DNA of 64,000 nucleotides, taken from contig CAVTWJ010000013.1 of the NCBI GenBank assembly GCA_963738405.1, positions 6,445 through 70,444 on the forward strand, given 5' to 3'. The notes beneath the pieces were generated by a model. The model was not told the DNA's origin. It ran no database searches and saw only the letters and a program-made list of their open reading frames with translations. The DNA is from a candidate division FCPU426 bacterium (lineage in GTDB: Bacteria > Oederibacteriota > Muellerivitia > Muellerivitales > Muellerivitaceae). Shown piece after piece: positions 1 through 64,000 of this stretch (the stretch's first letter is position 1; every line of letters begins with the position of its first letter). A program made the translations under genes and the position numbers.

Positions 1-1145
1 CTACTATGACCTCCACTCTGACAGGAACAGCCACCCGGACCCAGACTCCCACCGCCACCCGAACCCTTACCTCCACGGCCACAACCACCCAGACGGGAAC
101 CTCTACATCCACCCGAACACAGACCAATACGTCTACGGCCACCTGGACCTTCACGAGAACTTCGACTCAGACTTCCACCCTGACGGCCACCCCCATGTAC
201 ACACAGACGACCACTCAGACTAACACCTCCACCCGCACCACCACCTCGACGGCCACCCCCACGCCCACTACGACCGAAACAGCCACGCAAACCTCGCAAT
301 TCAGTCCCACGAATACCCTCTCACCCACAAATACCATGACGGTCACCACTACTTTTACACCGACCCATACGGGCACCCATACCAGCACGCCAACCATGAC
401 CTTGAGCCCGACCATCACCAGCACCCCGACCCAGACCTTTACCCCTTCCCAAACCTTCACACCTACCAGCACCGCCACTCTGACCTCTACGCCCACCCTA
501 ACCTCGACCCATACGTCCACGAACAGTCCGACCGTGACGAATACCCCTACGGTAACGAGCACCCGCACCGATACACCCGTCTTTACCTACACCCCGACCC
601 AGACCTTCACGTCAACCGCGACTCCAACCTCCACTAGCACGGCCACTCCAACCTCCACTCCCACCCCCTCGAATACGGCGAGCTGGACGCCCAGTTCTAC
701 ACCTGCCAATACAAATACCAAAACCATCACCCCCACCATAACCCAGACTCAAACCTACACACCCACTTGGACTGGAACCCCAAGTCCGACATTCAGCCCA
801 ATGCCGACCTCAACCAACACCCCTACCGCCAGCTCAACGCCTTCAATTACACCCGCTCCCACAGCCATTGTGGGCCATGTGGGGATCTATCCCAACCCGG
901 TAACGGGCCCCACGGTGCAAGTCCTGCCGCCTCCCTATATGGGGGTCGCGAACGTGAGGGTGGAAATCTTTACGCTGGCCTTCCGAAAGGTTCAGGACAC
1001 GATCTTTGATTCGATTCCTTCCGGAACGGCGGTGACGGTCAACCTGACGGGCAGGGGAGGGAACCCCCTGGCGAACGGAATCTATTACGCGGTGGTGACC
1101 GTCCATGAGCAACGTTCCATCGGTAAACTATTGATACTCCGTTAA
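1..1145 (+). CDS. Secreted Thr/Pro-repeat surface protein, 5'-partial, with a C-terminal beta-sandwich sorting-type domain (FlgD-Ig / T9SS type A CTD-like)
   Basis: ORF 6..1145 is open to the window edge. About 285 aa of T-x-T / P-T repeats are followed by ...IYPNPVTGPTVQV...RVEIFTLAFRKV...NPLANGIYYAVVTV...LLILR. Confidence 0.75.
   Translation, partial: TMTSTLTGTATRTQTPTATRTLTSTATTTQTGTSTSTRTQTNTSTATWTFTRTSTQTSTLTATPMYTQTTTQTNTSTRTTTSTATPTPTTTETATQTSQFSPTNTLSPTNTMTVTTTFTPTHTGTHTSTPTMTLSPTITSTPTQTFTPSQTFTPTSTATLTSTPTLTSTHTSTNSPTVTNTPTVTSTRTDTPVFTYTPTQTFTSTATPTSTSTATPTSTPTPSNTASWTPSSTPANTNTKTITPTITQTQTYTPTWTGTPSPTFSPMPTSTNTPTASSTPSITPAPTAIVGHVGIYPNPVTGPTVQVLPPPYMGVANVRVEIFTLAFRKVQDTIFDSIPSGTAVTVNLTGRGGNPLANGIYYAVVTVHEQRSIGKLLILR
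6..860. repeat. Coding low-complexity Thr/Pro (ACN/CCN) repeat
   Basis: Continuous TxT/PT pattern in the translation. The antisense frame gives a Val/Gly-rich artefact ORF (215..568). Confidence 0.9.
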
Positions 1146-1178
1146 GTTTGTTATTCTAAAATTGGGATTCAATCGGTA

Positions 1179-1532
1179 ATGACCACACCTAACATTTCGA
1201 ATAGAAGAAAACATCCCAGGGCTAAGTTTAGGAACCAGATCCATGCCTATCCCGTGCGGGAATCCAAATCGGGAAATATTTTCGAGGTTCAGAAGGACCC
1301 TTTGGCTGTAAAAACCATAGATTTAAGTGAGGCTGGAATCCGATTGGAATGGGGGATATCCAAGCCCTTAAACCCAATCCTCAAGATTAAGATTGAAGTC
1401 AACAATAACGAATCGGTGGACGCGTTCAGCAGGCTGGTCTGGTCTTCTGAAAAATTTACGGGTTATAAGTTTATTCTTTTGGATCAGGGAGCGGAGAAGT
1501 CTATCCGTGATTTAGTGAAGCAATTGGCTTGA
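1179..1532 (+). CDS. PilZ domain protein (c-di-GMP receptor type)
   Basis: RKHPR (RxxxR) and DLSEAG (DxSxxG) motifs at the spacing typical of PilZ. Confidence 0.75.
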   Translation: MTTPNISNRRKHPRAKFRNQIHAYPVRESKSGNIFEVQKDPLAVKTIDLSEAGIRLEWGISKPLNPILKIKIEVNNNESVDAFSRLVWSSEKFTGYKFILLDQGAEKSIRDLVKQLA

Positions 1533-1571
1533 GAGTTACCTTATGGAGGAATTGAAGGTTCAAGGCGCCGG

Positions 1572-1814
1572 GTGGCCTCACATGTGAGTTTAATGTATAA
1601 AAAAAAGATCAACGTACCAAGAAGAAGACGCGCATTGCCAATGACGAAAGGGATATTCGGAATGGGAAAGATCAACAAACCATGGCATGAAAAACATTCC
1701 ATGCCTAAAAACTCAACCCTCGAACAACGCCTGGCTTGGCATATCCAGCATGCCCGGGTTTGCGGGTGTAGGCCCATGCCCACATCACTCAAGGCGCGCC
1801 TAAGAAAAAAATAA
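1572..1814 (+). CDS. Small basic hypothetical protein. The start is uncertain, with alternative ATGs at 1593 and 1641.
   Basis: Open frame with ...KPWHEKHSMPKNSTLEQRLAWHIQHARVCGCRPMP... I recognise no named family with certainty. Confidence 0.4.
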   Translation: MASHVSLMYKKKINVPRRRRALPMTKGIFGMGKINKPWHEKHSMPKNSTLEQRLAWHIQHARVCGCRPMPTSLKARLRKK

Positions 1815-2028
1815 GCTATTAGCTGTTATTTTGTCCACGAGGGGGAGCGCAAGCCCCCGGCTTGGTGCAGGGATCGTGGACAAGACTTTTGGCATTTTTA
1901 TGGATCATTTGGGGGCCATTACATCATTGACTCTTTAAATAATGAGAGTCAAATAGACCCATAGGGGAGCGGTCGTTTTTCTGGTTCGTTTGGAAAAACT
2001 CGCCGAATGACTTTGCGCGAGGCTTCCC

Positions 2029-2562
2029 ATGCGAATAATTCTCACCCTGGTTGTGCTTCCTTTATTGGCCTTGGCCGCCTTTTCCTGCGGTAGCAAAACC
2101 GAAAACCCCACTTCAGCGGGTAGCAACAACGCCACCAGCACCGTCACATCCACTTGTACGCCCACCCAAACACCCGTCTTTACCGCCACGTCCTCTTCAA
2201 CCCGAACGCCTACGAGTACCCTGGTGAACACGGCCACCTTTACGGCCACGTCCACACCCACCGCCACTCCAATTTCCACTTCCACCAACACACCCACCTT
2301 TACTTGCACATCGACCCCCACGGCCACCTTGACCCCCGTCAACACGGATACCTCCACTAGCACCTTTACGGCGACGAATAGTCCCACGGATACGCCGACG
2401 ATCACCCTGACGCCTACGATCACTTCCACCCCGACGATCACCTGCACGCCGATGCCGGGATCGTCCTGGACGGCCCGCACCCTCCCCAGTTCACAGGAAT
2501 GGTACTCCGTGGCCTACGGGAACGGGGTATTTGTGGCCATTGCCGCTAGCGGTACGGCGTAA
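2029..2562 (+). CDS. Lipoprotein with a Thr/Pro linker, probably 3'-truncated
   Basis: Lipobox signal MRIILTLVVLPLLALAAFSCGS, then a PT/ST repeat (about 2134-2458). A single WYSVAYGNGVFVAIAASG blade-like motif is followed immediately by a stop. The transposase gene begins 12 nt later. Confidence 0.6.
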   Translation: MRIILTLVVLPLLALAAFSCGSKTENPTSAGSNNATSTVTSTCTPTQTPVFTATSSSTRTPTSTLVNTATFTATSTPTATPISTSTNTPTFTCTSTPTATLTPVNTDTSTSTFTATNSPTDTPTITLTPTITSTPTITCTPMPGSSWTARTLPSSQEWYSVAYGNGVFVAIAASGTA

Positions 2563-2573
2563 GGTTCATTTAT

Positions 2574-3641
2574 TCACGCAGCCCCCCTGTAATAGAATTT
2601 GAGCAGTCCGCCGAGCCTTTGACGACAGACGATCTTGCCCTTTGGGCTTCCTCTGGTTAGTTCTCGGGCAGGAAAGGGAATACGGCCAAGTCCTTGGTGG
2701 GGACGCTCCCCATGGAAATGAGCGAGATATTCCTTCAAAGAGTTTCGTAACATCGGTTCTCCCAAAATAATCATCTTGGATAAGCATTCTTCCTTTACGG
2801 ACCTTACCCAACGTTCCGCATAGGCATTGAGATTTGGGCTTTGGAAGGGAAGCATCAGGGTTTGGATTCCCTCGTTTTGCAAGATTCGCCGGAAAGTCGG
2901 GCAGAATTGACCGCCCCGATCGTGCAATAAAATCATCCCTTGTTTGAGGAAACCCCAGTCCGGCATGGTTAGGTTTTTGGCTATTTGCTTCATCCAATCC
3001 CCATCAGGGTTGGTCGTGATACCGGCTATGTGGACTTTTCGGCTCGCTTGGTGGATAAGGAAAAGTACGTAATAAGTGGTCAAGCCCCAAGGTTCCCAGA
3101 CCTCCCAAGTGAAAAAATCGGTTCCAACCAGGGCCTCCCAATGGGATTGGGTGAACTTGGCCCAGGTGGGTCCATTCCTGATTCTATCCGAGGCAGGTGT
3201 AAGGCCATGTCGTTTCAAAATATTGCGGATAGTGGTTTTGCCGACAATGAATCCCACCGTTTTCAGGATATCCCGAATATGTTTATAACCCCAAGAGGGA
3301 TTATCCTGGGCGAACTGGACCACCAGCATTTCAATATCCTTGGCCAGAGACGGCCTCCCAGGGCCGCGGTTCTTTGAATAGTCCCACTTTTCACGGACAG
3401 CTTCCCTTTGCCAACGCAGGAGAGTGTCAGGGGTAAAAAGAGTGAGAATTTCTTTAAGGCCTTTTCTTCCTAATTTGGCCGCTGCCTTTGACATGTCCAT
3501 TTTCTGTCCCAAGGTAGGAACGGGTCGTTTGGGAAGGTGGGCCAGGAGAAACCTGATTTGGGATTCGTAGAAGTCCATGAGGGAGCGTTTTTCGGGATTC
3601 AAAAGGGCGGCTAGAAGCGTGAAAAAGATTTGGTAGTTCAT
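2574..3641 (-). CDS. DDE-type integrase/transposase (rve core, IS481/IS3-superfamily-like)
   Basis: N-terminal HTH-like region plus candidate catalytic D..D..E residues (GTDFF, LLHDRGGQF, NAYAERWVRSVKEE). I could not find terminal inverted repeats. Confidence 0.85.
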   Translation of the reverse strand: MNYQIFFTLLAALLNPEKRSLMDFYESQIRFLLAHLPKRPVPTLGQKMDMSKAAAKLGRKGLKEILTLFTPDTLLRWQREAVREKWDYSKNRGPGRPSLAKDIEMLVVQFAQDNPSWGYKHIRDILKTVGFIVGKTTIRNILKRHGLTPASDRIRNGPTWAKFTQSHWEALVGTDFFTWEVWEPWGLTTYYVLFLIHQASRKVHIAGITTNPDGDWMKQIAKNLTMPDWGFLKQGMILLHDRGGQFCPTFRRILQNEGIQTLMLPFQSPNLNAYAERWVRSVKEECLSKMIILGEPMLRNSLKEYLAHFHGERPHQGLGRIPFPARELTRGSPKGKIVCRQRLGGLLKFYYRGAA

Positions 3642-3650
3642 ATCCGTGTC

Positions 3651-4784
3651 CTATGGTTCTGTTAAAATTTTAATAACCCCTCTCGTCAAAGTGTGATCCG
3701 GGCCTAATTCGTCCTTTAATATCCCCAAAGCCTGTTGAAGATCCGACAGGGCTTCATCTTTTTCCCCCAAAGCCGCCTCGTTCTCACCTATTTCCGCCTG
3801 ACAAATCGCCGTAAGAGGATCATCCTTCCCCCACATCTCGACCAAGGTTTTCAGAACCTGTTTCTTAAGCTTCAACGATTCCGCGTGGTCCCCCAAGGCC
3901 AGGTAATCATTCGAAGCCTCATCAAATCGATCAACGTTCATATAATCACAGGAGCCACTGATATAACGGAGATGAACTTTAAGGGCTTTTTGGTAATACC
4001 CCTGGCCTTCATCTTTTTTCCCTAAATCCCTGTAAAAATCCCCCAGCTTTTTATAAAGATTTCCAACCTCGTAATTGTTTTCCGTCAACCTTGCCTTCTT
4101 AAGTTCCAGGGATTTCAATAAATCAGCTTCCGCCAAATCCGGGTGACCGCCCCCTAATTCCGCATCGGACAATGCTTCGATAACTTCACTATTAAAAGGA
4201 CTACCTGAAGGTAATGTCTTGTTGGCCAATGCCATGGCTTTACCAAGGGTTTTTCCGGCATCTTCGTAATTTTTTAAACGAGTATGGGTTTTTCCTAATT
4301 GGAGAAGTTCGCGCAGATAGGAATCATTTACGACAAACCCTTTTTGTCCCTCACGTAAGGCTAATGCCCGTTTTTCTAAAATTTGAGCTTCTTCATCCCT
4401 TTCCAGATCGTCATACAGGACGGCCAAGTTATCGAGGGATTCGGCCACCAGAGGGTCATCCATCCCCAGGATTTGTTCCCGGATCGTAAGGCCTAATTTG
4501 TAATATTTCTCCGCATCCTGGTATTGGCCCAAATACCTTTCCAGCGTGGCGAGGTCGTTCAATACAGGTACGAGTGAAGGATGAAACTGGCCGTATTTTC
4601 CCTGAGCCAAACCCAAGGCCCGCTTTTCTTCCTTTAAAGCAGTGTTTAAATCCCCTTTATTGAAGGCTTCATTAGCCGATTGCCGAGCCTCGAGAAAACT
4701 ATCCACATATTGTTGGGAGAATAGGCTTCCGCAAACCATCAGAAACAGAAGGGAATAGCCAACTAAAGAAAAGCCTCTTTTCAT
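3651..4784 (-). CDS. Secreted tetratricopeptide-repeat protein (TPR_12 / kinesin-light-chain-like repeats)
   Basis: Signal peptide MKRGFSLVGYSLLFLMVCGSLFS, then repeated A..Y...L.I......G..HP..A......LA.LY units. Confidence 0.8.
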   Translation of the reverse strand: MKRGFSLVGYSLLFLMVCGSLFSQQYVDSFLEARQSANEAFNKGDLNTALKEEKRALGLAQGKYGQFHPSLVPVLNDLATLERYLGQYQDAEKYYKLGLTIREQILGMDDPLVAESLDNLAVLYDDLERDEEAQILEKRALALREGQKGFVVNDSYLRELLQLGKTHTRLKNYEDAGKTLGKAMALANKTLPSGSPFNSEVIEALSDAELGGGHPDLAEADLLKSLELKKARLTENNYEVGNLYKKLGDFYRDLGKKDEGQGYYQKALKVHLRYISGSCDYMNVDRFDEASNDYLALGDHAESLKLKKQVLKTLVEMWGKDDPLTAICQAEIGENEAALGEKDEALSDLQQALGILKDELGPDHTLTRGVIKILTEP

Positions 4785-5031
4785 TGGTTCAATTCCTTAG
4801 GGAGGGGTTGGGGTGTCGGTATGGAAATACCCTCAAGCTTTTGAGGTTCAATACAGTCGGGCCCTAAGATGACGATATTGGCGTCCCATTCGAATTTATC
4901 CAGCCAGGTTTTACCCCCGTCGGTTGAATAGGCCGCCCTTGAAAGATGGGCACCCCCGTCAAATGACATCTCGGCCGAATTTGCCAAATCCCCTGAATTT
5001 CCCACCTCCGACACCAAATAACAATCATCGC
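4781..5031 (-). pseudogene. C-terminal remnant of a BNR/sialidase-type repeat protein, cut by IS3
   Basis: The translation contains the BNR motif STDGGKTW. ORF 4781..5104 runs into the IS3 left inverted repeat (from 5032), so its first 24 codons are IS sequence. No N-terminal continuation exists beyond the IS. Confidence 0.55.
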
Positions 5032-5106
5032 TGACCTGCCCCCCAAAAACTGGTCCATTTGAAAAGTCACACTTTTCTATAATGGGCCCAGCCAAAGGGG
5101 GCATTT

Positions 5107-5385
5107 ATGCCAAGGAAGAAACACAGCGCCGAACAGATTATATCCCTGTTGCGCCAAGCCGATGTCGAGCAGTCTAAGGGTCGTTCTGTAGAAGAAATCT
5201 GCCGTGAGCTTCAAATCACCCCGCACACCTATTACCGCTGGAGAAAAGAATACGGCGGCCTCAAGTTGGACCAGGCCAAACGCCTCAAAGAACTGGAGAA
5301 AGAGAATTCCCAGTTAAAGCGCGTGGTGGCTGATCTTTCCCTGGATAACCGCATCCTGAAAGACCTGGCCCGGGGAAACTCCTAA
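5107..5385 (+). CDS. IS3 transposase OrfA (HTH)
   Basis: MPRKKHSAEQIISLLRQ...YYRWRKEYGG...leucine-zipper-like C-terminus, typical of IS3 OrfA. Confidence 0.85.
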   Translation: MPRKKHSAEQIISLLRQADVEQSKGRSVEEICRELQITPHTYYRWRKEYGGLKLDQAKRLKELEKENSQLKRVVADLSLDNRILKDLARGNS

Positions 5386-5408
5386 GCCCGGCGAAACGCC
5401 GAAAAGCC

Positions 5409-6251
5409 GTGAGGGAAGCCTGTGAAAACCACAGGGTTTCCCAAAGGCGAGTCTGTCGGGCCCTCAACCATTCCAGAAGTACCCAACGCTATGTACCACG
5501 AATTAGGCCGGATGAACCGCCCTTAGTGGGACGAACCATTGAGATGGCTTGCCAGTATGGGCGATATGGCTATCGGCGTGTTTGGGGGCTCTTGAGGAAC
5601 GAAGGGTGGCGGGTAAACCACAAACGGGTGGAAAGAATCTGGAGGGAAGCAGGGCTGAAAGTGCCGAAAAAACAGCCGAAACGAAGGAGGCTGTGGTTCA
5701 ACGACGGGTCATGTATTCGCCTGAGAGCTGAGCGGCCAAACCATGTTTGGAGTTACGACTTCGTGTCGGACGTGACGAGCGACAAAAGGCCGATGAGGTT
5801 TTTGACGGTGATCGACGAGTTCACCCACGAAAGCCTGGCTCTGCCGGTTCAAAGAAAGTTTACGGCGGACGATGTTCAGGCTGTTCTGGCGGATCTGTTT
5901 ATCGAGCGAGGAGTACCAGAGTACATTCGTTCGGACAACGGCCCGGAGTTCACGGCCGAGAGGGTGAAGGATTGGCTGCCGAAAGTGGGCGTGAAAACTT
6001 TGTTTATTGAACCTGGAAGCCCATGGGAGAATGGCTACAACGAAAGCTTCAATGGGAAATTCAGGGATGAACTACTGGACGGCGAGATATTCGACACGGT
6101 TTGGGAAGCACGCGTGATCGCCGAGAAGTGGAGGAAGGAGTACAATACGAAACGTCCGCACAGTTCACTGGGGTATCGGCCACCCGCCCCAGAGGCGTAC
6201 AGCATGGAATCAACCAGTCAATTCAGGCCCATGCCGACGTCAAGAAACTGA
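5409..6251 (+). CDS. IS3 transposase OrfB (DDE/rve core), presumably made as an OrfAB fusion by -1 frameshift
   Basis: Motifs HVWSYDF, IRSDNGPEF, PWENGYNESFNGKFRDE. The orfB frame is open from 5349, giving a 37-nt overlap with orfA. No canonical A6G slippery site was recognised. Confidence 0.85.
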   Translation: MREACENHRVSQRRVCRALNHSRSTQRYVPRIRPDEPPLVGRTIEMACQYGRYGYRRVWGLLRNEGWRVNHKRVERIWREAGLKVPKKQPKRRRLWFNDGSCIRLRAERPNHVWSYDFVSDVTSDKRPMRFLTVIDEFTHESLALPVQRKFTADDVQAVLADLFIERGVPEYIRSDNGPEFTAERVKDWLPKVGVKTLFIEPGSPWENGYNESFNGKFRDELLDGEIFDTVWEARVIAEKWRKEYNTKRPHSSLGYRPPAPEAYSMESTSQFRPMPTSRN

Positions 6252-6301
6252 GTCTATAGTGTGAGATATGGTGTGGCACTAAAACCGGGGGCAGGTCACT
6301 A

Positions 6302-6391
6302 TCCACTTTTCAAAACATATTCATTTCTTACAGCCCCCTCCATCCCCGGGGGTTTTTTGTTCCCTAAACCCAAGTTTTGGCCAAGAAATAA
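6302..6391. repeat. Direct repeat copy 1 (90 bp, about 10 mismatches), contains a hairpin plus T-run
   Basis: tccacttttcaaaacatattcatttcttacagccccctccatccccgggggttttttgttccctaaacccaagttttggccaagaaataa aligns without gaps to 7302-7391. Confidence 0.9.
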
Positions 6392-6522
6392 TAAAGCCAC
6401 AATATTTCGAATGAGATTGCGGGATTTTGTTTAACATGTTTGGGGCAGGTAACCATTCCTATCATTTGGACTTCAAGTAAGAAATCAGCTCAATACGGTG
6501 TCGCGGAAGCGAAAAAACTGAG

Positions 6523-7029
6523 GTGGGGAAAAAGCGAGGGATAACCTTGGAAAAACTTAAACTTTATTTGGATACCACTGTTTGGAATTTTCCGTTTGTG
6601 GATGATTCACCCGAGCATCGGGAAGAGACCTTAGAATTCTTCCAAAAAACTCGTCTGGGGTTATTCGATTTGTTCTATTCGGACGCGGTGGAACGAGAAG
6701 TTATCGCAGCACCCCCTTTAAGGCGGCGACAGGTCGAAAAACTATTGGAACAATTTGCGCCTAAAAGACTTGCGTTTCGTACTGAAGTCGACGAATTGGC
6801 GAATGAGTATTTACGACGGTCGGTTTTGCCCAAAGGAAGCTACTTTGATGCCCTACATGTTGCTTATTCCACAGTTTATAAAATGGATGCGCTTGTAAGC
6901 TGGAATTTCCGGCATTTGGCCAATGTTAACCGACGAAGACGGGTTATGTCCCTGAATCGGGAAAAGGGCTATAATTTCCCTATTGAGTTGGTGACGCCAT
7001 TGGAGGTGTTGGGCGATGAGAGGGATTAA
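6523..7029 (+). CDS. PIN-domain (VapC-like) putative toxin
   Basis: LYLDTTVW (N-terminal Asp) and DALHVAYSTVYKMDALVSWNFRHL (C-terminal acidic motif). The start is uncertain (GTG 6523 or TTG 6547). Confidence 0.7.
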   Translation: MGKKRGITLEKLKLYLDTTVWNFPFVDDSPEHREETLEFFQKTRLGLFDLFYSDAVEREVIAAPPLRRRQVEKLLEQFAPKRLAFRTEVDELANEYLRRSVLPKGSYFDALHVAYSTVYKMDALVSWNFRHLANVNRRRRVMSLNREKGYNFPIELVTPLEVLGDERD

Positions 7030-7201
7030 ATACAAAGAAACTAAAAGTTTACTGGAAATAAGGGCGATAAAACGCAAGCTGTCTAGGGAGATTGAGAGAA
7101 TAGGCTTGATTGAATTTCATAAACGCTCTGAGGTGATGGGAAAAGACTTGCGTGATCGGATTGAAAAAGCTCGCCAAGAGAAGTTGGCCGGGAAGAGATA
7201 G
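7016..7201 (+). CDS. Small charged helical protein overlapping the PIN gene, possibly its cognate partner or antitoxin
   Basis: 14-nt overlap with the PIN gene. A 61-aa Lys/Arg/Glu-rich helix-type sequence (LEIRAIKRKLSREIE...). Confidence 0.45.
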   Translation: MRGIKYKETKSLLEIRAIKRKLSREIERIGLIEFHKRSEVMGKDLRDRIEKARQEKLAGKR

Positions 7202-7301
7202 ACCACCTATAGGATTAGCTGCTACAACGGCAGCTCTAATTGCGGGAGTTGCTCTGGTTTTGTTAGCCGGTTTCGCTTTAGAAAAAAAGGGGTCAACACA
7301 T

Positions 7302-7391
7302 TCCACTTTCCGAAACATTTTCATTTCTTATAGCCCCGGCATTCCCGGGGGGTTTTTTGTTCCCTAAACCCAAGTTTTGGCCAATAAATAA
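7302..7391. repeat. Direct repeat copy 2 (offset exactly 1000 bp from copy 1)
   Basis: tccactttccgaaacattttcatttcttatagccccggcattcccggggggttttttgttccctaaacccaagttttggccaataaataa. CCCCGG/CCGGGG stem plus T6. Confidence 0.9.
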
Positions 7392-7547
7392 CGAATAAAT
7401 GCCTTGGGGGTATTCGTATTTTGGGGGTGGATGTGTATTGTCTATATAGAAGGCGGTACAACCGAAGCCGCAGGGGAGGATTCGCGCTGGCTGGGCCTTC
7501 GACTTTTAACCCCATTGACGGGTAACCGGACCATCAAGGAGAAACAA

Positions 7548-8165
7548 ATGCCGACTATCACCAAAACCAGCACGATGCAGGAAGTTCTAGATGCCTATCC
7601 CAGCGCACAAAGGGCGCTTTTTCAAAAGTACCACATTGGCGGATGCCACAGCTGTGGATACGAACCCACGGATGTTCTGGAAGAAGTGGCCCGGAAGCAC
7701 AACATTACAGACATGAATGAAGTGCTGGGTTTCATCGAGGAGGCCGAGCGGATCGACCAGCGCATTCAGGTAAGCCCCCAGAAGGTCTCGGAAGCCCTTA
7801 AAAGCGATAAGGCCCTCCGGTTGATCGATGTGCGTTCCCCGCAAGAATGGGAGATGGCCCATATTGAAGGCGCGGTATTGATGACCGAAGAATTGGCCCG
7901 TGAAATCATGTCTTGGCCCAAAGACACGCACATGGTTTTCCATTGCCACTCCGGGAAGAGAAGCATGGACGCGGCGGCTTACTTTTCCGGCCACGGTTAC
8001 ACCCAAGCCCAATCCATGACCGGCGGCATTGACGCCTGGTCACAGGTTGTGGATCAGACGGTTCCGCGCTACGAAATTGCCCGGGACCCGAGCAGCGGAA
8101 GAGCCAAGCTTCAACCGCTTCGTTTGGTGGTATCGCAGGCCGAAGGGTGCATGAATCCCTCATAA
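7548..8165 (+). CDS. DUF1858 (redox-disulfide CxxC domain) - rhodanese fusion protein
   Basis: AGGAG Shine-Dalgarno (SD) site before ATG 7548. N-terminal ...YHIGGCHSCGYEP..., C-terminal rhodanese with active-site loop HCHSGKRS. Confidence 0.8.
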   Translation: MPTITKTSTMQEVLDAYPSAQRALFQKYHIGGCHSCGYEPTDVLEEVARKHNITDMNEVLGFIEEAERIDQRIQVSPQKVSEALKSDKALRLIDVRSPQEWEMAHIEGAVLMTEELAREIMSWPKDTHMVFHCHSGKRSMDAAAYFSGHGYTQAQSMTGGIDAWSQVVDQTVPRYEIARDPSSGRAKLQPLRLVVSQAEGCMNPS

Positions 8166-8207
8166 AGGGCTTTCATCAAAAAGACATCTCGTTTTTAAAA
8201 GAAGTTT

Positions 8208-8244
8208 AGGCCTTCGCCACATCGGCGAAGGCCTTTTCTTTTTC
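8208..8244 (+). terminator. Rho-independent terminator
   Basis: aggccttcgcc-acatc-ggcgaaggcct followed by tttcttttt. Confidence 0.6.
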
Positions 8245-8295
8245 CCGCCGCCTCTCCTTCTGCATTTTCCAATCCTTTAGCCCGTTCATTCCCCC

Positions 8296-8324
8296 TTGTC
8301 CGTTATGGATGTTGCTGTTAAATT
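8296..8324 (+). promoter_or_regulatory. Candidate sigma70-type promoter for tRNA-Arg
   Basis: TTGTCC, 16-17 nt spacer, TTAAAT/TAAATT, about 15 nt before the tRNA 5' end. Confidence 0.3.
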
Positions 8325-8338
8325 CAGCTCGGGTTCAA

Positions 8339-8415
8339 GTGCCCATAGCTCAATTGGATAGAGCTTCTGACTTCGGATCAGAAGGTTGCAGGTTCAAGTC
8401 CTGCTGGGCACACCA
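8339..8415 (+). tRNA. tRNA-Arg(TCG): tRNA-Arg, anticodon TCG, CCA encoded
   Basis: Hand-folded cloverleaf: GTGCCCA/TGGGCAC acceptor, GCTC/GAGC D stem, TCTGA-CTTCGGA-TCAGA anticodon arm, GCAGG-TTCAAGT-CCTGC T arm, 77 nt. Confidence 0.95.
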
Positions 8416-8486
8416 ATTTTGACCGAAGGTCAAAATAATTAAATACCATTCAAAAGGTGTGAGTAGTGCCGGGTGAATTTTCCGGC

Positions 8487-8633
8487 CTGGGCACACCATT
8501 CTTTCTATGCGAATTAGTGGCAAACTTGGTTTGCCACGTTTATTTATCGTGAATGGCGTCGTACCGACATCAATGAAATTTTAAATTGATTGTCGGCACA
8601 CACCATCTATCTTTTAAAGGTCGACACACACCA
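8487..8633 (+). repeat. Three tRNA-3'-end-like copies downstream of tRNA-Arg
   Basis: ctgggcacacca (8487-8498) is identical to tRNA positions 8404-8415 and is preceded by a T-arm-like hairpin gccgg..ccggc. Degenerate copies are cggcacacacca (8594-8605, after hairpin ccgacatcaat..attgattgtcgg) and cgacacacacca (8622-8633). Confidence 0.6.
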
Positions 8634-8848
8634 GTTTTAAATTTCTGTCCCCAGCACATTTTGAAAGGCCTTTGTCTGTAAGGGTTTCACGACCCGAAAG
8701 GGCAAGGGCCTTTTTTGTGGGTGATGGTTAGCGATGGTAAAGCATGGTTAGGAGCGCTTAAAAACGACTCTGAATGACACGTATAAGACACGGAGGATCA
8801 ATAGACTTTTCGGTTTTGCGTCTTTATGAAACGGGAAGGAAAGGTATA

Positions 8849-9061
8849 ATGGCTTTCATGAACAGGAAAAACGTCTTAACACTCATCAAGAAAATCGAAG
8901 CCCTACCGGCTGAGAAAATAAACGAAGTCGAGGACTTCGTAGAATTCTTGGGCCATAAGGGGACAGACAGACAACTCACCAGGGCAGCGTCCAAACTCTC
9001 TGAAAAATCGTTCGCTAAGGTCTGGGATAACCCCGAAGATGCCATCTACGACAAGCTTTGA
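8849..9061 (+). CDS. Type II antitoxin (DUF2281/MazE-like)
   Basis: GGAAGGAAAGG SD before ATG 8849. Motifs ...EVEDFVEFL... and C-terminal KVWDNPEDAIYDKL. Overlaps the toxin gene. Confidence 0.6.
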   Translation: MAFMNRKNVLTLIKKIEALPAEKINEVEDFVEFLGHKGTDRQLTRAASKLSEKSFAKVWDNPEDAIYDKL

Positions 9062-9389
9062 TTTTGGGGATGTTCTCCTAGTCCCTTTTCCTTTTTCCAA
9101 CCAAACCGCTGTGAAGAAACGCCCTGCCGTTGTCGTCAGTTCAAGCGCCTATAACAGCTCCCGCCCTGATCTGATCATCCTGGCCTTAACAAGTCAACCA
9201 GCCGCCTCCGACGCATTTGGGGGAACAAGTCTTTCCAACTGGAAAGGTGCAGGCCTTTTGAAACCCTCGGTATTCAAACCCATATTGGCCACCATTGAGA
9301 AAACTTTGGTCCTACAGAAAATGGGCCGCCTACACGCCAGCGACCAGAAAACATTACAACAGGTCCTAAAAAAGATTATTCAAGTTTAG
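9039..9389 (+). CDS. PemK/MazF-family endoribonuclease toxin
   Basis: FDFGDVLLVPFPFSNQTAVKKRPAVVVS...LIILALTSQ, the typical MazF N-terminal strand pattern. Confidence 0.8.
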   Translation: MPSTTSFDFGDVLLVPFPFSNQTAVKKRPAVVVSSSAYNSSRPDLIILALTSQPAASDAFGGTSLSNWKGAGLLKPSVFKPILATIEKTLVLQKMGRLHASDQKTLQQVLKKIIQV

Positions 9390-9524
9390 TGATTCATTTA
9401 AATGAAGATTCGCTGGACGATTTTTCCAGTGAGGGTCCGCCTTCTTATATACTGCCTCTGTCTAATCTGTCCACGCCCGGTTGGAAAGCTTTATAAAATC
9501 GTTATTTTGAACTAGGGAATTTCT

Positions 9525-10730
9525 ATGCGTTACTTATCTATGTGGATTTTGATAGGTCTATTCTTTTGTGCCATCTCATCTTTTGGCGCGGTAACCAGCC
9601 AGGAATACCTCGACGCGGGGAAGTCCCTTTACCATAAGAACCAGTTCGACCAGGCGGCGAAGTACCTAAAGGCCGCCGTTCAAACCGACCCCCAAAACTG
9701 GGATGCCTATGTGGCCCTGGGGAACTGTCTCTTCAAGCAAAATCAGCTTTCGGATGCCCTGGACGCTTTTGACAAGAGTCTGGCCCTCCATCCCGATAAC
9801 CCCGGCGTGAAAACCTTCTCGGATGCCTTGAGGAAAAAAGTGTCCGCGGCATCTTCCTCCGCCCCTCCCCCTCTTCCGCACATGAGCGCTGGCGGTTCTT
9901 CAACTGCCGCCAACACGGGCGGGTTTACCCCTCCACCTCTTCCTCCGCTAGGAACGACAGCCTCGCCCGCAAAACCGGAGGACAACTTCTCCGCCTCGAT
10001 GGAAACTGCCGATGGAAAACTTCACTATTACGGGCTCAATCCGAAGGACCATCCTTTGCTCGAGGAATATTACGCGGGAAAGGACCTTGAAGACCGCAGC
10101 CGGTCGGCGCTCAAACTTGAAGACCAAACCAAGCTGAACGCGGATGAGAAATCGGTAGAACTTTGGGACGGCCCCAAGAGCCAGTTCTACGACCCGCATT
10201 TTTCCTTGTTGTTTGGGGTTATCACCCCGACGGGTATTGACCTTGATTTGGGTTATTTCATCAGCCCCGATACGAACGTTGGGGCTTCCCTTTGCTATAT
10301 TCCACTTAGCACTTCCGATTACACTTATACCTACAACAGCCAAACAGGTTATGACACCTATACCCCGACGAATTATTCTGGAAACCTTATTTACATCGAG
10401 CCGCGGATCAAGTTTTACTCAGCGCCCAGCGGCCTCAACTCCTATCACGGGTTCAGCGTCATTTATTACGGAGTACACCAGGGAGCTGTCGACGACACCA
10501 ATTTCGATATATTTGGATTGGGATATCTATTTGGTTTTAGAACTTTGCCCATGGATGGCATGACGATGGAACTGGGATGGAAGGTTGGAGTGGCGGTCAT
10601 TTTCATCGCGGAGAATGACTATACCGAAATCTATAGTAATGGGCATTACAGCGAAACCTACACGCCCACCACCACAGTCGTGCCTTTCCCCTACATCATT
10701 CCCGAGTTTAAGTTCGGATTTACTTTTTAA
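9525..10730 (+). CDS. Signal peptide - TPR - Pro-rich linker - predicted beta-barrel outer-membrane protein
   Basis: Signal peptide, two or three TPRs (YLDAGKSLYHKNQFDQAAKYLKAAVQTDPQN...), a PPPLPxxx linker, then an aromatic/Gly-rich alternating C-terminal half ending FKFGFTF. Confidence 0.7.
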   Translation: MRYLSMWILIGLFFCAISSFGAVTSQEYLDAGKSLYHKNQFDQAAKYLKAAVQTDPQNWDAYVALGNCLFKQNQLSDALDAFDKSLALHPDNPGVKTFSDALRKKVSAASSSAPPPLPHMSAGGSSTAANTGGFTPPPLPPLGTTASPAKPEDNFSASMETADGKLHYYGLNPKDHPLLEEYYAGKDLEDRSRSALKLEDQTKLNADEKSVELWDGPKSQFYDPHFSLLFGVITPTGIDLDLGYFISPDTNVGASLCYIPLSTSDYTYTYNSQTGYDTYTPTNYSGNLIYIEPRIKFYSAPSGLNSYHGFSVIYYGVHQGAVDDTNFDIFGLGYLFGFRTLPMDGMTMELGWKVGVAVIFIAENDYTEIYSNGHYSETYTPTTTVVPFPYIIPEFKFGFTF

Positions 10731-10875
10731 TTCCAGATAACTTGACCTATTCACAAAGATTTAACTCCTGACGTATGGGCGTGGTTCCATAATCTGCTGG
10801 GCTTTCACAAAAAAGAAGGTAAGCTTGAGGCGTCTTTAAAAAAATTTTACAACTTTTGTAAGCGGGGGAGCGGCC

Positions 10876-11616
10876 TTGTTCTGGAAGATCAAAGACCTAA
10901 GTGAATATGAGCGGGCTAAGCTGGAAGAGATTAGCCGGGGGCGGAACCTGGGAAAGGGCCCCCTTTTCTTTAAATCGAAGCACAATCCCCGCGCCATTGT
11001 TTTTGGGCTAGTGATCGGCATCGTTATTCTTGGGATCATGACCTTCGCGGCCCTATCCATTCCCACATCGGGATCGGACCCCAAACCCAACTGGATTTTA
11101 TGGGGTTGCGTTGGTTTCCTGCCCGTCTTGTGGACTCTAATGTTGGCAATAGAATTGATTCGTGGCGCCATCAACCCCCTCAAGCCTTTTATCCTGGTGA
11201 CCCCCAAGGCCATTTTCAAGGCGGATTACGGTTACGGCGAGCTGGAAGGCTATCTGCTCCGTGACGCCAAAAATTACACCAGTGCTGACACCTATGCCAA
11301 TCGATCTCAAAAATTTACGGGCCGGCTTTATCGCTTTTACTTTCCGGAAAGACAATTTGCCGTGAAGGTCACCGATAACGCGCATATTCAAGATATGGAA
11401 AAGGTTTTGGCCCAAGCCAGGGCCGGAGGAGCGCAGGATCGGGACCCGGGGCCGATCACTTTGCCCAGCCTCCCTGGTCGTCCTGGCCCTGGAATTTTGA
11501 GGTATGTGACAAACCCCTATGGGGAGTTTTGGTTGATGGTTGCCGGTGTTCTCGTAATCGGCGCGATTTTGGCCTTTGTGGGTTCCGATATCGTCGCGAG
11601 ATTCTCGAATCATTAA
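10876..11616 (+). CDS. Hypothetical membrane protein (3 predicted TM helices), TTG start
   Basis: Hydrophobic segments IVFGLVIGIVILGIMTFAAL, WGCVGFLPVLWTLMLAIELI, FWLMVAGVLVIGAILAFVG. The competing antisense ORF is Arg/Pro/His-rich junk. Confidence 0.5.
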   Translation: MFWKIKDLSEYERAKLEEISRGRNLGKGPLFFKSKHNPRAIVFGLVIGIVILGIMTFAALSIPTSGSDPKPNWILWGCVGFLPVLWTLMLAIELIRGAINPLKPFILVTPKAIFKADYGYGELEGYLLRDAKNYTSADTYANRSQKFTGRLYRFYFPERQFAVKVTDNAHIQDMEKVLAQARAGGAQDRDPGPITLPSLPGRPGPGILRYVTNPYGEFWLMVAGVLVIGAILAFVGSDIVARFSNH

Positions 11617-11653
11617 CGCGGGTTTTAAAAAACAATAAGGAAGGAACTAACTC

Positions 11654-12280
11654 ATGAAATACGTGTGGCAATGGCCGTCGGCCAAACTGAAGGGGGACAG
11701 CCAGGTGATCCCAAGAGTCTGCCCGAACTGCATGAAACCCTCGGAATTGGTTTTCCGCTACGGATATACCGGGCCTTTCTATATCCTCAGCCGGACGACC
11801 TATTACCAGACGTTCTACTATTGCAAGCCTTGCGGCGAATCCATGCAGAAAAAGTGGAAAAATAACAAATGGACCTTTTGGGTCAAATTGCTCTTGAGCT
11901 TCCTCGCTTTTTTCGCTCCCGTGGGGTTGATGGTCAGCCTTCCCAAGCCGACCGGGTTTTTGGGCGACATCATGCCGGGAATATACACCGGGGCTTGCCT
12001 CGTGTTTCCCTTTTTGGTTTTCTTCGGGCTGGGGTGGCTGTTCGACGGCATGTATGACAAAAAGAACCCCATGCGGCCGGACCAAGTGACCACCGGGCCT
12101 TCGGCCTATTACGCCGGCAAGGCGATTCTGGGGATGTTTGGCCCCAACATTTACAGCGCCGTGCGGCCCGAATGGCTCAAAGAGCTGGTCAAGCTCAATC
12201 CGTCCCAGGTGGATGACGCGACCCACAAGAACTTCACGGGTCAGGATAAACCGGCGGCTACGGGAAAACCCTTCGCCTGA
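11654..12280 (+). CDS. Hypothetical membrane protein with an N-terminal zinc-ribbon (CPNC...CKPC)
   Basis: Cys4 pattern plus two TM helices. AGGAAGGA SD upstream. Confidence 0.5.
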   Translation: MKYVWQWPSAKLKGDSQVIPRVCPNCMKPSELVFRYGYTGPFYILSRTTYYQTFYYCKPCGESMQKKWKNNKWTFWVKLLLSFLAFFAPVGLMVSLPKPTGFLGDIMPGIYTGACLVFPFLVFFGLGWLFDGMYDKKNPMRPDQVTTGPSAYYAGKAILGMFGPNIYSAVRPEWLKELVKLNPSQVDDATHKNFTGQDKPAATGKPFA

Positions 12281-12292
12281 GGGCCGCCAGGG

Positions 12293-13096
12293 TTAAATCC
12301 GCAAAAGTTCCGCGACTTCCTCCAGGATTTTCTCGGGACTGGCCGGTTTGGCGAGAATCTTGATCTTTGGCAGTTCAGAAACCAATGCTTTCAATTCCGC
12401 CGTGACTTTTGATGAATAGATCAGAATGGGTTTTTTGCAAAGGATGGGGTTGTTTTTGAGGTGCTGAAGAAAGGTGTGGCCGTCCATCCCCGGCATCTCC
12501 AGGTCGGTGATGATCATATCCACCTTTTTTCGGGTCATTTCGGTAAGGGCCTGTTTGCCGTCACCCGCCTCCCGGATGGTCGAACCCGGGTATCCCTTTT
12601 CCAGCGCGCGATAAAGGATGCCCCGCAGGGTCGGAGAGTCCTCAATAATCAGGAATTGCTGGGATTCTTTCTTTTTATCCCCGCCCAAACCTGATTCTTC
12701 CAGCCTGGCCGCCTCCTCGAGTAAAAGAAGAAATTTGGATACTTGATCCATCACTTCTTGGCGGTTCCTTTTGGGGATATGAGCCTGCAATTGGTCGAGC
12801 GGCAAGACCGCCAATTCCTCCCCCGGGTCGGCGGGCGAGTAAAAAACCACCGGCGTCCGGCTTTTTTTCAACTTCTTGAAAAATTCCACAGCGTGCTTGC
12901 CGCCTGAAAGCGGCCAATCGGTCACCACCAGATGGGGTGCCAGGTCTTCCATCTGATGGAGCGCCTCCTCGGCGTCGGAGGCTTGCAGAACTTCAAGGTT
13001 CATAAATTCCAACCGGATGGCCGTGCCCTCACGGCTGCGATCGTCCGAATCCACGACCAGTATTCTTTTGTTTTTCACTTGCGCCTCCCACCTCAT
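12293..13096 (-). CDS. Double-receiver response regulator (two REC domains, no output domain)
   Basis: REC2 has IIEDS, DMIITDLEMPGMDG, ILIYSS, AKP. REC1 is more divergent (VVDSDD, VVTDWPLSG). The start is taken at ATG 13096, 1 nt after the cheY stop. The track ORF extends to 13126. Confidence 0.8.
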   Translation of the reverse strand: MRWEAQVKNKRILVVDSDDRSREGTAIRLEFMNLEVLQASDAEEALHQMEDLAPHLVVTDWPLSGGKHAVEFFKKLKKSRTPVVFYSPADPGEELAVLPLDQLQAHIPKRNRQEVMDQVSKFLLLLEEAARLEESGLGGDKKKESQQFLIIEDSPTLRGILYRALEKGYPGSTIREAGDGKQALTEMTRKKVDMIITDLEMPGMDGHTFLQHLKNNPILCKKPILIYSSKVTAELKALVSELPKIKILAKPASPEKILEEVAELLRI

Positions 13097-13097
13097 T

Positions 13098-13481
13098 CTA
13101 GCTTGCCACCGAAAGAACTCTTTCAACCACTTCCTGCAGCAGCCCCGCGTGAAACGGCTTGCGGATGAATTCTTTGACGCCCTTTTGGGCCAGGGAATGC
13201 AGGACCGCCTGGTCCCCCTCGGAACTGACCACGATCACGGGAATGGCCGCCAGCATGGTGTCTTTGGACATGACTTCGATCATCTCCACACCCGTCATGT
13301 CCGGCATATTCAAGTCGGCCATGACCAAATCGACCCAATGCTCTTTCATTTTGGCCAACCCTTCCTTGCCGTCCCCCGCCTCGAACAATTCCCCCAAGGG
13401 AAGCTTGGTGGATTCCAAGGTTCTACGGATAAAGCCCCGCATGGTGGCGGAATCGTCCACAATCAAAATACTGATAGCCAT
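13098..13481 (-). CDS. cheY: CheY-like single-domain response regulator
   Basis: ILIVDDS, DLVMADLNMPDMTG, VIVVSSEG, IRKPF. Confidence 0.9.
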   Translation of the reverse strand: MAISILIVDDSATMRGFIRRTLESTKLPLGELFEAGDGKEGLAKMKEHWVDLVMADLNMPDMTGVEMIEVMSKDTMLAAIPVIVVSSEGDQAVLHSLAQKGVKEFIRKPFHAGLLQEVVERVLSVAS

Positions 13482-13495
13482 GACAGCCTCCTTTT

Positions 13496-15082
13496 TTAAT
13501 GAACCACTGCCTTGTTGGGAAGCGTCGGAGCCGAGCCGGGTTTAACGGCCGGACCTTTGGCGCCCCCCTTTCTTAAAAAACGGGCCCATGAAAAGGGCCG
13601 GACTTCTTTTTTCTCCGAAGCTAACTTATCCTCCTTCGTTTCCTCAACCTCTCCATCCACAATCGTCACCAGCTGTTTCACGATGGCCTTGAGCCCCGAG
13701 GCCTGGCGGGCCATGTCCTCGCTGGCGGTGGCGGTGTCTTTGGCGTTGAGATTGTTGTTTTGGGTCACTTCCTGGAGTTTTCCCATCTTGAAGCCGATTT
13801 CCGAGATGCCTTGGGTTTGCAGCTGGCTGGTGGTTTCAATCTCGTTGAGAAGGGTCGCCACCCGGTGGGTTTGGTCGATCATTTCCCGCAAAGCGGCGCC
13901 GAGCGTTTCGGTGACATCCATGCCCGAGGAGGCGCGGCGGGCGTTGTCCTCGATCATTTGGGAAGTTTCCTTGGCGGCCAAGGCGCAGCGCTGGGCGAGG
14001 CTGCGGACTTCCTCCGCCACGACCGCGAAACCTTTGCCGTGCTCGCCCGCCCGGGCCGCCTCCACCGATGCGTTCAACGAGAGAATGTTGGTTTGGAGGG
14101 CGATTTCCTCGATGGATTTCACGATTCGGGATATTTTTTCAGCGCTTTCGTTGACTGTTTTCATGGCGTTCAAGGTGTTATCCATCGACTGGTTGGACTT
14201 GATCATGGTGGCCTGGGTTTGGTCCATCAGCCGGCTTGCCCGGGTGGCCCCATCCGCGTTTTTCCCGGTCATGGCGGCCATGGAGGTCAAGGACTCGCTG
14301 GTTTGTTGGAGGTTCAGGGCGGATTCGGCGACGCCTTTGGCCTGTTGGACGCTCGCGCCGGAAACTTTCTCGGAGACGTTGGAAACCTGATCCGCGCTTT
14401 GCACCAGTTGTTCGGCAATGCTCTTAAACTTACCGCTCACTCCAATGGCCACGATTAAAATAATGCCTATTCCGAGCCCCAGGCTGATGATTCCCAGAAG
14501 AATCATGAATAAAAAGGAAGCGTTATAACTTTTTTGGGCGTCGTCGATGAGTTTTTGAGAGTTTTTCCATTTCAAATCCACTAACTTGTCCATCTGCTCA
14601 ACGATGGGGTCAATCACGGGGTAAAGGTTGGAAGTGGCCAATATTTCCAATGACTTCACATCTTTTTGCTCAAAAGCTTCCCGAAGCTGCATGAAAAAAT
14701 AATTGTTGTTGTGAAGGGTGGCCTTGACGACCAGCAGGACCGTTTTTTCCTCTTTGCTCGCGTCTTTATTGTTTTCGGCGTCCGCCGCATAGGAGGTCCA
14801 GTTCGCGTCGATGGTTTTGAGCGAATCCTCCAATAATTGCCGGCCATCCTCCCAACTTCCTCCCGCGCGGGTTTTTTGGACCGCTCCCGCGACCCCCACG
14901 ACATAGGCGTCGGAAATCTTTTTCAATTTGTTGAGGGGAGCGCTCGTGCTGTAAAGCTCCTGCAAATTATCCGACATTTTTTTGGAAACCTGCAGGCCCA
15001 CGATGGCCTCCGCGACGAGAGCCGCGGCCAAAATGGCTACGCTCAGGAAGAGTCTGTTTTGAAGGCTTAGTTTTTTAAACAT
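13496..15082 (-). CDS. Methyl-accepting chemotaxis protein
   Basis: AGGAG SD plus ATG at 15082 ([22 protein letters not shown]...), two TM helices and the canonical signalling hairpin [39 protein letters not shown]. The track ORF's extra 147 N-terminal codons overlap cheW and look non-coding. Confidence 0.9.
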
Positions 15083-15111
15083 AACGGCTCCTTTGAATGG
15101 GTAACTGGTAC

Positions 15112-15609
15112 TTAAACGGAGACAACATGCGAAACCTCCGGCGATTTTCCCCTCGCCTGACTCGCGATCAGCTTGTCGATCTGGATCAACAAAAGACTTT
15201 CGCCTGACGGATAGGTCCATCCGCCGGAAAGAAAGGGAATGTAATCCCCGGTGGCAATCGCGGCGGGGGGCTTTATTTCTTCCGGCGAAATTTTGGCGAA
15301 TCCCGAAACCTCGTGGACATAAAAACCCGCGCGAATCGGTTTTGGGTCCAACAAGTTCACGACGATGAAACCGCCCGCTTGTTGGGCATCCGGCCGGGGG
15401 AACCCTAAGAGGCCCGCCAGGTCCACCACAGGCACGATTTTTCCGTGCACTTGCGCCACCCCGATCAAAAAGTCCGCGGACTTCGGCACGTCGGTCATGA
15501 CCGTCCGGTTGGCGACTTCCCAAAGAAAACGGGCCTCAAAACCGAAGGACCGCCCATTGAGTTTAAAGACCAGGAAAGTATTGGGCAGGACCGCTTCTTC
15601 CGTTTTCAT
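15112..15609 (-). CDS. cheW: CheW coupling protein
   Basis: [21 protein letters not shown]...[25 protein letters not shown] start/stop overlap with cheA at 15606-15609. Confidence 0.9.
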
Positions 15610-17624
15610 GAAACCCTCCCGCTGGGAAGGGTGAATTCCCGAAGCAGGGCCTGGATATCCAGGACCAAACAAACCCGCCCGTCCCCTAAAAGGGCGCCCC
15701 CATTGACCCCGGGAAGGTCCTCTAAAAGCCCGTCGAGGCCCTTCAAAACCACTTCCCGTTTGCCGATGATTTCATCGACCGTCAGTAAGATTTGTCGGTC
15801 GCCCTCGCCTAAACGGATACTGACGCTCTGGCGGTTGGCCTCCGGACTCCCGCCAAACCATTCGGTGAGATCCACCTTTTTGGGAACCCACTCTTCCGGG
15901 GCGGAGGCATCATCCCCAGGTTCCCTTTTTTCCCCGACCGTTGGAAATTCGTTTTGAAATCGGTTGATCTGGTTGATGGGAACCAGGTATAGGCCCCTAC
16001 CCGCCCTCACCAGCACCCCTTCCATGATGGCCAGGGTTAATGGGACCCGGAGGGTGAAGAGGCACCCCTTGCCAGGTTCGCTCGCCACCTGGACCGTTCC
16101 TTTCAAGGTTTGCAGGCGCCCGCGGACCACATTCAGGCCGATCCCCCTGCCGGAAACATCGGTGGCTTCCTCTTGGGTTGAAAAACCGGGGCGGAAAATG
16201 AATTCATGCAATCGGGTTTCTTCCAGCCGTTCGTTTTCCATCAACCAGCCCAATTTCTTCGCCTTTTTTTCGATTTTGGAAAGGTCCAAACCCCTGCCGT
16301 CATCCTCCAGGGTCAGGATGAAATAGCCTCCCTGGTGGGAGGCCCTTACCTTCAGGTTTCCATAGGGACTTTTTCCCGCTTGCGCCCTTTCGGAAGGCGT
16401 TTCCAATCCGTGATCCACGGCGTTGCGCACCAGGTGCAGGATGGCCTCCCATAATTCATCCACGAGGCGCTTGTCCAGTTCGGTGGATCCGCCTTCCAGG
16501 TGAAGCTGAAGGGGTTTCCCGGTTTTTTTGGAGATGTCCCGCGCCACCCGGCCGATCCTCATGAAAAGGGGCTGGACCGGAACCATTCGCAGGGACAAAA
16601 CCTGGTCTTGAAGGCTGCGCGCGGCTTTACCCAGGCCCTGGAGTATCTCGGAAGCTGTTTCATCGAATCCAAGCTCCTGGGCGGTTAACCGCAGTTTGTT
16701 GTGGTAAACCGACCATTCCTCAAGCGTTTCCATGAGTCCATCCATTTTCTCAACACCCACCCGAATGAACTGGTCTTGTTCCTCGGGGGCCGCATCCACG
16801 GGTTTTTCTGTATTCTCGAAGGTGGGGGATTCGGCGGCTGGGGGGAGCGTCTGGGAGGTTCCTTCAAATAGGTCTTGAACGGGAAAGATTTCGATGACGC
16901 CCTTCGGCAGACCCTCCTGGATTTTGCGGACCTGCTCGCGGAAAAGGTCGACTACCTTTAGCAGGATTCCCGCCTGTTCGCCGTTTAACTTTCCCTGGTT
17001 ATTTTTTTTGAAGGGCTCCAACAGGTTTTCGGCCAAATGGGCCAGGTCGGACATCTTTTGGAACCCCAGGTATCCAAATAGGCTCTTGAGGGTATGAAAA
17101 GACCGATAGACCGAGAGGGGGTCCCAGTTGCCCGATTGTTCCATATGGAGGAGGCCGTTTTCTACGGCGTTAAAATAGGGCGGCGCTTCCTGGAGGAAAT
17201 CCGTAAATCCGGGAAGGTCCGCTTCCTTGACGGACAGGGTTTGCGCCATGACGGTCGCCGCGCCCTCGGGTTTGGTTTCGACATCGAAAAAAAGGACATC
17301 CGAGCCGGGCTTTTGAGCCTCCGGTTTCTTTTCTTCCTCCTGTTTTAATAAATAACCGGCGTCCAGGAGGGCTTTCAAAAGACGCTCGAGGCCCTGGTGG
17401 GACGGCCTTCCGCTCCGAAGCCCCTTCACGATTTGGTTGGATTGGAGGACCAGGGACGCCATCCAGGGGCCGTATTCCTTCTTGGCCCGGGAAGTCCACT
17501 GGTCGAAAAGATCGGCGAGTTCCAGCACTTCTTCCATTTTTTGCGGATCGGTTTTGAGGGCTAAATCGGAAATACGGGACAAATTTTCCTCGAGTTTTAC
17601 CAGTTCGGGGCGTTTGTCGGTCAT
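15606..17624 (-). CDS. cheA: Chemotaxis histidine kinase CheA
   Basis: Hpt His (FHTLKSLFGYLG), dimerisation region, HATPase (HLVRNAVDHG, DDGRGLD, GRGIGLNVV), C-terminal CheW-like domain, and an about 150-aa N-terminal extension. Confidence 0.95.
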   Translation of the reverse strand: MTDKRPELVKLEENLSRISDLALKTDPQKMEEVLELADLFDQWTSRAKKEYGPWMASLVLQSNQIVKGLRSGRPSHQGLERLLKALLDAGYLLKQEEEKKPEAQKPGSDVLFFDVETKPEGAATVMAQTLSVKEADLPGFTDFLQEAPPYFNAVENGLLHMEQSGNWDPLSVYRSFHTLKSLFGYLGFQKMSDLAHLAENLLEPFKKNNQGKLNGEQAGILLKVVDLFREQVRKIQEGLPKGVIEIFPVQDLFEGTSQTLPPAAESPTFENTEKPVDAAPEEQDQFIRVGVEKMDGLMETLEEWSVYHNKLRLTAQELGFDETASEILQGLGKAARSLQDQVLSLRMVPVQPLFMRIGRVARDISKKTGKPLQLHLEGGSTELDKRLVDELWEAILHLVRNAVDHGLETPSERAQAGKSPYGNLKVRASHQGGYFILTLEDDGRGLDLSKIEKKAKKLGWLMENERLEETRLHEFIFRPGFSTQEEATDVSGRGIGLNVVRGRLQTLKGTVQVASEPGKGCLFTLRVPLTLAIMEGVLVRAGRGLYLVPINQINRFQNEFPTVGEKREPGDDASAPEEWVPKKVDLTEWFGGSPEANRQSVSIRLGEGDRQILLTVDEIIGKREVVLKGLDGLLEDLPGVNGGALLGDGRVCLVLDIQALLREFTLPSGRVS

Positions 17625-17628
17625 CGGG

Positions 17629-18135
17629 TCAACCTAAGCTTTCGATTTTGGACGAAATGGGGTCGATCCAAAGCTGGACGTCTACGGGGATGGATTGAAT
17701 GGCGATGGTCATTTTCGCTTCCGGATCGCGGGAGGGCCATTCCACGCGGGAAATAGGGAAGGGAAGAAAGTGCCGGAAGGCTACGGTTTCAGAGGTCCGG
17801 ATTTTATTCATGATGTGCCCGCAGAACATGTTGGTAAATTCATTGAAGGCGTCCAGGCCGCCGGAAGGACGGTCGTCCCGAAGTGAGCGGGCCAATAGAT
17901 CCCCTAAGTCTTGAGAACTTTGGATAATGATGAGCCCTTGATATTTGCCCGAAAGTTTCACCGCGCGGATCAAATCGAATTCATTTTTTTGACCGGGATC
18001 TAGCTGATAGGAATGGATATAAATGTTCGGCCAAAACCAGAGGATTTTTTCCAGGGCGTCATAAAGATCGGCTTTTTCAGGAACCCTAATATCGTTTTTA
18101 ATGGGTTTGGGATTTCCAAAAGTATTACCTGTCAT
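17629..18135 (-). CDS. CheX/CheC-family CheY-P phosphatase-like protein
   Basis: GGAGCAGGAA SD plus ATG 18135. DAFNEFTNMFCGHIMNKIRTSETVAFRHFLP matches the D/S-x3-E-x2-N-x22-P active-site consensus exactly. Confidence 0.75.
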   Translation of the reverse strand: MTGNTFGNPKPIKNDIRVPEKADLYDALEKILWFWPNIYIHSYQLDPGQKNEFDLIRAVKLSGKYQGLIIIQSSQDLGDLLARSLRDDRPSGGLDAFNEFTNMFCGHIMNKIRTSETVAFRHFLPFPISRVEWPSRDPEAKMTIAIQSIPVDVQLWIDPISSKIESLG

Positions 18136-18315
18136 TTCCTGCTCCCAAAAGAGGTTGATCCGACGAGGCGAAGCAGGGCAATTTAAGCAGAAAAGGGGTG
18201 GGAATTGAGTAGGCGCAAAGAAACTACTATGTAAATTAGTTTGAAAATTACAGATGTACGAAATATTCCAAAAATAAAAGTTCACACCGCCGGATAAATT
18301 ACAACCATTTAACAG

Positions 18316-18330
18316 GTGGAAACTTTCCAC
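18316..18330. promoter_or_regulatory. Perfect palindrome GTGGAAA-c-TTTCCAC in the divergent CheX/CheX-like intergenic region
   Basis: Seen directly. The region also carries an 11-bp direct repeat tactatgtaaa at 18225 and 18346. Confidence 0.25.
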
Positions 18331-18397
18331 AAAAAAACTCAGCGGTACTATGTAAAAAATTGAAGCGTTATTTTTTTCCATCCGCAAGGAGAACGCC

Positions 18398-18874
18398 ATG
18401 AAAAACGATATTCAGATTAAACCCAGCACACCCCCGAGTGAAAAATTATTAAAAGAAGTTTTTTCTCAGGTGATGGAAGATTGGGCCAAGCTCATACCCC
18501 GGGAAGCCGAACAGCTCCAAAAAACCCCTTCCGGCGCGGCCATTGAACGAAAAGTCATTTTGTCGGGCCAGGGAGTTTTTCATCTGGTGGTAAGGGTTCC
18601 GGGAGTTTTCGGCTTGATCATGGGACGTTTGTTTGATCCCGGGAACGAGGCGGTCAACCCCGAGGATGCTTTCAGCGAGGTCGTCAGTATGTACTGCGGA
18701 CATTTAAAAGACGCGTTGTGGGGCGCTGAGGCGCCCTATACCCCATACCTTCCTGCCGCGAGTACCTCCAGCGACTGGCCCAGCCCCAAACCCGATATTT
18801 CCTGTTTTTTGAGGATTGGCGCCTATCCCGTGGAAATCATGTTATGGGATCTTTCGGCTCAAGACAAAAAGTAA
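18398..18874 (+). CDS. CheX-like paralog with a degenerate active-site motif
   Basis: DAFSEVVSMYCGHL... aligns to the CheX motif but has Ser in place of the consensus Asn, and the Pro is one residue out of register. Confidence 0.6.
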   Translation: MKNDIQIKPSTPPSEKLLKEVFSQVMEDWAKLIPREAEQLQKTPSGAAIERKVILSGQGVFHLVVRVPGVFGLIMGRLFDPGNEAVNPEDAFSEVVSMYCGHLKDALWGAEAPYTPYLPAASTSSDWPSPKPDISCFLRIGAYPVEIMLWDLSAQDKK

Positions 18875-18933
18875 GAAAATTCAACCGGCGAGAGCACCCA
18901 CTGCCTTGCAGTGGGTGCCGCTAAACCATGCCC

Positions 18934-20232
18934 CTAGTTGTTTTGAGAGGCCTGATCCGCATCGTTCGCTCCGGGCCCATAGGCATTACCGTAACTATCG
19001 AACATGTCGTAGGACCCGTCGTTCAGACTCAAGATAATCTCAAGCGGCCTGCCATTACTGATGTCCGAAAATTGAACGCTTTTAACGCCCGAGGCCAGGT
19101 AAACGGGGTCGAAATTCGGCGGATTGGCGGTGTCGTAAAGAAAGGCGTCCTGGCTGTCGGTGAGCATTTTTACCATGCGGGTACCATCGGGACTGGTGAA
19201 ATCGCGTTCGGTGATATCCACAGGGGCGGTCACAACCACCTGGTCTTCCGCGGAATTGCAGGGCACGTAAGCGGTGTTGTTGTAGCAGTAGAGGTCGCCC
19301 ACGTGGAAAGGGTCCTGCCACCACCAGAAACCGGCGTTCCAGAAGCACCAGCGGTCGAAGTCCGTGTCGTACCACCACCAGCGTGAGGCGTAATAGCGGG
19401 TCCAAAAGTATTGGTCGCCCACGTACCATCCCCACCAATGGTAACCTGAGCCGTCGATGTAATGGCAATAGTTGAAGCCGGCGTCCTGGTGCCAGTAGTA
19501 ATGGTTGCGTTCACGCTCCATATCGTTATAGCCCGCGATTCGGGAACCCCATTCGGGCCTGTCCAACACCCTCATTTGTCCCCGCACTACGGGATCGTTA
19601 AATCGGCGGGGGGATAGGGCGGCCCCGCGCACGGCGCCGTGATCCGGACCGATGTGAGGATAGGCGATCACCGAATGGACGCGGTCGGTATGGATCATTT
19701 CAGCCCGGTTGGTAATCAGATTGGGTTCGGCTGTTACCCCAATTTTTTGCAGTTTTTTGCGCACGTAACCTTCCTGGTAGGGATGGTGGTGGACCGCGAC
19801 CGCGGCTTGAACCCCGGGCGCCCTGTAACTGCTCACGTTGGGCCTGGTAAATGAGGCCTGGTGATTGGCCGGGGTCCAATTTTGAACCTGGGGCTGGGGT
19901 TTATTTTGAACTGTGGTGTTCCAATGAAGCTGGCCGTAGGAAGGTTGGAAATGAGCCTGGGGAGCCGCTTGTTGGGATTGAGCTTTTGGAGCGGAATAAG
20001 AAGGCTCTTGGGCGGGGAAATGGCGATCATGCCCTCCGCTGGTGCCGTGGTTCATATTGATGACCACCGGTTGGCGGCTTTGTGGAACAACCGCCCGGGA
20101 AGGGTTTGCCGATTTAGCAGGGGCCGATCTGTCCCTACTCTTTTCATGTCCATCCCGCTGGTCGTTATCGGCCATAAGGGTCAGAGGCAAAAGAATCAAA
20201 AGCGATGCGAGAAACAGAATCGTTCGTTTCAT
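18934..20232 (-). CDS. Secreted protein of unknown function with an extremely Trp/Tyr-rich core
   Basis: Signal peptide MKRTILFLASLLILLPLTLMA, a Gln/Pro/His-rich region, then YYWHQDAGFNYCHYIDGSGYHWWGWYVGDQYFWTRYYASRWWWYDTDFDRWCFWNAGFWWWQDPFHVGDLYCY. Confidence 0.7.
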   Translation of the reverse strand: MKRTILFLASLLILLPLTLMADNDQRDGHEKSRDRSAPAKSANPSRAVVPQSRQPVVINMNHGTSGGHDRHFPAQEPSYSAPKAQSQQAAPQAHFQPSYGQLHWNTTVQNKPQPQVQNWTPANHQASFTRPNVSSYRAPGVQAAVAVHHHPYQEGYVRKKLQKIGVTAEPNLITNRAEMIHTDRVHSVIAYPHIGPDHGAVRGAALSPRRFNDPVVRGQMRVLDRPEWGSRIAGYNDMERERNHYYWHQDAGFNYCHYIDGSGYHWWGWYVGDQYFWTRYYASRWWWYDTDFDRWCFWNAGFWWWQDPFHVGDLYCYNNTAYVPCNSAEDQVVVTAPVDITERDFTSPDGTRMVKMLTDSQDAFLYDTANPPNFDPVYLASGVKSVQFSDISNGRPLEIILSLNDGSYDMFDSYGNAYGPGANDADQASQNN

Positions 20233-20489
20233 CGGGGTCTCCTGAAATAGAATCAGCCAACCTCTAAAAGTATTGACGATTCTGTGGGAATTTCAACCTG
20301 CCATTTATGGCTGAAAACATGCCGTTTTTTGAGTTGTTAACGCCATGACGTTTGGGATTTGTTTTTTGAGGGCGATCGCCCGGACGGTTTTGGGTTGAGG
20401 TCTGATTGTGGCAGGGAGGCCTTGAAATAATACTTAAATACCCTCATGTTGGTTCTTCGGTTGTTTCATCCATAAGCACGGAGTATTCC

Positions 20490-21557
20490 ATGCCCCACCT
20501 GTTTGAACCCTTGAAACTTCGAGATTTGATCCTCAAGAACCGAATCGCCGTTTCCCCTATGTGCGAATATTCAAGTCTGGATGGATTCGCTAACGATTGG
20601 CATTTGGTCCATTTGGGGTCCAGGGCTGTCGGCGGGGCGGGTCTTATTTTTACAGAGGCCACGGCGGTAGAGCCGGAAGGGCGCATCAGCCCGGACGATT
20701 TAGGATTTTGGAAAGACGACCATATTGAGATGCTGGCTAGAATCGCGGCTTTCGTGAAGTCCCAGGGTTCGGTTTTGGGAATGCAATTGGCTCACGCCGG
20801 ACGCAAGGCTTCCACCTTCGCGCCATGGAAGGGAACGGGATATATCCAAAAAAATGACGGCGGTTGGACGCCCTTGGCGCCCAGCGCCCTCCCCTTTGAC
20901 GATAAGGCGGTCGTGCCACACGAACTAGATGTAAAGGAAATCGCCCGGATCGTGGACCAATTCCGCCTCGCGGCCCAGAGGGCCCTCGTGGCGGGACTTG
21001 AAGTTTTGGAAATCCATGCCGCCCATGGGTATTTGATCCATGAATTCTTGTCGCCTATCAGCAACCGACGGATCGACGGTTACGGCGGGCCTTTCGAGAA
21101 CCGTATTCGTTTTCTCAAAGAGGTTGTTTTGGCTATCCGGAAAGTCTGGCCCGAGTCCAAACCGCTTTTCATCCGTTTGTCCGTGACCGATTGGGTGGAG
21201 CCGGAAGGCTGGACCCGGGATCAATCGGTGGAACTGGCCAAGGGCCTTTCCCAACTGGGGGTGGATCTGGTGGATTGCTCCTCGGGAGGCCTGATCCCCG
21301 GTGTCAAGATACCCGTGGGGCCCGGCTATCAGACGCCCCTGGCCGAGCGATTGAAGAAAGAGGGTGGAATCGCCACAGGGGCAGTCGGGTTCATTACTTC
21401 CGCCGCACAGGCGGACCATATTTTACGCACGGGCCAGGCTGATCTTATCTTCCTCGCCCGTGAATTCTTACGTGATCCCTATTTTTCCCTTCATGCGGCA
21501 AGGGAACTGGGCCATGACACAGCCTGGCCCAGGCAATACGAGAGGGCCAAGAAGTAA
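20490..21557 (+). CDS. namA: NADPH dehydrogenase / Old Yellow Enzyme, YqjM-NamA type
   Basis: MPHLFEPLKLRDLILKNRIAVSPMCEYSS...WHLVHLGSRAVGGAGLIFTEATAV...HAAHGYLIHEFLSP. Confidence 0.9.
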   Translation: MPHLFEPLKLRDLILKNRIAVSPMCEYSSLDGFANDWHLVHLGSRAVGGAGLIFTEATAVEPEGRISPDDLGFWKDDHIEMLARIAAFVKSQGSVLGMQLAHAGRKASTFAPWKGTGYIQKNDGGWTPLAPSALPFDDKAVVPHELDVKEIARIVDQFRLAAQRALVAGLEVLEIHAAHGYLIHEFLSPISNRRIDGYGGPFENRIRFLKEVVLAIRKVWPESKPLFIRLSVTDWVEPEGWTRDQSVELAKGLSQLGVDLVDCSSGGLIPGVKIPVGPGYQTPLAERLKKEGGIATGAVGFITSAAQADHILRTGQADLIFLAREFLRDPYFSLHAARELGHDTAWPRQYERAKK

Positions 21558-21637
21558 GGTTCCCCTTTGAAAAAAGATTTTCGGAAGTTTCTCTGCAATA
21601 ATAAACCCGCGAACCATTCTTATTCCCGGGATAGGTA

Positions 21638-23728
21638 TTGAAACCCATTCAAACAAATAGCCTTTCTTCGTCTTGGGCCCTCTTGGGCGTTTTTCTCCTG
21701 ATGAACGGCCTTCTCTCTTATGTGCCTTTGCCTCTTGGCTCCCGATTGATCCTGATGGCCCTTCTGGGGCTTTTGTTTTTTATGGGTTTGCGCCTCGATC
21801 GGCCCCAACAACCCTCCCCCAACAATTTTCATCCTCCCCTCTGGGTTTGGATCACTTTCGGTTTTTTAGCGCTGATTTTAAGATTCGGGATGCTCACCCG
21901 TTTCGAGGGATGGCCCGGAGGGGATGATTCCCTGCAGGGACTATTCGCGATTGATTTGAACCGCCATTGGACTTGGAGAATGTTTTACACCACGGGTCAG
22001 CATCCGCCCCTCTGGATATGGTTTCTCAGCCTCTTTTTTCGTCTCTCCCCCAACTCGGCCTTTAACCTTTGGTTCCCCCCCGCCTTGGTTTCCCTTCTTT
22101 TTGTTCTGATCTCGACCCTTGCGGTTGGGCGACTTTTCGACAGGGGAACCGCCCTCTTCTTTTTTTGCGCGGTTTCTTTTGGCTTTTGGCCTCTCTATTT
22201 CGGAAGGTTTTGCGTTCAGGCTGATTTTGTGCCGCTTTTCGAGGCTCTCACTTTCTTATGTCTGGCCGGCTTGTGGACGGCCCAAGTTGGAGCCGTCCAA
22301 TGGGGATGGGCGATAGGATTAGGCCTTTGCGTCGGGTTGGGAACCTACAGTTACACCGGATTTATTTCGGTGCTGTTAGGAGTGAGTTTAGGCCTGCTGA
22401 TTTGGGCTTGGGGGAAAAAGGAAAGGGGACTGCCGATCATTTTGTATTTTACGGTCCTTTTGATTTTTCTGTTTCCCCTGGTTGACGCGGTGTTGATCGA
22501 GCATGTGGGAGGTTATATTTGGGGCGTTAGCCCTCTGGGCGGTCTTTATCATTGGAAAGATCAATTTTTTAACGCCGCTTCCTATATTACGGCTCTTTTT
22601 TGGGGACCCCTGGGAGGTTCAGCGGATTACGGCCCGGTTTGGGGAGGTTTCTTGAACCCGGTGGAATCGGCGTTTTTTCTATTAGGCTTAGGGGTTATTC
22701 GAGAGTGGAAAGGGTCCTCGACAAAGTGGCTATTAGCCGGAGCCTTTTTTTTATTTCTCCTGCCCGGCTTATTGACAGCCGACATTGTGGAGATGCTGAG
22801 AGTTATTCCCCTGATGCCCCTGCTTTATCTTGTTTCCGCGGTTGGCTTTTTTGATCTGTGGAAGGAAGCGGTGAACCTCGGCCGCAAGGCTTTCCTCGTT
22901 TTTTTAATGATTCTATCCGTCGGCATGAATCTCTATCACTTGGCGAAGGTCCGGTCTGCGGATGGACCCCTCACGCAAAAGTTTTCCTACCAGGAAAGGG
23001 TCAACGAGGGTTATTGGGCCTACCGCCATCTCTTGGAGGCCGCCCAAACCCAGGGCCCAGGGTTGGTTTTTTCCGATTTTCTACCCTTGGCCCGTGACCA
23101 TGCACTTCATGTGATGAGTTACCCCTTCAACGCTCTCTTGAATCCGAGTCTGGTTTCTTCCCAAGCTAAATGGGCGGGGCTTCTCACCAATGTTCATTAC
23201 GGGGCCTTTTTGAAAAAAAGATTTCCCGATTCCCAATGGTTTTATGTCACTCCGCCCAAGGATCCGGTGGGGGGGACCGATGACGGTGGATCGGTGGTCG
23301 GCATCATCCCCATCACTCCTGAAAACCGGAATACATTCAATCGATGGAGCAAAGCGCACGACTATTTCAATGAATTGAGTGTGGAAGCCGAAAACGCCAT
23401 GAATAATCGTGAGCTTTATGCCCAACAAGTCGCGAAACTCCCCGGCGGTTATCCCCTGATGGAAGGGGACTCCTTTTTGGAATCGGTTTATGGGGAGTGG
23501 GTGGCCCAATACCATTTGGGGATCAATCTGGATTTGAATATTTCAGCCTTGGAAAGGGCCCTTCAAAAGGGCTACCCATCCGCGAACCTCTATTTCAAGC
23601 TGGGGAATTTTCTGGCCGCCCAAAATAGGATTCCGGAAGCCGAAAAGGCATTTGCCGGGGCGGCGGCCTGTCCTATTAATCACACCCAGGCGGCCCACTA
23701 TTTGCAAACCCTTGAGGGCAGGGAATAA
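21638..23728 (+). CDS. Polytopic membrane protein (GT-C / ArnT-PMT-like) with C-terminal TPR
   Basis: At least 10 hydrophobic helices in the first 430 aa, a soluble tail, and a terminal TPR-like ...YFKLGNFLAAQNRIPEAEKAFAGA. TTG start. Confidence 0.6.
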   Translation: MKPIQTNSLSSSWALLGVFLLMNGLLSYVPLPLGSRLILMALLGLLFFMGLRLDRPQQPSPNNFHPPLWVWITFGFLALILRFGMLTRFEGWPGGDDSLQGLFAIDLNRHWTWRMFYTTGQHPPLWIWFLSLFFRLSPNSAFNLWFPPALVSLLFVLISTLAVGRLFDRGTALFFFCAVSFGFWPLYFGRFCVQADFVPLFEALTFLCLAGLWTAQVGAVQWGWAIGLGLCVGLGTYSYTGFISVLLGVSLGLLIWAWGKKERGLPIILYFTVLLIFLFPLVDAVLIEHVGGYIWGVSPLGGLYHWKDQFFNAASYITALFWGPLGGSADYGPVWGGFLNPVESAFFLLGLGVIREWKGSSTKWLLAGAFFLFLLPGLLTADIVEMLRVIPLMPLLYLVSAVGFFDLWKEAVNLGRKAFLVFLMILSVGMNLYHLAKVRSADGPLTQKFSYQERVNEGYWAYRHLLEAAQTQGPGLVFSDFLPLARDHALHVMSYPFNALLNPSLVSSQAKWAGLLTNVHYGAFLKKRFPDSQWFYVTPPKDPVGGTDDGGSVVGIIPITPENRNTFNRWSKAHDYFNELSVEAENAMNNRELYAQQVAKLPGGYPLMEGDSFLESVYGEWVAQYHLGINLDLNISALERALQKGYPSANLYFKLGNFLAAQNRIPEAEKAFAGAAACPINHTQAAHYLQTLEGRE

Positions 23729-23836
23729 ACCTTGGGACAAAATGATGGGGACATCGGGGCTTTTCCAGGAGGGGTTGGGAGGGTATAGTTTTGCGCGCGG
23801 AATGAACCGTTTGAAAAATCCGAAAGGCGTTCTTTC

Positions 23837-25171
23837 ATGAAAAACTCATACTTGTGGATGATCTTGGGGATTTGTTTTTTTGCGGCAGGCTGCGGAAAAC
23901 CCCCTGAGGATTCGGGCAAGACACTGATTAAGGTGGCGACATGGGATAATCCGCGCATGATGTCGATTTTGGAAGGACTCGCCAAGGATTACGAAAAAAT
24001 GAATCCGAACCTGGTCGTACGGATCAGGCAAATTCCCTATGGAGAATATTTGGACCGCTTGACGGCTTCCCAACCCGCCTCCTTGCTTCCGGATGTTCTG
24101 CTTGTTTCAACGGGCCAAGCCGCTGAACTTTATTCTCGTGGAATGTTAGAAAACCTAAAAAACGTCGAACCCTATCAGGGAGGGAAAACTCCATCGGGGT
24201 ATGATCCCAATCTGGCGAAGGCTTTTTCATTTAAAGGACAACTTTACGCTATGCCCCGGGATTTGGCTCCCGTATGCCTTGTTTATTACAACAAATCCCT
24301 GTTTGACGCCGCCCATTTGGCCTATCCAAAGGATGATTGGGATTGGAACAAGTTTCTTGAATCGGCCCGCGCCCTTACCCGCTCCACCGACGCGAAGAAT
24401 CAAAAACAAGTTTGGGGATATGTTGAGGACTGGGCCATGGCCGAACCCTGGGTCTATAGTTCCGGGTGCCGATGGGTGAAGGATGAAATGAATCCGATCC
24501 GTTACACGATAAAGGATACTGCTTTTTTACCGGGGATCCGATTTAGGGAGGCTTTGATCCACAAAGAAAAAGTAATGCCTTCGCCGCAGGACATGGTGAA
24601 TGAAGGGCAGATCGGCGGCGCGGACCTCTTTCTTCAAGGCCAGGCGGGAATGCTTTTGTCGGGCCCTTGGAAAGCGGTGGAATTCAACGACCATCCCCAT
24701 TTGAAATGGGGAGTGGCGGTTTTCCCGAAGGGCAAGGGGGGCTTGGCTTTTCAAGTTGGAGGATCGGGGTGGGGCCTGTTAGCTGTTTCAGAGCATTCTC
24801 GTGAGGCTTTGGATTTGCTTCGCTTCCTATCCAGCCAGGACGCGCAGGAACGATACACAAAGGCGGGTCTGGCTTTGCCTGCCCTGGCTGAGGTTGAAAA
24901 AGGGTTGGGCGGATTCAAAAACCCGGCCTTGACGGAGGCCGCCCAAGCAATGAAGCGGGGCAAGGGAATTGAGGATCCGAGAGCCTGCAATTGGCCTGAT
25001 GTAAGAGACAACCATATCAATCCGATTTTGGAAAGGGTTTGGACCGGGGAATGGACGCCGGAAAAGGCAGTGGAAAACCTAGAACAAGACTTGAAGGCGA
25101 ACCCGCTGAACATGAATCCGCCCCAACGAAAGCCACCCGCGCAAAACAAGCCCCAAATGTTCCTCTTTTAA
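23837..25171 (+). CDS. ABC transporter extracellular solute-binding lipoprotein (family 1, sugar-type)
   Basis: Lipobox ...FFAAGCGK and the typical SBP_bac_1 pattern (IKVATWDNP..., PWKAVEFN...). No adjacent permease genes. Confidence 0.8.
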   Translation: MKNSYLWMILGICFFAAGCGKPPEDSGKTLIKVATWDNPRMMSILEGLAKDYEKMNPNLVVRIRQIPYGEYLDRLTASQPASLLPDVLLVSTGQAAELYSRGMLENLKNVEPYQGGKTPSGYDPNLAKAFSFKGQLYAMPRDLAPVCLVYYNKSLFDAAHLAYPKDDWDWNKFLESARALTRSTDAKNQKQVWGYVEDWAMAEPWVYSSGCRWVKDEMNPIRYTIKDTAFLPGIRFREALIHKEKVMPSPQDMVNEGQIGGADLFLQGQAGMLLSGPWKAVEFNDHPHLKWGVAVFPKGKGGLAFQVGGSGWGLLAVSEHSREALDLLRFLSSQDAQERYTKAGLALPALAEVEKGLGGFKNPALTEAAQAMKRGKGIEDPRACNWPDVRDNHINPILERVWTGEWTPEKAVENLEQDLKANPLNMNPPQRKPPAQNKPQMFLF

Positions 25172-25174
25172 GCC

Positions 25175-27505
25175 CTATTGAACCAGCAAAACCTTTTTGA
25201 TTTTTCGATCAAAGGGTTCAATCAGGTAGAGGATATAGACGCCGCTGGCGCATTTGTTGTTGGCATAGTTGGTCCCGTCCCAGTAATAAGGCTGCATAAT
25301 CGGCCCTTTGAGATAGTTGGGAGAAGGCGGATTCGCGTCTTTTCCTAAATCCCTGATAAATTCCCCCGCGGTGTTATAAATCTTGAGTGAATAGGAGCCG
25401 GGGTAATAGTTGTACCCGACATATATGGAAAGCGGGGCCGAAGGAGAAGGCACGAAGACGTTTTGATTGACGTAAAAAATATCCTGAGGAACCAAGGTGG
25501 GTGTGGGGGAGAGTGTGACGGTAGGACTTAACGTTGGCGTGAAGGTTTGGGTGGGGGTGGGGCTGTTCGTAGGAGACGAAGTCACGGTGGGGGTATTGGA
25601 AATAGTTGCGGTTGGGGATGTGGTCGGGGTCAAGGTAGGGGTGAGAGTATTGGTGACAGTGGGTGTTGGAGTCACGGTCAGGGTGGGGGTTATTGTGGGA
25701 GTGTTGGTGTTACAGCCCGAGATGTTGGTCGTCACCGCGTTGGAAGTAACCGGTGGAGGGTTGTTGGGGGGCGAAGAGTTAATAACGGCCGCGTTGGTGA
25801 TGGGGTTTCCGCAAACTCCCGACGTTCCATACCAGCTCACCGCCGAGGAAGCCCCGCAGGTGGATCCCACATTCCAGGAAACGACTCCTCCCGCCTGGGA
25901 ACCGCCGTTGAATACGCCTCCATAGGTGACATTGGGGGGGACATTGTCGGTGACCACGGGGCTGTTGGCGCCCAACACGTTGAAGATTTTTAAATTGTCA
26001 AAAGACACCGGCCCGCGGTTGGCCTGAAATCCGGCGATGCCCGCGGCGGTGGGGGCGTTAGGGCCTGTGTAGTTGATGTCCCAGGCGCCCGGCTCCAGTG
26101 TTCCCTGGGGCCAAACCTTCATCTCCACTTGGCCCGAACAAACCTGAATCTTGACCGAGTACCAAGCGTTTTTCTGTACATCCCCCATATTTGGGGGTGA
26201 TTTCCAAGCGATTTGGGAATTTCCGCCATTGACGCTTTCATCGAAGGCAAGCACGTTACTGCTGGCGTTGTTCCCTCCCTTCTGGCCGGAAATGCGGGCC
26301 TGGTAAACATAGGTCACACCAGCGGCGACATTGATGTTGAAGTTAAAGACGGCATCAAAATTGTTGCAATCATCGGAGGAAACCAGCATGTCCACGGTAT
26401 AAACCCCGTTCAAGATGGGCGTGGGCATGTCGCTGATGTACAAATAGGGGTAAGTACTGAGAATGGAGCAGGGCTGGGTTTGCTGCAGGTATCCACTCGC
26501 GGCGATCCAGGTGCCGCCACTGGTCGCCCAGGTACCTGGTATCATCCCGTTGTCGAAATTTTGGAACTCCACCATGTCTAGCCCCGTGTTGGTGTAGTTG
26601 ATCACGTAGGTTATGGGGCTGTTCGCGGCCACGGTGGCGGGCGCGCTTTTCAAGATCGTTAGCCCAGGTTCGGAAACTGTTACCAAGGCGGGGTTGGACC
26701 CCGTGGAGGGAACTTCCGAACTTGATCCAAAAGCTTGATTTGATATGACCTGACCTACGGTTCCGGAGGTAAGAGTACACAGAACCGAAACGAAACCTAT
26801 TTTGGGCGTAGAAATATTGCCAAGGTTCCAGGTGATATTGTTTCCTACCTTGGTACCGCCCTCGTAAATTTGTGACACCGCGAAATTGGCGGGGATAGAG
26901 TCAGTGATCACGAAATTGGTGATATTTCCAGCGTTGTAATTAATGGTAAAGAGCACCATGTCGCCCACATTGGCGGATGAACCTTCCGCAACCTTATTGA
27001 GGGTGATATAGGGAGGTGGAAGTGGAACGGTAAAAGAAACGCTCGTTTGGTAATCTATCGTGGGGTTAGGGTTCATATAAGCGCCCCCGCTCGCCCTCAT
27101 CGCAACGATCACGTAATAGGTGAGGCCTGGCGTCAAGCCGGAAGGAACAGTCACCGTTGTGCTGTAGTTGGTACTAGTGGTGTTAGCGGGTCCGACATAA
27201 CAGCCCCCGCCGACAGTTCCGGTCTCAGGCGCACATCCATCCCCCAATACGACCCATTGGTTTGCGGTACCGGCGGCCTGCAGGGTGTTGGAACTGCTGA
27301 TGGCGACAATGGCATCGGGGTTGGTTCCGGAAAAGCTCGGAATGGTATAGGTCCAAGAGACCGTAATATTTTGGCCGGGGGAAGGAGTCGAGGGGGAGAT
27401 GGTCAAATTGGTGATCGAAGTGACGGTTTGCTGGGAGAAAGAAAAACCGCAGGTTAAAATCCAAAAACCAAGGACTTTCAAAACGTTTTTATGGATTGGG
27501 TTCAT
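25175..27505 (-). CDS. Large secreted surface protein: Ig/DUF11-like repeats, PT linker, C-terminal sorting-type domain
   Basis: Signal peptide, DUF11-like segments (GDMVLFTINYNAGN..., ITYVINYTNTG...), a PT linker and a C-terminus ...LKIYNTAGEFIRDL...YYWDGTNYANNKCASGVYILYLIEP...VLLVQ. Confidence 0.8.
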   Translation of the reverse strand: MNPIHKNVLKVLGFWILTCGFSFSQQTVTSITNLTISPSTPSPGQNITVSWTYTIPSFSGTNPDAIVAISSSNTLQAAGTANQWVVLGDGCAPETGTVGGGCYVGPANTTSTNYSTTVTVPSGLTPGLTYYVIVAMRASGGAYMNPNPTIDYQTSVSFTVPLPPPYITLNKVAEGSSANVGDMVLFTINYNAGNITNFVITDSIPANFAVSQIYEGGTKVGNNITWNLGNISTPKIGFVSVLCTLTSGTVGQVISNQAFGSSSEVPSTGSNPALVTVSEPGLTILKSAPATVAANSPITYVINYTNTGLDMVEFQNFDNGMIPGTWATSGGTWIAASGYLQQTQPCSILSTYPYLYISDMPTPILNGVYTVDMLVSSDDCNNFDAVFNFNINVAAGVTYVYQARISGQKGGNNASSNVLAFDESVNGGNSQIAWKSPPNMGDVQKNAWYSVKIQVCSGQVEMKVWPQGTLEPGAWDINYTGPNAPTAAGIAGFQANRGPVSFDNLKIFNVLGANSPVVTDNVPPNVTYGGVFNGGSQAGGVVSWNVGSTCGASSAVSWYGTSGVCGNPITNAAVINSSPPNNPPPVTSNAVTTNISGCNTNTPTITPTLTVTPTPTVTNTLTPTLTPTTSPTATISNTPTVTSSPTNSPTPTQTFTPTLSPTVTLSPTPTLVPQDIFYVNQNVFVPSPSAPLSIYVGYNYYPGSYSLKIYNTAGEFIRDLGKDANPPSPNYLKGPIMQPYYWDGTNYANNKCASGVYILYLIEPFDRKIKKVLLVQ
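25493..25711. repeat. Coding Thr/Pro linker repeat
   Basis: NTPTITPTLTVTPTPTVTNTLTPTLTPT... in the minus-strand translation. Confidence 0.9.
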
Positions 27506-27712
27506 TTATTTCTCGTTAAACCTTAAAAGACGAATTTCTCCCCCGTTGATTAAAAGTATGCCACTCTTTGGAAAAACCTACAAGAAAAAGCAAGGAATCA
27601 CCATAAATACGCTTCCATGAGGATACAAAATTCTGATTTTGGGATGGATGATAGGAAATCAAGAGAACTGATAATTGAATTTGTCCAAGCCGCCAGTGGA
27701 CAATGAACATCC

Positions 27713-28561
27713 ATGAAAAGCTTTCTCCCTATGCGATTTTTTACCTCGTTTTTTTTACTGTTCGCGGCTTCCACCCTCTTAGCTGACCCTGCCTCGGACC
27801 GAGCCGAGGCTCCGCATCTTAAAGTTCGATTGGTGTGTGGCCAAACCGCCCTCATTCCGGGTCAAACTGCCCTCGTTGGCGTCTATTTTCAAATGCAGAA
27901 GGGCTGGCATCTTTATTGGAAAAACCCGGGGGATTCGGGCCTACCGCCCTCAATCAAATGGACCCTTCCACCTGGTTTCAAGGCCGGTGATTTGAAGTGG
28001 CCCATTCCGGAACGTATCAAGATCCCCTCCCTGACCGATTTCGGCTACCTGGATCATTTGCTTTTGATGGCGCCCGTCCATGTTCCGGCAGGACTGAAGG
28101 AAGGAATGGCAGTGACCCTGAAGGCTGAGGCCCGGTGGCTGGTTTGCAATGAGGAATGTATTCCTGGCCAGGCGGTTTTAAACCTGTCCCTGCCGGTTCG
28201 ACAAGAAGTCGGTGAGGCGGCATCCAAGGACCGAGATCTTTTTACCGAGACGAAGGCTCTTTTGGCCAACCCTCTGCCCCTGGATTGGACGTCTAAAGGG
28301 AGTGTTGACCGGGATGGAATGGTACTGCAGTTCAAAACGGGCGCCGTGAAAATTTCAAACGCTGATTTTTTTACCCTTGATCCAAACGTTTTGGATTATG
28401 AAACCGATCCGGTTTTTAAGGCGGGACCATCCTCTTTCAGCCTGAAACTTAAAAAATCGGACCAGCTTCTCCAGATGCCTGCGGAATTGAAGGGTCTTTT
28501 GGTGGTAAATGATTCCAAGGGCCGTAAAAGCGGTTATTGGACGGACATTAAGTTGAAATAA
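27713..28561 (+). CDS. DsbD N-terminal-domain-like thiol:disulfide interchange protein (periplasmic)
   Basis: Signal peptide, then GWHLYWKNPGDSGLPPSIKWTLPPGF...WPIPERI and LVCNEECIPG. Confidence 0.75.
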   Translation: MKSFLPMRFFTSFFLLFAASTLLADPASDRAEAPHLKVRLVCGQTALIPGQTALVGVYFQMQKGWHLYWKNPGDSGLPPSIKWTLPPGFKAGDLKWPIPERIKIPSLTDFGYLDHLLLMAPVHVPAGLKEGMAVTLKAEARWLVCNEECIPGQAVLNLSLPVRQEVGEAASKDRDLFTETKALLANPLPLDWTSKGSVDRDGMVLQFKTGAVKISNADFFTLDPNVLDYETDPVFKAGPSSFSLKLKKSDQLLQMPAELKGLLVVNDSKGRKSGYWTDIKLK

Positions 28562-28583
28562 AAGAGAGCTAAGGAGAAGGACG

Positions 28584-29210
28584 ATGAATAAGAAGATGAG
28601 CTGGCAAGGAATGCTATTGGGCTGTTTCATACTCGTTGCGTCGCAGTCTCAGGCCGTGACGGTGGGCAGCAAGGCGCCGGATTTTACCTGTCAGGACAGC
28701 ATGGGAATCACCCAGAAGCTCTCGAACTACAAAGGCAAATACGTCGTTTTGGAATGGCACAATCAGGACTGTCCCTTCGTGAAAAGCCAATACCAGGGAA
28801 AGATGGAAAAACTCCAGCAGATCTGGACGAAAAAGGGAGTGGTTTGGTTTTCCGTCATTTCCTCGGCACCCGGAGCGGAGGGTTCCGTAACGGCCGATAT
28901 GGCCAACCAGGACGTGAAGAGTCACGGGGCCTTTCCGACCGCCACCCTCATGGACCCTTCTGGAACGGTTGGACATCTCTACGGGGCCAAGACGACGCCC
29001 CATATGTTCGTCATCGATCCCAAAGGCAGGTTAATTTATAACGGTGCCATTGATAACGCGCCCTTGGAAGATGAAATGTCCTCCCAAAACAAGGACGGTC
29101 AGCCCTATGTGAATTATGTGGACCAGGCCCTCACCCAAGCCCAGGGTGGACAAAAGGTCGCTGCCCCATCCACCGCGCCTTATGGTTGTCATGTGAAGTA
29201 CAAAGACTAG
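28584..29210 (+). CDS. Periplasmic thioredoxin-fold redoxin (AhpC/TSA-TlpA-like)
   Basis: Signal peptide, then APDFTCQDSMG...YKGKYVVLEWHNQDCPFVKSQY. Confidence 0.8.
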   Translation: MNKKMSWQGMLLGCFILVASQSQAVTVGSKAPDFTCQDSMGITQKLSNYKGKYVVLEWHNQDCPFVKSQYQGKMEKLQQIWTKKGVVWFSVISSAPGAEGSVTADMANQDVKSHGAFPTATLMDPSGTVGHLYGAKTTPHMFVIDPKGRLIYNGAIDNAPLEDEMSSQNKDGQPYVNYVDQALTQAQGGQKVAAPSTAPYGCHVKYKD

Positions 29211-29962
29211 ATCTTCAGGAAGTTTTCAAGCCAGCGAAGAAAGGATGGGGGGGAGGGGAATCGCAGGTCCACATCCTTGTTCGGAATGCGGTCACCCACG
29301 GCGATTTTAAGGCCTTTTTTGCCCACAACTCTCATAGCCAAAAGATCCGCTCGGTCGTCTCCGGCAATAATAGGGAGATAGCCGGGATAAGCCTTGAGAA
29401 TCCGTTTTACCGCCTTGGCCTTGCTAAACCCCTTGGGCAAGGCCTCGATCATTTTCTTTCCAGGGTGAATCTCCCAAGCTGTGATCGTTACCGCCTTTTT
29501 AAATCTTTTTCGATATTCCTGCCAAATAGCCCTTTCCTCCCTGGTTTTTAATCTTAAACCCCGGTAATGCAGGGCTGAGGAAAAAGGCTTCTTTTCTATA
29601 TGAATACCGGGGAAGAGGCGGGGCATATCTTTTACCGCTTTCCATAATAGGAGTGCCTCCCGGCGATAACGGGATTCCTGCTGTCTCAAAGTGAATCGGA
29701 TGCCGTGTGGAAGACGGTCCGCCTCGAAACCGTGGGACCCAGCGATGGAAATGTTTTTGAGGCCTGAAACTCGTCTGAGGGATGCCGCATAGCGGCCGCT
29801 GACTAGTATGACTGGGTACCTAGAAGCCAATCGACTCAGCATGGAACGGCTCTTGGGCGATAGGTTCGATTTTTCCGGATCGTGGGTAAAATCGGCAAGG
29901 GTACCGTCGTAATCCAATAAAAATAAAATTTTTGGAGCGTTCGAGGGGGGAGAATTTCTCAA
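29207..29962 (-). CDS. otsB: Trehalose-6-phosphate phosphatase (HAD family)
   Basis: LLDYDGTLADF, ILVSGR and IAGDDRADLLAM motifs. 4-nt overlap with the upstream gene. Confidence 0.75.
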   Translation of the reverse strand: MRNSPPSNAPKILFLLDYDGTLADFTHDPEKSNLSPKSRSMLSRLASRYPVILVSGRYAASLRRVSGLKNISIAGSHGFEADRLPHGIRFTLRQQESRYRREALLLWKAVKDMPRLFPGIHIEKKPFSSALHYRGLRLKTREERAIWQEYRKRFKKAVTITAWEIHPGKKMIEALPKGFSKAKAVKRILKAYPGYLPIIAGDDRADLLAMRVVGKKGLKIAVGDRIPNKDVDLRFPSPPSFLRWLENFLKI

Positions 29963-30957
29963 GGAATCAGGACAATCTTTCCAAAGGCTCCGGGGGACAT
30001 CACTTCCACGTGAGACTGTGAGGCTTCCGAAAGCGTGAATTCTTTTCCTACTACGGGCTTTAGGGAACTATTGGCAAGGCCGCGTCCCAGATCCTCGTGA
30101 ATTTCCCGCAAATCTTCGGCTGTCGCGTTGAAAAGAGTCATCCCTAAAATACTAGCGTCCCGAGACATGGCATCCCGGGGGTTGATCTCCACGGGTCCCC
30201 GGCTTCCGATAACGACCACCCTTCCGAATTTGGAAAGATAGGTAAGGTCTTTTCCCAAATTGATATTGGCCAGCATTTCCAAGATTATTTGAACACCCTT
30301 GCCCAAGGTTATTTCCAAGAGCTTTTTTGCGAATTCCGGATCATGGTGGTTGAGAGCATGGTGGGCGCCGGAGGTTTTTACCAGTTCCAAGCCCTTTTCC
30401 GTGCCGGCGGTTCCAATGACTGTTAAGCCTGCCCTGCGTCCCAGCTGTACGGCGGCGGTTCCTACCCCTCCGCTGGCCCCGTGGACCAGAAGGGTTTCAC
30501 CGGGCTTGGCCTGGGCCCTCTTGAAAAGAGACTGATGGGCGGTGCCGTAGGGAACGCCCAAGGCTGCGCCCTGGGAAAAGGTGACTTTTTCAGGTAGGGG
30601 ATGGACGTTGCTTTCCATCACCAGGGCGTACTCCGCGTAGGAACCGCTGAGGGCGGCATTGAAGTAAACCCGATCGCCCATCTTGTAAAGAGAAACGCCT
30701 GTCCCCACGGCCTCCACAATGCCGGCCCCATCCGCACCGGGCGTGTAGGGAAGGGAGGGTTTAGAGGCGTAGGTGCCGGCCCGCACGTAGGCTTCCACCG
30801 GGTTGACCCCGGTGGATTTTACCCGCACGAGGATCTGTTCCTGCCCAGGTTTTAAACCATCCGTCTCCTCGATTTTCATGACCTCGGGGCCGCCGAATTC
30901 ACTAACCCGAATGGCTTTCATGCGCATTCCTTCATGCTTCGGAAATTTGGGAGTCAT
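29959..30957 (-). CDS. NADPH:quinone oxidoreductase (zeta-crystallin/MDR family)
   Basis: MKAIRVSEFGGPEVMKIEE...VRVKSTGVNPVE...LVHGASGGVGTAAVQL. The likely true start is ATG 30921. Confidence 0.85.
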   Translation of the reverse strand: MTPKFPKHEGMRMKAIRVSEFGGPEVMKIEETDGLKPGQEQILVRVKSTGVNPVEAYVRAGTYASKPSLPYTPGADGAGIVEAVGTGVSLYKMGDRVYFNAALSGSYAEYALVMESNVHPLPEKVTFSQGAALGVPYGTAHQSLFKRAQAKPGETLLVHGASGGVGTAAVQLGRRAGLTVIGTAGTEKGLELVKTSGAHHALNHHDPEFAKKLLEITLGKGVQIILEMLANINLGKDLTYLSKFGRVVVIGSRGPVEINPRDAMSRDASILGMTLFNATAEDLREIHEDLGRGLANSSLKPVVGKEFTLSEASQSHVEVMSPGAFGKIVLIP

Positions 30958-31001
30958 GATAAGCCCTTCAAGAAGCGGGCCTCAAGGGTTGTCATGGCTT
31001 G

Positions 31002-31190
31002 TTAATTAATCCCAATTGGAAAGGTTTGAAAATAATGGTCGAAAAAGTGGGGTACTGTTCGGTTGGAACCCGGCCCAGTTTGCGCGTTCTTTCCGCCCTT
31101 CCATTCTTCCAAAAGCGCCTTGAGTTCAATAGGCGCCAGGGTTTCGAATTCTTGTTTTGTGTCCGCTTCTTGAATTTGAGTGTTTTCCAT
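31002..31190 (-). CDS. Possible small acidic protein (62 aa)
   Basis: GGAGA SD 6 nt before ATG 31190. MENTQIQEADTKQEFETLAPIELKALLEEW... No family recognised. Confidence 0.3.
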   Translation of the reverse strand: MENTQIQEADTKQEFETLAPIELKALLEEWKGGKNAQTGPGSNRTVPHFFDHYFQTFPIGIN

Positions 31191-31395
31191 TTGTATCTCC
31201 CTCTTATGCGCCATATTTGACGAACAATAAGAAACTGCCCGGCAAATATCAATGATGGCGGGAACGTCTGGGAAACATGTGGAAAATGAGACTGGGAAAC
31301 GATTATAGGACTGCAACTTTTTCAAAGGGGCGTTCGTCTTATCTAACGGGAAGTAAATGATCCCAAATAAAAAAGAAGTCACTTGGAGGACTTAA

Positions 31396-31584
31396 ATGAA
31401 AAAGTTAATGGTCGCTTTGATGGCAGTATTGTTCCTGGGCAGCACCACCTTGGTGATGGCTCAGACTCCGGTTCCGGCTGCCGCTCCTGCCGCGAAGTCG
31501 CACAAGTCTAAGAAGCACATGAAGAAAATGAAGAAGACCGCTGCTTCCGCGCCGGCCGCTTCGACCACGCCAGTCGCGAAGTAA
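31396..31584 (+). CDS. Small secreted Lys/Ala-rich protein
   Basis: GGAGGA SD, signal peptide MKKLMVALMAVLFLGSTTLVMA, a basic KSHKSKKHMKKMKK core and a strong terminator downstream. Confidence 0.55.
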   Translation: MKKLMVALMAVLFLGSTTLVMAQTPVPAAAPAAKSHKSKKHMKKMKKTAASAPAASTTPVAK

Positions 31585-31631
31585 GTTCTCTTCTTGAAGT
31601 TCATGTAAACCGCCCCCTGGACGGTTTACCG

Positions 31632-31668
31632 GCCCCCGGACCCTGATGGGTTTCGGGGGCTTTTTTTT
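31632..31668 (+). terminator. Rho-independent terminator
   Basis: gcccccg...cgggggc stem followed by T8. A second hairpin gtaaaccg..cggtttac lies just upstream (31605-31629). Confidence 0.7.
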
Positions 31669-31743
31669 AACATGATTTTCTTGGAGCTGAATCCCATGGG
31701 CCGTTAAAATGCGGGTATGCGGGAAGTTCGTATTTAATTATTT

Positions 31744-33186
31744 TTGAGGTATTCCTTGGTTCTTCCTATCCGCCTTTCGTTTTTCGCGGCCCTTCTGTTT
31801 TTATCAAATCTTGCGGTAAGCGCTTTTGCGGCGACCTCCAATGATTACTATCAAGCCGGTTTAAGCCTCTATAACCAAAAAAATTACCTCCAGGCGGTCC
31901 AATATTTCAGCGCGGCGGTTCAGTTGGATTCCAACAACGCGGCGGCATTGCAGGGTAGGGCCAATTGTTATTACGCCCAGGGAAACTATTCTGCGGCCTT
32001 AGCGGATTATCAAAAAGTCCTGGCTCAAAACCCCAACAACGCCCAGCTTTCCCAGTTTGTTCAAGCACTCCAAGCCAAGGTGGGTGCCGCTCCCACTTCC
32101 CCCGCCGCCCCGCCGCTCCCTGGCGCTAGCGCCGGTGACCCGTTCGCCCAAGGTGTCGCTCTTTATGGACAAAAGCAATACCAAACCGCCATACCCTATT
32201 TTCAGCAGGCCGCCCGTTTGGACCCCAATAATGGCAAGCCCAACTATTATCAGGGAATCTGCGAAGTGATGACGGGAGACAATCGGGATGGCGCACTGGA
32301 TTTATCCCTTTCCAACCGGAAGGAGCCTAGCCCCGGTCTTGCCAATTACGTCAATCAATTGATGGCCCGTTTATCGCCGGATGACCAGCAGTGGGTGAAC
32401 GGTCAGCTGGCGGCCGCTCAGAGCGCTTCAGCGGGGTCTAAGTCTTCCGGAGCTATGGGAATTTCCAAAAAATTCGGCATCCGGCTGGAACCCGATTTTT
32501 CTTTAATCACTATGGCGGATTTACAGGCTGAAACCGCCGCAGGGTTAGCCTACGGCAAATTCCTTCAGCAAAATAGCGACCCCAGTACCAGCTACAACGC
32601 TTCGGTACCATCCGGTTTTGTGAACATAGCCTTTGAGCCGGTTTATGAACTGGGCCCCGAACTGGAAGTGGGTCTTCCGGTCATCTATTCAAACGCAGGT
32701 TCGGCGGGTGAAACGCTCACTTCCGGCGGCGTAACCACCATTAACAGCATAACGATTACCGCCATTTGCATTGGGCTTGACGCACGGTACTTTTTCGTTC
32801 AAGACCCCTTAAGGGTTTATGTTGGAGGCGGTCCCATGATCGCATTGGGATCGGCCAGCGTTTCTTCCACCCTCGCCAATTCCGGCGGGGCCGGCACGGG
32901 CATGGCCTTTGGAGGGGAGATTCAACTGGGCGCGGATTACAAGTTGGACCCGAGTATTTCGATCGGCCCCTGGCTGGGTTACCGCCTCCTGACTTTCAGT
33001 TCCTTTTCCGGAACCTCCGGTGGACAAAGCGGGGAATTGTATATCGCTCAAAACCTGTCATCCGGAAGCACCAATTGGCCGATTATCACGGGGGGAGCGG
33101 CGAACCTGACTTCTCAATACTCCCGCCCCCTGCAAGTGGATCTGTCCGGATTGTTCTTCGGCCTTCAAGTGGCGGTCATGTTGTGA
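31744..33186 (+). CDS. Signal peptide - TPR - Pro/Ala linker - TPR - predicted beta-barrel protein (paralog-type of 9525..10730)
   Basis: TPR units (YYQAGLSLYNQKNYLQAVQYFSAAVQLDSNN...), an APTSPAAPPLPGA linker and a Gly/Ser/aromatic alternating C-terminal half. Confidence 0.7.
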   Translation: MRYSLVLPIRLSFFAALLFLSNLAVSAFAATSNDYYQAGLSLYNQKNYLQAVQYFSAAVQLDSNNAAALQGRANCYYAQGNYSAALADYQKVLAQNPNNAQLSQFVQALQAKVGAAPTSPAAPPLPGASAGDPFAQGVALYGQKQYQTAIPYFQQAARLDPNNGKPNYYQGICEVMTGDNRDGALDLSLSNRKEPSPGLANYVNQLMARLSPDDQQWVNGQLAAAQSASAGSKSSGAMGISKKFGIRLEPDFSLITMADLQAETAAGLAYGKFLQQNSDPSTSYNASVPSGFVNIAFEPVYELGPELEVGLPVIYSNAGSAGETLTSGGVTTINSITITAICIGLDARYFFVQDPLRVYVGGGPMIALGSASVSSTLANSGGAGTGMAFGGEIQLGADYKLDPSISIGPWLGYRLLTFSSFSGTSGGQSGELYIAQNLSSGSTNWPIITGGAANLTSQYSRPLQVDLSGLFFGLQVAVML

Positions 33187-33375
33187 TTTTTGTTTCTGAT
33201 TTGCCGGCCTAAAAGCGGTTTCATTCTCGTTTTATAAAATCTTTCAAATTTCTACTCTTCAATCGTTTTCATTTAAAAAAACAAACCTGGCTATGCCAAA
33301 TCTTTACTGGAGGCATGGCCGCTTATCTGTGAATCTATCTGGTCAGATCTATAATGGAAATCCATCGAATGCATA

Positions 33376-34578
33376 GTGTTAGGGGCTTTGTCAATGAACG
33401 GAGTCGCAGGGTTGAGGACAAAAACCTTTCGGAACTTGTTTTTTTGTTTTTTAGGATTGGCGTTCTTTCCCGCTTATCTTGCGTGGGCCCAATGCCCCAA
33501 TAATCCAATCCTCACACCTACTTCTTGGCATGGGGCCGGAGTGACCGCTTCCTATAGCAACATCACTAATCTTTATACGGTCATTGGAAATGGAAACAAT
33601 TCATTCGGACAAGGTGTTGAAACCGGATATGCGGATTTGACTACTTTCCCTGGAAACGGCCAAATTCAGGCTGAGGTTACGAACATTACAGGAAACATAG
33701 GTTTTAATCTGGATGCCGCCGGTATCTTTATTCGGGGAAACAACGGTGCCGGTCCCGATGGAGGGCTTATATGGATTTGGGGTGCGGGAAGCAATCAATA
33801 CCAGGTCGCTTCCAGGGTAAAGGATGGTCCCCTAACCCAACTTCAGTCCGGCCCCTGTTCATTGGCCTATTGGCTGAGAATTCAAAACTCTGGGAATGTT
33901 CTTTATCCGGCGGTTTCGACCGACGGCAGTACCTGGACGCTCTTGCCGGTCTTGGACATGACTTCCGACGCCGAATTTTCTGCGGGCAGCACCTTGGCCT
34001 ACGGCTTGTTCGTTTGGAGTGGAAGCGTAAGTCAGCCGACCACTGCTGTTTTCGGCAATGTTTGTGTTAATAATTCGTTCACGCCCTATCCCACCTTAAC
34101 CCCGGCGGTGACCCCGACCTGGACAACAACGCCAGCCCCTACGGGCACCTTTACAGTGACCTTTTCCCCGACTCCCAGTACCACGGGTTCCCCCACCGCT
34201 ACTCCCAGTGGAACTTGGAACTCTACCCCGACGGCGACCCGAACCCCTACCTTAACTTCGATTCCTACTGCTACCCTGTCGCCTACCCCTACTCCTCTTC
34301 CCCCGACGGGTGTCAAGGTTTGGCCCAATCCCTTTACTCCACAGCTTTCCACGAATAACGTGACCCATTTCCTTCTGGCTCCTGGTCATGGAGCCGGGCG
34401 GTTAATGGTCGCCAACCTGCGGAGGCGACAGATCCGTTCCTTTGATTTTGGACCGGGAGCGGATATCCAATGGGATGGAAGAGATAACGGCGACAACGTA
34501 GTTTCTTCTGGGGTCTATCTTTATCTTTTGGAATCGGATGGCACTGTGCGGCGGGGAACCGTTACCGTGATGCGATGA
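33376..34578 (+). CDS. Secreted protein: concanavalin/LamG-like N-domain, PT linker, C-terminal sorting-type domain
   Basis: Signal peptide, beta-sandwich-like N-domain (...WLRIQNSGNVLYPAVSTDGSTWTLL...), a PT linker and a C-terminus VKVWPNPFTP...IQWDGRDNGDNVVSSGVYLYLLESDG. Confidence 0.8.
   Translation: MLGALSMNGVAGLRTKTFRNLFFCFLGLAFFPAYLAWAQCPNNPILTPTSWHGAGVTASYSNITNLYTVIGNGNNSFGQGVETGYADLTTFPGNGQIQAEVTNITGNIGFNLDAAGIFIRGNNGAGPDGGLIWIWGAGSNQYQVASRVKDGPLTQLQSGPCSLAYWLRIQNSGNVLYPAVSTDGSTWTLLPVLDMTSDAEFSAGSTLAYGLFVWSGSVSQPTTAVFGNVCVNNSFTPYPTLTPAVTPTWTTTPAPTGTFTVTFSPTPSTTGSPTATPSGTWNSTPTATRTPTLTSIPTATLSPTPTPLPPTGVKVWPNPFTPQLSTNNVTHFLLAPGHGAGRLMVANLRRRQIRSFDFGPGADIQWDGRDNGDNVVSSGVYLYLLESDGTVRRGTVTVMR
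34081..34308. repeat. Coding Thr/Pro linker repeat
   Basis: TPYPTLTPAVTPTWTTTPAPTGTFTVTFSPTPS...LSPTPTPLPP. Confidence 0.9.
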
Positions 34579-36428
34579 GTGGAGAAAAGGTCTACCATAG
34601 GGGCATGAAAAGACCGCCGCGGACTACCCCACGTCCGGTTACAAAAAAAAACATTTATTATCTTCAGCTGTGTCTTTGCATTTTCGTGGCTACTCCCATT
34701 TGTCTGAAAGCCCAGTCCTCTTTTTTAGATTTCTGTCCGCCCGCCCGGGAAGCGGCGCTGGGCGGAAATGGAGTGGCTTTACCCGAAGGTATCTCCAGCC
34801 TGGCTTTCAACCCGGCGGGACTGGGGAACCTGAGTCTTTTTAAGGTTTCGGCTCGTTATGAAAATCTCTTTTCGGGGATCGAGGGGGATGATCTTTCCAC
34901 AGGGAACCTTTCAGCCGTTCTTCCACTTGAATCGGGCGATGGAATTGGATTTTCTCTGGACCATTTCGGCTCCAATAACCTTGAACAAGACCGGTTGCAG
35001 GCGGCTTTCGGAAAGAGTTTTGAGGCCAGTTCCTTTCTCCATTCCCTGCGTCTGGGCTTCGATCTGTCTTTTATGCGCCAGCAATTCATTCTTCTGGCCC
35101 CCTTGGCGGGGGTGAACCCCGCCAACGTTTCGGCAAGCGCCTTTTCGATGGGGGCCGGCGCCCTTTATGACGCTTTCCCCTGGGCGACCCTGGGACTTTC
35201 CGCTGAGAATTTAAACCAGCCGAACCTGGGTGTGGTGGGAATTGATGAAATTCCCCTGTTGGTCCGCTATGGAGTGGCGGTCCGGCCAAGCGTTGGAGAG
35301 GATCATCTAGTGCTTAATCTTTCTCAATCCTGGAGCGGGGGCGACTTGGAGACCCAGGCAGGCGCCGAATGGAATTTCACCCATTGGGGCGTGTCCCTTC
35401 GGGTGGGAGGTGATTCGAACATGGGGGTGGCCGGATTCGGCTGGCAAAACGACGGCTTGACTATCGACTACGCCTATCAATTTTCATGGAACGAAGCGCC
35501 TTCTTTGGACGGGGTGGGGCTTCCGGGAAGCCATCTGTTGGAAGTGGGTTTTTCCTGGGGAACGACGACCCGGGATGAAAAGGTCTTCCAGGATCTGTTG
35601 TTTAAGGGTCAGCAGGCGTCGAAGGACAAAAAATGGAAAGAAGCCTTTTGGTATTTTCAGCAGGCTTCCTTGCTCCAGCCGGACAATCCCACGGTTCTCC
35701 AGGGCCGTTCCGAATCCCTGCGGCAATACAACCTCCAGCGGGCGGAAACCTATTATCAGGAAGGGCTTCATGACGAGGGGCAGGGTAATTTCGGTGAGGC
35801 GAAACGAGATTATGAATGGGCCGTTTCCCTTGCGCCGGGAGAAGGCACCTATTCTATTGCCAGGGACCGAATGAAAAAGGCCCTCACCCAGGGGGCCTTG
35901 GGGGATGCCCGGGTCAGGGACCTGTTAGAAAAATCGGTCAAGCTCTTTAAAAAGGGCGAAAGGGACTCGGCCTTGAAAAAAATCAAGGAAGCGCAGGTTC
36001 TATATCCCGAGGACGCCTTCCTCCAATTTGTGGCGAAGGCCTTTGCCCGAAAGGATGTTTCGCCGACCGACAAGGAAAGTAAAAAAATCCAACAGCTATC
36101 CGCGGAGGCCGAAATTTTCCGGAGCAAAGGACGTTTGGATCTGGCCCGGGATACCTGGCAGGAAATTCTGAAATCGGACCCCGCCAACGGATTGGCCAAG
36201 GAGAATTTGTCGGAAAGCAATTCTTCCGAAACAACCTCCAATCTGACCGAATCCCAAAAAGCACAAGTCCAGACGCTTTTGCAGAGGGGCTTGAAAGCTT
36301 ACGCCGACGGGGACACGGAAGCGGCGTTGAATGATTGGCAGGAAGTCCTTCAGATTGACCCGGTTAACGTGAATGCCTTGAACAACCTGACACGGGTCAA
36401 GATGGAAGAAGGGGAAGGCAAAAAATGA
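34575..36428 (+). CDS. PorV/PorQ/FadL-like outer-membrane beta-barrel fused to a C-terminal TPR domain
   Basis: ATGA overlap with the upstream cargo gene. Signal peptide, then ...PPAREAALGGNGVALPEGISSLAFNPAGLG..., the N-terminal signature I associate with PorV/PorQ-family barrels. About 280 aa of TPRs follow from residue about 340. Confidence 0.5.
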   Translation: MSGEKVYHRGMKRPPRTTPRPVTKKNIYYLQLCLCIFVATPICLKAQSSFLDFCPPAREAALGGNGVALPEGISSLAFNPAGLGNLSLFKVSARYENLFSGIEGDDLSTGNLSAVLPLESGDGIGFSLDHFGSNNLEQDRLQAAFGKSFEASSFLHSLRLGFDLSFMRQQFILLAPLAGVNPANVSASAFSMGAGALYDAFPWATLGLSAENLNQPNLGVVGIDEIPLLVRYGVAVRPSVGEDHLVLNLSQSWSGGDLETQAGAEWNFTHWGVSLRVGGDSNMGVAGFGWQNDGLTIDYAYQFSWNEAPSLDGVGLPGSHLLEVGFSWGTTTRDEKVFQDLLFKGQQASKDKKWKEAFWYFQQASLLQPDNPTVLQGRSESLRQYNLQRAETYYQEGLHDEGQGNFGEAKRDYEWAVSLAPGEGTYSIARDRMKKALTQGALGDARVRDLLEKSVKLFKKGERDSALKKIKEAQVLYPEDAFLQFVAKAFARKDVSPTDKESKKIQQLSAEAEIFRSKGRLDLARDTWQEILKSDPANGLAKENLSESNSSETTSNLTESQKAQVQTLLQRGLKAYADGDTEAALNDWQEVLQIDPVNVNALNNLTRVKMEEGEGKK

Positions 36429-37837
36429 AGCTAACGACCCGGTTTTCACTCAGCCACAGCGGGGTCGTTGTGGTGGCCCTTCTTGTTAGTTTTTTACTCG
36501 TATATGAGGGGTCGCGTTATTTGTACCTTCGACAAGCCAAGCAGAGTCAGGCTCAGGAAATTTCCGATTTTGCTCTCGCTGCCAAGGAATCCTTGATTCA
36601 ACACGAAGACGTGGCGGTCTTGAATTTCATGAAATCTGTGGTGAAAAATCCTACGGTAGCCTACGCGGCCTATTCCAATCCCGCCGCCGGAATGCCCGTT
36701 GTGTTGCCGTTGGAATTCCAGAAGGAAGTGTTTCCCTCCGGAATGGTCAAATGGGGCTCCGATAAAAACCCTTCGTCCCGGCGCCTTCGAAACGGCCTAG
36801 AGGTCTTGGAGTGGACAGGATCGGTTCCGGTGGGCAACGGAATGATGAGTCATGTATGGCTGGGTTATTCCGTCGCGGCCATGAACCGTGATCTGGAAGA
36901 GCAAACGGCGAGGTGGATGCGGTTGGAATTGGAGGCGGGTGTCGCCGCGCTGCTCGTGGGTTTATTGGTGTCCATAACCCTGGGCCTTCAGATGGCTGCT
37001 CCCCTGAAAAAAATCAGCAATGGAACCCATTTGGTTCGGTCGGGCCAGTTGGGATCCCTGGTGGGAGTCAAGCGCAACGATGAGATCGGGGACTTGGCCC
37101 GGGATTTCAATGCCATGGTAGTTCAGCTCAAGGAGTTGGATGAAATGAAAAGGGACTTTATGGCGGGGGTCACCCACGACTTGGGAACTCCCCTCCACGC
37201 GATCCGAAGCGCCATCAATTATCTCCAGGCCGGGGACGCGGGACCGCTGACTGAAAAACAAACGGAATATCTTTTGTTGGTCGCCAACAGTACGGCCCAC
37301 TTGACTGCCTTTATCAACAATCTTTTGACGACCGCGCGCATTGAGGCGGCAAAAGTGGACCCCTATCCGGAACCGGTGGATGTCTTCGCCCATGTCAAGG
37401 AACTGGTGACCCTCTACCAGCCCCAGGCCGCCGAGAAGGGGGTCCGGCTGACTCTCGTGAAAAAGAACCCATATATTTCACTGGTCGCGGATGTGACCAT
37501 GTTCCGCCAAATCGTCCTGAACCTTATTTCCAACGCCCTGAAATTCACGTCCCGGGGGGAAGTGGATGTCATTCTGTCGGAGGAGGACGGGGACTTTATC
37601 CTGGAAGTCAGGGATACGGGAATCGGTATTGATCCCGCCCACCACCAGCTTATCTTTGATAAATTTTACCGGGTTCACCAGCCGCCGGGAACGCCCGCTC
37701 GTCAGGGAAGCGGGCTGGGCCTGACAATCGTTAAGGGTTTAACCGAAGCCCATGGTGGAAAAGTGGTGGTGGAGAGCGCGCTGGGGAAGGGAAGCGATTT
37801 TAAAGTGATCCTACCCAAGCAACCAAGGAGAGGTTGA
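36425..37837 (+). CDS. Sensor histidine kinase (TM - periplasmic domain - TM - HAMP - HisKA - HATPase_c)
   Basis: H-box MAGVTHDLGTPLHAI, N-box LISNALKFT, G-boxes VRDTGIGI and GSGLGLTIV. ATGA overlap with the upstream gene. Confidence 0.9.
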   Translation: MKLTTRFSLSHSGVVVVALLVSFLLVYEGSRYLYLRQAKQSQAQEISDFALAAKESLIQHEDVAVLNFMKSVVKNPTVAYAAYSNPAAGMPVVLPLEFQKEVFPSGMVKWGSDKNPSSRRLRNGLEVLEWTGSVPVGNGMMSHVWLGYSVAAMNRDLEEQTARWMRLELEAGVAALLVGLLVSITLGLQMAAPLKKISNGTHLVRSGQLGSLVGVKRNDEIGDLARDFNAMVVQLKELDEMKRDFMAGVTHDLGTPLHAIRSAINYLQAGDAGPLTEKQTEYLLLVANSTAHLTAFINNLLTTARIEAAKVDPYPEPVDVFAHVKELVTLYQPQAAEKGVRLTLVKKNPYISLVADVTMFRQIVLNLISNALKFTSRGEVDVILSEEDGDFILEVRDTGIGIDPAHHQLIFDKFYRVHQPPGTPARQGSGLGLTIVKGLTEAHGGKVVVESALGKGSDFKVILPKQPRRG

Positions 37838-37900
37838 AATGAAAACCTATGGGCGCGTCGATTTCTATCTATCTCAATCCGCCGGATTAGGGGAGGAAAC

Positions 37901-38593
37901 ATGAAACAACCTTCGATACTCATGATTGAAGACGACCCATCCGTTTCAACCTTAACTCGTGACCTTTTTTTAAAAGAAGGGTACAAAGTTCGTATGTCGT
38001 CCAAGGCCATGGAAGGCTGGGACATTCTCCAAAAGGAAGAATTTGACCTTTTAATACTAGATTTGGGTTTGCCGGATATGAACGGCTTGGATCTTTGCAA
38101 CAAGATCAAGAGGGATCCGGCTCGGGGACAAATTCCTATTTTTATCCTGACGGCCTTAGGTTCCTCGGAGGATATCGTCAAAGGTTTGGAAGCGGGCGCC
38201 GAGGACTATCTTTCCAAGCCTTTCAACGAGCGGGAATTTTTGGCCCGGGCCCGGGCGATCTTGCGGAGGCACGATCCGCTTGTCACGAAGGATGAACAAA
38301 TCATTTCCGGGAAAATTAAATTGTCCTCCGCGTCCCACGAGGCTTGGAGTTCGGACGCGCCGATCCAGCTCACCCTTCGGGAATTCGATATTCTTCGTGT
38401 CTTTCTTCTCAATCCGGGAAAGACCCTGACGCGGGAAGAAATGGTGAGGATGGCATGGGGACCCGCCACAACGATTGTTTCCAAAGTGGTGGACGTTCAC
38501 GTTGGCCACCTGCGCGCGAAGTTGGGGGCGGAAGGAAAAAGAATCGCTACCGTTCCTCAAGTTGGATACAAGCTGGTTCCTGTTAAGTCCTGA
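37901..38593 (+). CDS. OmpR/PhoB-family response regulator
   Basis: ILMIEDD, DLLILDLGLPDMNG, LTALG and SKPF, plus a winged-helix output (LTLREFDILRVFL..., VDVHVGHLRAKL). Confidence 0.9.
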   Translation: MKQPSILMIEDDPSVSTLTRDLFLKEGYKVRMSSKAMEGWDILQKEEFDLLILDLGLPDMNGLDLCNKIKRDPARGQIPIFILTALGSSEDIVKGLEAGAEDYLSKPFNEREFLARARAILRRHDPLVTKDEQIISGKIKLSSASHEAWSSDAPIQLTLREFDILRVFLLNPGKTLTREEMVRMAWGPATTIVSKVVDVHVGHLRAKLGAEGKRIATVPQVGYKLVPVKS

Positions 38594-38772
38594 CACGCCT
38601 CGCGCTAAAACCCGAAAAAATTTCACGACCTTCCGAAAAATATTCTTTCAAAAACTTTTTAAAAATTTTTCCGCCCGCCCACAATCTGTTAAACGTCAAA
38701 CACTCTGAAAAAACGTTTCGAGCCGAAACCGCTTTCATGAATTGGATCGGTTTAAGCAAATATCGATATGAG

Positions 38773-38804
38773 TTCTTTACCACATCTATACCGCTTCTTT
38801 ACCA
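38773..38804 (+). promoter_or_regulatory. Candidate response-regulator box: TTCTTTACCA direct repeat, 22-bp phasing
   Basis: Exact 10-mers at 38773-38782 and 38795-38804, about 130 bp upstream of the giant surface-protein gene and about 180 bp downstream of the OmpR-family gene. Confidence 0.3.
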
Positions 38805-38933
38805 GGCCCTTAAGGAATTGCGGGTAACCTTACATCAAGCGACAAACGATTTCTGAATTTCCAGTTCCTGCCGGAATGGAATAAATAAAAAAATGCTTTC
38901 TGAAACCGATTGAACTCGGTTCGAGGATGTTCA

Positions 38934-41900
38934 ATGGCCGTTACGGGGATGAATGTGGGTGCTTCCGTTGAATCGGCGGGCACTTTCAAAAAAATAAAAT
39001 TATTTTTGATTCGATTGAAAAATGTTTTTTTCAGTGTATGGAAGCTTTTGTGCTTAAAACCTTCCGGCTGTGTTCGACCGCATTTCACTTTCCTCATAAT
39101 TTTGTCGTTTATCTTATTTGCTTCTTCTCATGCGAAGGCCCAAGTTTGGCCCAACGGTTGTTTCACCAGCGGCCTCACTGATTGGTCGTCGGTGGTGAAT
39201 GCAGGTACGAACGCCACTGCGGGAGGGTTGAATGGTGTAGGCGGCACTGGCAATTGCGTCGGCCAGGTTCTCCAGGTAACAAATGCCACGGTCTATCCGG
39301 GGCAAACGGCCCCCGGCTTCGCCCCGAATTCAAACGGATTGCTTCCCATGGTGCCCCCGGGCCAAACGACGGCCGTACAGCTCTTCTCCGGCCATGGCGA
39401 CCAAAACCACAGCGACTGGGCTAGGGTTTGCCAGACAACAACCGTTCCCACCAATGGAAACACCTGTTTGAACTTTCTTCTGGCCGGGGTTTTTGAGAAC
39501 TACCATTTTAATAATCCTGGACAGCGCGCGGATGACGCCTTCATGGAAGTTCGTATTGTTCTGGGGGCGGCCAATTGCAACGCTCAGCCACCCGCAAATC
39601 CGGTCATTTATGACCTTGTGGTTAATTGGATATACCTTAACGGATCGGGTCTTCTCCAGTTGGACGGACTTGAAGGAAACGGGGCCGGAACCTATGGGAC
39701 CGCTACCGCCTGTCAGGTGAACGGCGATAACCCCCCCAATGACCCTTGCGATTGGGGAATCCTTCCCTGGACCCCCTACGAACTGAACCTTTGCCAATAC
39801 GCCGGCCAACAAATCACCATTGAGGTATCGACCTACGATTGCCTGGAGAGCGGACACTATTGCTGGGGTTATTTTGACTGTCCGACCTGGGGCTCTTGTG
39901 CCCCCGCTCCCGTCACTTTAACAAAATCCAACAGTCCAACCGGTCGAGTAAGCGAGGGTCAAACCATCACCTATACTCTGAATTATCAAAACACGAGTTC
40001 AACACAATTCACCGATGGAGTCGTGATCTATGACACGATTCCCACCGGCACGGGCTATGTGACCGACTCCCAAGCCAGCAACCCCTATATGCCGGTGACC
40101 TTTGCCAACACGTCCGGCCGGGGGGTCGTGAGTTTGGTAGGATGGGACATAGGATATTTAAAACCGCTGGCGTCGGGAACCCTTTCCTTTGCTGTGACTG
40201 TTGGCCCCTTGGCTAACGGCGCATGCGCAGAAACGATCGTCAACCAGGCGGCAGAGACCGACGACCTTACTTGTTATTTGGTTCCGAATATATTGACATC
40301 CAATTCCGTTACCAATGTTGTGGGCTATACCTGCACACCAAGCCCCACTAAAACTGCGACGCCGTCACCTACCAACACCATCACCCCGACACCCAGTAAG
40401 ACTCCAACCCTCACCCCCACGAACACTCCAACACCAACTCCTACGAATACCCCAACTAACACACCTACGCCCACGCCCACTTGGACTCCCACGAATACGC
40501 CCACCTATACACCGACTCCAACCCCCACGAACACTCCGACGGAAACACCAACTCCCACCGACACAAAGACTCCTACTAATACCCCTACGAATACTCCAAC
40601 CCCTACCCCAACCAACACTCCGACGAATACTCCAACAGTTACTCTCACCCGCACCCCCACTAATACCTATACCCAAACACCGACTCCTACTCCTTCTAAT
40701 ACTCCTACCGACACGCCGACTCCGACTAATACCCGGACGCCCACCAATACGCCGACCCAAACCCCGACACCCACACCCACCAACACTCCAACGGATACCC
40801 TGACCGCGACTCCAACCCGGACTCCTACCAATACACCCACGGTCACCCATACTCCCGTTTTTACCTACACCCAAACCCCCACGAGTACTCCCACCAACAC
40901 GCCCACTGTGACCTTTACGCCTACTCCCACCAACACACCGACGAATACCCCCACGCCCACCCCAACCTTTACACCCACCCTGACACCCACTCAAACCTTC
41001 ACCCCGACTCCGACCATTACCCCCACGAATACCTTTACCGCCACACCGACCGCAACCCCGACCAATACCCGTACGATCACTTGGACCGCGACGCCTACGG
41101 TAACACCCACCAATACCTTTACGCCGACCTCAACCCTGACGCCCACCAATACTCCGACGACGACACCGACCCGCACTCCCACGAATTCGTCTACTTTTAC
41201 CCCCACGGTAACCCCGACCTATACGGCAACCAACACCTTCACCTGGACCATTACTTGGACGCCAAGCTGGACTCAAACCCCCACCTCAACCCCCACCATG
41301 ACCCCGACCCCCAGCCCCACGCCTGTTTATTTACTCACCAAACAAGCGTCGAAATACACCGCTACCTCCGGTGACCTGGTAGTCTTCCAGCTCAACCTTT
41401 ATCTTCCTAATTCCATACCCGCAGGCGCCGTGATTACCGACCAACTTCCGGTGGATGTCAATTTCAAGGACTTCCAACAGAGCCCCTCCGGCTCTACCGC
41501 CTCCCAAACCGGTTCCACCCTCAGCTGGACCTTGCCCGCCCTTCCAGCCGGGGTCTATCCCTTTACTTACGAGGTGGGAATCGATAATTTCCTTCCCAAT
41601 GGGGAACAGTTGGTGAACACCGCGGTATTTAACTCATCCTCCCTGCCGCCCCTTTCCGCCGCCGCGACGGTTCTCACGGTGGGGCAGTACGTCATCAAGT
41701 TGGGTGTCTATAACGAGGCCGGGGAATTGATTTACAGCTTCCCGGTCACCACCATGACCCAGCCCGTCGGGTCGCTCCAGGCGCCCCTAACCGTCCTCCA
41801 AACGGCAACTGATGTGGTGAAGATCTATTTTGACGGGGCTCTTTTAGGCCAATGGAACGGCAACACTAATTCGGGCACACCCGCCACCAACGGCACCTAT

Positions 41901-42584
41901 CACGTCCAGGCGACCAGTGTTGATTCTCTCGGCACCATCAATACCACCACGCTCCAAGTGGTGGTGAACCGGTCCTACTCCCAAGTTACGGTGGAAGTGT
42001 TCAATGAAGCGGGAGAAGTGGTGCGCCATCTCTACGGCACACTGGCGGCGCCCGTGAGCGTCCAGATGGCGGGGGTCGATCTTTCCGCGGAAAGTTTCAA
42101 CCCCTACGCCCCGCCGACCCAGCCTCAAGACACGGTCCTCACCATCACGGATTCTCAGGGCGCTGCGGTGTCTCTGACTTGGGATGGGCGCAATGACAGC
42201 GGTGTCGTGGTGACCACCGGAAGATACCTTCTTTCGGTTCATTGGAAGGATGGCACCGGCGACGAACAGACCATCAATAAGTACGTGACCTTAATGGACG
42301 CGGGAGGGCCCGCGGGCTTGGTGACCGCTAGGCCGAATATCTTGAGGGGCAGGGGCGCCTCCACCCAAATCGTGGCAAGCCAGCAGGGATTGACCCTAAC
42401 GGTTCAAATCTACGATTTGATGGGGGAGATGGTGGATAAGGTGGAAGGTCCGGCGGGTCAAAGCCAGGCGGTTTGGTCGGCGTTAAAAGCGGCGAGCGGC
42501 CTTTACTTGGCGGTGGTGGATCTGACGGACGCAGCGGGAAATAGGGTTTCCCGGCAGATCCTCAAGTTAGTCGTGACCCATTAA
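38934..42584 (+). CDS. Giant secreted adhesin-like protein: Cys-rich N-domain, DUF11-like repeats, about 330-aa PT repeat, several FlgD-Ig-like C-terminal domains
   Basis: GAGGA SD plus ATG 38934 (the track starts at TTG 38910). Signal-like [19 protein letters not shown], then [11 protein letters not shown] / [10 protein letters not shown]-terminal [16 protein letters not shown]...[20 protein letters not shown], and a final ...[11 protein letters not shown]...[11 protein letters not shown]...LKLVVTH. Confidence 0.85.
40335..41323. repeat. About 1-kb uninterrupted coding (T-P-T-x)n repeat
   Basis: [45 protein letters not shown]... through ...[12 protein letters not shown]. Every alternative frame gives artefact ORFs. 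Confidence 0.9.
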
Positions 42585-42638
42585 TCTCAACATCTCCTCT
42601 GTTCTCTGGGGATGTTGAAAAAAGTTTAAGGAGAAAAG

Positions 42639-42803
42639 ATGGAAGAAAACCTCAACAAACGTTCAGCGGGTCAAGATGCAAATACCATCCTCGAAAAATG
42701 GTATGAGGATGTGGTTTATTCCGTCGCCGAGCAAATTGAGCTAGAACGCCAGAATGGGATTGCCGACAAAGCCAAAACCCACCCTTTTCCCTCTCAATCG
42801 TAG
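42639..42803 (+). CDS. Possible 54-aa protein, below the ORF-track cutoff
   Basis: AAGGAG SD 7 nt before ATG 42639. MEENLNKRSAGQDANTILEKWYEDVVYSVAEQIELERQNGIADKAKTHPFPSQS, stop at 42801-42803. Confidence 0.3.
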   Translation: MEENLNKRSAGQDANTILEKWYEDVVYSVAEQIELERQNGIADKAKTHPFPSQS

Positions 42804-42861
42804 GATTCTTAGCCCGCCTTTGGGTATAATTCCCCGCCCATAAAAAATTGAAGGGGAATCC

Positions 42862-44409
42862 ATGACCCAGTTTCAAAGCTTTAACCGCTTTTTCGCATTC
42901 TTTCTTTCAATATCCCTCGCCTTTGCCGTGACGGCTCTTGCCGAAGAGTCCACCCCATCAACCCCCGCCCCCGACCAAACTTCATCCGACATGAACCTTC
43001 CCGTCATTGAAAAAACTTTGAGCAATGGCTTGAAAGTCCTCGTCGTGGAAGAGCCGGGAATTCCCGTTGTGTCCTTCTCTTATATGCAGCCCGTCGGGGC
43101 CCAGGACGCTCCCAAGGGCAAAACGGGACTGCCCCATATGTTGGAACACATGATGTTCAAGGGCACCGAGACCATCGGGGCCAAAGATTACTCCAAGGAA
43201 GAACCCATCTTGGAAGAGCAGGACAAGGTGGCCGCCGAGATTAACGAAGAAAACGCCAAGTTGGAACCCAATCCCGACCGCTTGAAGGAACTGGCCGGGG
43301 AAATGAAAAAGCTTCAACTTGAAGACCGCCAATGGGTCATCAAGGACGAACTGGATTCCATCTATACCCAAAACGGGGGCCAAAGCCTCAACGCCTGGAC
43401 CAGCCAGGACGCAACTAATTACACCGTGACCCTGCCCGCCAATAAAGTAGCCCTTTATGCCACCATCGAACAGGACCGCCTGACCCATCCGGTCTTCCGC
43501 GAGTTTTATTCCGAGCGCGACGTGGTGGCCCAGGAAAGGCGCTGGCGCACCGAATCCAGTCCTGACGGCAAGCTGGAAGAGGCGCTGGAATCCACGGCTT
43601 TTTCCGCCAGCCCCTACAAGGACCCGGCCATCGGCTGGATGGGCGACATCCACAAACTTATGCGCCCCGACGCGGTGCAATTTTACCGAAGCTCTTACCG
43701 GCCCGACCGGGGGGTGCTGGCGGTAGTAGGCGGGGTGAAAGCGGACGAGGTTTTGCCTCTCTTTGAGAAAACCATCGGCCAGGTGCCCAACCCCGATGTG
43801 CCTCCCTTGAAGCAGGCCTGGACCCAGGAACCTCCCCAACAGGGCCCCAAAACAGTTCGGGTGTCCTTTGACGCCGACCCCATGGTAATGATGGGCTGGC
43901 ATATCCCCAACTTTCCCCATAAAGACTCGGTGACGCTGGATGTGCTTTGCGACATCCTTACAAGTGGCAATACCTCTCGCCTGGTGAAGGGGCTGGAACT
44001 GGAAAAGAAGATGGTGACCTCCATCAGCGCCTCCACCGGCTATCCCGGCGATCGCTCCCCCGACTTAATGGTGATGCAGTTCAACCCCGCGCCCGGGCAA
44101 AAGGAAGACAAGATCATCTCGGCCATCGAGGCCGAAATCGCCTCCATTCAAAAGAAGGGCGTTACCCAAGAGGAAATGGACCGGGCCCGCCGGGGAACCG
44201 AATCCTCTTTTCTATGGGGCAAGACCAGCCCCTCCGGGCTGGCCACCGACCTGGCCTATAACCAGGCCGTCCATGGCGATTACCGCTACCTGGCGAAATA
44301 CATCGATATGGCCAGCGCCATTACTTCGCAGGATATCCAAGCCGCCGCCAAAACCTATCTGGTGACCGACAACCTTACGACCGCTTATTTGGAAAGGGCC
44401 AAGCCATGA
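42862..44409 (+). CDS. M16-family (pitrilysin/insulinase) zinc peptidase, catalytic subunit
   Basis: Signal peptide, then the inverted zinc motif HMLEHMMFKGT (HxxEH). Confidence 0.9.
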   Translation: MTQFQSFNRFFAFFLSISLAFAVTALAEESTPSTPAPDQTSSDMNLPVIEKTLSNGLKVLVVEEPGIPVVSFSYMQPVGAQDAPKGKTGLPHMLEHMMFKGTETIGAKDYSKEEPILEEQDKVAAEINEENAKLEPNPDRLKELAGEMKKLQLEDRQWVIKDELDSIYTQNGGQSLNAWTSQDATNYTVTLPANKVALYATIEQDRLTHPVFREFYSERDVVAQERRWRTESSPDGKLEEALESTAFSASPYKDPAIGWMGDIHKLMRPDAVQFYRSSYRPDRGVLAVVGGVKADEVLPLFEKTIGQVPNPDVPPLKQAWTQEPPQQGPKTVRVSFDADPMVMMGWHIPNFPHKDSVTLDVLCDILTSGNTSRLVKGLELEKKMVTSISASTGYPGDRSPDLMVMQFNPAPGQKEDKIISAIEAEIASIQKKGVTQEEMDRARRGTESSFLWGKTSPSGLATDLAYNQAVHGDYRYLAKYIDMASAITSQDIQAAAKTYLVTDNLTTAYLERAKP

Positions 44410-45842
44410 AAACAACCTTTTCGTCCTTCAATCTAATCAAGATCGCTTCTATTTATGCCTTCCTTGCTCTTCTGGGAACTGCGGTTTGTGCCAAACCGCC
44501 CCAGTTTCCGCCTGAAACGCCTTTGGAAATAAAAGTTCCCGATATCCATGTCAAAACCCTTTCCTGCGGACTGAAGGTTCTCTTCATTCACGACGACCGC
44601 CTGCCTCTTGTTTCTGGCTCCCTCCGCATTCCGGGCGGCAATGTCTCGGACCCGCAAGGCAAGGAAGGTCTGGCGGCCCTGACGGCTGAGTCCCTTCGTA
44701 ACGGCGGTGCGGGAAAACTCAAACCCGGGGCTTTCGACGAGGCGCTGGAAAATAAGGCCATCTCCATGGGCTGTACCAGCGAGACGGAAGACTTTAACGC
44801 CACCTTCAATTGCCTGGCCCCCGATCTTTCGGAGGCTTTGGGATACTTCGCTGACCTGATTCGCCACCCGGGGTTTGACGCCAAACGTTTGGCTACCGAC
44901 CAATTGGACCAGGCGGAGGATTTAAACCGCGTGGAAGACACCCCCGATTCCATCACCAGGGTCCTTTTTACCAAGACTCTCTTTGGGCAGTCGCCTTACG
45001 GCCGGTGGGGAAGCCCCGCGACAGTTAAAAAGCTGAATCCCAACGACGTGAAGAATTTTTACGGAAAGCATTTCGGTCCCAAAGGATCTGTGCTGGTGGT
45101 GACCGGTAAGTTTGATGAGGATCAGGTTTCCGCTGAGCTGGAAAGACTCTTTTCAGGATGGAAGGCTCAGGGTCAAACACCCGCATATGCCGATGCCGAG
45201 CCCATGGGCCCCACGATTTACTTCTTCCCTAAGGATGTGACCCAGGTTTTTATCCGCTTCGGCCTGCCGGGTTTGAAGCGCCACGACCTCAATGACATAC
45301 CTCTTCAAGTCGCCAATTACGTATTGGGCGGTTCGGGCTTCACCTCGCGCTTGATGAGAGAAATTCGCTCCAATCGGGGGCTGGCCTACTTTGTGGATAG
45401 CTACTTCCTGCCCTATAACATCAAAGGCCCTTTCCAGGTTGTGGGAGGAACCCGGCCCGATTCGGTGAAGGAATATTTGACGGTCATGTTTGATCAGTTA
45501 GCCCAATACGCAAAGGAAGGTCCCACCGAAGCCGAGATGGAAGCAGCCCGGAAGGGAATGATTGAGGAATACGCTTATAACTTCGAATCATCTTTTAATC
45601 TCGCCACTTACGAAGGTTCGTTGGCCTTTAATGGCTACCCGGATGATTATCTGGAAACCTTCCGTGACAAGATCAAGGCCGTCACCGGGACCCAAGCCGC
45701 CGAAGCGGAACAAGCTGTTTTGAACCAGAAGAATTGGGTGCTGGTGGTTTGCGGGCCTGATGGTTTGCAGAAGGACCTGGAAGGTTTCGGTAAGGTCGTG
45801 ACGATGAAGAGCGTCTTCGCGCCGATTCCCGTAAAACCTTAA
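44406..45842 (+). CDS. M16-family peptidase, non-catalytic partner subunit
   Basis: M16 fold pattern but no HxxEH (GLAALTAESLRNGGAG at the equivalent place). ATGA overlap with the upstream gene. R/Y pair region ...SRLMREIRSNRGLAYFV. Confidence 0.85.
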   Translation: MKTTFSSFNLIKIASIYAFLALLGTAVCAKPPQFPPETPLEIKVPDIHVKTLSCGLKVLFIHDDRLPLVSGSLRIPGGNVSDPQGKEGLAALTAESLRNGGAGKLKPGAFDEALENKAISMGCTSETEDFNATFNCLAPDLSEALGYFADLIRHPGFDAKRLATDQLDQAEDLNRVEDTPDSITRVLFTKTLFGQSPYGRWGSPATVKKLNPNDVKNFYGKHFGPKGSVLVVTGKFDEDQVSAELERLFSGWKAQGQTPAYADAEPMGPTIYFFPKDVTQVFIRFGLPGLKRHDLNDIPLQVANYVLGGSGFTSRLMREIRSNRGLAYFVDSYFLPYNIKGPFQVVGGTRPDSVKEYLTVMFDQLAQYAKEGPTEAEMEAARKGMIEEYAYNFESSFNLATYEGSLAFNGYPDDYLETFRDKIKAVTGTQAAEAEQAVLNQKNWVLVVCGPDGLQKDLEGFGKVVTMKSVFAPIPVKP

Positions 45843-45850
45843 TCAGGAAT

Positions 45851-45888
45851 AAAAAACCCAGGTTCTTTAGAATCTGGGTTCGTGTTTT
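45851..45888. terminator. Bidirectional hairpin terminator between the M16 operon and tRNA-Glu
   Basis: A6-aacccag-12 nt loop-ctgggtt-cgtgtttt. Confidence 0.5.
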
Positions 45889-45962
45889 GGTAGCCCCACG
45901 GGGAATCGAACCCCGATTTAATGGCTGAGAACCATCCGTCCTAACCGTTAGACGATGGGGCC
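45888..45962 (-). tRNA. tRNA-Glu(CTC): tRNA-Glu, anticodon CTC, CCA encoded
   Basis: The reverse complement folds as GGCCCCA-TC-GTCT-AACGGTTA-GGAC-G-GATGG-TTCTCAG-CCATT-AAAT-CGGGG-TTCGATT-CCCCG-TGGGGCT-A-CCA. Confidence 0.95.
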
Positions 45963-48011
45963 GTACCTCTTCGAAAATTCAAAAAGCATTAAAGAGGGAT
46001 GGATTTTAGGAAAAACCAACCTAACTATCAACCTGGAATTTCCACTGCGAGCGGAGTCTGCAACAGGGCGCCCCATCCTCCATCCCGAAAATCTCGATTA
46101 TAATCGCTTCGTGATTTCTCAACTCGCCACCCATTTTTCCAAGGGCCGAAAGGTTTGGACCCAGCCTTGGGTTTGGGCTCTTCTTTCTTGTTTTCTCCTT
46201 TTAGCGCTCCTTGCTTGCCGCAAGGATTGGGACGCGGATTTGGGGATCCATTTAAAGGGAGGGCAATGGATCACGCAAAACCACCGGGTACCTTCCTCCG
46301 ACGTTTATACCTACTCGGTCCCCGACCATCCTTTTCTTGATATCGAATGGCTCTACCAATGTGCTTTTTTCCTGATATTCCTCGCGGGGGGCTATTCGTC
46401 CGTTTCTGTTTTCAACATCCTTTTGATATTGCTAGCCTTCGGCGTCAGTTGGATGCGCTTAAGGGAAACCAGATGTCCCCTTTGGCTGGGGGTGCCCCTA
46501 TTGGCTTGGGCGGTTTTAGCCTGCGAATTTCGTTTTCATGTCCGCCCAGAAAATCTTAGTTGGCTCCTCATGGTAGGAATGCTTTGGGTGTTGGAAGAAA
46601 GGGCCCGAGGTAGGCCAAACCGCCTTTGGCTTCTTCCTCTTCTGCAATGGGTGTGGGTCAATACAGAGGGGATGTTCCCTCTTGGGTTGGCCTTGATTGT
46701 CATTTTTCTGGTTTCCCACTGGATTCATAATCGCAAAATAGACATACCCTTGGCCGGTTATGGAGCCCTGTCCACCGCTGTTTGTTTTCTTAACCCTTAC
46801 GGATTGGATGGGTTTCTTTATCCCCTTGCCATTTTAAAAACCCTCCATTCGGAAGTCTTCAAAAGCAACATCATGGAGTTCGATTCGCCTTGGAACCCCA
46901 TCCATCCCGACGCCATTCCGAACCAGGTTTGGATGTACAAGATATTCTGCCTATTCCTCCTTCTGCTTTTGCTTGCCACCTTTCGACGGCGTAAGGCACA
47001 TGAGTTTCTTCTGGCGGGGTTCTTTTTCTACTTTTCGGCTACGGGTGTGCGCCAAATACCTCTTTTCATACTCGCCTGCCTGCCTGTCGCTGGGGCCTGC
47101 TGGAAGGATTTGCCCTGGCTGGGTGTGCGTAAATTTCAGGAAACTTTTCTATCTGGCAACCTAACAGCCTGGGTCTTTTCCCTCTTACTCTTGGGTCTTG
47201 GGGTGAGGGTTGTGACCAACGCCTTTTACGTTTCCGGCCAAAGGCCTGAGCATTTTGGTTTGGGAGTGGATGGGGAATCCTTGCCGGTCCGCGCCGCCGA
47301 TTTCCTGATTCAAAACCACCTGGACGGACGAATCCTCAATGAACTGGGGTGCGGGGATTGGCTGGAGTGGAGTGGGCAAAAGGTTTTCATTGACGGCCGG
47401 TCTGAAGTGTTCGGAGAGGATTTTTTCTCCCAATATGTGTCTTCAAGGCAAGGAGGCGGGGTGATCCCTCTGGCGGATAAGTACCGGGCGGACATCATCT
47501 TTTTCTCGCTCCCCAATCCCTGGCTTGCTGGCCTGCAAGGGTCGGGTGACTGGCGGAATGTATATTATATATAGATGGAACGGCGGCGATTTTTCTCCGC
47601 AAGGGGTATGCCCCTGAAGTTCCGGCAGTCCAAGACGTCCAACTGATGAAGTCGGAGAGCGTCGGGGCGGATATTCTTAGCCAAGCCCCGGGCCTTTTGG
47701 CTTTACGCAAAACCTCGGACTGGAATGTTTTTTGGGAGGGTTTTTACCAACGCTCGATATATCCCATAAGGCTTGCCCGAATGGGGGCCTTTTTATTTTC
47801 AATGAACCATCCGCAGGCGGCGGTGGCCTTTTACCTGGAGGCGATACGCCGTAGTGGGGGGCGTATGGGCATCTTTTACCTCAATTTGGGCCAATTTTAT
47901 TACGTACTGAAGGACTATCCCGATGCCAGACTTTGCTTGGAAAGGGTACTGGCGGACAACCCGCAAAATTCGCAGGCCCGGCACATTTTGGAAGCTTTAC
48001 CGCCTTCTTAA
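45955..48011 (+). pseudogene. Polytopic membrane protein with a C-terminal TPR, split by a frameshift at a (TA)4 run. The true start lies downstream of the tRNA overlap.
   Basis: ORF 45955..47574 ends ...GDWRNVYYI-stop inside tatattatatatag. The frame of ORF 47646..48011 is open from about 47550 and reads ...IDGTAAIFLRKGYAPE...TPR. Removing one TA joins them. Confidence 0.6.
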
Positions 48012-48142
48012 GGCGGGAAATTTAATCAACCGCCTATCGCCTATTTCTGATCCAATATGATTTGCCGAACATCATTTAGGAAAAAAAGATTAAAACAGAG
48101 TGCGGAGGCAGTGCTTCAACCTCAGGCTGGGTTTCCTCAAGT

Positions 48143-48172
48143 TGAATATATGAATAAATAGGAATATATTCA
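48143..48172. promoter_or_regulatory. Candidate ArsR/SmtB operator (AT-rich inverted repeat)
   Basis: TGAATATAT-12 nt-ATATATTCA, with nested ATATGAATA/TATTCATAT, about 20 bp upstream of the ArsR-family start. Confidence 0.4.
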
Positions 48173-48192
48173 TATAACTACGGGGAGGCCTT

Positions 48193-48525
48193 GTGATTGA
48201 TCCATCCTTTGTTTTCAACATCAAAGCAGACTTTCTGAAAGCCCTGGCCCATCCGGGCAGGCTCAGGATCATTGAGCACCTGAAGCACGGGGAAAAATCG
48301 GTCAACGAAATGTGTAAGGCCTTGGAAATGGAGCAATCCGGCCTTTCCAAGCACCTGTCCGTCCTGAAACAGGCGGGAATCCTGAGTTCCCGCCAGGAAA
48401 AGGTGACCGTGTTCTATTTTGTCAGGGACAAGGGAATCTACGATGTTTTGAAACCCATTACCCTATTCCTGAAAAAAAAGTTTAAAGAGAGCCAGGTCAT
48501 GTTGGATCAATTGGCTAAAAACTAA
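48193..48525 (+). CDS. ArsR/SmtB-family transcriptional regulator
   Basis: FLKALAHPGRLRIIEHLKHGEKSVNEMCKALEMEQSGLSKHLSVLKQAGIL. GTG start with a GGGGAGG SD. Confidence 0.85.
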   Translation: MIDPSFVFNIKADFLKALAHPGRLRIIEHLKHGEKSVNEMCKALEMEQSGLSKHLSVLKQAGILSSRQEKVTVFYFVRDKGIYDVLKPITLFLKKKFKESQVMLDQLAKN

Positions 48526-48630
48526 GATAAAACCAACAAATGAAGTTTCCCCTATTTTCCCGGCTTGAAAAGGGAATGACGGTGGATTTTAAGTAAAAGC
48601 CCAAATTCATGCCATGCTTGGAGATTAACA

Positions 48631-49290
48631 ATGCAGTGGACGGTTAAGGAAGCCAGCGTATTTCTGCAGGTCCCGGAAGACACCCTCTTCGACTGGATCG
48701 ATAAAAGAGCCCTGCCAGCCACCCGTTTCAACGGTCGGTACCATTTCAACCGTTTGAAATTGACGGATTGGGCCCACGAAAACGGGGTACCCCTTCTCAT
48801 TCCCAATGGGGTTGATTTGCCCTCCTTAAGAGAGGCTTTGGAAGTGGGGGGGATTTACGAAAACATCCAGGGCGTTGATAAACCCGAGATCTTCAAAAAT
48901 ATCATGAAGCTTTTAAATATCCCGGAGGAAGAAGACCGGGAACTGGTTTGCCAAATGATCCTTTCCCGGGAGAGGGAAGGTTCCACCGAATTGGGAAACG
49001 GCATCGCCATTCCCCATGCCCGGCACCCGATTTTGCTCCATGTGGCGAAGCCCATGGTAGCCCTTTGCTATTTGAAAAACCCCGTCCCCTTTGGGGAATC
49101 GGATCGGCCCCCGGTTTCCGTCCTTTTCGTGATCCTTTCCCCCAGCATCCGGATGCATTTGCATTTCCTGGAGAGGCTAGGGTACGCGCTCCGGGACGAT
49201 GAGTTTTCCAGCCTGGTGCTATCCCGTGCGCATCCAACGAAAATCATGGACCGGCTGGCGGTTCTGAAGGATCAGTTGGAAAAGCGGTAA
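48631..49290 (+). CDS. HTH (excisionase/MerR-type) - PTS EIIA(Ntr/Fru-type) domain protein
   Basis: N-terminal WTVKEASVFLQVPEDTLFDWIDKRALPA, C-terminal EIIA pattern ...REREGSTELGNGIAIPHAR. Confidence 0.8.
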   Translation: MQWTVKEASVFLQVPEDTLFDWIDKRALPATRFNGRYHFNRLKLTDWAHENGVPLLIPNGVDLPSLREALEVGGIYENIQGVDKPEIFKNIMKLLNIPEEEDRELVCQMILSREREGSTELGNGIAIPHARHPILLHVAKPMVALCYLKNPVPFGESDRPPVSVLFVILSPSIRMHLHFLERLGYALRDDEFSSLVLSRAHPTKIMDRLAVLKDQLEKR

Positions 49291-49363
49291 CGGTTTTGGG
49301 TTGGTGAATGAAGGACGACACCTTGGCTGGATGGGTTGGAAGCGGAAAGGAAGCAACGATTCT

Positions 49364-51364
49364 ATGGGTTTGATCCTTGTACTCATCGCGCTTGCGGGCC
49401 TGGGTATCGTTGAAATAGCCGTCCTGCCCTTCAGGCGCCGATCCAACCTCGGACAGTATCTTTCCGCAGGCCTCACCCTCCTTTCCTCCCTCTGCGGGGG
49501 AATTGGTTTGGCGGATTATTATTCCGCGGGTGTTCCGCCCTCCATCGGCATGCCCTGGCAAGTTCCGGGAGGGTCCATCGCCCTGGAGCTCGACGGATTG
49601 ACGGCCTTTTTCCTGATTCCTGTTTTCCTTGTCTCTGGCCTTGGGGCGCTCTTTGGCCTGGAATACTGGAAACAATCGGAGAATCTCGAAAGCGGCAAGG
49701 GCCTCAGGCTCTTTTATGGTCTTCTTTCCCTGGGTATGGGGCTTCTGCTTCTGGCCCGCAACAGCCTTCTTTTCCTGGCGGGTTGGGAAATCATGGCGGT
49801 GGCCGCCTACTTTTTGATCGTGGTGGAGGATAAGGAAAAAAACGTAAGGCAGGCTGGCTGGATCTATTGGGTCTCAGCCCATCTGGGGCTCGCCGCGCTG
49901 ATGGTGATGTTTCTGCTGATGCGAAACCTACTGGGGACCTTCGATTGGTCGGTTCTTCCGCTGGATTCGTCGGTGGATTTCCGCTGCTCTGCCCTGTTTT
50001 TATTGGCCCTTTTCGGATTTGGCTTTAAGGCCGGGCTCATGCCTTTTCATTTCTGGCTTCCCCGGGCCCATTCCAGCGCCCCCAGCCATGTTTCTGGAAT
50101 CATGTCCGGCGTGATGTTGAACATGGGGGTTTACGGGATGATCCGCGTCCTGGGTTACCTTCCGCACCCCCCGATTTGGTGGGGAGTCCTGATGCTGGGG
50201 ATGGGAACTGCCTCCGGTGTCTTGGGAATCCTTCTGGCCATCGCCGAAAGCGATCTGAAGCGCATGCTGGCCTACAGCAGTATCGAAAATATTGGGATCA
50301 TTTTCATGGGTTTGGGTCTCGCCTTGATCGGGCGTTCCTCAGGGAACAGCCTCCTGCTTCAATTGGGGATGATGGCGGCGCTTTTCCATGTGCTCAACCA
50401 TAGCCTGTTCAAGACCGCTCTTTTTTATTGTTCGGGTTCGGTTTTGCACGCTTGCCACACCCGCCGGATGGACCACCTGGGAGGCTTGATCCCGATTCTT
50501 CCCCTCACCGGGTTGGCTTTCGTTATCGCCTCCTGCGCGGCCTGCGGCCTCCCCCCTTTAAACGGGTTCATCGGCGAATGGATTCTCTACCAGGGGTTTT
50601 TCCACCTGTCGGCGGCTGGTTCCATTTTTTACGCCCTCCTGGGAACCCTGGCCATCGGGGGATTGGCCCTGATTGGTACTTTAAGTGTGGTTTGTTTCGT
50701 AAGGGCTTTCGGGACCCTATTTCTGGGATCGCCCCGATTTTCATTGAAACCCCACGATCAAGAAAAGAAAGGGTTCATGATCTTCACCCTGTCCCTGTTG
50801 TTGGGGGGCTGCATGGGACTGGCCTTTCTTCCCGGACGAATCCTTTTTATATTAGGAAAAGCGATGGAAACCTGGGAAAGCGGGAGCGTCCCTTCCTCCC
50901 TCGAAAGCCTGGTTCCCTTGGGGGTTCTGGCCCTGTTGAACCTATCGTTATTGATTGTTTTTGGAGCCGGAGTGGGTTGGTTTGCCCTGAGGAAAAAAAA
51001 GTTCCTTTTCCAACAGCCCCAGGCTTTGGAAACTTGGAGCTGCGGATATAACGGGCCAACTTCCCCCCGGGTGCAATACACGGCTTCCTCCTTCGGGGAA
51101 ATCCTCTCGGGGGTCTACCAGTGGGCCATTCCCTCCCGGCTTCATCAGCCGAACGTGAAGGGGCCTTTACCCCCACCCTCCTGGTTTGCCACCCTTCCTT
51201 TTGACCGCATCTTGGGCGGAATCCTGATTCCTTCCATCCGGTCCTGGGGCGACAGAGTTTCGGTGCTCTTAAAGCTGCAACAGGGCCGAACCTCCATTTA
51301 TCTTCTTTATATTGTGGTTGTTTTCATCGCGGCCCTTTGCTGGGGAAGTTGGAGCCTGCCATGA
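49364..51364 (+). CDS. HyfB/HycC/NuoL-like antiporter-type membrane subunit (copy 1)
   Basis: SD plus ATG 49364. Motifs WEIMAVAAYFLI, GLMPFHFWLPRAHSSAPSHVSGIMSGVMLNMGVYG, LAYSSIENIGII. Confidence 0.85.
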   Translation: MGLILVLIALAGLGIVEIAVLPFRRRSNLGQYLSAGLTLLSSLCGGIGLADYYSAGVPPSIGMPWQVPGGSIALELDGLTAFFLIPVFLVSGLGALFGLEYWKQSENLESGKGLRLFYGLLSLGMGLLLLARNSLLFLAGWEIMAVAAYFLIVVEDKEKNVRQAGWIYWVSAHLGLAALMVMFLLMRNLLGTFDWSVLPLDSSVDFRCSALFLLALFGFGFKAGLMPFHFWLPRAHSSAPSHVSGIMSGVMLNMGVYGMIRVLGYLPHPPIWWGVLMLGMGTASGVLGILLAIAESDLKRMLAYSSIENIGIIFMGLGLALIGRSSGNSLLLQLGMMAALFHVLNHSLFKTALFYCSGSVLHACHTRRMDHLGGLIPILPLTGLAFVIASCAACGLPPLNGFIGEWILYQGFFHLSAAGSIFYALLGTLAIGGLALIGTLSVVCFVRAFGTLFLGSPRFSLKPHDQEKKGFMIFTLSLLLGGCMGLAFLPGRILFILGKAMETWESGSVPSSLESLVPLGVLALLNLSLLIVFGAGVGWFALRKKKFLFQQPQALETWSCGYNGPTSPRVQYTASSFGEILSGVYQWAIPSRLHQPNVKGPLPPPSWFATLPFDRILGGILIPSIRSWGDRVSVLLKLQQGRTSIYLLYIVVVFIAALCWGSWSLP

Positions 51365-53343
51365 CGCCACTCCTTCTTTATACCGCCCTGGGACTGGTGG
51401 CTTTCAGCGGCGTTCCCGGTTTGTTTTTCAACCGTCAATCCATGGGCGGGCAATGGCTTTCCATCCCCTTGTTTTGCGTGGGGTCGGCGGCGGGTTTGAT
51501 CGCGGCCTTCACGTCTTTGATCCATGGCGTGAGTGAAGTTTGGACCCTGCCCCTTACGGTTTGCGGAGGGAATATTTCATTCTTGCTCGACCCCCTCGCC
51601 TCCGTTTTTCTGGCCAGCATCTTCCTTATTTCCGCTTTGGGATCCATCTTTGGCTTGGAATATTGGAAACAGACCCAACATCCGTTTAACGGCGCAAAGC
51701 TGAGGTTTTTTTACGGTTTTCTGGCGGCGGGGATGGCCCTGGTGGTGGTCGCCCATGATTCCATCTTTTTCCTTTTTGCCTGGGAGGTCATGGCCCTCTC
51801 GGCTTTTTTCCTTATCACCACCGAGGATGAAAAAAAGGAAGCCCGGCAGGCCGGATGGCTTTATTTCGTCGCCACCCACTTTTCCACCCTTTTCCTTTTC
51901 GCTTTTTTCGCCTTTCTCCGACAGGCCGAAGGGTCCTTCGAAATCCTTCCCTTGAAGGCGGGGGATATCTCCGCCTCGGGCGCCAGCGGACTTTTCCTCC
52001 TGGCCCTGTTGGCTTTTGGCCTGAAGGCGGGCCTGTTTCCCCTCCATGTTTGGCTGCCTTCCGCCCACGCGAACGCACCCAGCCATGTTTCGGCGATTCT
52101 GTCCGGCGTGTTGCTCAAGGTCGGGGTCTATGGCTTGATGAGGGTGTGCTGGCTTTTCTCGGACCCGCCCCTCTGGTGGGGAACACTCCTGGTCGTGATG
52201 GGAATCCTTTCCTCCGTGTTGGGAGTGGCTTTCGCCCTGGGTCAGCACGATCTCAAAAGGCTGTTGGCTTATCACAGCGTGGAAAACATAGGGATCATCT
52301 TCCTGGGGTTGGGGCTGGCGCTCATCGGCAGGGCCGTGGGGAGGAGCGACCTGGTTTTGCTGGGGATGGCGGGAGCCTTGCTCCACGTTTGGAACCATGG
52401 CCTGTTCAAATCACTTCTTTTCCTCGGGGCGGGGTCGGTGATCCATGCCCTCCACACCCGGGAAATCGACCTTATGGGGGGAGTGGGGAAGAAGATGCCG
52501 CAGACATCCCTGTTGTTCCTGGTGGGTTCGGTGGCCATTTGCGGCCTCCCCCCCTTGAACGGATTCATCAGCGAGTTTCTGATTTTCCTCGGATTTTTCA
52601 GATGCCTGACCCTGTCGGGGATGGAAGGGAACCTGGGATTGTGGATGGGCGCGCCCGCGTTGGCCCTGACGGGGGCCCTGGCTTTGGCCTGTTTCACGAA
52701 GGTTTACGGGGCCGTTTTTCTAGGATCTCCCCGGTCGCCTTCGGTTCCCGAGGCGAGGGAAGGGGGAAGGGCTATTTTATTTCCAATGATTTTGCTCGGA
52801 TTCCTGTGTTTTGGGATCGGCTTGTTTCCCCAAACGGTGGCGCCTCTTTTGGAATCCGCGGTCCGGTGCTGGGAACCCTTGTCGGGTGCAGCCGCCCCCA
52901 CGCTGGCGGGCTGCGCCCCCTTAAACGTTTTTTCGGGCATGGGAATTACCTTTTTGGCTGTTTTGCTCATCGGAATTTATTGGCTCAACCGGAGGCCCAA
53001 AGACGGGAAAGAACCATCCCCTGTTTTAACGTGGGATTGCGGGTATATCCATCCGACCCCTTCCATGCAATACACCGCTTCTTCCTATGCCCAAACCTTG
53101 GTCGATTTTTTCAAATGGGTTTTGGTGCCTGAAAAAAGTTCCATCCAGATCAAAGGGAATTTTCCGAAAAGGATTACTTTCCACAGCCATGTGCCGGAAA
53201 CCGTTTTGGAATGGATCCTGATGCCCCTGGTTCGGGGGGGGCAATGGACACTCAAGTGGTTCAGGTATCTCCAGACTGGTTATCTGCAATCCTACGTTTT
53301 TTATATTTTTCTCACACTGCTGTTTTTTATTCTTTGGAGGTAG
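51361..53343 (+). CDS. HyfB/HyfD/NuoL-like antiporter-type membrane subunit (copy 2)
   Basis: ATGA overlap with copy 1. Motifs WEVMALSAFFLI, GLFPLHVWLPSAHANAPSHVSAILSGVLLKVGVYG, LAYHSVENIGII. Confidence 0.85.
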   Translation: MTPLLLYTALGLVAFSGVPGLFFNRQSMGGQWLSIPLFCVGSAAGLIAAFTSLIHGVSEVWTLPLTVCGGNISFLLDPLASVFLASIFLISALGSIFGLEYWKQTQHPFNGAKLRFFYGFLAAGMALVVVAHDSIFFLFAWEVMALSAFFLITTEDEKKEARQAGWLYFVATHFSTLFLFAFFAFLRQAEGSFEILPLKAGDISASGASGLFLLALLAFGLKAGLFPLHVWLPSAHANAPSHVSAILSGVLLKVGVYGLMRVCWLFSDPPLWWGTLLVVMGILSSVLGVAFALGQHDLKRLLAYHSVENIGIIFLGLGLALIGRAVGRSDLVLLGMAGALLHVWNHGLFKSLLFLGAGSVIHALHTREIDLMGGVGKKMPQTSLLFLVGSVAICGLPPLNGFISEFLIFLGFFRCLTLSGMEGNLGLWMGAPALALTGALALACFTKVYGAVFLGSPRSPSVPEAREGGRAILFPMILLGFLCFGIGLFPQTVAPLLESAVRCWEPLSGAAAPTLAGCAPLNVFSGMGITFLAVLLIGIYWLNRRPKDGKEPSPVLTWDCGYIHPTPSMQYTASSYAQTLVDFFKWVLVPEKSSIQIKGNFPKRITFHSHVPETVLEWILMPLVRGGQWTLKWFRYLQTGYLQSYVFYIFLTLLFFILWR

Positions 53344-53351
53344 TAAATCGG

Positions 53352-54260
53352 ATGATTCTTAATTCTGTGATCCATATTTTCCTGATCCTGTTCCTATCTC
53401 CCATTCTTTTGGGGGTCATCAACAAGACGAAAGCGCTCATCGCTGGGCGGGTGGGGCCGCCGCTTCTCCAGACCTATTTCGATCTGCTGAAACTTTTCAG
53501 GAAAGGAATGGTTTTCAGCCGGACCACCACTTGGGTGTTCCGGGCGGGGCCCCTGGTAGGTTGGGTTTCTGTCTTTGCCGCTTCCTTGATCGTTCCATTG
53601 GGACATCACAGGGCTCCCTTGGCTTTTCAGGGCGACATGATCTTCCTCGTTTATTTATTGGCCTTGGGACGGTTCTTCATGGCTTCCGCCGCTTTGGACA
53701 CGGGATCTTCCTTCGAGGGGATGGGGGCTTCCCGGGAGGTTTCCTTCGCGTCATTCGCCGAACCTGCCTTGTTTTTTGGTTTTCTCGCCCTCGCGAGGCT
53801 GTCCCAGACCTTCAGCCTGTCGGACATGGTTTTGGGTGAAAACTTCAGGGTCGGACCGGAAAAAACAGCGTCCCTGATCCTGATCACCGTCGCTTGGTTT
53901 ATTGTCCTCCTGGCCGAGAACAGCCGCATCCCCTTCGATGATCCCAATACCCATTTGGAATTGACCATGGTCCATGAGGTCATGGTGTTGGACCATAGCG
54001 GGCCCGCCTTGGGGCTCATCCTGCACGGGTCTTCCATGAAACTTCTTTTGATGGGCGCCCTCGTCATGGACGTCGCCCTCCCCTGGGACACCTCCAGCCT
54101 GGCGGATTGGTTCGCCTTCATCCTGGAGATGGGATTGCTGGCCATTCTTATCGGTTTGGTCGAGTCTTTCATCGCCCGGTTGAGGTTGGAGTTCATCCCG
54201 AATCTCTTGGTTTCGGCCTGTCTTTTGTCGGCCTTCGGCTTCATTCTTTTGGTGAGGTGA
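53352..54260 (+). CDS. HyfC/HycD/NuoH-like membrane subunit
   Basis: GGAGG SD plus ATG 53352. Motifs GVINKTKALIAGRVGPPLLQTYFDLLKLFRKG and ENSRIPFDDPNTHLELTMVHEVMVLDHSGP. Confidence 0.9.
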   Translation: MILNSVIHIFLILFLSPILLGVINKTKALIAGRVGPPLLQTYFDLLKLFRKGMVFSRTTTWVFRAGPLVGWVSVFAASLIVPLGHHRAPLAFQGDMIFLVYLLALGRFFMASAALDTGSSFEGMGASREVSFASFAEPALFFGFLALARLSQTFSLSDMVLGENFRVGPEKTASLILITVAWFIVLLAENSRIPFDDPNTHLELTMVHEVMVLDHSGPALGLILHGSSMKLLLMGALVMDVALPWDTSSLADWFAFILEMGLLAILIGLVESFIARLRLEFIPNLLVSACLLSAFGFILLVR

Positions 54261-54264
54261 AAAA

Positions 54265-54906
54265 ATGGAAATCGGGATCAATTCACTCATCGTTGTGGTG
54301 ATCTTGCTGAATTTCCTCGCCTTGGGCTCCAGCCAGATCGGGATCGTCATCCGCCTATCGGCCATCCAGGGGGTCCTGCTGGGGCTCATGCCCCTTCTCA
54401 TGGAGGGGTTTGGGGAAATCCATATGCCGTTGCTGACCTTGGCCATCATCTCCCTCAAGGGTTTTTTGATCCCGTCCCTTCTCTTCAAGGCCATGCGAGA
54501 CGTGAAAATCCGCCGCGAAGTGGAGCCGCTTTTGGGCTTTATCCCCTCGATGCTCTTGGGGGCGCTCGGAACGATCCTTGGGATACTGTTCTCGAATCAC
54601 CTTCCCCTGATCCCTCTTCATAAGGAATACCTGATCCTGCCCGGCTCTTTTTCCACGATCGCCTCTGGGTTCATCATGCTCACCACCCGCCACAAGGCCA
54701 TTACCCAGGTGGTGGGCTTCCTGATCCTTGAGAATGGGATATTCATTTTCGGGCTGCTTCTGCTGGGAACGATGCCTTTTTTGGTGGAGGTCGGCGTTTT
54801 ATTGGATTTGTTCGTCTGTGTGTTCGTCCTCGGAATCATTTTGAACCATATCCAGAAGGCTTTTTCGTCGCTGGACTCGAATAAATTAACTTCCTTAAAG
54901 GAATAA
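54265..54906 (+). CDS. HyfE-like (NuoK-related) membrane subunit
   Basis: A 213-aa all-helical hydrophobic protein in the HyfE position, between the HyfC-like and HyfF-like genes. Confidence 0.75.
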   Translation: MEIGINSLIVVVILLNFLALGSSQIGIVIRLSAIQGVLLGLMPLLMEGFGEIHMPLLTLAIISLKGFLIPSLLFKAMRDVKIRREVEPLLGFIPSMLLGALGTILGILFSNHLPLIPLHKEYLILPGSFSTIASGFIMLTTRHKAITQVVGFLILENGIFIFGLLLLGTMPFLVEVGVLLDLFVCVFVLGIILNHIQKAFSSLDSNKLTSLKE

Positions 54907-54910
54907 CCGG

Positions 54911-56343
54911 ATGCTTTACGTGATTTTGTTCATACCTTTTTTGGGCGGGGCGGCGGCATACCTTTTCCCGTCCAATCGCTTTCGCCCCTTCCTGCTCCCG
55001 GTTTTTTCATTTGCCCATCTTTTATGCGTCTTGAGTGTTTTGGGCCGGAATGATTTGTCGGCCGCGCAGGGTTGGCTGTTCTTGGACCCGCTCGGGAAAT
55101 TGGTTTTGGTGGTCGTCAGTGTTTTGTTTTCTGTTTGTTTCCTTTACGCTCCGGCTTACCTTTGGGTCAGGAGGGAATGGTCGAACCGCGTTTTTTGCAG
55201 TTGCCTTCTTTTCTTGCTGGCGCTTTTATCCCTCGTCACTTTTTCCAGGCAAGTAGGCCTGATGTGGGTGGCCATCGAGGCCACTTCCCTGGTCAGCGCC
55301 CCGCTGATTTATTTCAACCACAACAACCGTTCCATTGAGGCGGCCTGGAAATTCCTCCTGGTCTGCTCCGTGGGGATTGCCCTGGCGCTTTTGGGCTCGT
55401 TCTTTTTAGGCTATTCCGCCCTCGTCGGGGGGGTGTCCTCGACCCTGATGATGGATGATCTGGCTCGGTCGGCGCAGTCGCTTTCCAAGCCTTGGCTTCA
55501 CGCCGCCTTCGCGGCCCTGTTAGTCGGCTATGGGACCAAAATGGGGTTGGCTCCCCTCCACACTTGGAAACCCGACGCCTATGGGGAGTCCCCGGGCCTG
55601 GTGGGGGCCTTGATGGCGGGCGGGATAACCAGTTGCGCCTTCCTGGCGATCTTGCGTGTCACCAAGATTCTTCACGCCGCCGGGGAAGGGTTTTTCGCGG
55701 ACCGGGCCTTGATGGGGCTGGGGCTTTTGTCCATCGCCTTCGGGGCCGTCTTCATGGCCCGGCAAAAGGATTTCAAGAGGATGCTGGCCTATTCGAGCGT
55801 GGAGCACATGGGCATCCTGGTGTTGGGCGTGAGCATGGGCGGGATCGGGATCTTCGGGTCGTTTCTTCACCTCGTCAACAACGCCCTGACCAAGGGGATT
55901 TTGTTCCTCTCCGCGGGAAACATTCATCGCGCCTATAACAGCAAATCGACGGATGATGTTTCGGGGGCGATCCGGAGGCTTCCGGTGTCCGGTTATCTGT
56001 TCCTGGCCGGGTTCATCGCCATCACCGGCTCGCCCCCTTTCGGGCCTTTCTTAAGCGAGTTCACGATTTTGAGATCCATCTTTGAGAACCACCAATACCT
56101 CGTGGGGGGGGGGTTCTCTTTCTGCTGATGGCGGTTTTCATGGGCATGGGAAGCACGGTGCTGGCGGTTTGCTTGGGGGAACCTTCGGACGCGGCGAAGG
56201 CAACTGATTTTCATGACAGTTTTTTCCTGGTCCTGCCGCCCCTGCTGATGATGGGGCTGGTTCTGCTCTTGGGCCTTTATATCCCCGATTCCGTTATGAA
56301 GCTTATTCAGGACGCGGTGAATGATTGGAGTATCCTCTCATGA
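54911..56343 (+). pseudogene. HyfF/NuoN-like antiporter-type subunit interrupted by a frameshift in a G10 tract
   Basis: ORF 54911..56128 ends ...YLVGGGFSFC-stop. ORF 56128..56343 continues as a TM helix if read from the G run (..GGGVLFLLMAVFMGMG..). G10 lies at 56104-56113. Confidence 0.75.
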
Positions 56344-57857
56344 CCCCCATGGAACATTTTGTCATCCTCACCAACGGATCCTCCGTGGACTATGGGCGGA
56401 TTCCCTCACTGGAGTTCGACGATTTCAGGCAATGCATGCGCCACGGCGTAGAGAAGGGTTTTCGTGTGGTTTCCTTTTTCGGGGCATTCCCTGAGGAAGG
56501 GGAGGGAGTGGACCTGATGGCGGTATTCGCCGACGATCCTAACAACCGCCTCCTAGTATTTAAGACCCGCGTTCGGGAAGGAAGTTACCCGTCGCTCACA
56601 CCCGATTGTCCCCAATTGCACCTCTTTGAAAGGGAAATATTCGAGCAGTTCGGGCTTACCCCTAAGGGACATCCCTGGTTGAAGCCTGTCCGGTTTTCCC
56701 GTTCGGGTTGGAATCCAAAAAATCCCGAAGGGATTCCGCCAATTGGTCTGATGGACTTTTACCAGGTCAAGGGAGACGAGGTGCACGAGGTGTCGGTGGG
56801 GCCGGTCCATGCGGGCGTGATCGAGCCCGGCCATTTCCGTTTCCAATGCCACGGTGAAGAGGTTTTTCACCTGGAGATATCGCTTGGGTACCAGCACCGG
56901 GGAGTTGAGGAAGCCCTGATTGCGGGGCCCCGCAAGGATTCCTTTTACCAAATGGAGGCGGCCTCGGGGGACTCTACCATCGCCCATGCCTGGGCCTATT
57001 GCCAAAACCTGGAAAGCTTGAGGGGCGCCAAGATCACCGCCCACGACTGGATGGTGAGGGCCATCGCCCTGGAACTGGAACGCCTAGCCAACCATACGGG
57101 GGACCTGGGCGCCCTGGCGGGGGATGTGGGGTTTCTTCCCACCGCATCCTATTGCGGAAGGATTCGGGGGGATTTCCTCAACATGACCGCCGCCTTATGC
57201 GGAAGCCGGTTTGGACGAAGCCTGCTGAAGGTGGGGGGCAACCGCTTTCAGTTGGATATTCCCCAAGCAGGCGGCCTGTTGAAAAGATTGGCCGAAGCGG
57301 AAAGGGATGTCACTCAAGCGGTGGATCTCCTGTGGGAATCGGCCTCGGTGGTGGATCGGTTTGACGATACGGGCGCCGTCAGTCAGGACCAGGCCAGGGA
57401 ATTGGGGTGGGTGGGCCCCACCGCCCGAGCCTGCGGCGTGGAAACGGACGTGAGGTTCAATCACCCCTTTGGCCCCTACCGGTTCGTGGTGGTTCCGGTT
57501 TCCACGGCCCATGCCGGGGACGTGCATTCCCGGGCCTTTGTTCGCTGGCTGGAGATCAAGAGGTCCATCCAGTTCGTCAGGGAAAGATTGATGAACCTGC
57601 CTTCCCCCGAAAAGGAAAAACCGGCTGGGCCCGTAGCGGCTGGCCGCTTGGCAGTTTCAATGACCGAGGGCTGGAGGGGGGAAGTCTGCCATGTGGCCTT
57701 GACGGGGAAGGACGGACAGTTCATCCGCTACAAGATCACCGACCCTTCCTTCCACAACTGGAGCGCTCTCGCCCTTTCCATGCGCAACCAGGCAATTTCC
57801 GATTTCCCCGTTTGCAACAAGAGTTTCAACCTTTCTTATTGCGGGCACGACCTATGA
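56340..57857 (+). CDS. HycE/HyfG-like NuoC-NuoD fusion large subunit lacking the Ni-Fe ligand cysteines (Ehr-type)
   Basis: ATGA overlap at 56340-56343. Conserved GPVHAGVIEPGHFRF and LGYQHRG. SGDSTIAH sits where RxCGxCxxxH is expected, and SFNLSYCGHDL where DPCxxCxxR is expected. No CxxC occurs anywhere in the protein. Confidence 0.85.
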   Translation: MTPMEHFVILTNGSSVDYGRIPSLEFDDFRQCMRHGVEKGFRVVSFFGAFPEEGEGVDLMAVFADDPNNRLLVFKTRVREGSYPSLTPDCPQLHLFEREIFEQFGLTPKGHPWLKPVRFSRSGWNPKNPEGIPPIGLMDFYQVKGDEVHEVSVGPVHAGVIEPGHFRFQCHGEEVFHLEISLGYQHRGVEEALIAGPRKDSFYQMEAASGDSTIAHAWAYCQNLESLRGAKITAHDWMVRAIALELERLANHTGDLGALAGDVGFLPTASYCGRIRGDFLNMTAALCGSRFGRSLLKVGGNRFQLDIPQAGGLLKRLAEAERDVTQAVDLLWESASVVDRFDDTGAVSQDQARELGWVGPTARACGVETDVRFNHPFGPYRFVVVPVSTAHAGDVHSRAFVRWLEIKRSIQFVRERLMNLPSPEKEKPAGPVAAGRLAVSMTEGWRGEVCHVALTGKDGQFIRYKITDPSFHNWSALALSMRNQAISDFPVCNKSFNLSYCGHDL

Positions 57858-57878
57858 GGCCCTTCATGGAGGCGAGAA

Positions 57879-58658
57879 ATGTATAGGATCTTGAAGGCCA
57901 GATTCCAGCAGGGCCACCGGACGATTGAATTTCCCAAAGGTCCGTCCCCCTCCATGCCGGACCACTTCCGGGGGCTCCCGGTTATTGATACGGCCCAATG
58001 CCCGCAAGGGTGCCGGGAATGCGTGGAGGCCTGCCCGGTGGATGCCATTTCGATGAAGGGCGAGAAACCTCAAATCGACCTGGGGCGATGCCTTTTTTGC
58101 ACCGACTGCATGGAAGCCTGCCCGCAAGGGGCGATTGAATATGGCGGGGATTACCGACTGGCTTCCCGCACCAGGGAAGGCCTGAAGGTCGCCCCGAATA
58201 TGGAAATAAAGTTGGCGCAGGCACTGGACGAGAAACTTCTCCGTCTCTTCGGCCGTTCACTCAAATTAAGGCAGGTTTCCGCCGGAGGCTGCAACGCTTG
58301 CGAGGCGGATGTGAACGTGTTGGGCACGGTAGGTTGGGACCTAGGACGATTCGGAATCCAGATGGTGGCCTCGCCCCGGCACGCGGACGGGCTCCTGGTC
58401 ACCGGCTGCGTCACCGAAAACATGAAGGTGGCGCTGGAAAAAACCTATGCGGCGGTCGCGCCTCCCAAAATCGTCATTGCGGTGGGGGCTTGTGCTATTT
58501 CAGGAGGGCCTTTTCTAAAAAATTCCCAGCAGTTGGGAGGCGCGGGATCCACGGTGCCGGTAGATCTTTACATACCAGGGTGTCCGCCCCATCCCTTGAC
58601 GATTTTAGACGGTTTATTAAGGCTTTTGGGCCGGTTGGAAGGCCGTAAGGGCCCATAG
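57879..58658 (+). CDS. Fusion of a 2x[4Fe-4S] ferredoxin (HycF/HyfH/NuoI-like) with the NuoB/HycG-like small subunit
   Basis: CPQGCRECVEACP and CLFCTDCMEACP, then GGCNACE, GACAISGG and PGCPPHP (the four Cys of the proximal cluster). Confidence 0.85.
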   Translation: MYRILKARFQQGHRTIEFPKGPSPSMPDHFRGLPVIDTAQCPQGCRECVEACPVDAISMKGEKPQIDLGRCLFCTDCMEACPQGAIEYGGDYRLASRTREGLKVAPNMEIKLAQALDEKLLRLFGRSLKLRQVSAGGCNACEADVNVLGTVGWDLGRFGIQMVASPRHADGLLVTGCVTENMKVALEKTYAAVAPPKIVIAVGACAISGGPFLKNSQQLGGAGSTVPVDLYIPGCPPHPLTILDGLLRLLGRLEGRKGP

Positions 58659-58798
58659 ATCAATTCCTGAAGGCTTGTTTTGATTCTTTTTCCAAGGTTT
58701 CTTCCCACTTCAAATGGCCGAGAAGGTTGATAAAATCGGTAAGGAAAATTTCAAACCTTCCCTGGCCAAAGCGCTGAAAGAATTGAAATAGTCGTTTA

Positions 58799-59743
58799 AT
58801 GAAGGTTTATGAAGGGGAGACTCGTATGAACTTTAAAGTGATAGTCCTGTTTTTACTTACCATCGCCCTTGGTTTCGCGGCGGGGTTGGTGCCTTCCGAC
58901 ATCGTGGGGGGCGAAAGTTATATCGATGGTTTGATCCCCGCCAAGGGGGCCTGTCTGGGGCTCATGATCGGCCTCCTCATTTTTATCCTGGGTCGCATCC
59001 TCTCCGTTGGGTTTTACGGCAAGACCCTGAAGGCCCTATTGCTCGCTTCAGGCATCGCCTTTCTTGGGTGTTATTTTGGAAATTTTGTTCGGGATGGGTC
59101 CGAGACCCTTCAAATTACCACCGCGCAGTTTCTGCAGCTGGAAGCCTGCCCGAGGGGCCTAGCCGCCTTTATGGATTATATGGGGGACGACCTGAAAGAA
59201 ATCGACCTTCAGGACGATATCACGAAAAAACCCAGCAGTTCCTTCGGGCCTGTCATGACGAAGATTCTTTTTATCGTCGATCTGTTTCTATGCGTCTGTT
59301 TCTTTTTCCTGGTCGTGTTTTTTTTCTTCGTGAATTTCTCCTATTGCCGAACCTGCCTGCGGTACAAGAAAAAATCCGGGTCCACGGTTCTTTATTTTCC
59401 CCAGGACAACAGCGACACCTTTTCCGTTTTTTTGGGAAACGTGGGCGGATTGATCCAGGGAGGGGACTATTCCAAAACCGTGGCGTTTCTTCTCGACGCG
59501 AAGCGGGGGCAGGATGTTGTTTTTACGCCTGATTTCGTGAAAAGCAAAGAAATGAAACGAACCGCCCATTTCAAAGTGACCCTGACCGAAACCCGTTGTC
59601 CGGTCTGCCAAGAATCGACCCTCAAGGGAGATGTGCAATCACAGGACTCGGCTGGAAATTTGTCCGCCATTACCCATTTGAACTTCAGCCTCACCTCCAA
59701 GCCCCACGAAAACCCCATAGCCTTGAGTGCGTTAGCTGTTTAA
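58799..59743 (+). CDS. Hypothetical membrane protein with a cytoplasmic Cys4 (CRTC...CPVC) domain
   Basis: Four or five hydrophobic helices, including a Phe-rich FLCVCFFFLVVFFFFVNF. The start is uncertain (alternative ATG 58826). Confidence 0.5.
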   Translation: MKVYEGETRMNFKVIVLFLLTIALGFAAGLVPSDIVGGESYIDGLIPAKGACLGLMIGLLIFILGRILSVGFYGKTLKALLLASGIAFLGCYFGNFVRDGSETLQITTAQFLQLEACPRGLAAFMDYMGDDLKEIDLQDDITKKPSSSFGPVMTKILFIVDLFLCVCFFFLVVFFFFVNFSYCRTCLRYKKKSGSTVLYFPQDNSDTFSVFLGNVGGLIQGGDYSKTVAFLLDAKRGQDVVFTPDFVKSKEMKRTAHFKVTLTETRCPVCQESTLKGDVQSQDSAGNLSAITHLNFSLTSKPHENPIALSALAV

Positions 59744-59765
59744 ATTTCGATTAAGGAAAAGAGAT

Positions 59766-61124
59766 ATGGCCCAACCGCAAAACAAAAAAACGGCAGCCGA
59801 AACTAAACCAGACCCCTTCGTGGGCCGTAGGGGCCCTGTTCATTTTATGCCCCGTAAAACCCTAGTTCTTTTTCTTACGGCGGGATTTTTGGTTCTGGTT
59901 GGGGTCATGTGGCTTTGCACCCTGCTTCATCCCCTCCCGCCCCGTACCCTCACCCTGGCCACCGGGCCGGAAGGAAGCTCTTACGCTTGGTGGGGAAAGC
60001 GCTACAAGATCCTTTTGGCAAAACAGGGAATCGATTTGGTTTTGAAAAACACCAACGGCGGGGTTGAAAATCTTAACCTTTTGCGCGACCCGAATTCGGG
60101 CGTGCAGGCGGGCTTTGTGGAAGGTGGCGTGGCCACGGAGGATGACTCGGCCGCCTTGGATTCCCTGGGCACCCTGGGATATGAGCCGGTTTGGATCTTT
60201 TCGCATAAAGTTGGATCGGACCGCATCCTCTTCGCCCTCCGGGGCAAGAAGGTGGCCCTGGGGCCCGAGGGCAGCGATTCCCGGGCATTGGTGGAAGAAC
60301 TGCTCAAGCGCAATACCTTGGATATCAACGCCTACAATGCCGCGAACCTGGAGCCGGAAGACGCCGCCAATGCCCTGGTGGCTGGTAAGGTCGACGCGGC
60401 CATCCTCATGCTCAATTGGGGTTCACCTATCATTCGCAAACTCATCACTTCGCCGGGAATCGACCTGGCGAATTTCGACAGGGCCGACGCCTATGTGGCG
60501 CTGTTTCCTTCGTTGTACAAGCGGGTGGTGCCCATGGGAGTGGCGGATCTGGAACATAACCGACCTCCAAAGGACACGACCCTTTTAGCCACCAAGACCA
60601 GCCTGATCATACGGGAGGGTCTGCACCCGGCCCTGCAATACCTGTTGTTGGAAGCGGCCTCCCAGATCCACTCGCACGCGGGCATCTTTCAGAAGGCTGG
60701 GGAGTTTCCGGCGCCCGAGGCTTTGGAGATCGACTTGAGCCCCGACGCGAGGCATTTTTACAAATCGGGAAGACCGTTCCTTCAGCGCTATATGCCCTTT
60801 TGGCTCGCGGCCCTGGCGGAGCAGGTGCTGGTGCTTTTGCTTCCCCTGGTGGGATTGCTCTATCCACTTGGCCGGGGCCTAGCCTCCCTTTATGGCTGGG
60901 GTATGCAAAGAAAGATTTACCTCATCTACGGCGAGCTTCATTTCCTCGAGAGGGATATCCACCAGATGGGAAACAAGCCTCCGACCGAGGATGTCTTGAC
61001 CCGTTTGAAGAGCCTGGAGGAGCGGGCCAATCGGGTTCGGGTATCGCAAAACTATATCCCGATGCTTTACAGCCTGAAGGAAAATATCTCCTACGTCCGC
61101 GCCCGGCTTTCCAAGCGGAGTTGA
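59766..61124 (+). CDS. TAXI-family (TRAP-associated) solute-binding protein with N- and C-terminal membrane segments
   Basis: LTLATGPEGSSYAWWGKRYKILLAKQGIDLVLKNTNGGVENLNLL...VQAGFVEGG, and C-terminal TM WLAALAEQVLVLLLPLVGLLYPL plus a coiled tail. Confidence 0.7.
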   Translation: MAQPQNKKTAAETKPDPFVGRRGPVHFMPRKTLVLFLTAGFLVLVGVMWLCTLLHPLPPRTLTLATGPEGSSYAWWGKRYKILLAKQGIDLVLKNTNGGVENLNLLRDPNSGVQAGFVEGGVATEDDSAALDSLGTLGYEPVWIFSHKVGSDRILFALRGKKVALGPEGSDSRALVEELLKRNTLDINAYNAANLEPEDAANALVAGKVDAAILMLNWGSPIIRKLITSPGIDLANFDRADAYVALFPSLYKRVVPMGVADLEHNRPPKDTTLLATKTSLIIREGLHPALQYLLLEAASQIHSHAGIFQKAGEFPAPEALEIDLSPDARHFYKSGRPFLQRYMPFWLAALAEQVLVLLLPLVGLLYPLGRGLASLYGWGMQRKIYLIYGELHFLERDIHQMGNKPPTEDVLTRLKSLEERANRVRVSQNYIPMLYSLKENISYVRARLSKRS

Positions 61125-61343
61125 AAAGTTTAGGGGGACTAAGCGCTGTAAACTCGAAAACAAAAATGTAGATATAAACTTTTTCGATAGATATACCTCT
61201 TTGCTCCTCACCTAAAAACCTCAATTTGCCTTTGATTTGATCAATCCCAACCTGCCTCATTTGGCATGGAGGTTGCCCGTTTACCTATAAGCGACAACTC
61301 AGCTCGATTGAGGGTAATCGCGGGATGGCCCTTGAGGAGAAGC

Positions 61344-62375
61344 ATGATTCCCCCTCCCAGACCCTTTGATGAATCCAACCGGCGCGATGAACTGCTGGAA
61401 TTAAACCTGCTGGATACCCCTGCCCAGGAAAGCTTTGACCGGATCACCCGCCTCGCGGTCCGCCTTTTTCAGGTTCCCATCGTCCTGGTGACTTTGGTCG
61501 ATAAAGACCGGGTTTGGTTCAAGTCGGCCCTTGGTACGGATCTTTTAGAGGTGCCCCGGGAAATTTCCTTTTGCGGCCACGCCATTCTTAACCACGAAGC
61601 CCTGATTTTGCCGGATGCCTTGGAAGATGAGCGCTTCCGGGACAATCCCTTGGTGACCGCCAACCCGCCCATCCGTTTTTACGCCGGACATCCCCTTTCG
61701 GGGCCCAAGGGACGCCGGGTTGGCGCCCTTTGCCTGATAGACCACCAGCCAAGAGAATTCGGCCCTGAAAACCTCTCGTCCCTTAAGGACCTGGCCGCGC
61801 TGGTGGAGACCCAGCTGGGGGTGTCCCGCGTGAGCCAGTCCCAAAGGCGCCTGCTCAGGGAGCGGGACCAGCTTTTCAGCATGGCCCGGATGGATTCCCT
61901 CACCGGCCTTTGGAATAGGGGGGCGGTGCTTGAGTTTTTTCAACAGGAATGGGAAAACGCCATTGAGCAGACGGTTCCCTTAAGCCTGATCCTCGCCGAT
62001 ATGGACCATTTCAAGCGAATCAACGACACCTACGGACATCTCAGCGGAGACCAGGTATTAAAAGAGTCCGCGGCCCGAATCCAATCCTGCCTGAGAGATA
62101 CGGACCTGGCCGGAAGGTACGGCGGTGAGGAATTTATGCTCATCCTGCCAGGGGTGGGGGCCTCTAAGGCCTGGGAAATCGCCGAAAGGATTCGGCGGCG
62201 GATTTGCGAGGAGCCTTTTGAGCTTCTCAGCGGAAGCCATACCTTCACGATCAGCCTGGGGTGCGGCACCCTGACCGGGGGGCTCAGCCTGGACCCCTTT
62301 TTCAACCAGGTGGATCAAGCCTTGTACCAGGCCAAGAACGGCGGACGAAACCGCACCTGCCGGGCCCCTGAGTGA
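61344..62375 (+). CDS. GAF-GGDEF diguanylate cyclase
   Basis: GAGGAGA SD plus ATG 61344. GAF signature DESNRRDELLELNLLDTPAQESFDRITRLA...VDKDRVWFKS, an I-site RDTD, and the active site GGEEF. Confidence 0.9.
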   Translation: MIPPPRPFDESNRRDELLELNLLDTPAQESFDRITRLAVRLFQVPIVLVTLVDKDRVWFKSALGTDLLEVPREISFCGHAILNHEALILPDALEDERFRDNPLVTANPPIRFYAGHPLSGPKGRRVGALCLIDHQPREFGPENLSSLKDLAALVETQLGVSRVSQSQRRLLRERDQLFSMARMDSLTGLWNRGAVLEFFQQEWENAIEQTVPLSLILADMDHFKRINDTYGHLSGDQVLKESAARIQSCLRDTDLAGRYGGEEFMLILPGVGASKAWEIAERIRRRICEEPFELLSGSHTFTISLGCGTLTGGLSLDPFFNQVDQALYQAKNGGRNRTCRAPE

Positions 62376-62462
62376 CTAGGAATACCCCGCCGAACCCTTT
62401 AAACCCTGAAAATAAAGCCTTCAAACATTGTGATTAACCGTCCCGGGTGCCAGGATGGGCCC

Positions 62463-62666
62463 ATGAAAACAACCGTCCACATTGATAAAAGTTTGTTGAA
62501 CCAGGCGGCCCGGCTGACGGGAATCGAAGAAAGAGCGGCCCTGATCCGCATGGCTTTGGAAGCCTTGATTAGGCAAGAAACAGCTCGAATCGCGGTATCC
62601 GATGGAAGCGACCCGCTTGCCGTCCCCGCCCCGCGAAAAGGTTATCTGCCGCGAAAAAGAAAATAA
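62463..62666 (+). CDS. VapB-type (DUF2191-like) antitoxin, orphan
   Basis: MKTTVHIDKSLLNQAARLTGIEERAALIRMALEALIRQE... No toxin ORF follows. Confidence 0.6.
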   Translation: MKTTVHIDKSLLNQAARLTGIEERAALIRMALEALIRQETARIAVSDGSDPLAVPAPRKGYLPRKRK

Positions 62667-63035
62667 AACTTAAAATTCAAATGTTGCGATTTTAAGAAAC
62701 ACCGGCAATTTTTTTCCTTTCGGCCTCTTTTTATGAAAAGGTTTTCCCTTCGATATTGGGCCTCATCTCCTGGAATTTTTAAAAAAAATGTCTTTTGTGA
62801 AATCCGCCTAAATAAATATTTTATCGGATGTACAAATCTAGGCTCTCTTGCGCGCTTCTTGAAGAAAACCCAATAAAAACACTCTTAAAACAAGTTTTCA
62901 GCTTTTTGAAAACGGATGTACGTAACTGGACGGAAAAAAATAGACCCCCCGTGAAATTTAAGTTACAAGTTGTGAAGATATAAGTGACGAAAGCGCGGGG
63001 TGTTAAACGCGAAAAGTTAGGATGGATGATGGGGG

Positions 63036-63296
63036 ATGATGGGGATGGTTGAGCCAAAGAAGCAAAACGGCGGAAGAAAAATTACGGACGGCGAAATGAG
63101 CGGCGCAAAAAAACGGGGAAGAAAACCGATGGGAGGATTAAGAATTATCCTCCGGTTGACTCCCCAGCAGGTTCTGGTGCTGGGTGAAAAACACAAGGAG
63201 ACGGGCCTGAGCCGGACGGATCTGATCCGGCGGGCCATTGACGCTTATTATTTTACGAAGCGCCGCGAATCAGACTGGAATGAAAAGAACGCCTAG
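63036..63296 (+). CDS. Ribbon-helix-helix (CopG/Arc-like) DNA-binding protein with a basic N-terminal tail
   Basis: LRIILRLTPQQVLVLGEKHKETGLSRTDLIRRAIDAYY. Confidence 0.5.
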   Translation: MMGMVEPKKQNGGRKITDGEMSGAKKRGRKPMGGLRIILRLTPQQVLVLGEKHKETGLSRTDLIRRAIDAYYFTKRRESDWNEKNA

Positions 63297-63432
63297 AAGA
63301 AGCTGACCGCATGAAAATCCTTGGTGGAGAGGTATCCGGAAGTGCGTCACCCTTCAATGCCTTGGCGTTCCGTGATGAATTCCGAAACTGGCAACCGCCT
63401 TCGTGAAATTAACATGGAAGTTACCTTGCGAC

Positions 63433-64000
63433 ATGGATGAAATCCCCCTGCGCGAGGGTGTGCCTCGAATTTACCCCATCGATCCCAATCCCACGCCTTA
63501 CGATCTCCCTGTCGTTAAGGCCGAGGAATATAAGATTTACCAATTGATGGAGCCCTTTAAACCCGGGCAACTCTATGAATTTGGATTATTCACTCCCAAA
63601 AAATTCGCCTATCCCTGCCCCTTTTGCCTGGAGCCGGTTCCCCCCTCGACCATGGACCCCGCCAAGCATTACTGGCTTTGCGCCGTCTGCCGGCATTTGA
63701 TTTTGGACCATTTGTTGACCTTCCCAAGGAACCGGTACGGCCGCAAAGAGGAAATGGCGCTTCTTTGCTTGGAGGCTATTTTTATCCGCAATTGGAACTC
63801 CATTATTTCAGGAAAAAAAGCCAAAGGACCTAAAGTGCAAGCGGCCAGAGCGGAAGAAGCCCTTTCTGAAGCCGTGGCCCTTTTGCTGGAAAACCAGTCC
63901 ATGTTCGTGGAAAGGCCGGGCGATGTTGAAAAGGAAGTCCTCGACTTTCTGGAAGCGCCTCCGCCGAGGTATGGGGTTTTGGCCCAAGAACTTCGCAAGG
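63433..64000 (+). CDS. Hypothetical zinc-ribbon protein, 3'-partial (runs off the window, absent from the ORF track)
   Basis: I translated from ATG 63433: MDEIPLREGVPRIYPIDPNPTPYDL...YPCPFCLEP...HYWLCAVCRHLILDH...VLAQELRK. No stop occurs before 64000. Confidence 0.45.
   Translation, partial: MDEIPLREGVPRIYPIDPNPTPYDLPVVKAEEYKIYQLMEPFKPGQLYEFGLFTPKKFAYPCPFCLEPVPPSTMDPAKHYWLCAVCRHLILDHLLTFPRNRYGRKEEMALLCLEAIFIRNWNSIISGKKAKGPKVQAARAEEALSEAVALLLENQSMFVERPGDVEKEVLDFLEAPPPRYGVLAQELRK

Follow-up and report, generated by a model that had tools for sequence, protein, structure and literature searches.

Seven same-strand genes from an uncultured soil bacterium of the candidate phylum FCPU426 raise the question of which of them belong together, and what the resulting unit does. 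A reading made from the DNA sequence only had proposed that all seven constitute one system for surface-protein export and processing, in which a PorV-like barrel fused to TPR repeats and an M16 peptidase pair would handle CTD-bearing cargo. The window analysed here, a stretch of 64,000 nucleotides, and its comparison with related loci partly support that interpretation. Four of the genes, encoding a CTD-bearing partner protein, the barrel-TPR protein, a sensor histidine kinase and a response regulator, form a conserved unit, called the module below. Its probable role is surface sensing, by which the cell would turn on genes for surface proteins in the neighbourhood.

Gene content of the locus

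All seven open reading frames of the sequence-only reading are present (Table 1). The sequence also contains the three ATGA overlaps of stop and start codons (34575, 36425 and 44406), and domain searches upheld the domain calls made for the seven genes. Scanning of the window ORFs revealed no T9SS core gene and no C25 sortase, the missing sortase being in line with the earlier description, and no ECF sigma factor gene was found near the module. Scans for sigma-70 promoters and terminators between 31000 and 48500 gave matches no more numerous than in shuffled sequences. A single strong terminator-like hairpin was seen at 45855-45880, 3' of the M16 pair. The Rfam search revealed two tRNAs and nothing else. 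An upstream TPR gene (31744-33186), considered as a member of the unit, was dropped, as related loci do not keep it next to the module.

Table 1. Coordinates of the features of the locus (positions in the window).
Feature	Position	Strand	Description
Operator-like motif	33291..33310	+	CTATGCCAAATCTTTACTGG; two 11-bp direct repeats, 66 nt 5' of the gene 1 ORF start (33376)
Partner protein, gene 1	33376..34578	+	Signal peptide, head, Pro/Thr linker, module-specific CTD
Partner head, about 195 aa	33490-34074	+	Weakly ConA-like/DUF1349
Partner private CTD	about 34312-34575	+	Ends RGTVTVMR
PorV-like barrel-TPR, gene 2	34575..36428	+	Predicted 14-strand beta-barrel, about residues 48-330, and all-helical TPR arm
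Sensor histidine kinase, gene 3	36425..37837	+	HAMP, HisKA, HATPase
OmpR/PhoB-type response regulator, gene 4	37901..38593	+	Receiver and Trans_reg_C
Triple 11-bp direct repeats	38773..38807	+	TTCTTTACCAC ATCTATACCGC TTCTTTACCAG; upstream of the adhesin gene
Adhesin-like surface protein, gene 5	38910..42584	+	Cys-rich N-domain, DUF11, Pro/Thr linker, FlgD_ig repeats, CTD
M16B pair, genes 6 and 7	42862..45842	+	Active HMLEH subunit (42862-44409), inactive partner (44406-45842)

Conservation of the module across related loci

We compared the gene neighbourhood in 24 non-redundant related loci, which come from MAGs of candidate division FCPU426 and from metagenome contigs. The order barrel-TPR, kinase, regulator was constant in all 24 contexts, where the contig continued, and was kept down to about 30% identity and also in a lineage of 68% GC. 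In the FCPU426-type family, the trio is joined by the partner protein with its private CTD, and the orthologs, too, show ATGA overlaps between the partner and barrel genes and between the barrel and kinase genes. The conserved neighbourhood expected from the sequence-only reading was thus found for the barrel-TPR gene and the two-component system, which belongs with the barrel and the CTD protein by its recurring linkage, but not for the M16 pair, which is missing from most related modules.

At least one MAG contains two modules, and in one paralog (L005) the regulator is receiver-only. The CTD protein upstream of the barrel in the most distant relative (L028) carries a generic tail, its gene not overlapping the barrel gene, so the private CTD does not accompany the trio everywhere. 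Several modules are adjoined by glycoside hydrolase genes (GH9, GH10, GH18 and GH5 cellulase) and also by genes for DUF5010 proteins. A homolog search with distant fused relatives as the query returned the query alone.

Linkage of this kind can be read in two ways. The barrel-TPR protein could be no more than a shuttle or anchor of the SprF/PorP kind that serves its own surface lectin. The kinase and regulator would then answer another periplasmic signal by adjusting transcription of the operon, physically unlinked to barrel and partner. Cognate CTD/shuttle gene pairs without a kinase are on record (PMC12618676, PMC9143113), and distant barrel relatives have LysM or OmpA add-ons in place of the TPR, so that the C-terminal arm could be purely structural. 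We regard this explanation as rather unlikely. The kinase gene lies directly 3' of the barrel-TPR gene in all related loci extending past the barrel, across deep divergence and often with an ATGA overlap. Moreover, the TPR arm and the periplasmic domain of the kinase diverge in step; with mean identities of 46% and 44%, respectively, they are the fastest-diverging parts, at similar rates, as compared with 73% for the cytoplasmic part of the kinase. Both observations count against this explanation, and communication between barrel and kinase is the reading preferred here.

Partner protein and its private CTD

The ATG at 33394 is the likely true start of the partner protein. On its CTD, only sub-threshold FlgD_ig/CHU_C matches were obtained, yet the domain is strongly conserved across the relatives. 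TIGR04183 did not match the private CTD, and type B CTD models gave no match on the partner at E up to 0.1. A profile of the CTD, run over 377 kb of related DNA, picked out exactly one protein in each module with 128 bits or more, the runner-up scoring 25 bits; this exclusivity was measured on the related loci, since a homolog search with the profile gave short fragments only. The profile's generic relatives carry annotations as type A sorting domains. The partner gene adjoins the barrel gene, and this adjacency together with the CTD profile bears out the proposed coupling of the PorV-like barrel to a CTD-bearing protein whose tail is weakly FlgD_ig/CHU_C and akin to type A tails.

The heads are variable. 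While the DUF1349 match of the window head is weak, heads elsewhere were assigned to Malectin, NHL and PA14 plus CBM9, each with a strong E-value, and they differ between paralog types. No PDB sequence relatives were found for the partner head, and single-sequence AlphaFold modelling gave no usable structure of the partner (pLDDT 33.7).

Fold class of the barrel

The AF2 model of the barrel (pLDDT 78.7) contains 14 strands. With this predicted structure, the best Foldseek matches were the PorV chains 8gl6_F and 6h3i_F (TM 0.62-0.65), ahead of FadL and TodX. PorV was also the sole PDB sequence match of the barrel (E 0.012) in a search done with barrel-only profiles, the full-length profile being swamped by TPR matches. 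The all-helical TPR arm comprises about 280 aa (residues 333-613), with TPR matches covering roughly residues 340-617, and is predicted to be periplasmic, because the number of barrel strands is even.

Family searches pointed in the same direction. The PorV/PorQ family model NF033709 scored 49-52 bits against a curated cut-off of 90, over the first half of the profile only, and was matched by all 16 family members, each under the cut-off; the equivalogs NF033710 (PorV, cut-off 250) and NF033711 (PorQ, cut-off 220) reached about 20 bits each. PorP/SprF models (TIGR03519, PF11751) gave 35-38 bits against a cut-off of 90.55, nearly full-length on the profile, with 11 of the 16 members matching. 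Pfam searches of the window protein revealed TPR families only, FadL/TodX PF03349 being absent. Judged by its modelled fold and these scores, the barrel is PorV-like rather than FadL-like, though beneath every curated cut-off; the family searches and the fold comparison agree here with the original PorV/PorQ/PorP-like assignment.

The same data bear on whether the barrel could be a FadL-type channel for uptake of a hydrophobic or oligosaccharide nutrient, with the partner as binding protein and the two-component system regulating uptake. The next-best fold matches, FadL and TodX, would fit such a role, as would the nearby glycoside hydrolase genes and the Toluene_X model, which is touched by 5 of 58 distant relatives. 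An uptake channel is nonetheless very unlikely, given that FadL-type NCBIfam models matched none of the 16 family members (NF033709 matched every one), that the N-terminal motif noted in the sequence-only reading is present and aligns to PorV residues 32-114, and that the partner bears a T9SS-style CTD akin to type A sorting domains.

Two-component system and operator-like repeats

The kinase consists of TM1 (about residues 13-30), a periplasmic domain (about 30-168) and TM2 (about 169-190), followed by HAMP, HisKA and HATPase. All kinase and regulator domains scored above the Pfam cut-offs, identifying an OmpR/PhoB two-component system.

Both the module operon and the adhesin gene have 11-bp direct repeats with the consensus TCT[T/A]TAC on their 5' side, and a TATAAT is located about 40 nt downstream of the motif at the operon. 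At up to three mismatches, the motif occurs twice in the 64 kb of the window, compared with 0.01 expected matches. Partner genes of the orthologous loci likewise have the motif on their 5' side. Across these loci, about 35 matches (about two thirds of them outside the training set) compare with about 2 expected; these lie 5' of the operon and of adjacent genes, including the adhesin gene. From the usual behaviour of OmpR/PhoB proteins, the module's own regulator would be expected to bind these candidate operator repeats.

Adhesin and M16 pair

The adhesin ORF encodes 1224 aa from a TTG, or 1216 aa from the ATG at 38934, and includes a Pro/Thr linker of about 325 aa; no PDB sequence relatives were found for its N-domain. 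Its tail is a T9SS type-A-like CTD (21.6 bits against a cut-off of 23; TIGR04183/PF18962), and 13 of 14 such tails from related loci matched the type A sorting domain (best E 6.9e-7). The tail is thus ordinary and not the module-specific CTD, at odds with the idea that the adhesin is cargo of the module. In L009, L015 and L022, the triple repeat likewise lies 5' of the adhesin ortholog, and the motif is absent 5' of every M16 pair. Shared by operon and adhesin and absent from the M16 pairs, it marks the adhesin as a likely regulon target. Taken with the ordinary tail, this suggests that the adhesin is under the control of the module rather than carried by the PorV-like barrel.

Genes 6 and 7 both encode M16 plus M16_C proteins, of which gene 6, with a signal peptide, has HMLEH at residue 92 and gene 7 lacks HxxEH, the arrangement of an M16B heterodimer. 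The nearest solved relative is the Sphingomonas heterodimeric M16B peptidase Sph2681/Sph2682 (PDB 3amj, 1.6e-54), which likewise has an active HxxEH subunit and an inactive partner encoded by overlapping genes, and from which genes 6 and 7 show no notable difference. The pair is an ordinary heterodimeric M16B peptidase and a neighbour of the module, not a conserved member. Linked to the module only in the window, L009, L015, L022 and L026, which form one subclade of close orthologs, and without the operator motif, it shows that the seven genes do not make up one system. That the heterodimer stands in for the PorU sortase, removing CTDs and forming with the barrel-TPR protein a variant CTD-handling module, is extremely unlikely: the pair lies directly 3' of the regulator gene in L015 and L026 and near the module in the other three loci, both subunits appear to have signal peptides and the window lacks a C25 sortase, but the pair does not occur in the remaining ortholog loci or in any paralog or distant module, possesses a separate TATAAT promoter-like region, and has a generic M16B enzyme as its closest solved relative.

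Proposed signalling route

We consider it an even call whether the four-gene operon is an analogue of the Porphyromonas PorA-PorV-PorY-PorX route, switching on neighbouring surface-protein genes. In the scheme that we infer for contacts, topology and direction of signalling, the secreted partner would bind a ligand with its head, which the Pro/Thr linker joins to the private CTD, the PorV-like barrel would reside in the outer membrane with its TPR arm reaching into the periplasm, and the histidine kinase, paired with the OmpR-type regulator, would sense the periplasm. Exported by Sec, the partner would be directed by its private CTD to its own barrel, comparable to type B CTD/PorP-SprF pairs and to PorA-PorV. 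The state of the complex would then reach the periplasmic domain of the kinase via the TPR arm or the CTD, as the PorA CTD acts on PorY; occupancy, binding of a surface ligand or accumulation of unexported partner could be the state signalled. Finally, the regulator would bind the TCT[T/A]TAC repeats and control its own operon as well as nearby genes whose products are secreted or displayed at the surface, putative targets being the 1216-aa adhesin in the window and, in relatives, AraC regulators, an SBBP beta-propeller protein and an S53 peptidase.

A more far-reaching form of this scheme is offered tentatively, as a possibility. It would be a modular and self-contained form of outside-in sensing, in which a lectin-headed protein sits on its own PorV-like barrel and the signal of a surface ligand passes via the TPR arm directly to the kinase. 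The module would then represent a new trans-envelope class assembled from T9SS parts, with glycan-binding heads diversified to control adhesins and polysaccharide-degrading enzymes, as a functional counterpart, within a candidate phylum, of the PUL sensors of Bacteroidota.

Relation to known systems

Outer membrane components that report the state of the envelope or surface to an inner-membrane transducer are familiar from NlpE-CpxA, RcsF-Rcs and FecA-FecR-FecI. These are without sequence kinship to the module and work through lipoproteins or TonB-dependent transducers. Two of them, NlpE and RcsF, are mentioned in the PorA literature as well (PMC12152298).

PorA of P. gingivalis is small and secreted and combines a lectin-like head with a CTD; at the cell surface it binds PorV, and its CTD binds the periplasm-sensing histidine kinase PorY, upon which the response regulator is activated (PMC7712824, PMC12152298). 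The parts list of PorA-PorV-PorY-PorX(-SigP) matches that of the module: CTD protein, PorV-type barrel, kinase and regulator. The genes of the PorA route are scattered, whereas those of the module form a single operon, and the TPR arm sets the module barrel apart. Different heads occur, at least one MAG has two modules, and the CTD is a private subclass. The module regulator is OmpR-type and DNA-binding, in contrast to the PglZ-type PorX acting via SigP; with a regulator other than PglZ-type, the relationship to PorA-PorXY would be one of functional analogy, not membership.

Type B CTD proteins pair with their own PorP/SprF shuttles, and a PorE(TPR)-PorP-PG1035 complex is known (PMC12618676, PMC9143113). 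There, too, the gene of a CTD protein lies beside that of its own small outer membrane barrel with an anchoring or targeting role, and PorP works with the TPR-containing periplasmic PorE, which is a separate lipoprotein, whereas the TPR of the module is fused to the barrel. The module differs further in its type-A/FlgD_ig-like CTD, in the kinase and regulator that are always attached, and in a barrel that scores nearer to the PorV family than to PorP/SprF.

The PorA study of 2025 proposed that a T9SS sorting domain can serve as a kinase ligand too and raised the question of equivalents elsewhere. The module looks like the PorA idea hard-wired in one operon, with a PorV-like barrel of its own, ligand-binding heads that can be swapped and an operator that can be read. 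Confirmation would imply that CTD/shuttle pairs serve signalling besides secretion, also outside Bacteroidota, and four genes and a promoter motif would provide a compact handle on the communication between an outer membrane shuttle and an inner-membrane kinase. FCPU426 16S sequences have been linked with cellulose-degrading Goldbacteria (PMC7031533), and the module could thus explain how adhesins and glycoside hydrolases are regulated there.

Gene content of the locus

An ORF check of the window reproduced exactly the positions of the seven same-strand genes of the sequence-only reading, as well as the ATGA overlaps at 34575, 36425 and 44406. Pfam and NCBIfam searches confirmed the kinase (HAMP-HisKA-HATPase), the OmpR-type regulator and the FlgD_ig character of the adhesin (1216/1224 aa), whose tail matches the T9SS type A model near threshold. 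As had been described, the HxxEH motif is present in the first M16 subunit only (HMLEH at residue 92), and the barrel protein contains the quoted N-terminal motif, with TPRs occupying its last ~280 residues. Gene 1 had no significant Pfam match; by eye, a signal peptide and a C-terminal domain (CTD) can be made out in its product, together with a Pro/Thr linker. The other window genes scanned encode no C25 sortase, in agreement with that reading, and no T9SS core proteins; the module is flanked by chemotaxis, redox, transporter and Mrp/complex-I-like genes. The adhesin linker (~325 aa, TPTNTPT) is encoded by imperfect tandem repeats of 24-84 bp, because of which GC skew is strongly negative (-0.39) at 40001-42000.

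Positions of features in the window and, where a locus is named, in related loci
Feature	Position	Strand	Remark
rve transposase/integrase gene	2574-3641	-	near left window end
TPR_12-rich gene	3651-4784		adjoins rve genes
rve transposase/integrase gene	5409-6251	+	near left window end
tRNA gene	8339-8412	+	
TPR gene	9525-10730	+	N-terminal TPR layout same as in 31744-33186
Chemotaxis cluster	13496-18399	-	MCP, CheA-like kinase with CheW domain, CheX-like
776-aa protein	25175-27505	-	no Pfam family, weak DUF11-type repeat match; may be another surface protein
TPR gene just upstream of module	31744-33186	+	N-terminal TPRs, then ~240 aa that by eye suggest an outer-membrane barrel (amphipathic beta strands); may be a TPR/barrel fusion in reverse order
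Operator-like site	33291-33310		before gene 1
Gene 1, partner protein	33376-34578	+	
Gene 2, barrel-TPR	34575-36428	+	
Gene 3, histidine kinase	36425-37837	+	
Gene 4, response regulator	37901-38593	+	
Operator-like site	38786-38805		before adhesin; three repeats span 38773-38807
Gene 5, adhesin	38910-42584	+	
Adhesin-linker repeats	40383-41069		
Element upstream of M16 pair	42800-42861		
Genes 6 and 7, M16 pair	42862-44409, 44406-45842	+	
Terminator-like hairpin	45855-45880		strong; by tRNA gene right after M16 pair
tRNA gene	45891-45962	-	overlaps annotated start of ORF 45955-47574
ORF	45955-47574		multi-pass membrane protein, no family match
HTH+PTS-EIIA regulator, then Mrp-antiporter/complex-I-like subunits	48631-58658	+	Proton_antipo_M x3, NADHdh, 49-kDa/30-kDa fusion, 20-kDa with 4Fe-4S; resembles membrane-bound hydrogenase or Mrp-type complex
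Malectin-type paralog	L005 7753-9520		
Element upstream of M16 pair	L015 14150-14211		
Element upstream of M16 pair	L026 8020-8085		

Conservation of the barrel-TPR, kinase and regulator trio

Uncultured bacteria were the source of all 48 full-length barrel-TPR fusions found in a protein search (33-79% identity), and a one-genome-per-species scan gave 14 loci, all in MAGs, six of which are named candidate division FCPU426 and the others uncultured bacterium or proteobacterium. Gene order was compared among these 14 loci and contigs fetched for individual homologs. A HAMP histidine kinase follows the barrel-TPR gene in 24 of 24 non-redundant contexts, and a response regulator comes next wherever the contig continues. 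This order is kept even at the greatest distances, in L023 (family-profile score 302 bits) and L028 (source organism of 68% GC), and the barrel/kinase ATGA overlap was also seen in orthologs.

In the Malectin-type module of L005/L019, the regulator is receiver-only (127 aa, without DNA-binding domain) and the upstream gene encodes a solute-binding/AraC fusion, so that this module may have a different output wiring. The L022 copy of module and M16 pair (MAG MFD04780.bin.2.20) has barrel, kinase, regulator and M16 genes broken by many frameshifts, which could be an assembly error or reflect a decaying duplicate of L013. Neither of the two TPR genes with a shared layout in the window is kept beside the module in other loci.

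Relationship of the barrel to PorV

The AlphaFold model of the barrel-TPR protein (29 homologs, pLDDT 78.7) opens with short N-terminal helices; 14 predicted beta strands span residues 89-328, and residues 333-613 form an all-helical arm. In a Foldseek search with this model, the two best PDB matches were PorV chains of Flavobacterium translocon complexes (8gl6_F and 6h3i_F, TM 0.62-0.65), with FadL and TodX next (TM 0.4-0.5). Among all PDB sequences, PorV was the sole match of a barrel-only profile (E 0.012), the most conserved motif of the family aligning with PorV residues 32-114. The suggested PorV/PorQ resemblance was borne out by HMM comparison, where the PorV/PorQ model was matched by 16/16 barrel domains and the PorP/SprF model by 11/16, all below the curated cut-offs; none of the 16 matched FadL, whose fold matches were also weaker than those of PorV. 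On score, the barrel thus falls outside PorV, PorQ and PorP, and the module is not filed under these families.

When 1.8 billion representatives were searched exhaustively with a profile, 24 proteins formed a tight core (E up to 1e-30), beyond which came many more barrels, some stand-alone and some extended. The C-terminal add-ons of 58 extended distant relatives include LysM (16), TPR (14) and OmpA (9), which are periplasmic modules, and a periplasmic TPR arm fits this pattern. Both termini of a 14-strand barrel lie on the same side, and the even strand count of the model would likewise place the arm in the periplasm.

Partner protein, private tail and variable heads

Throughout the FCPU426-type family, the trio is accompanied by a protein with a conserved C-terminal domain of ~88 aa, the private tail (PNPFTP...F...H...L...WDG...GVYLYLLE...RGTVTV(M/L)R). 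Its gene usually lies directly upstream of the trio with an ATGA overlap, and directly after the regulator in L008 and L018 instead. A private-tail profile was run on 377 kb of non-redundant related DNA, translated in six frames. In each of 15 modules a single protein reached 128 bits or more, and the frameshifted copy in L022 reached 80 bits; L017 is truncated. No other sequence exceeded 25 bits, and the window holds a single copy. Ordinary surface proteins of these loci, the window adhesin included, have a different tail (...LKLAVVH), 13 of 14 such tails matching the T9SS type A sorting domain model. In a large protein database, true family members scored at least 85 bits, and the distant relatives, at most 59 bits, were generic FlgD_ig/type A sorting domains of other phyla.

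The N-terminal heads vary by module type: Malectin (1e-20), NHL propeller (1e-27), PA14+CBM9 (1e-21 to 1e-31), CBM11/CIA30 (weak match) and, for the clade to which the window belongs, a conserved domain of 195 aa that matches DUF1349 (ConA-like) only weakly. The tail of the upstream CTD protein is generic in L028, the most distant relative, where there is also no overlap between its gene and that of the barrel; the private tail must therefore have arisen later than the trio.

Operator-like repeats

A conserved element upstream of the partner gene in orthologs, CTATGCCAAATCTTTACTGG, consists of two 11-bp direct repeats ~40 nt before TATAAT. At up to 3 mismatches, the pattern has two matches in the 64-kb window versus 0.01 expected. 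A weight matrix built from the operon sites only was scanned over 438 kb (~2 matches expected), and the further sites were almost exclusively intergenic and adjoining the module. They precede adhesin orthologs in L009, L012, L020, L015 and L022, even with the adhesin upstream of the module, AraC genes in L001, L003 and L011, an SBBP beta-propeller gene in L001 and an S53 peptidase in L014. Direct repeats at ~11-bp spacing are typical of OmpR/PhoB-type regulators, and by this analogy the module's own regulator is the putative binder.

Proposed function of the module

The best-supported reading is that the module is a signalling unit. Its fastest-diverging conserved parts, the TPR arm (46% mean identity) and the kinase sensor domain (44%), change in step; the cytoplasmic kinase part retains 73%. 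Further support comes from the presence of two module types, L014 and L019, in at least one MAG, from the glycoside hydrolase (GH9, GH10, GH18, GH5 cellulase) and DUF5010 protein genes adjoining several modules, and from the link of FCPU426 16S sequences to the cellulose-degrading candidate phylum Goldbacteria (PMC7031533). A rival reading, with the barrel as a mere anchor and the kinase responding to some other signal, is still credible but less likely, as arm and sensor domain diverge in step.

The M16 pair, which the sequence-only reading had tentatively included as a CTD-handling peptidase, was found with the module in no loci other than the window, L009, L015, L022 and L026, which make up two neighbouring subclades of the closest orthologs in the barrel-TPR tree. 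Its place is taken in other orthologs by an AraC regulator, an adhesin or an S53 peptidase, and no M16 genes were found in any paralogous or distant module compared. Given this restriction and the active subunit's greatest similarity, which is to the Sphingomonas heterodimeric M16B peptidase 3amj (1.6e-54), we treat the pair as an ordinary neighbour, and a role in CTD handling is most improbable. The 438-kb scan found no operator-like site upstream of any M16 pair; instead, the pairs share a TATAAT region of their own, with a conserved element (...GGTAGGTTTCT...AGCTATAATCCCACCCTCCAAATAGCC in L015 and L026, GGGTATAATTCCCCGCCC in the window), which suggests independent, possibly constitutive transcription.

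For the signalling unit, PorA of P. gingivalis is, by analogy, the closest precedent: this CTD protein with a FimH-like head was found bound to PorV on the surface, and in the periplasm PorX-SigP is activated through binding of its CTD to the sensor kinase PorY (PMC7712824; PMC12152298). Also close are the cognate type B CTD/PorP-SprF shuttle pairs and the PorE(TPR)-PorP-PG1035 complex (PMC12618676, PMC9143113). Unlike these systems, the module has all four parts in one operon, the TPR fused to the barrel, an OmpR-type regulator and a tail that is a private subclass of the type-A-like domain, and it has diversified with different heads; we found no published description of it in the literature. 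In the proposed mechanism, the partner would be exported, and the private tail would direct it to the PorV-like barrel of its own module. The kinase's periplasmic domain would then receive the state of this complex, via the TPR arm or the tail itself, and the regulator would in turn control its own operon and neighbouring genes for surface or secreted proteins.

Follow-up and report, generated by a model that had tools for sequence, protein, structure and literature searches.

A seven-gene cluster in the 64-kb window (the whole stretch of DNA analysed here) is supported by sequence comparison as an Ehr (energy-converting-hydrogenase-related) complex orthologous to Geobacter ehrA1-A2-B-C-D-L-S. 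Ehr evolved out of the group 4 [NiFe] hydrogenases of Hyf/Hyc type. Together with a dedicated HTH/PtsN-like regulator, the complex probably acts as a ferredoxin-fed, ion-translocating oxidoreductase, for which we infer donor, acceptor, ion and direction. The window adds no new class; Ehr has already been described since 2005-2013, and besides the founding report, Pereira 2011 and Marreiros 2013 are the other standard references on it.

Organization of the ehr locus

Seven co-directional ORFs on the + strand fill positions 49364-58658. ORF calls and Pfam/NCBIfam domains agree with the original prediction of a seven-gene Hyf/Hyc-type membrane cluster at this position. The prediction was right about the seven genes but missed a frameshift in the HyfF-like gene and an eighth gene upstream. 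Subunits are named as in G. sulfurreducens, including ehrA-2 and ehrB (PMC7894505, PMC13194489). The features are:

48631..49290, + strand: regulator, HTH_17 plus PtsN-like EIIA (Pfam, NCBIfam and PDB PtsN match)
49364..51364, + strand: EhrA1, HyfB-like antiporter-like subunit, 666 aa (Proton_antipo_M, E 1.3e-50)
51361..53343, + strand: EhrA2, second HyfB-like antiporter-like subunit, 660 aa (Proton_antipo_M, E 1e-56)
53352..54260, + strand: EhrB, HycD/HyfC/NuoH-like membrane subunit, 302 aa (Pfam NADHdh, E 1.2e-35)
54265..54906, + strand: EhrC, HyfE-like small membrane subunit, 213 aa (NCBIfam NF008556, E 5.8e-18)
54911..56343, + strand: EhrD, HyfF-like antiporter-like subunit, frameshifted, about 476 aa if repaired (HyfF, 223 bits)
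56104..56113, + strand: G10 homopolymer with the 1-nt deletion that splits ehrD (DNA alignment with the relative L081)
56340..57857, + strand: EhrL, large subunit, 505 aa, NuoC-like plus NuoD/HycE-like fusion (Complex1_30kDa and Complex1_49kDa)
57879..58658, + strand: EhrS, small subunit, 259 aa, HycF/NuoI-like plus HycG/NuoB-like fusion (Fer4 families and Oxidored_q6)

The start of ehrA2 overlaps the stop of ehrA1 (ATGA), and the two proteins are 41.8% identical. The most likely ehrB start is 53352; the L081 protein has 303 aa. The EhrC score for NF008556 (hydrogenase 4 membrane subunit) falls below the curated cut-off. Promoter and terminator scans gave counts at or below the shuffled expectation.

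The genes are ordered B-like, B-like, C-like, E-like, F-like, G-like and an H+I fusion. An order mirroring the E. coli hyfB-I core had been proposed, with the second antiporter gene as HyfB/D-like, but the match is not exact. Because this gene precedes the HyfC-like gene, whereas hyf of E. coli runs B,C,D,E,F,G,H,I, it is a HyfB paralogue and not a HyfD equivalent.

The ehrD ORF ends at 56128, and another frame carries on to a TGA at 56341-56343 that overlaps the ATG of ehrL. Where the G10 run is aligned with the closest relative, L081, the window reads GTGGGGGGGGGGTTC and the relative GTGGGGGGCGTTTTTC, one nucleotide more. The L081 orthologue is intact (477 aa). Thus a 1-nt deletion in the G10 run at 56104-56113 interrupts ehrD, and the window copy may not be expressed intact. 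All genes at the locus are under purifying selection. dN/dS is 0.07-0.18 over the cluster, 0.11 in the ehrD segment past the frameshift and 0.13 in the regulator gene, which argues that the genes are not decaying.

Loss of the metal site in EhrL

To carry a Ni-Fe cofactor, HycE uses C241, C244, C531 and C534. In three independent alignments these residues correspond to S209, S212, S499 and G502 of EhrL, so that no Ni-Fe cysteine is present. A cysteine at any one of the four positions occurs in at most 2/200 EhrL homologues. The expectation of a large subunit lacking the metal-ligand cysteines is therefore borne out after correct alignment, and the sequence comparison supports the conclusion that canonical binding of a Ni-Fe cofactor is precluded in EhrL.

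The lost ligands have been replaced by motifs that are nearly invariant. EhrL has E-A-A-S-G-D-S-T-I-A-H where HycE-type proteins have RVCGICGFAH, and N-L-S-Y-C-G-H-D-L-stop stands in for DPCYSCTDR. D211, S499 and G502 are invariant across 200 sequences, and the family-invariant replacement set comprises G-D-T/S and NKSFNLSY-C-G-x-D-L. Three cysteines specific to the Ehr family (C450, C492 and C501) lie near the former ligand motifs and are 91-97% conserved; C501 is found in 191/200 homologues and C450 in 183/200. A paralogous cluster, in locus L016, has Ser at position 501. Second-sphere residues of the hydrogenase are retained, namely the EPGHFR-loop Glu, the RG-motif Arg and two His. The replacement motifs are conserved like a catalytic site, which together with purifying selection argues against the view of Ehr as a dead hydrogenase.

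The best PDB sequence match of EhrL is HycE (151.7 bits, against 113.5 for MbhL and 44.9 for MbsL, 6u8y_L), and the best fold match of its AlphaFold model is 7z0s_E (TM 0.77). The monomer model is usable for fold assignment and has pLDDT <50 at 117-184 and 486-505, the segments that form the former site. The C-terminus of EhrL coincides exactly with the HycE cleavage point, hence the C-terminal extension is absent. When EhrL was aligned by sequence with Nqo4 of T. thermophilus and NuoCD of E. coli, no equivalent of the complex I quinone ligands His38/Tyr87 (Nqo4) was seen.

Selenocysteine at the ligand positions was ruled out, as there is no in-frame TGA there. The TGA of ehrL lies 21 nt before ehrS in the same frame, and read-through was considered. 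It was rejected because the stop codon varies across loci (TGA in 44, TAA in 23 and TAG in 14) and the ehrL and ehrS frames agree in only 32/73 pairs.

Membrane arm and iron-sulfur subunits

Each subunit was compared with E. coli Hyf, Hyc and Nuo proteins by BLASTP, and in every case the Hyf/Hyc score exceeded the Nuo score. EhrL scored 167 bits with HycE and 88 with NuoCD. EhrA1 and EhrA2 matched HyfB at 295 and 299 bits, respectively, and NuoL/M at 93-124 bits. EhrB scored 116 bits with HycD against 40 with NuoH. The remaining matches were HyfE for EhrC (47 bits), HyfF for EhrD (223 bits), and HyfI, HycG and HycF for EhrS (113, 112 and 62 bits).

The key residues, a Glu in TM5, a Lys in TM7 and a Glu in TM12, occur in 3/3 antiporter-like subunits: Glu142, Lys222 and Glu405 in EhrA1, Glu142, Lys222, Lys253 and Glu405 in EhrA2, and Glu123, Lys210 and Glu383 in EhrD. 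The three antiporter-like subunits that had been predicted are two HyfB-like proteins and one HyfF-like protein. The acidic loop of EhrB, R-x-P-x-DDP-x-THLELTM-x-HE, is invariant in the family. EhrS keeps 12/12 cluster cysteines, eight of which align with HycF/HyfH/NuoI. The other four align with HycG/HyfI, and of their NuoB counterparts two sit side by side in a CC motif. Judged from these residues, the three [4Fe-4S] clusters and the three antiporter-like subunits look intact.

Genes missing from the neighbourhood

Pfam analysis of the larger ORFs and tblastn with E. coli proteins found no hyp, hycI, hycH, hyfJ, formate dehydrogenase or nuoA/E/F/G/J/K gene in the 64-kb window. Tblastn with HyfA/HycB over the window matched only the ferredoxin domain of EhrS. 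The window had been described as lacking HyfA, formate dehydrogenase, the HycI protease and hyp genes, and these searches agree. No hyp or maturation gene and no molybdopterin protein was found in the window or conserved in 80 related loci. A complex I fragment was ruled out, with Hyf/Hyc scoring above Nuo for every subunit and NuoA/E/F/G/J/K absent from the window. The original prediction had named two outcomes that would speak against it, a complex I fragment and a group 4 hydrogenase with ligands intact; both were tested and neither was found.

All-against-all clustering of 5412 ORFs from the 80 loci identified no conserved electron-input partner. The regulator is the sole conserved neighbour, and the next unrelated ORF clusters occur in at most 9/80 loci. 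The ehr operon is never linked to a donor module, which favours a soluble carrier.

A PtsN-like regulator accompanies ehr

The gene upstream of ehrA1 encodes an N-terminal excisionase/MerR-type HTH (HTH_17) fused to PTS_EIIA_2 (Pfam). NCBIfam PtsN hits its EIIA domain with E 1e-15, and in matches to PtsN chains of the PDB (E 7e-12) the His motif aligns; the phospho-acceptor motif GNGIAIPH is retained. The regulator gene adjoins ehr in 46/80 genome loci. Among metagenome loci retrieved by a search with the regulator protein, ehrA lies directly downstream in 64/65 that could be evaluated. In many loci the stop codon of the regulator gene overlaps the start of ehrA, and in some Geobacter-type loci the regulator and ehrA2 are read divergently. 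The HTH-EIIA regulator is a near-obligate operon partner of ehr.

An open-access literature search found no mention of a link between Ehr and PtsN. E. coli PtsN regulates K+ transporters and also binds YcgO, a K+/H+ antiporter (PMC11808508). In cultivable hosts such as Geobacter, Geomonas and Geothrix, the regulator gives a practical starting point for finding the condition that induces ehr.

Relation to known complexes

Relatives of the cluster occur in at least 592 species genomes from Planctomycetota, Verrucomicrobiota, Acidobacteriota, Desulfuromonadia, Spirochaetota, Gemmatimonadota and other groups. Among the matches listed in the species-genome scan the best are at most 60% identical to the window's EhrL, and the closest match found (87% identical) lies on a metagenome contig. 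No record of the window's own EhrL was found. The assignment to Ehr stands, as EhrL is 54-58% identical to that of Geobacter-type loci whose genes agree with the window's in kind and order, the loci compared being those of Geobacter sp., Geomonas limicola and Pelobacter, and not that of G. sulfurreducens PCA. These loci have the same Cys-less motifs and the same HTH-EIIA gene, and Geomonas limicola has the R-A-A-B-C-D-L-S layout of the window. The G. sulfurreducens Ehr (EhrA-1, A-2, B, C, D, L and S; GSU0739-0745) comprises the same seven subunit types; unlike the Geobacter Ehr, the window copy has a frameshifted ehrD. G. sulfurreducens Ehr is the founding member according to PMC13194489, which cites Coppi 2005.

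The statement that no substrate or acceptor has been established for Ehr agrees with PMC10284858, PMC6349859 and PMC7894505. In an open-access search the literature on Ehr function went no further than "function unknown", an FDH-Ehr proposed for Margulisbacteria, and the up-regulation of Geobacter Ehr on formate.

Every Ehr subunit has its best match in E. coli hydrogenase 4 (HyfB-I) or hydrogenase 3/FHL (HycB-G; PDB 7Z0S). Ehr has the same large-subunit fold as these enzymes, the same EPGHFR loop and RG-x3-H motif, and the same cluster ligands in the small subunit. In contrast, Ehr of the window lacks the Ni-Fe cysteines, the C-terminal extension, HycI, HyfA/HycB, FdhF and hyp; its HycF-like and HycG-like proteins are fused, and two HyfB paralogues take the place of HyfB and HyfD. 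P. furiosus MBH (6CFW), MBS/MBX (6U8Y) and Ehr are all modular and do without a dedicated dehydrogenase module: each combines a 2x[4Fe-4S] entry of ferredoxin type with a proximal cluster, a large subunit and pumps that are Mrp-like. The membrane arm is Hyf-type in the window (HyfB/C/E/F-like), whereas that of MBH/MBS is Mrp-type. MBS has lost the Ni-Fe site and is still a respiratory enzyme, but its sulfane sulfur substrate is without support for Ehr here. Complex I/NDH-1 (NuoB, CD, H, I, L, M and N) has a homologous core with conserved N2 ligands, and its antiporter-like subunits repeat the pattern of Glu in TM5, Lys in TM7 and Glu/Lys in TM12. Unlike complex I, Ehr of the window is without NuoA/J/K/E/F/G and the His38/Tyr87 quinone ligands.

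Proposed function and alternatives

By analogy with electron transfer from ferredoxin to MbhN in MBH, a soluble low-potential carrier such as ferredoxin would give electrons to the HycF-like domain of EhrS. From there electrons may pass through the N2-like cluster to an acceptor in a remodelled pocket at the EhrL/EhrS/EhrB interface. This redox step would drive translocation of H+ or Na+ via EhrB/C and EhrA1/A2/D, and the opposite direction may be used as well. A PTS(Ntr)-type relay, working through the linked regulator, would control expression and perhaps activity by way of its phosphorylation state. A bolder version is less probable. Ehr may be a working respiratory enzyme of an undescribed kind, in which the invariant Asp211, Ser499, His216 and His451 with the nearly invariant Cys450, Cys492 and Cys501 form a non-Ni-Fe, non-quinone centre in the former hydrogenase site, fed by ferredoxin, coupled to three ion pumps and switched by the PtsN-like phosphorelay protein of its operon. 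If true, membrane energisation would be tied directly to the carbon/nitrogen or potassium status of the cell.

Ehr might instead be a ferredoxin:quinone oxidoreductase, like cyanobacterial NDH-1 or 11-subunit complex I, that reduces menaquinone at a non-canonical site. Three antiporter-like subunits and a NuoH-like subunit equal the pump count of complex I, the invariant Asp211 and His216 are located where complex I has the quinone-binding Tyr, and many hosts belong to groups that contain menaquinone (Geobacter, Planctomycetota, Verrucomicrobiota, Acidobacteriota and Gemmatimonadota). We nevertheless consider this fairly unlikely, given the absence from EhrL of equivalents of Nqo4 His38/Tyr87, the closer relation of all subunits to Hyf/Hyc than to Nuo, the absence of NuoA, NuoJ and NuoK, and the report that Margulisbacteria with Ehr, possibly of another subgroup, lack quinone biosynthesis (PMC6349859). 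The complex could also be a redox-gated or PTS-controlled cation/proton antiporter for K+/Na+/pH homeostasis, whose Fe-S chain senses the ferredoxin pool. The acceptor site of Ehr is not recognisable, its sole conserved partner is PtsN-like, the regulator stop and ehrA start often overlap, and E. coli PtsN acts on K+ transport (PMC11808508). However, strict retention of 12/12 cluster ligands and of the hydrogenase proton-gate residues seems more than a sensor needs, and such a role is distinctly unlikely. Reduction of polysulfide or a thiol-disulfide by electrons from the proximal cluster, aided by C450, C492 and C501, is improbable. PMC7684303 provides the precedent of MBS, which derives from a hydrogenase, has no Ni-Fe and reduces sulfane sulfur, and the Ehr-specific cysteines are well conserved (91-97%) near the former ligand motifs. 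Against this, EhrL resembles MbsL only weakly (44.9 bits, compared with 151.7 for HycE), 5-9% of members and also the L016 paralogue have other residues in place of the cysteines, and clustering of the 80 loci linked no sulfur-metabolism gene to the operon.

Decay into a non-functional relic of a hydrogenase operon would fit the loss of catalytic ligands, the frameshift in the window's ehrD and the regard of Geobacter Ehr as non-functional in PMC13194489. It is very improbable in view of a dN/dS of 0.07-0.18 in every gene, the post-frameshift segment included, replacement motifs that are invariant across phyla, relatives in at least 592 species, and the detection of all Ehr subunits as proteins in Geobacter (PMC7894505). 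A rise of Geobacter Ehr proteins on formate (PMC7894505) has been weighed as a sign that the locus encodes a true group 4 [NiFe] hydrogenase, or a formate hydrogenlyase of the Hyf/FHL-2 type, with ligands overlooked or replaced by selenocysteine. The closest solved relative is indeed HycE of FHL, and annotations name a Ni,Fe-hydrogenase III large subunit. Nonetheless this reading is extremely improbable: the four ligand positions have no Cys in the window and at most two exceptions per position among 200 homologues, no in-frame TGA falls on them, the ehrL stop codon varies, and the window is without hyp, hycI, HycB/HyfA and FdhF.

The substrate of Ehr, which we take as a ferredoxin-fed, ion-translocating oxidoreductase, bears on the evolution from hydrogenases to complex I. 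Homologues are auto-annotated as "Ni,Fe-hydrogenase III large subunit" or "NADH-quinone oxidoreductase subunit C". Routine mis-annotation of Ehr inflates predictions of H2 metabolism in metagenomes.

Gene content and descent of the ehr cluster

The interval 49364-58658 is filled by seven ORFs that all run in the same direction on the + strand. Assignments with Pfam and NCBIfam, together with the Pfam assignment of the gene that precedes them, were as follows.

Genes of the ehr region, in order
48631-49290, regulator, directly upstream of ehrA1: excisionase/MerR-type HTH (HTH_17) fused to a PtsN-like EIIA domain
ehrA1 and ehrA2, +: two Proton_antipo_M proteins of 660-666 aa, best model 'hydrogenase 4 subunit B'
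ehrB, +, start most likely 53352: NuoH/HyfC-like
ehrC, +: HyfE-like
ehrD, 54911-56343, +: HyfF-like, in two frames
ehrL, +: large subunit with Complex1_30kDa and Complex1_49kDa domains
ehrS, +: 259 aa, 2x[4Fe-4S] ferredoxin domain fused to a NuoB-type domain

All Ehr subunits score well under the curated NCBIfam thresholds and so fall outside the ordinary membership of the named equivalogs. E. coli K-12 proteins were used as the reference set for comparison with Hyf, Hyc and Nuo. For every subunit the top score was with Hyf or Hyc, and Nuo scores were clearly lower. EhrA1 and EhrA2 gave 295 and 299 bits with HyfB, EhrB 116 bits with HycD versus 40 with NuoH, EhrD 223 bits with HyfF, EhrL 167 bits with HycE versus 88 with NuoCD, and EhrS 113, 112 and 62 bits with HyfI, HycG and HycF, respectively. 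This comparison shows that Ehr descends from Hyf/Hyc. A complex I fragment, one of the two opposing outcomes named in the original prediction, is contradicted by these scores and by the absence of NuoA/E/F/G/J/K from the window, and is effectively excluded.

The ORFs, domain assignments and E. coli scores confirm the predicted seven-gene Hyf/Hyc-type membrane cluster. The predicted order (HyfB, HyfB/D, C, E, F, large subunit, fusion) was right as to gene types, but the second gene is a HyfB paralogue. Nor does the order mirror E. coli hyfB-I as proposed. E. coli hyf runs B, C, D, E, F, G, H, I. In the window, by contrast, the HyfC-like gene comes after a pair of HyfB paralogues that share 42% identity, and the HyfH and HyfI equivalents are one fused protein.

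The ehrD ORF stops at 56128 and its remainder lies in another frame, ending at a TGA (56341-56343) that overlaps the ehrL ATG. The closest relative, locus L081 on a metagenome contig, has a large subunit 87% identical to EhrL and an intact ehrD of 477 aa. In the alignment with L081, one nucleotide is missing from the G10 homopolymer of ehrD (56104-56113). Against L081, dN/dS is 0.07-0.18 for all genes, indicating that the family is under purifying selection, and a dead relic is effectively excluded. With a dN/dS of 0.11 still seen in the ehrD segment downstream of the frameshift, the choice is between a homopolymer sequencing error and a slip that happened very recently. The ehrL gene ends in TGA, and the ehrS ATG follows in the same frame 21 nt further with no stop between (57855-57881). 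A conserved selenocysteine or read-through at this point was rejected since the stop codon and frame vary across 73 related loci.

Relatives of the cluster

Homologues of EhrL number in the thousands. Identity is 58-87% throughout the best 120, and most of these carry the annotation 'Ni,Fe-hydrogenase III large subunit' or 'NADH-quinone oxidoreductase subunit C'. Scanning one genome for each species yielded at least 592 confirmed relatives. Hosts among the matches listed include Geobacter, Geomonas limicola, Pelobacter, Geothrix paludis, Planctomycetota, Verrucomicrobiota, Leptospiraceae, Gemmatimonadota, Omnitrophota and others. The 80 loci retained from these relatives share a conserved core, A(-A)-B-C-D-L-S. 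The layout in Geomonas limicola is exactly that of the window, and the Geobacter Ehr (EhrA-1/-2, B, C, D, L, S) is the same cluster (PMC7894505, PMC13194489). The window cluster belongs to the already known Ehr class and is not a new kind of system, which supports the original Ehr interpretation.

The papers found concur that Ehr is without CxxC motifs and of unknown function (PMC10284858, PMC6349859, PMC7894505, PMC13194489), in keeping with the earlier statement that no substrate or acceptor is established. Nitrospira Ehr has been placed beside group 4f, as a Cys-less sister clade (PMC10284858), and an FDH-Ehr complex was speculated for Margulisbacteria (PMC6349859). In Geobacter, all Ehr subunits were more abundant on formate (PMC7894505), and the complex has also been assumed non-functional (PMC13194489). 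The present analysis adds evidence for a constrained replacement site, the lack of a linked donor module, an operon-linked HTH and PtsN-like regulator, and the ehrD frameshift.

The former Ni-Fe site of EhrL

EhrL was aligned by HMMER with the large subunit of the FHL structure (7z0s_E; 151.7 bits, E 2.9e-43). S209 and S212 align to HycE C241 and C244, and the C-terminal SFNLSY aligns to SLDPCY. MAFFT alignment with E. coli HycE, HyfG and NuoCD agrees, pairing HycE RVCGICGFAH with E-A-A-S-G-D-S-T-I-A-H and DPCYSCTDR with N-L-S-Y-C-G-H-D-L-stop. Since the latter motif runs into the stop, EhrL ends exactly at the HycE processing point with no extension. At the positions equivalent to the complex I quinone ligands (Nqo4 His38 and Tyr87) neither His nor Tyr was found in the alignments. 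Conservation was examined in 200 homologues, comprising 120 database proteins and the large subunits from the 80 genome loci.

Residues at selected EhrL positions (n=200)
209, ligand position: A 166, S 28, C 2
212, ligand position: T 156, S 30, A 12
499, ligand position: S 200
502, ligand position: G 200
D211: 200/200
H216: 197/200
H451: 199/200
C170: 195/200
C272: 192/200
C287: 193/200
C450: 183/200
C492: 191/200
C501: 191/200

These alignments bear out the predicted lack of metal-ligand cysteines. Judged from sequence, both the Ni-Fe and the quinone ligands are lost, and a true hydrogenase is effectively excluded. EhrL retains other residues of true hydrogenases, namely Glu and His in the EPGHFR loop, the (P/W)RG Arg and the His after it. 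The conservation pattern is that of a site remodelled under constraint rather than eroded.

Among known structures, the AlphaFold model of EhrL (pTM 0.80) is most like FHL HycE (TM 0.77, E 4e-22), with E. coli NuoCD and MbhL next. Model confidence drops sharply in the site-lining segments, where geometry is not readable. By sequence and fold search, no solved structure is closer to EhrL than FHL. In a Geobacteraceae MAG locus (L016) the first cluster is followed directly downstream by a second, paralogous Ehr-like one (13260-20578), whose large subunit is also without Ni-Fe cysteines (RVSGDTTVAH ... NKSFNASYSGHDL) and has Ser at the position of the main-family Cys501.

Electron wire and membrane arm

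In EhrS, all four Cys of the N2-like proximal cluster are present (GGCNACE, GACAISGG, PGCPP), as are both four-Cys motifs of its HycF/NuoI-like domain, showing by motif an intact three-cluster wire. EhrA1, EhrA2 and EhrD retain the TM5 Glu, TM7 Lys and TM12 Glu as well as the central Lys/His of NuoL/M/N and HyfB/F. All three antiporter-like subunits are apparently competent. EhrB retains the GMG-x-SRE motif. Its acidic cytoplasmic loop, R-x-P-x-DDP-x-THLELTM-x-HE, is invariant within the family and unlike the corresponding loop of HycD.

The linked regulator

The regulator aligns to solved PtsN proteins through the phospho-acceptor motif, here GNGIAIPH. In a set of 14 aligned orthologues every sequence has the phospho-acceptor His, and its conservation is at least 90% among 47. 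Of the 80 genome loci, many of them cut short on the upstream side, 46 gave a tblastn match to the gene. It usually lies directly 5' of ehrA, often with a 4-nt overlap; elsewhere it lies between two ehrA genes or, in some Geobacter-type loci, is divergent with ehrA2. L081 has two tandem copies. When the ORFs of the 80 loci were all clustered against one another, the regulator emerged as the only conserved neighbour; the remaining large clusters were antisense shadows of core genes.

In the reverse test, a metagenome scan with the regulator alignment gave 80 loci, of which 65 extend 700 bp or more downstream and were counted. An EhrA-like gene lies directly downstream of the regulator in 64/65; the other locus has EhrD/L/S. 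The HTH-EIIA gene is a near-obligate operon partner of Ehr. No mention of an Ehr-PtsN link was found in the literature searched. PtsN controls K+ transporters and binds the K+/H+ antiporter YcgO (PMC11808508).

Proposed mechanism

ORF clustering in the 80 loci revealed no dehydrogenase or polyferredoxin linked to the operon. Because no such module is linked and the HycF-like end domain is exposed as in MBH, the electron donor would most likely be a soluble low-potential carrier such as ferredoxin. Electrons would travel via the N2-like cluster to an acceptor seated in the remodelled pocket, whose reduction would drive ion translocation. The complex may also work in reverse. Expression or activity would track a PTS(Ntr)-type phosphorelay.

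Rival readings have a quinone or a sulfur or disulfide compound as the acceptor, or take Ehr to be a non-catalytic, redox-gated antiporter.

Other genes in the window

Pfam scans covered the other window ORFs of at least 150 aa and several shorter ones near the cluster, and detected no hyp, hycI, molybdopterin or Nuo genes. tblastn of the window with E. coli HycI, HycH, HypA, HypB, HyfJ and NuoA/E/F/G/J/K gave no match, and with HycB and HyfA the sole match was the EhrS ferredoxin domain. The predicted absence of HyfA, HycI, hyp and formate dehydrogenase from the window therefore holds.

An ArsR/SmtB-type regulator gene (48193-48525) lies within the region 48142-48525. The inverted repeat TATATGAATA...TATTCATATA ahead of it overlaps a promoter-like site (48142-48170) and looks like a candidate autoregulatory operator. 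This site may head a transcript running on into the HTH-EIIA regulator and ehr. The ArsR/SmtB-type gene is present in only 1/80 Ehr loci and is not conserved there.

By Pfam, other window genes encode transposase fragments, TPR proteins, M16 peptidases and a GGDEF protein. Integrase core (rve) ORFs near the window start (2574-3641, -; 5409-6251, +) are probably insertion-sequence remnants. A chemotaxis cluster (12293-18399, -) comprises a response regulator, an MCP, a CheA-like kinase with a CheW domain and a CheX-like phosphatase. A DsbD N-terminal-domain protein gene adjoins an AhpC/TSA-type redoxin gene (27713-29210), forming a thiol-redox pair. The sole Pfam match of a 1224-aa ORF (38910-42584) is a FlgD Ig-like domain. 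GC skew is strongly negative (-0.39) at 40001-42000, unlike the remainder of the window.

Follow-up and report, generated by a model that had tools for sequence, protein, structure and literature searches.

A large subunit free of Ni–Fe ligands has already been described, under the names Ehr and Hyq (PMC3357923, PMC6349859, PMC10284858). Ehr, the Ech- or energy-converting hydrogenase-related complex, is a class defined by Coppi and by Marreiros et al. 2013, as quoted in passages of PMC6349859 and PMC10284858; the criterion given in those passages is a homologue of the group 4 large subunit without any Ni–Fe-binding cysteine. In Geobacter sulfurreducens the complex is encoded by GSU0739–0745 (EhrA-1, A-2, B, C, D, L, S), and all of its subunits have been detected in the proteomes of that organism (PMC7894505). 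Geobacter Ehr combines a large subunit devoid of Ni–Fe cysteines with a small subunit that carries Fe–S ligands (PMC7894505, PMC6349859, PMC10284858). Hyq is the rhizobial “endo-hydrogenase” of Azorhizobium caulinodans, encoded by hyqRBCEFGI, and the absence of CxxC from its large subunit was published in 2012 (PMC3357923). Ehr and Hyq lie on the evolutionary line that links energy-converting hydrogenases and complex I, and they are widespread in many phyla. The sole functional data, obtained in vivo for Hyq, clash with the sequence-based view that these proteins are unable to handle H2. The literature searched yielded neither biochemical nor structural work on Ehr, and the PDB, to April 2026, no structure of Ehr or Hyq.

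The window, by which is meant the whole 64-kb stretch of DNA analysed, carries the gene set and gene order of GSU0739–0745, all on the + strand. EhrA-1 (49301–51364; PF00361, E 1e-50) and EhrA-2 (51337–53343; PF00361, E 1e-56) are HyfB/NuoL-like membrane subunits of the antiporter type. The true start of EhrA-1 is likely near 49364, relatives are 666–668 residues long, and its top NCBIfam model is hydrogenase 4 subunit B, at a score under the cut-off. EhrB (53352–54260; PF00146, E 1.6e-35) is NuoH/HyfC-like with orthologues of 303 residues; the reading frame that opens at 53211 is over-extended upstream. EhrC (54265–54906) is a HyfE-like membrane subunit, syntenic in related loci, that matches the NCBIfam model for the hydrogenase 4 membrane subunit (E 6e-18, again under the cut-off). 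EhrD (54911–56343), the HyfF/NuoM-like antiporter-type subunit, is frameshifted and matches PF00361 at E 1.7e-47 across its 405-residue first part. EhrL (56340–57857; PF00329 and PF00346) is a fused NuoC plus NuoD/HycE-like large subunit without Ni–Fe ligands. EhrS (57879–58658; PF01058 plus Fer4 families) joins an N-terminal 2×[4Fe–4S] ferredoxin domain of HycF/NuoI type to a NuoB/HycG-like domain.

This order is conserved in about 80 loci and is that of the published Geobacter ehrA-1/A-2/B/C/D/L/S set (PMC7894505). Two EhrA copies are present in 20 of 56 loci and one copy in 31. Proteins 54–58% identical, encoded in the same operon, occur in Geobacter sp., Geomonas limicola, Pelobacter and Geobacteraceae, the comparison being with Geobacterales metagenome-assembled genomes and Geomonas limicola rather than with G. 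sulfurreducens PCA. Three features that mark an Ehr complex are found in the window: the Ni–Fe cysteines are lost, genes for EhrA/D, B, C, L and S are clustered, and the quinone residues of complex I are absent. The window differs from Geobacter Ehr in its source, the metagenome-assembled genome of another organism, and in the frameshift of ehrD. The frame is lost at a run of ten G residues (56104–56113, + strand), the sole G or C run of nine or more in the window; the sequence, and a 1-nt gap in the alignment to related loci L081 and L083, place it one G short of in-frame. The final 73 or so codons run on in another frame and match intact orthologues of 477 and 478 residues. Since this part is free of stops and still about 90% identical to L081, any inactivation of ehrD would be very recent or an artefact. 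With ehrD frameshifted, the complex may not function in the source organism.

Hyq resembles Ehr in its Hyf-like membrane subunits and in having a regulator gene first in the operon (PMC3357923). HyqG is a 504-residue NuoC::NuoD fusion, 34% identical to EhrL (E 7e-70), that likewise has no CxxC and contains SGDS and CNKSFN.SY.GHDL; its hallmark motifs read RTSGDSTVAY ... CNKSFNCSYSGHDL. The window thus holds the fusion of about 504 residues with the Hyq C-terminal motif but not the hyqRBCEFGI architecture. Hyq has one HyfB-like subunit where the window has two EhrA; HyqI is a NuoB-only protein without the 2×[4Fe–4S] domain, whereas EhrS is a ferredoxin–NuoB fusion; and HyqR, a short HTH protein with no EIIA domain, is unrelated to the HTH–EIIA protein of the window and does not align with it. 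The conserved cysteine lies at position 497 in Hyq and at 501 in the window protein. The Hyq operon is under NifA/sigma-54 control as part of the nif regulon, whereas a scan upstream of the ehr genes detected no sigma-54 (−24/−12) site, its matches being at or under chance.

Translation of 56340–57857 yields 505 residues with no CxxC, as the original prediction had maintained, and no C-x(1–4)-C either. The prediction had counted eight isolated cysteines; there are ten (32, 90, 170, 221, 272, 287, 365, 450, 492 and 501), and they are indeed isolated, C492 and C501 being the tightest-spaced pair. The flanking landmarks it named were found, GPVHAGVIEPGHFRF at residue 154 and LGYQHRG at residue 182. 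Within AASGDSTIAH, the codons at 56964–56975 (+ strand) encode S209-G210-D211-S212, as had been read, and these residues stand in for the CGxC of the hydrogenase L1 motif. The full motif, RxCGxCxxxH, is RVCGICGFAH in HycE, and EhrL retains its Gly and His alone. The codons at 57816–57854 (+ strand) encode N493-KSFNLSYCGHD-L505, which stands in for the C-terminal CxxC motif; the protein reads ...NKSFNLSYCGHDL and terminates at the end point of mature HycE, with no C-terminal extension. The L2 motif, (D/N)(P/L)CxxCxx(H/R/D), is DPCYSCTDR in HycE and NLCYSCTDR in P0254, a relative that bears CxxC; EhrL has NLSYCGHDL, with Ser499 and Gly502 at the ligand positions. The proposed substitution of SFNLSYCGHDL for DPCxxCxxR/H agrees with the alignments to both proteins.

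The register of these replacements, which the prediction had left open to refutation by alignment, is upheld by three comparisons. HMMER alignment of EhrL with E. coli HycE (7z0s_E, E 2.9e-43) sets SGDS against CGIC and NLSY.. against DPCY... A BLASTP alignment with P0254, free of gaps, pairs ASGDSTIAH with VCGACSFSH and NKSFNLSYCGHD with NKSFNLCYSCTD. In a multiple alignment the cysteine pairs of P0236, P0253 and P0254 share columns with the EhrL replacements. EhrL also matches MbhL (E 1.1e-31), and Foldseek ranks HycE first (TM 0.82 to 7z0s_E) and NuoCD next (TM 0.78). EhrL thus has hydrogenase-type homology and fold, and it is paired with a NuoB-like small subunit in EhrS. The AF2 monomer model has a pLDDT of 76 that falls below 50 at 122–183 (the β1–β3 region) and at 499–505 (the C-terminal motif), so that the pocket is not resolved in it.

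The group 4 enzymes (E. coli HycE/HyfG, FHL and hydrogenase 4; and, nearest among the relatives with CxxC, P0236, P0253 and P0254) resemble EhrL in fold, in the fused architecture of NuoC-like and large-subunit parts and in a Hyf-type membrane arm, and they share with it the motifs IEPGHFRF, xRG and NKSF..Y..D. EhrL differs from them in the replacement of all four Ni–Fe ligands, in an Asp that occupies the ‘x’ position of CGxC and in the missing C-terminal extension; in EhrS, the equivalents of HyfH and HyfI are fused into a single protein.

It had been proposed that the SGDS and NLSYCG replacements be checked for conservation in orthologues, and they prove to be near-invariant. CxxC is missing from 119 of the 120 nearest homologues (58–87% identity to EhrL), in which the replacement residues follow the patterns xGD[ST] and ISDFPLCNKSFNLSYCG[HF]DL. 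Among 97 representatives obtained by 50% clustering, 94 fit the loss of CxxC with conserved replacements, and G210-D211 is near-invariant. The four ligand positions are replaced alike family-wide, by A/S, S/T, S and G, and the proton-path and canopy residues of hydrogenases, Glu162, His216, Arg446 and Asp504, are kept. Approximately 130 columns are invariant among EhrL orthologues, and the invariant columns of a 21-sequence alignment cover the substituted motifs. The absence of CxxC together with conserved substitutes exceeds chance. Cys501 and Cys492 are near-invariant in the subfamily of the window protein and replaced in many members of the wider family. A new four-cysteine cluster formed by C170, C287, C492 and C501 was considered and rejected: these residues are common in the subfamily but not co-conserved. 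Relatives were confirmed at no fewer than 592 stretches in a scan of a one-genome-per-species collection, and the matches listed include Planctomycetota, Verrucomicrobiota, Geobacterales, Acidobacteriota, Spirochaetota, Gemmatimonadota and other lineages. The family can be defined at the level of residues by xGD[ST] and NKSFNLSY[CSA]G.DL together with the retained Glu, Arg and His of the hydrogenase site; a complete three-cluster Fe–S wire is a further part of the definition in the Geobacter type.

EhrL is almost certainly a large subunit of the Ehr/Hyq family and not a decayed hydrogenase. The frameshift in the neighbouring ehrD might suggest a recently decayed [NiFe] hydrogenase, that is, a pseudogene with an open frame. 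However, identical substitutions are found in orthologues at 87%, 78% and 55–65% identity from many phyla, the substituted motifs are among the invariant columns, EhrL is full length and ends where its relatives end, and ehrD itself is preserved beyond its frameshift. The two nearest relatives, at 87% and 78% identity, both lack CxxC, so the pseudogene outcome that the original prediction had named as its refutation does not arise. Decay of ehrL is hardly conceivable and, on the evidence of these alignments, refuted. Uniform replacements in a large, multi-phylum family, the new, near-invariant Asp211 and, in this subfamily, Cys501, and the preserved proton-path and canopy residues bear out the claim that the site has evolved rather than decayed; the claim is supported yet not new, because Ehr and Hyq are already published. 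Respiratory complex I is another relative: its modules (NuoCD, NuoB, NuoH, NuoL-M-N) are homologous to those of Ehr, it too is without a NiFe site, and a NuoB-type cluster adjoins its pocket. That EhrL is a plain NuoCD of this NADH:quinone oxidoreductase is suggested by matches to Pfam Complex1_49kDa and Complex1_30kDa, by the structural resemblance to NuoCD, by the database names of homologues and by the automatic annotation as ‘NADH-quinone oxidoreductase subunit C’. Its NCBIfam scores nonetheless fall under the cut-offs (150.8 versus 360 for NuoD, 87.1 versus 840 for NuoC/D), and EhrL is nearer to HycE than to any NuoD. HMMER alignment with T. thermophilus Nqo4 (2fug_4) places Tyr87 opposite the invariant Gly210 and, with less certainty in this loop, His38 opposite Ile161; Tyr87 and His38, the quinone ligands of complex I, are thus missing from EhrL, and a quinone site, if any, would differ in type from that of complex I. 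EhrS carries CxxC where NuoB has a tandem CC, and the operon is of the Hyf type, without the NADH module (NuoE/F/G) and without NuoA, J, K and N. In bacteria with Hyq, moreover, genuine complex I is encoded by a nuo operon of its own (PMC2650096). A plain NuoCD is very improbable.

Following the proposal that Hyq is an H2:quinone oxidoreductase, EhrL might still be an unconventional hydrogenase that interconverts H2 and H+ at a different metal centre, held in a cysteine-poor pocket by Asp211, Glu162, Arg446, Cys492, Cys501 or their equivalents. HyqG has the hallmark motifs of EhrL, and the Glu, Arg and His residues on which [NiFe] hydrogenases rely have been kept. In A. caulinodans, net H2 evolution in diazotrophic culture rose about 15-fold once hyqRBCEFGI was deleted, and microaerobic H2 evolution fell by about 80% (PMC3357923; PMC2650096). 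Rhizobial HyqI bears the NuoB-type cluster alone, and since it has no ferredoxin domain the pocket is the sole obvious cytoplasmic redox site in Hyq. Not one of the four metal-ligating cysteines is left, however, and the candidate cysteine ligands vary between subfamilies: C501 is Ser or Ala in the Hyq-like group, and the equivalent of Hyq C497 is Leu in EhrL. No hyp maturation genes are found in the window, and none recur near 80 related loci. H2 turnover by Hyq is claimed from in vivo genetics, the authors themselves stating that a cell-free hydrogenase assay does not exist (PMC3357923), and other authors hold such proteins unable to interact with H2 (PMC7304191, PMC10284858). An unconventional hydrogenase is therefore unlikely. 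The term “non-hydrogenase” in the original prediction accords with the majority view but is unproven, given the H2 uptake and evolution reported in vivo by Hyq genetics. A different chemistry is suggested by MBS/Mbx, the membrane-bound sulfane reductase of Pyrococcus furiosus (6u8y), a hydrogenase-derived respiratory complex that has lost H2 production and sets a precedent for a group 4 relative minus NiFe chemistry. By analogy, Ehr might be a thiol or sulfur reductase in which the proximal cluster and Cys501/Cys492 reduce disulfide, polysulfide or a similar substrate. 6u8y_L is among the matches to EhrL, and the two cysteines, near-invariant in the subfamily, adjoin the former active site. 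But MBS/Mbx is archaeal and far remoter in sequence (E 6.7e-11 for MbsL versus 2.9e-43 for HycE), the membrane arm of Ehr is Hyf-like and not of the Mrp/MBS type, many family members replace both cysteines, and the family is commonly carried by soil and freshwater lineages. A sulfur reductase seems quite improbable.

Homology, operon layout, the kept Fe–S ligands, the lost Ni–Fe ligands and strong purifying conservation are established by these comparisons, whereas the electron path set out below is inferred. The seven-subunit complex consists of a membrane arm, built from the antiporter-like EhrA-1, EhrA-2 and EhrD with NuoH-like EhrB and HyfE-like EhrC, and a peripheral arm of EhrL and EhrS. 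The lineage arose from group 4 [NiFe] hydrogenases through loss, long ago, of all four Ni–Fe cysteines (to A/S, S/T, S and G) and remodelling of the pocket. This pocket keeps the proton-relay Glu162, His216, the canopy Arg446 and Asp504, and has gained the invariant Asp211 in the ‘x’ position of CGxC as well as, in the subfamily of the window protein, Cys501 and Cys492. EhrS contains twelve cysteines (41, 45, 48, 52, 71, 74, 77, 81, 138, 141, 205 and 235), each retained in 48–55 of 60 family members, which are predicted to serve three [4Fe–4S] clusters; C138, C141, C205 and C235 are the ligands of the NuoB-type proximal cluster. Reduced ferredoxin, as a soluble donor of low potential, would feed electrons into the two ferredoxin-type clusters of EhrS, from which they would travel by way of the NuoB-type cluster to an acceptor in the remodelled pocket between EhrL, EhrS and EhrB. 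Reduction of the acceptor would drive ion translocation through the three antiporter-like subunits, or the reverse. A soluble donor fits the neighbourhood: in the 10 kb to either side of 80 related loci, no partner dehydrogenase is conserved.

Ehr is most likely a ferredoxin-fed, ion-pumping oxidoreductase, perhaps with a quinone as acceptor, and the Ehr identity taken jointly with a general redox-coupled ion-pump mechanism is probable. All three antiporter-like subunits retain, as in complex I, the Glu of TM5 (WE/IE), the Lys of TM7 (K[AM]GL.P.H.W.P) and the Glu of TM12 (GF[IL][GS]E[FW]). On energetic grounds, three antiporter-like modules and a NuoH module would fit a large drop in potential, as from ferredoxin to menaquinone, and not that from ferredoxin to H+. 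A membrane quinone is nevertheless only a tentative choice, somewhat short of an even chance; quinone biosynthesis is reported missing from some Ehr-bearing lineages (PMC6349859). Reduction of H+ or turnover of H2 at an unconventional site is an unlikely alternative; otherwise the acceptor would be one not yet considered. It is doubtful that the remodelled pocket is a genuinely new catalytic site, be it a cysteine-poor metal centre turning over H2, in line with the Hyq genetics, or the site of an unconsidered acceptor. That reading may draw on the invariant Asp211, which takes the place of the former gas-channel gate, on Glu162, Arg446 and His216, and on Cys492 and Cys501 of the subfamily; if it is true, a multi-phylum complex with a PTS-Ntr-type HTH–EIIA switch would represent a branch of respiration that has gone unrecognised.

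The putative regulator is encoded just upstream of the ehr genes, at 48631–49290 (+ strand), and combines HTH_17 with a PtsN-like PTS_EIIA_2 domain, as judged from NCBIfam matches to PtsN/fruA EIIA and to an excisionase-type HTH. Its orthologue in the related loci L081 and L083 bears PF12728 and PF00359; the second regulator paralogue seen in L081 is absent from the window. The HTH–EIIA gene lies upstream in 40 of the 56 loci for which the upstream sequence extends to 8 kb or more, and the histidine of GIAIPH is kept in at least 90%. Scans for sigma-70 promoters and terminators gave chance-level results, and an Rfam scan found two tRNAs and nothing else. The window reveals no new principle; it contributes a sharper family definition and this conserved partner gene, and the motifs and the HTH–EIIA gene offer handles for mutagenesis and for annotation, in which the current names, ‘NADH-quinone oxidoreductase subunit C’ and ‘Ni,Fe-hydrogenase III large subunit’, are misleading. 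Clustering of open reading frames within ±10 kb at 80 related loci detected no recurrent partners besides the seven ehr genes and the HTH–EIIA gene. A SulP transporter (four loci) and a β-carbonic anhydrase (one locus) are too rare to count as partners. The remaining recurrent clusters consist of antisense reading frames within the operon in GC-rich genomes.

Translation of 56340–57857 (+) yields an intact 505-residue hydrogenase-like large subunit, EhrL, in which a weak N-terminal match to a NuoC-like domain (PF00329) precedes a NuoD/49-kDa domain (PF00346). CxxC is absent, and no two cysteines lie closer than nine positions apart; they number ten (32, 90, 170, 221, 272, 287, 365, 450, 492 and 501), not eight as originally predicted. 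Codons 56964–56975 encode S209-G-D-S212, within AASGDSTIAH, and the C-terminal end reads ...ISDFPVCNKSFNLSYCGHDL. In a HMMER search of solved structures the top match is E. coli HycE (7z0s_E; E 2.9e-43), whose CGIC aligns over SGDS and DPCY over NLSY. A phmmer search of the full database, taken as 50%-identity cluster representatives, found three relatives with both cysteine pairs (P0236, P0253 and P0254; 33–36% identity); their motifs, R[IV]CG[VA]C...H and NKSF[EN]LCYSC[TC]D[RL], fall in the same alignment columns as the EhrL replacements. Pairwise BLASTP against P0254 shows no gaps across either motif. These three checks of register place the ligand positions at Ser209, Ser212, Ser499 and Gly502, and thus confirm the original prediction that both Ni–Fe ligand pairs have been replaced.

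The closest relatives of EhrL (87% and 78% identity) carry the same replacement motifs, which argues against a recent pseudogene. CxxC is absent from 119 of the 120 best homologues (58–87% identity, 500–540 residues, many sources), and the substituted segments, xGD[ST][ST].[AG]H and ISDFPLCNKSFNLSYCG[HF]DL, rank with the most strongly conserved stretches of the protein in this set. An alignment of 21 sequences has about 130 invariant columns, including G210, D211, H216, R446, S499, Y500, C501, G502, D504 and L505 as well as cysteines 90, 170, 272, 287 and 450. Such conservation of the substitutions supports the earlier interpretation of an evolved site rather than decay. At 50% clustering, 94 of 97 representatives are Cys-less and have in common E162, G210-D211, R446, N493, S499-Y500, G502 and D504-L505. 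In a crude neighbour-joining tree, drawn without support values, the three CxxC proteins form one clan and all Cys-less proteins the other, a split that fits a single ancient loss of the cysteine ligands. In a collection with one genome for each species, a pattern scan confirmed at least 592 relatives; among the matches listed are Planctomycetota, Verrucomicrobiota, Geobacterales, Acidobacteriota (Geothrix, Holophagaceae, Thermoanaerobaculia), Spirochaetota, Gemmatimonadota, Lentisphaerota, Chlamydiota, Omnitrophota and some Alphaproteobacteria.

Several residues that surround the metals in [NiFe] hydrogenases are kept: Glu162 in the (R)IEPGH strand, a proton relay in those enzymes; His216 of CxxxH; Arg446 of the xRG motif; and Asp504, just before the C-terminus. 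The four cysteine positions hold small or hydroxyl residues throughout the family. At the x of CGxC stands an invariant Asp (D211); this position corresponds to Val74 of Desulfovibrio fructosovorans, the gate that ends the gas channel beside Ni. Two further cysteines, Cys492 and Cys501 (the latter replacing the Ser of CYSC), are near-invariant in the EhrL subfamily and vary in other subfamilies. Because EhrL ends exactly where mature HycE does, no C-terminal processing is implied. An AlphaFold model (pLDDT 76, pTM 0.83) reproduces the HycE/NuoCD fold, and Foldseek ranks 7z0s_E first (TM 0.82), ahead of NuoCD from E. coli and Aquifex. Residues 122–183 and 499–505, precisely those of the pocket, are modelled unreliably, so the model serves at the level of fold and carries no claim about pocket geometry.

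The complex is Ehr ("Ech-" or "energy-converting hydrogenase-related"), named in Geobacter sulfurreducens for GSU0739–0745, which encode EhrA-1, A-2, B, C, D, L and S (PMC7894505). As quoted in PMC6349859, PMC10284858 and PMC7304191, the class of Marreiros et al. 2013 comprises group-4-hydrogenase relatives without Ni- and Fe-coordinating residues. The Cys-less property is therefore already published for Ehr/Hyq, and the original prediction was a correct rediscovery; a specialist would recognise EhrL at once, and its interest is modest. Geobacter, Geomonas, Pelobacter and Geobacteraceae loci hold orthologues 54–58% identical to EhrL in the same operon. The family also takes in the rhizobial Hyq "endo-hydrogenase" (hyqRBCEFGI), for which the Rhizobium ruizarguesonis pTA1_4 copy (L084) served as reference. 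Its HyqG (504 aa; 34% identity, E 7e-70) reads RTSGDSTVAY and DFPLCNKSFNCSYSGHDL at the positions of the two replaced motifs. The operon described here is of the Geobacter type, since it differs from Hyq in having two EhrA subunits, a small subunit with an extra ferredoxin domain where HyqI is NuoB-only (177 aa; L084 10384–10917), and an HTH+EIIA gene where HyqR is a small unrelated HTH protein. A Variovorax plasmid copy (43% identity) has a fused small subunit, as here.

The ehrL gene is the sixth of seven tightly packed genes in one orientation. It follows two HyfB/NuoL-like subunits (49301–51364 and 51337–53343), a NuoH/HyfC-like subunit (53352–54260), a HyfE-like subunit (54265–54906) and the HyfF/NuoM-like ehrD (54911–56343), and precedes EhrS (57879–58658; 259 aa), in which a HycF/NuoI-like 2x[4Fe-4S] domain is fused to a NuoB/HycG-like domain. 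All 12 Fe–S cysteines of EhrS are retained in 48–55 of 60 family members. Its first ferredoxin-type motif (residues 41–52; 57999–58034) is spaced C-x3-C-x2-C-x3-C-P rather than the canonical C-x2-C-x2-C-x3-C-P, a spacing kept across the family, the Variovorax copy included. No hyp or other hydrogenase genes occur in the 64-kb window.

Gene order is the same in practically all of some 80 related loci, where no gene recurs nearby other than the ehr genes and an HTH-EIIA gene. The latter (48631–49290; 219 aa) lies directly upstream and joins an excisionase/MerR-type HTH (HTH_17) to a PtsN-like PTS EIIA domain. It is upstream of ehr in 40 of 56 loci with enough upstream DNA, across several phyla (same strand in 37), and the GIAIPH motif with its phosphorylatable His is conserved. 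These features suggest that Ehr may be under nitrogen-PTS control, a link of which we found no description in the literature examined. An ArsR-type HTH gene (48193–48525) precedes the HTH-EIIA gene, as it does in the relative's locus L083.

The ehrD gene loses its reading frame in a G10 tract (56104–56113), the sole G/C run of nine or more in the 64 kb. Its frame stops 15 nt beyond the run (...YLVGGGFSFC*, stop codon 56126–56128); the last 73 codons continue in another frame to the ATGA overlap with the ehrL start and still match intact orthologues. In L081 and L083, where ehrD is intact (477 and 478 aa), the corresponding sequence is GGG GGC GTT, and alignment leaves a 1-nt gap in the window. 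Beyond the frameshift the gene has kept about 90% identity to L081, which points either to an assembly error in the MAG contig or to a very recent, possibly slippage-prone mutation. Neither has any bearing on the ancient loss of the EhrL ligands.

Judged by sequence, EhrS has a complete three-cluster electron wire, next to the remodelled and strongly conserved EhrL pocket. All three antiporter-like subunits retain the complex I motifs for TM5 Glu, TM7 Lys and TM12 Glu. The surroundings encode no partner dehydrogenase, so the wire would be fed from a soluble donor of low potential, ferredoxin being the simplest choice; an acceptor would be reduced at the EhrL/EhrS/EhrB junction with coupled ion translocation, and the reverse direction may also occur. 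In rhizobial Hyq, whose HyqI carries a NuoB-type cluster only and no ferredoxin domain, there is no visible electron entry but the large-subunit pocket.

The size of the pumping module suits a large potential drop such as that from ferredoxin to menaquinone and fits poorly with ferredoxin to H+. A quinone is therefore ranked first as acceptor, tentatively and at somewhat less than even probability, even though in alignment EhrL lacks the quinone ligands of complex I (Tyr87 and His38 of T. thermophilus Nqo4 are Gly210 and Ile161) and Ehr is reported in quinone-less lineages (PMC6349859). That the family turns over H2 seems improbable, yet hyq deletion in A. caulinodans raises H2 evolution 15-fold under N2 fixation and abolishes about 80% of microaerobic H2 evolution, both in vivo phenotypes only (PMC3357923). 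An MBS-like sulfur or thiol reductase is possible, if weakly supported.

A SulP-family anion or bicarbonate transporter adjoins the operon in four related loci (L035 10383–12371, L059 2357–4264, L061 12116–14029, L067 9991–11952), and L083 has a beta-carbonic anhydrase gene at a distance of two genes upstream (433–1092); a link to inorganic carbon is possible, though these neighbours are too rare to interpret. Downstream of EhrS are a membrane protein of 314 aa that matches no family and is not conserved beside ehr elsewhere (58799–59743), a TAXI-type TRAP solute-binding protein (59766–61124) and a GAF-GGDEF diguanylate cyclase (61266–62375). Two integrase-core (rve) transposase genes near the window start (2574–3641(−) and 5409–6251(+)) mark insertion sequences. 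The window also holds a chemotaxis cluster (MCP, CheA, CheX-like; 13496–18399(−)), two tRNA genes (8339–8412(+) and 45891–45962(−)), and a secreted M16-type peptidase-like gene pair (42862–45842(+)) whose stop and start codons overlap.
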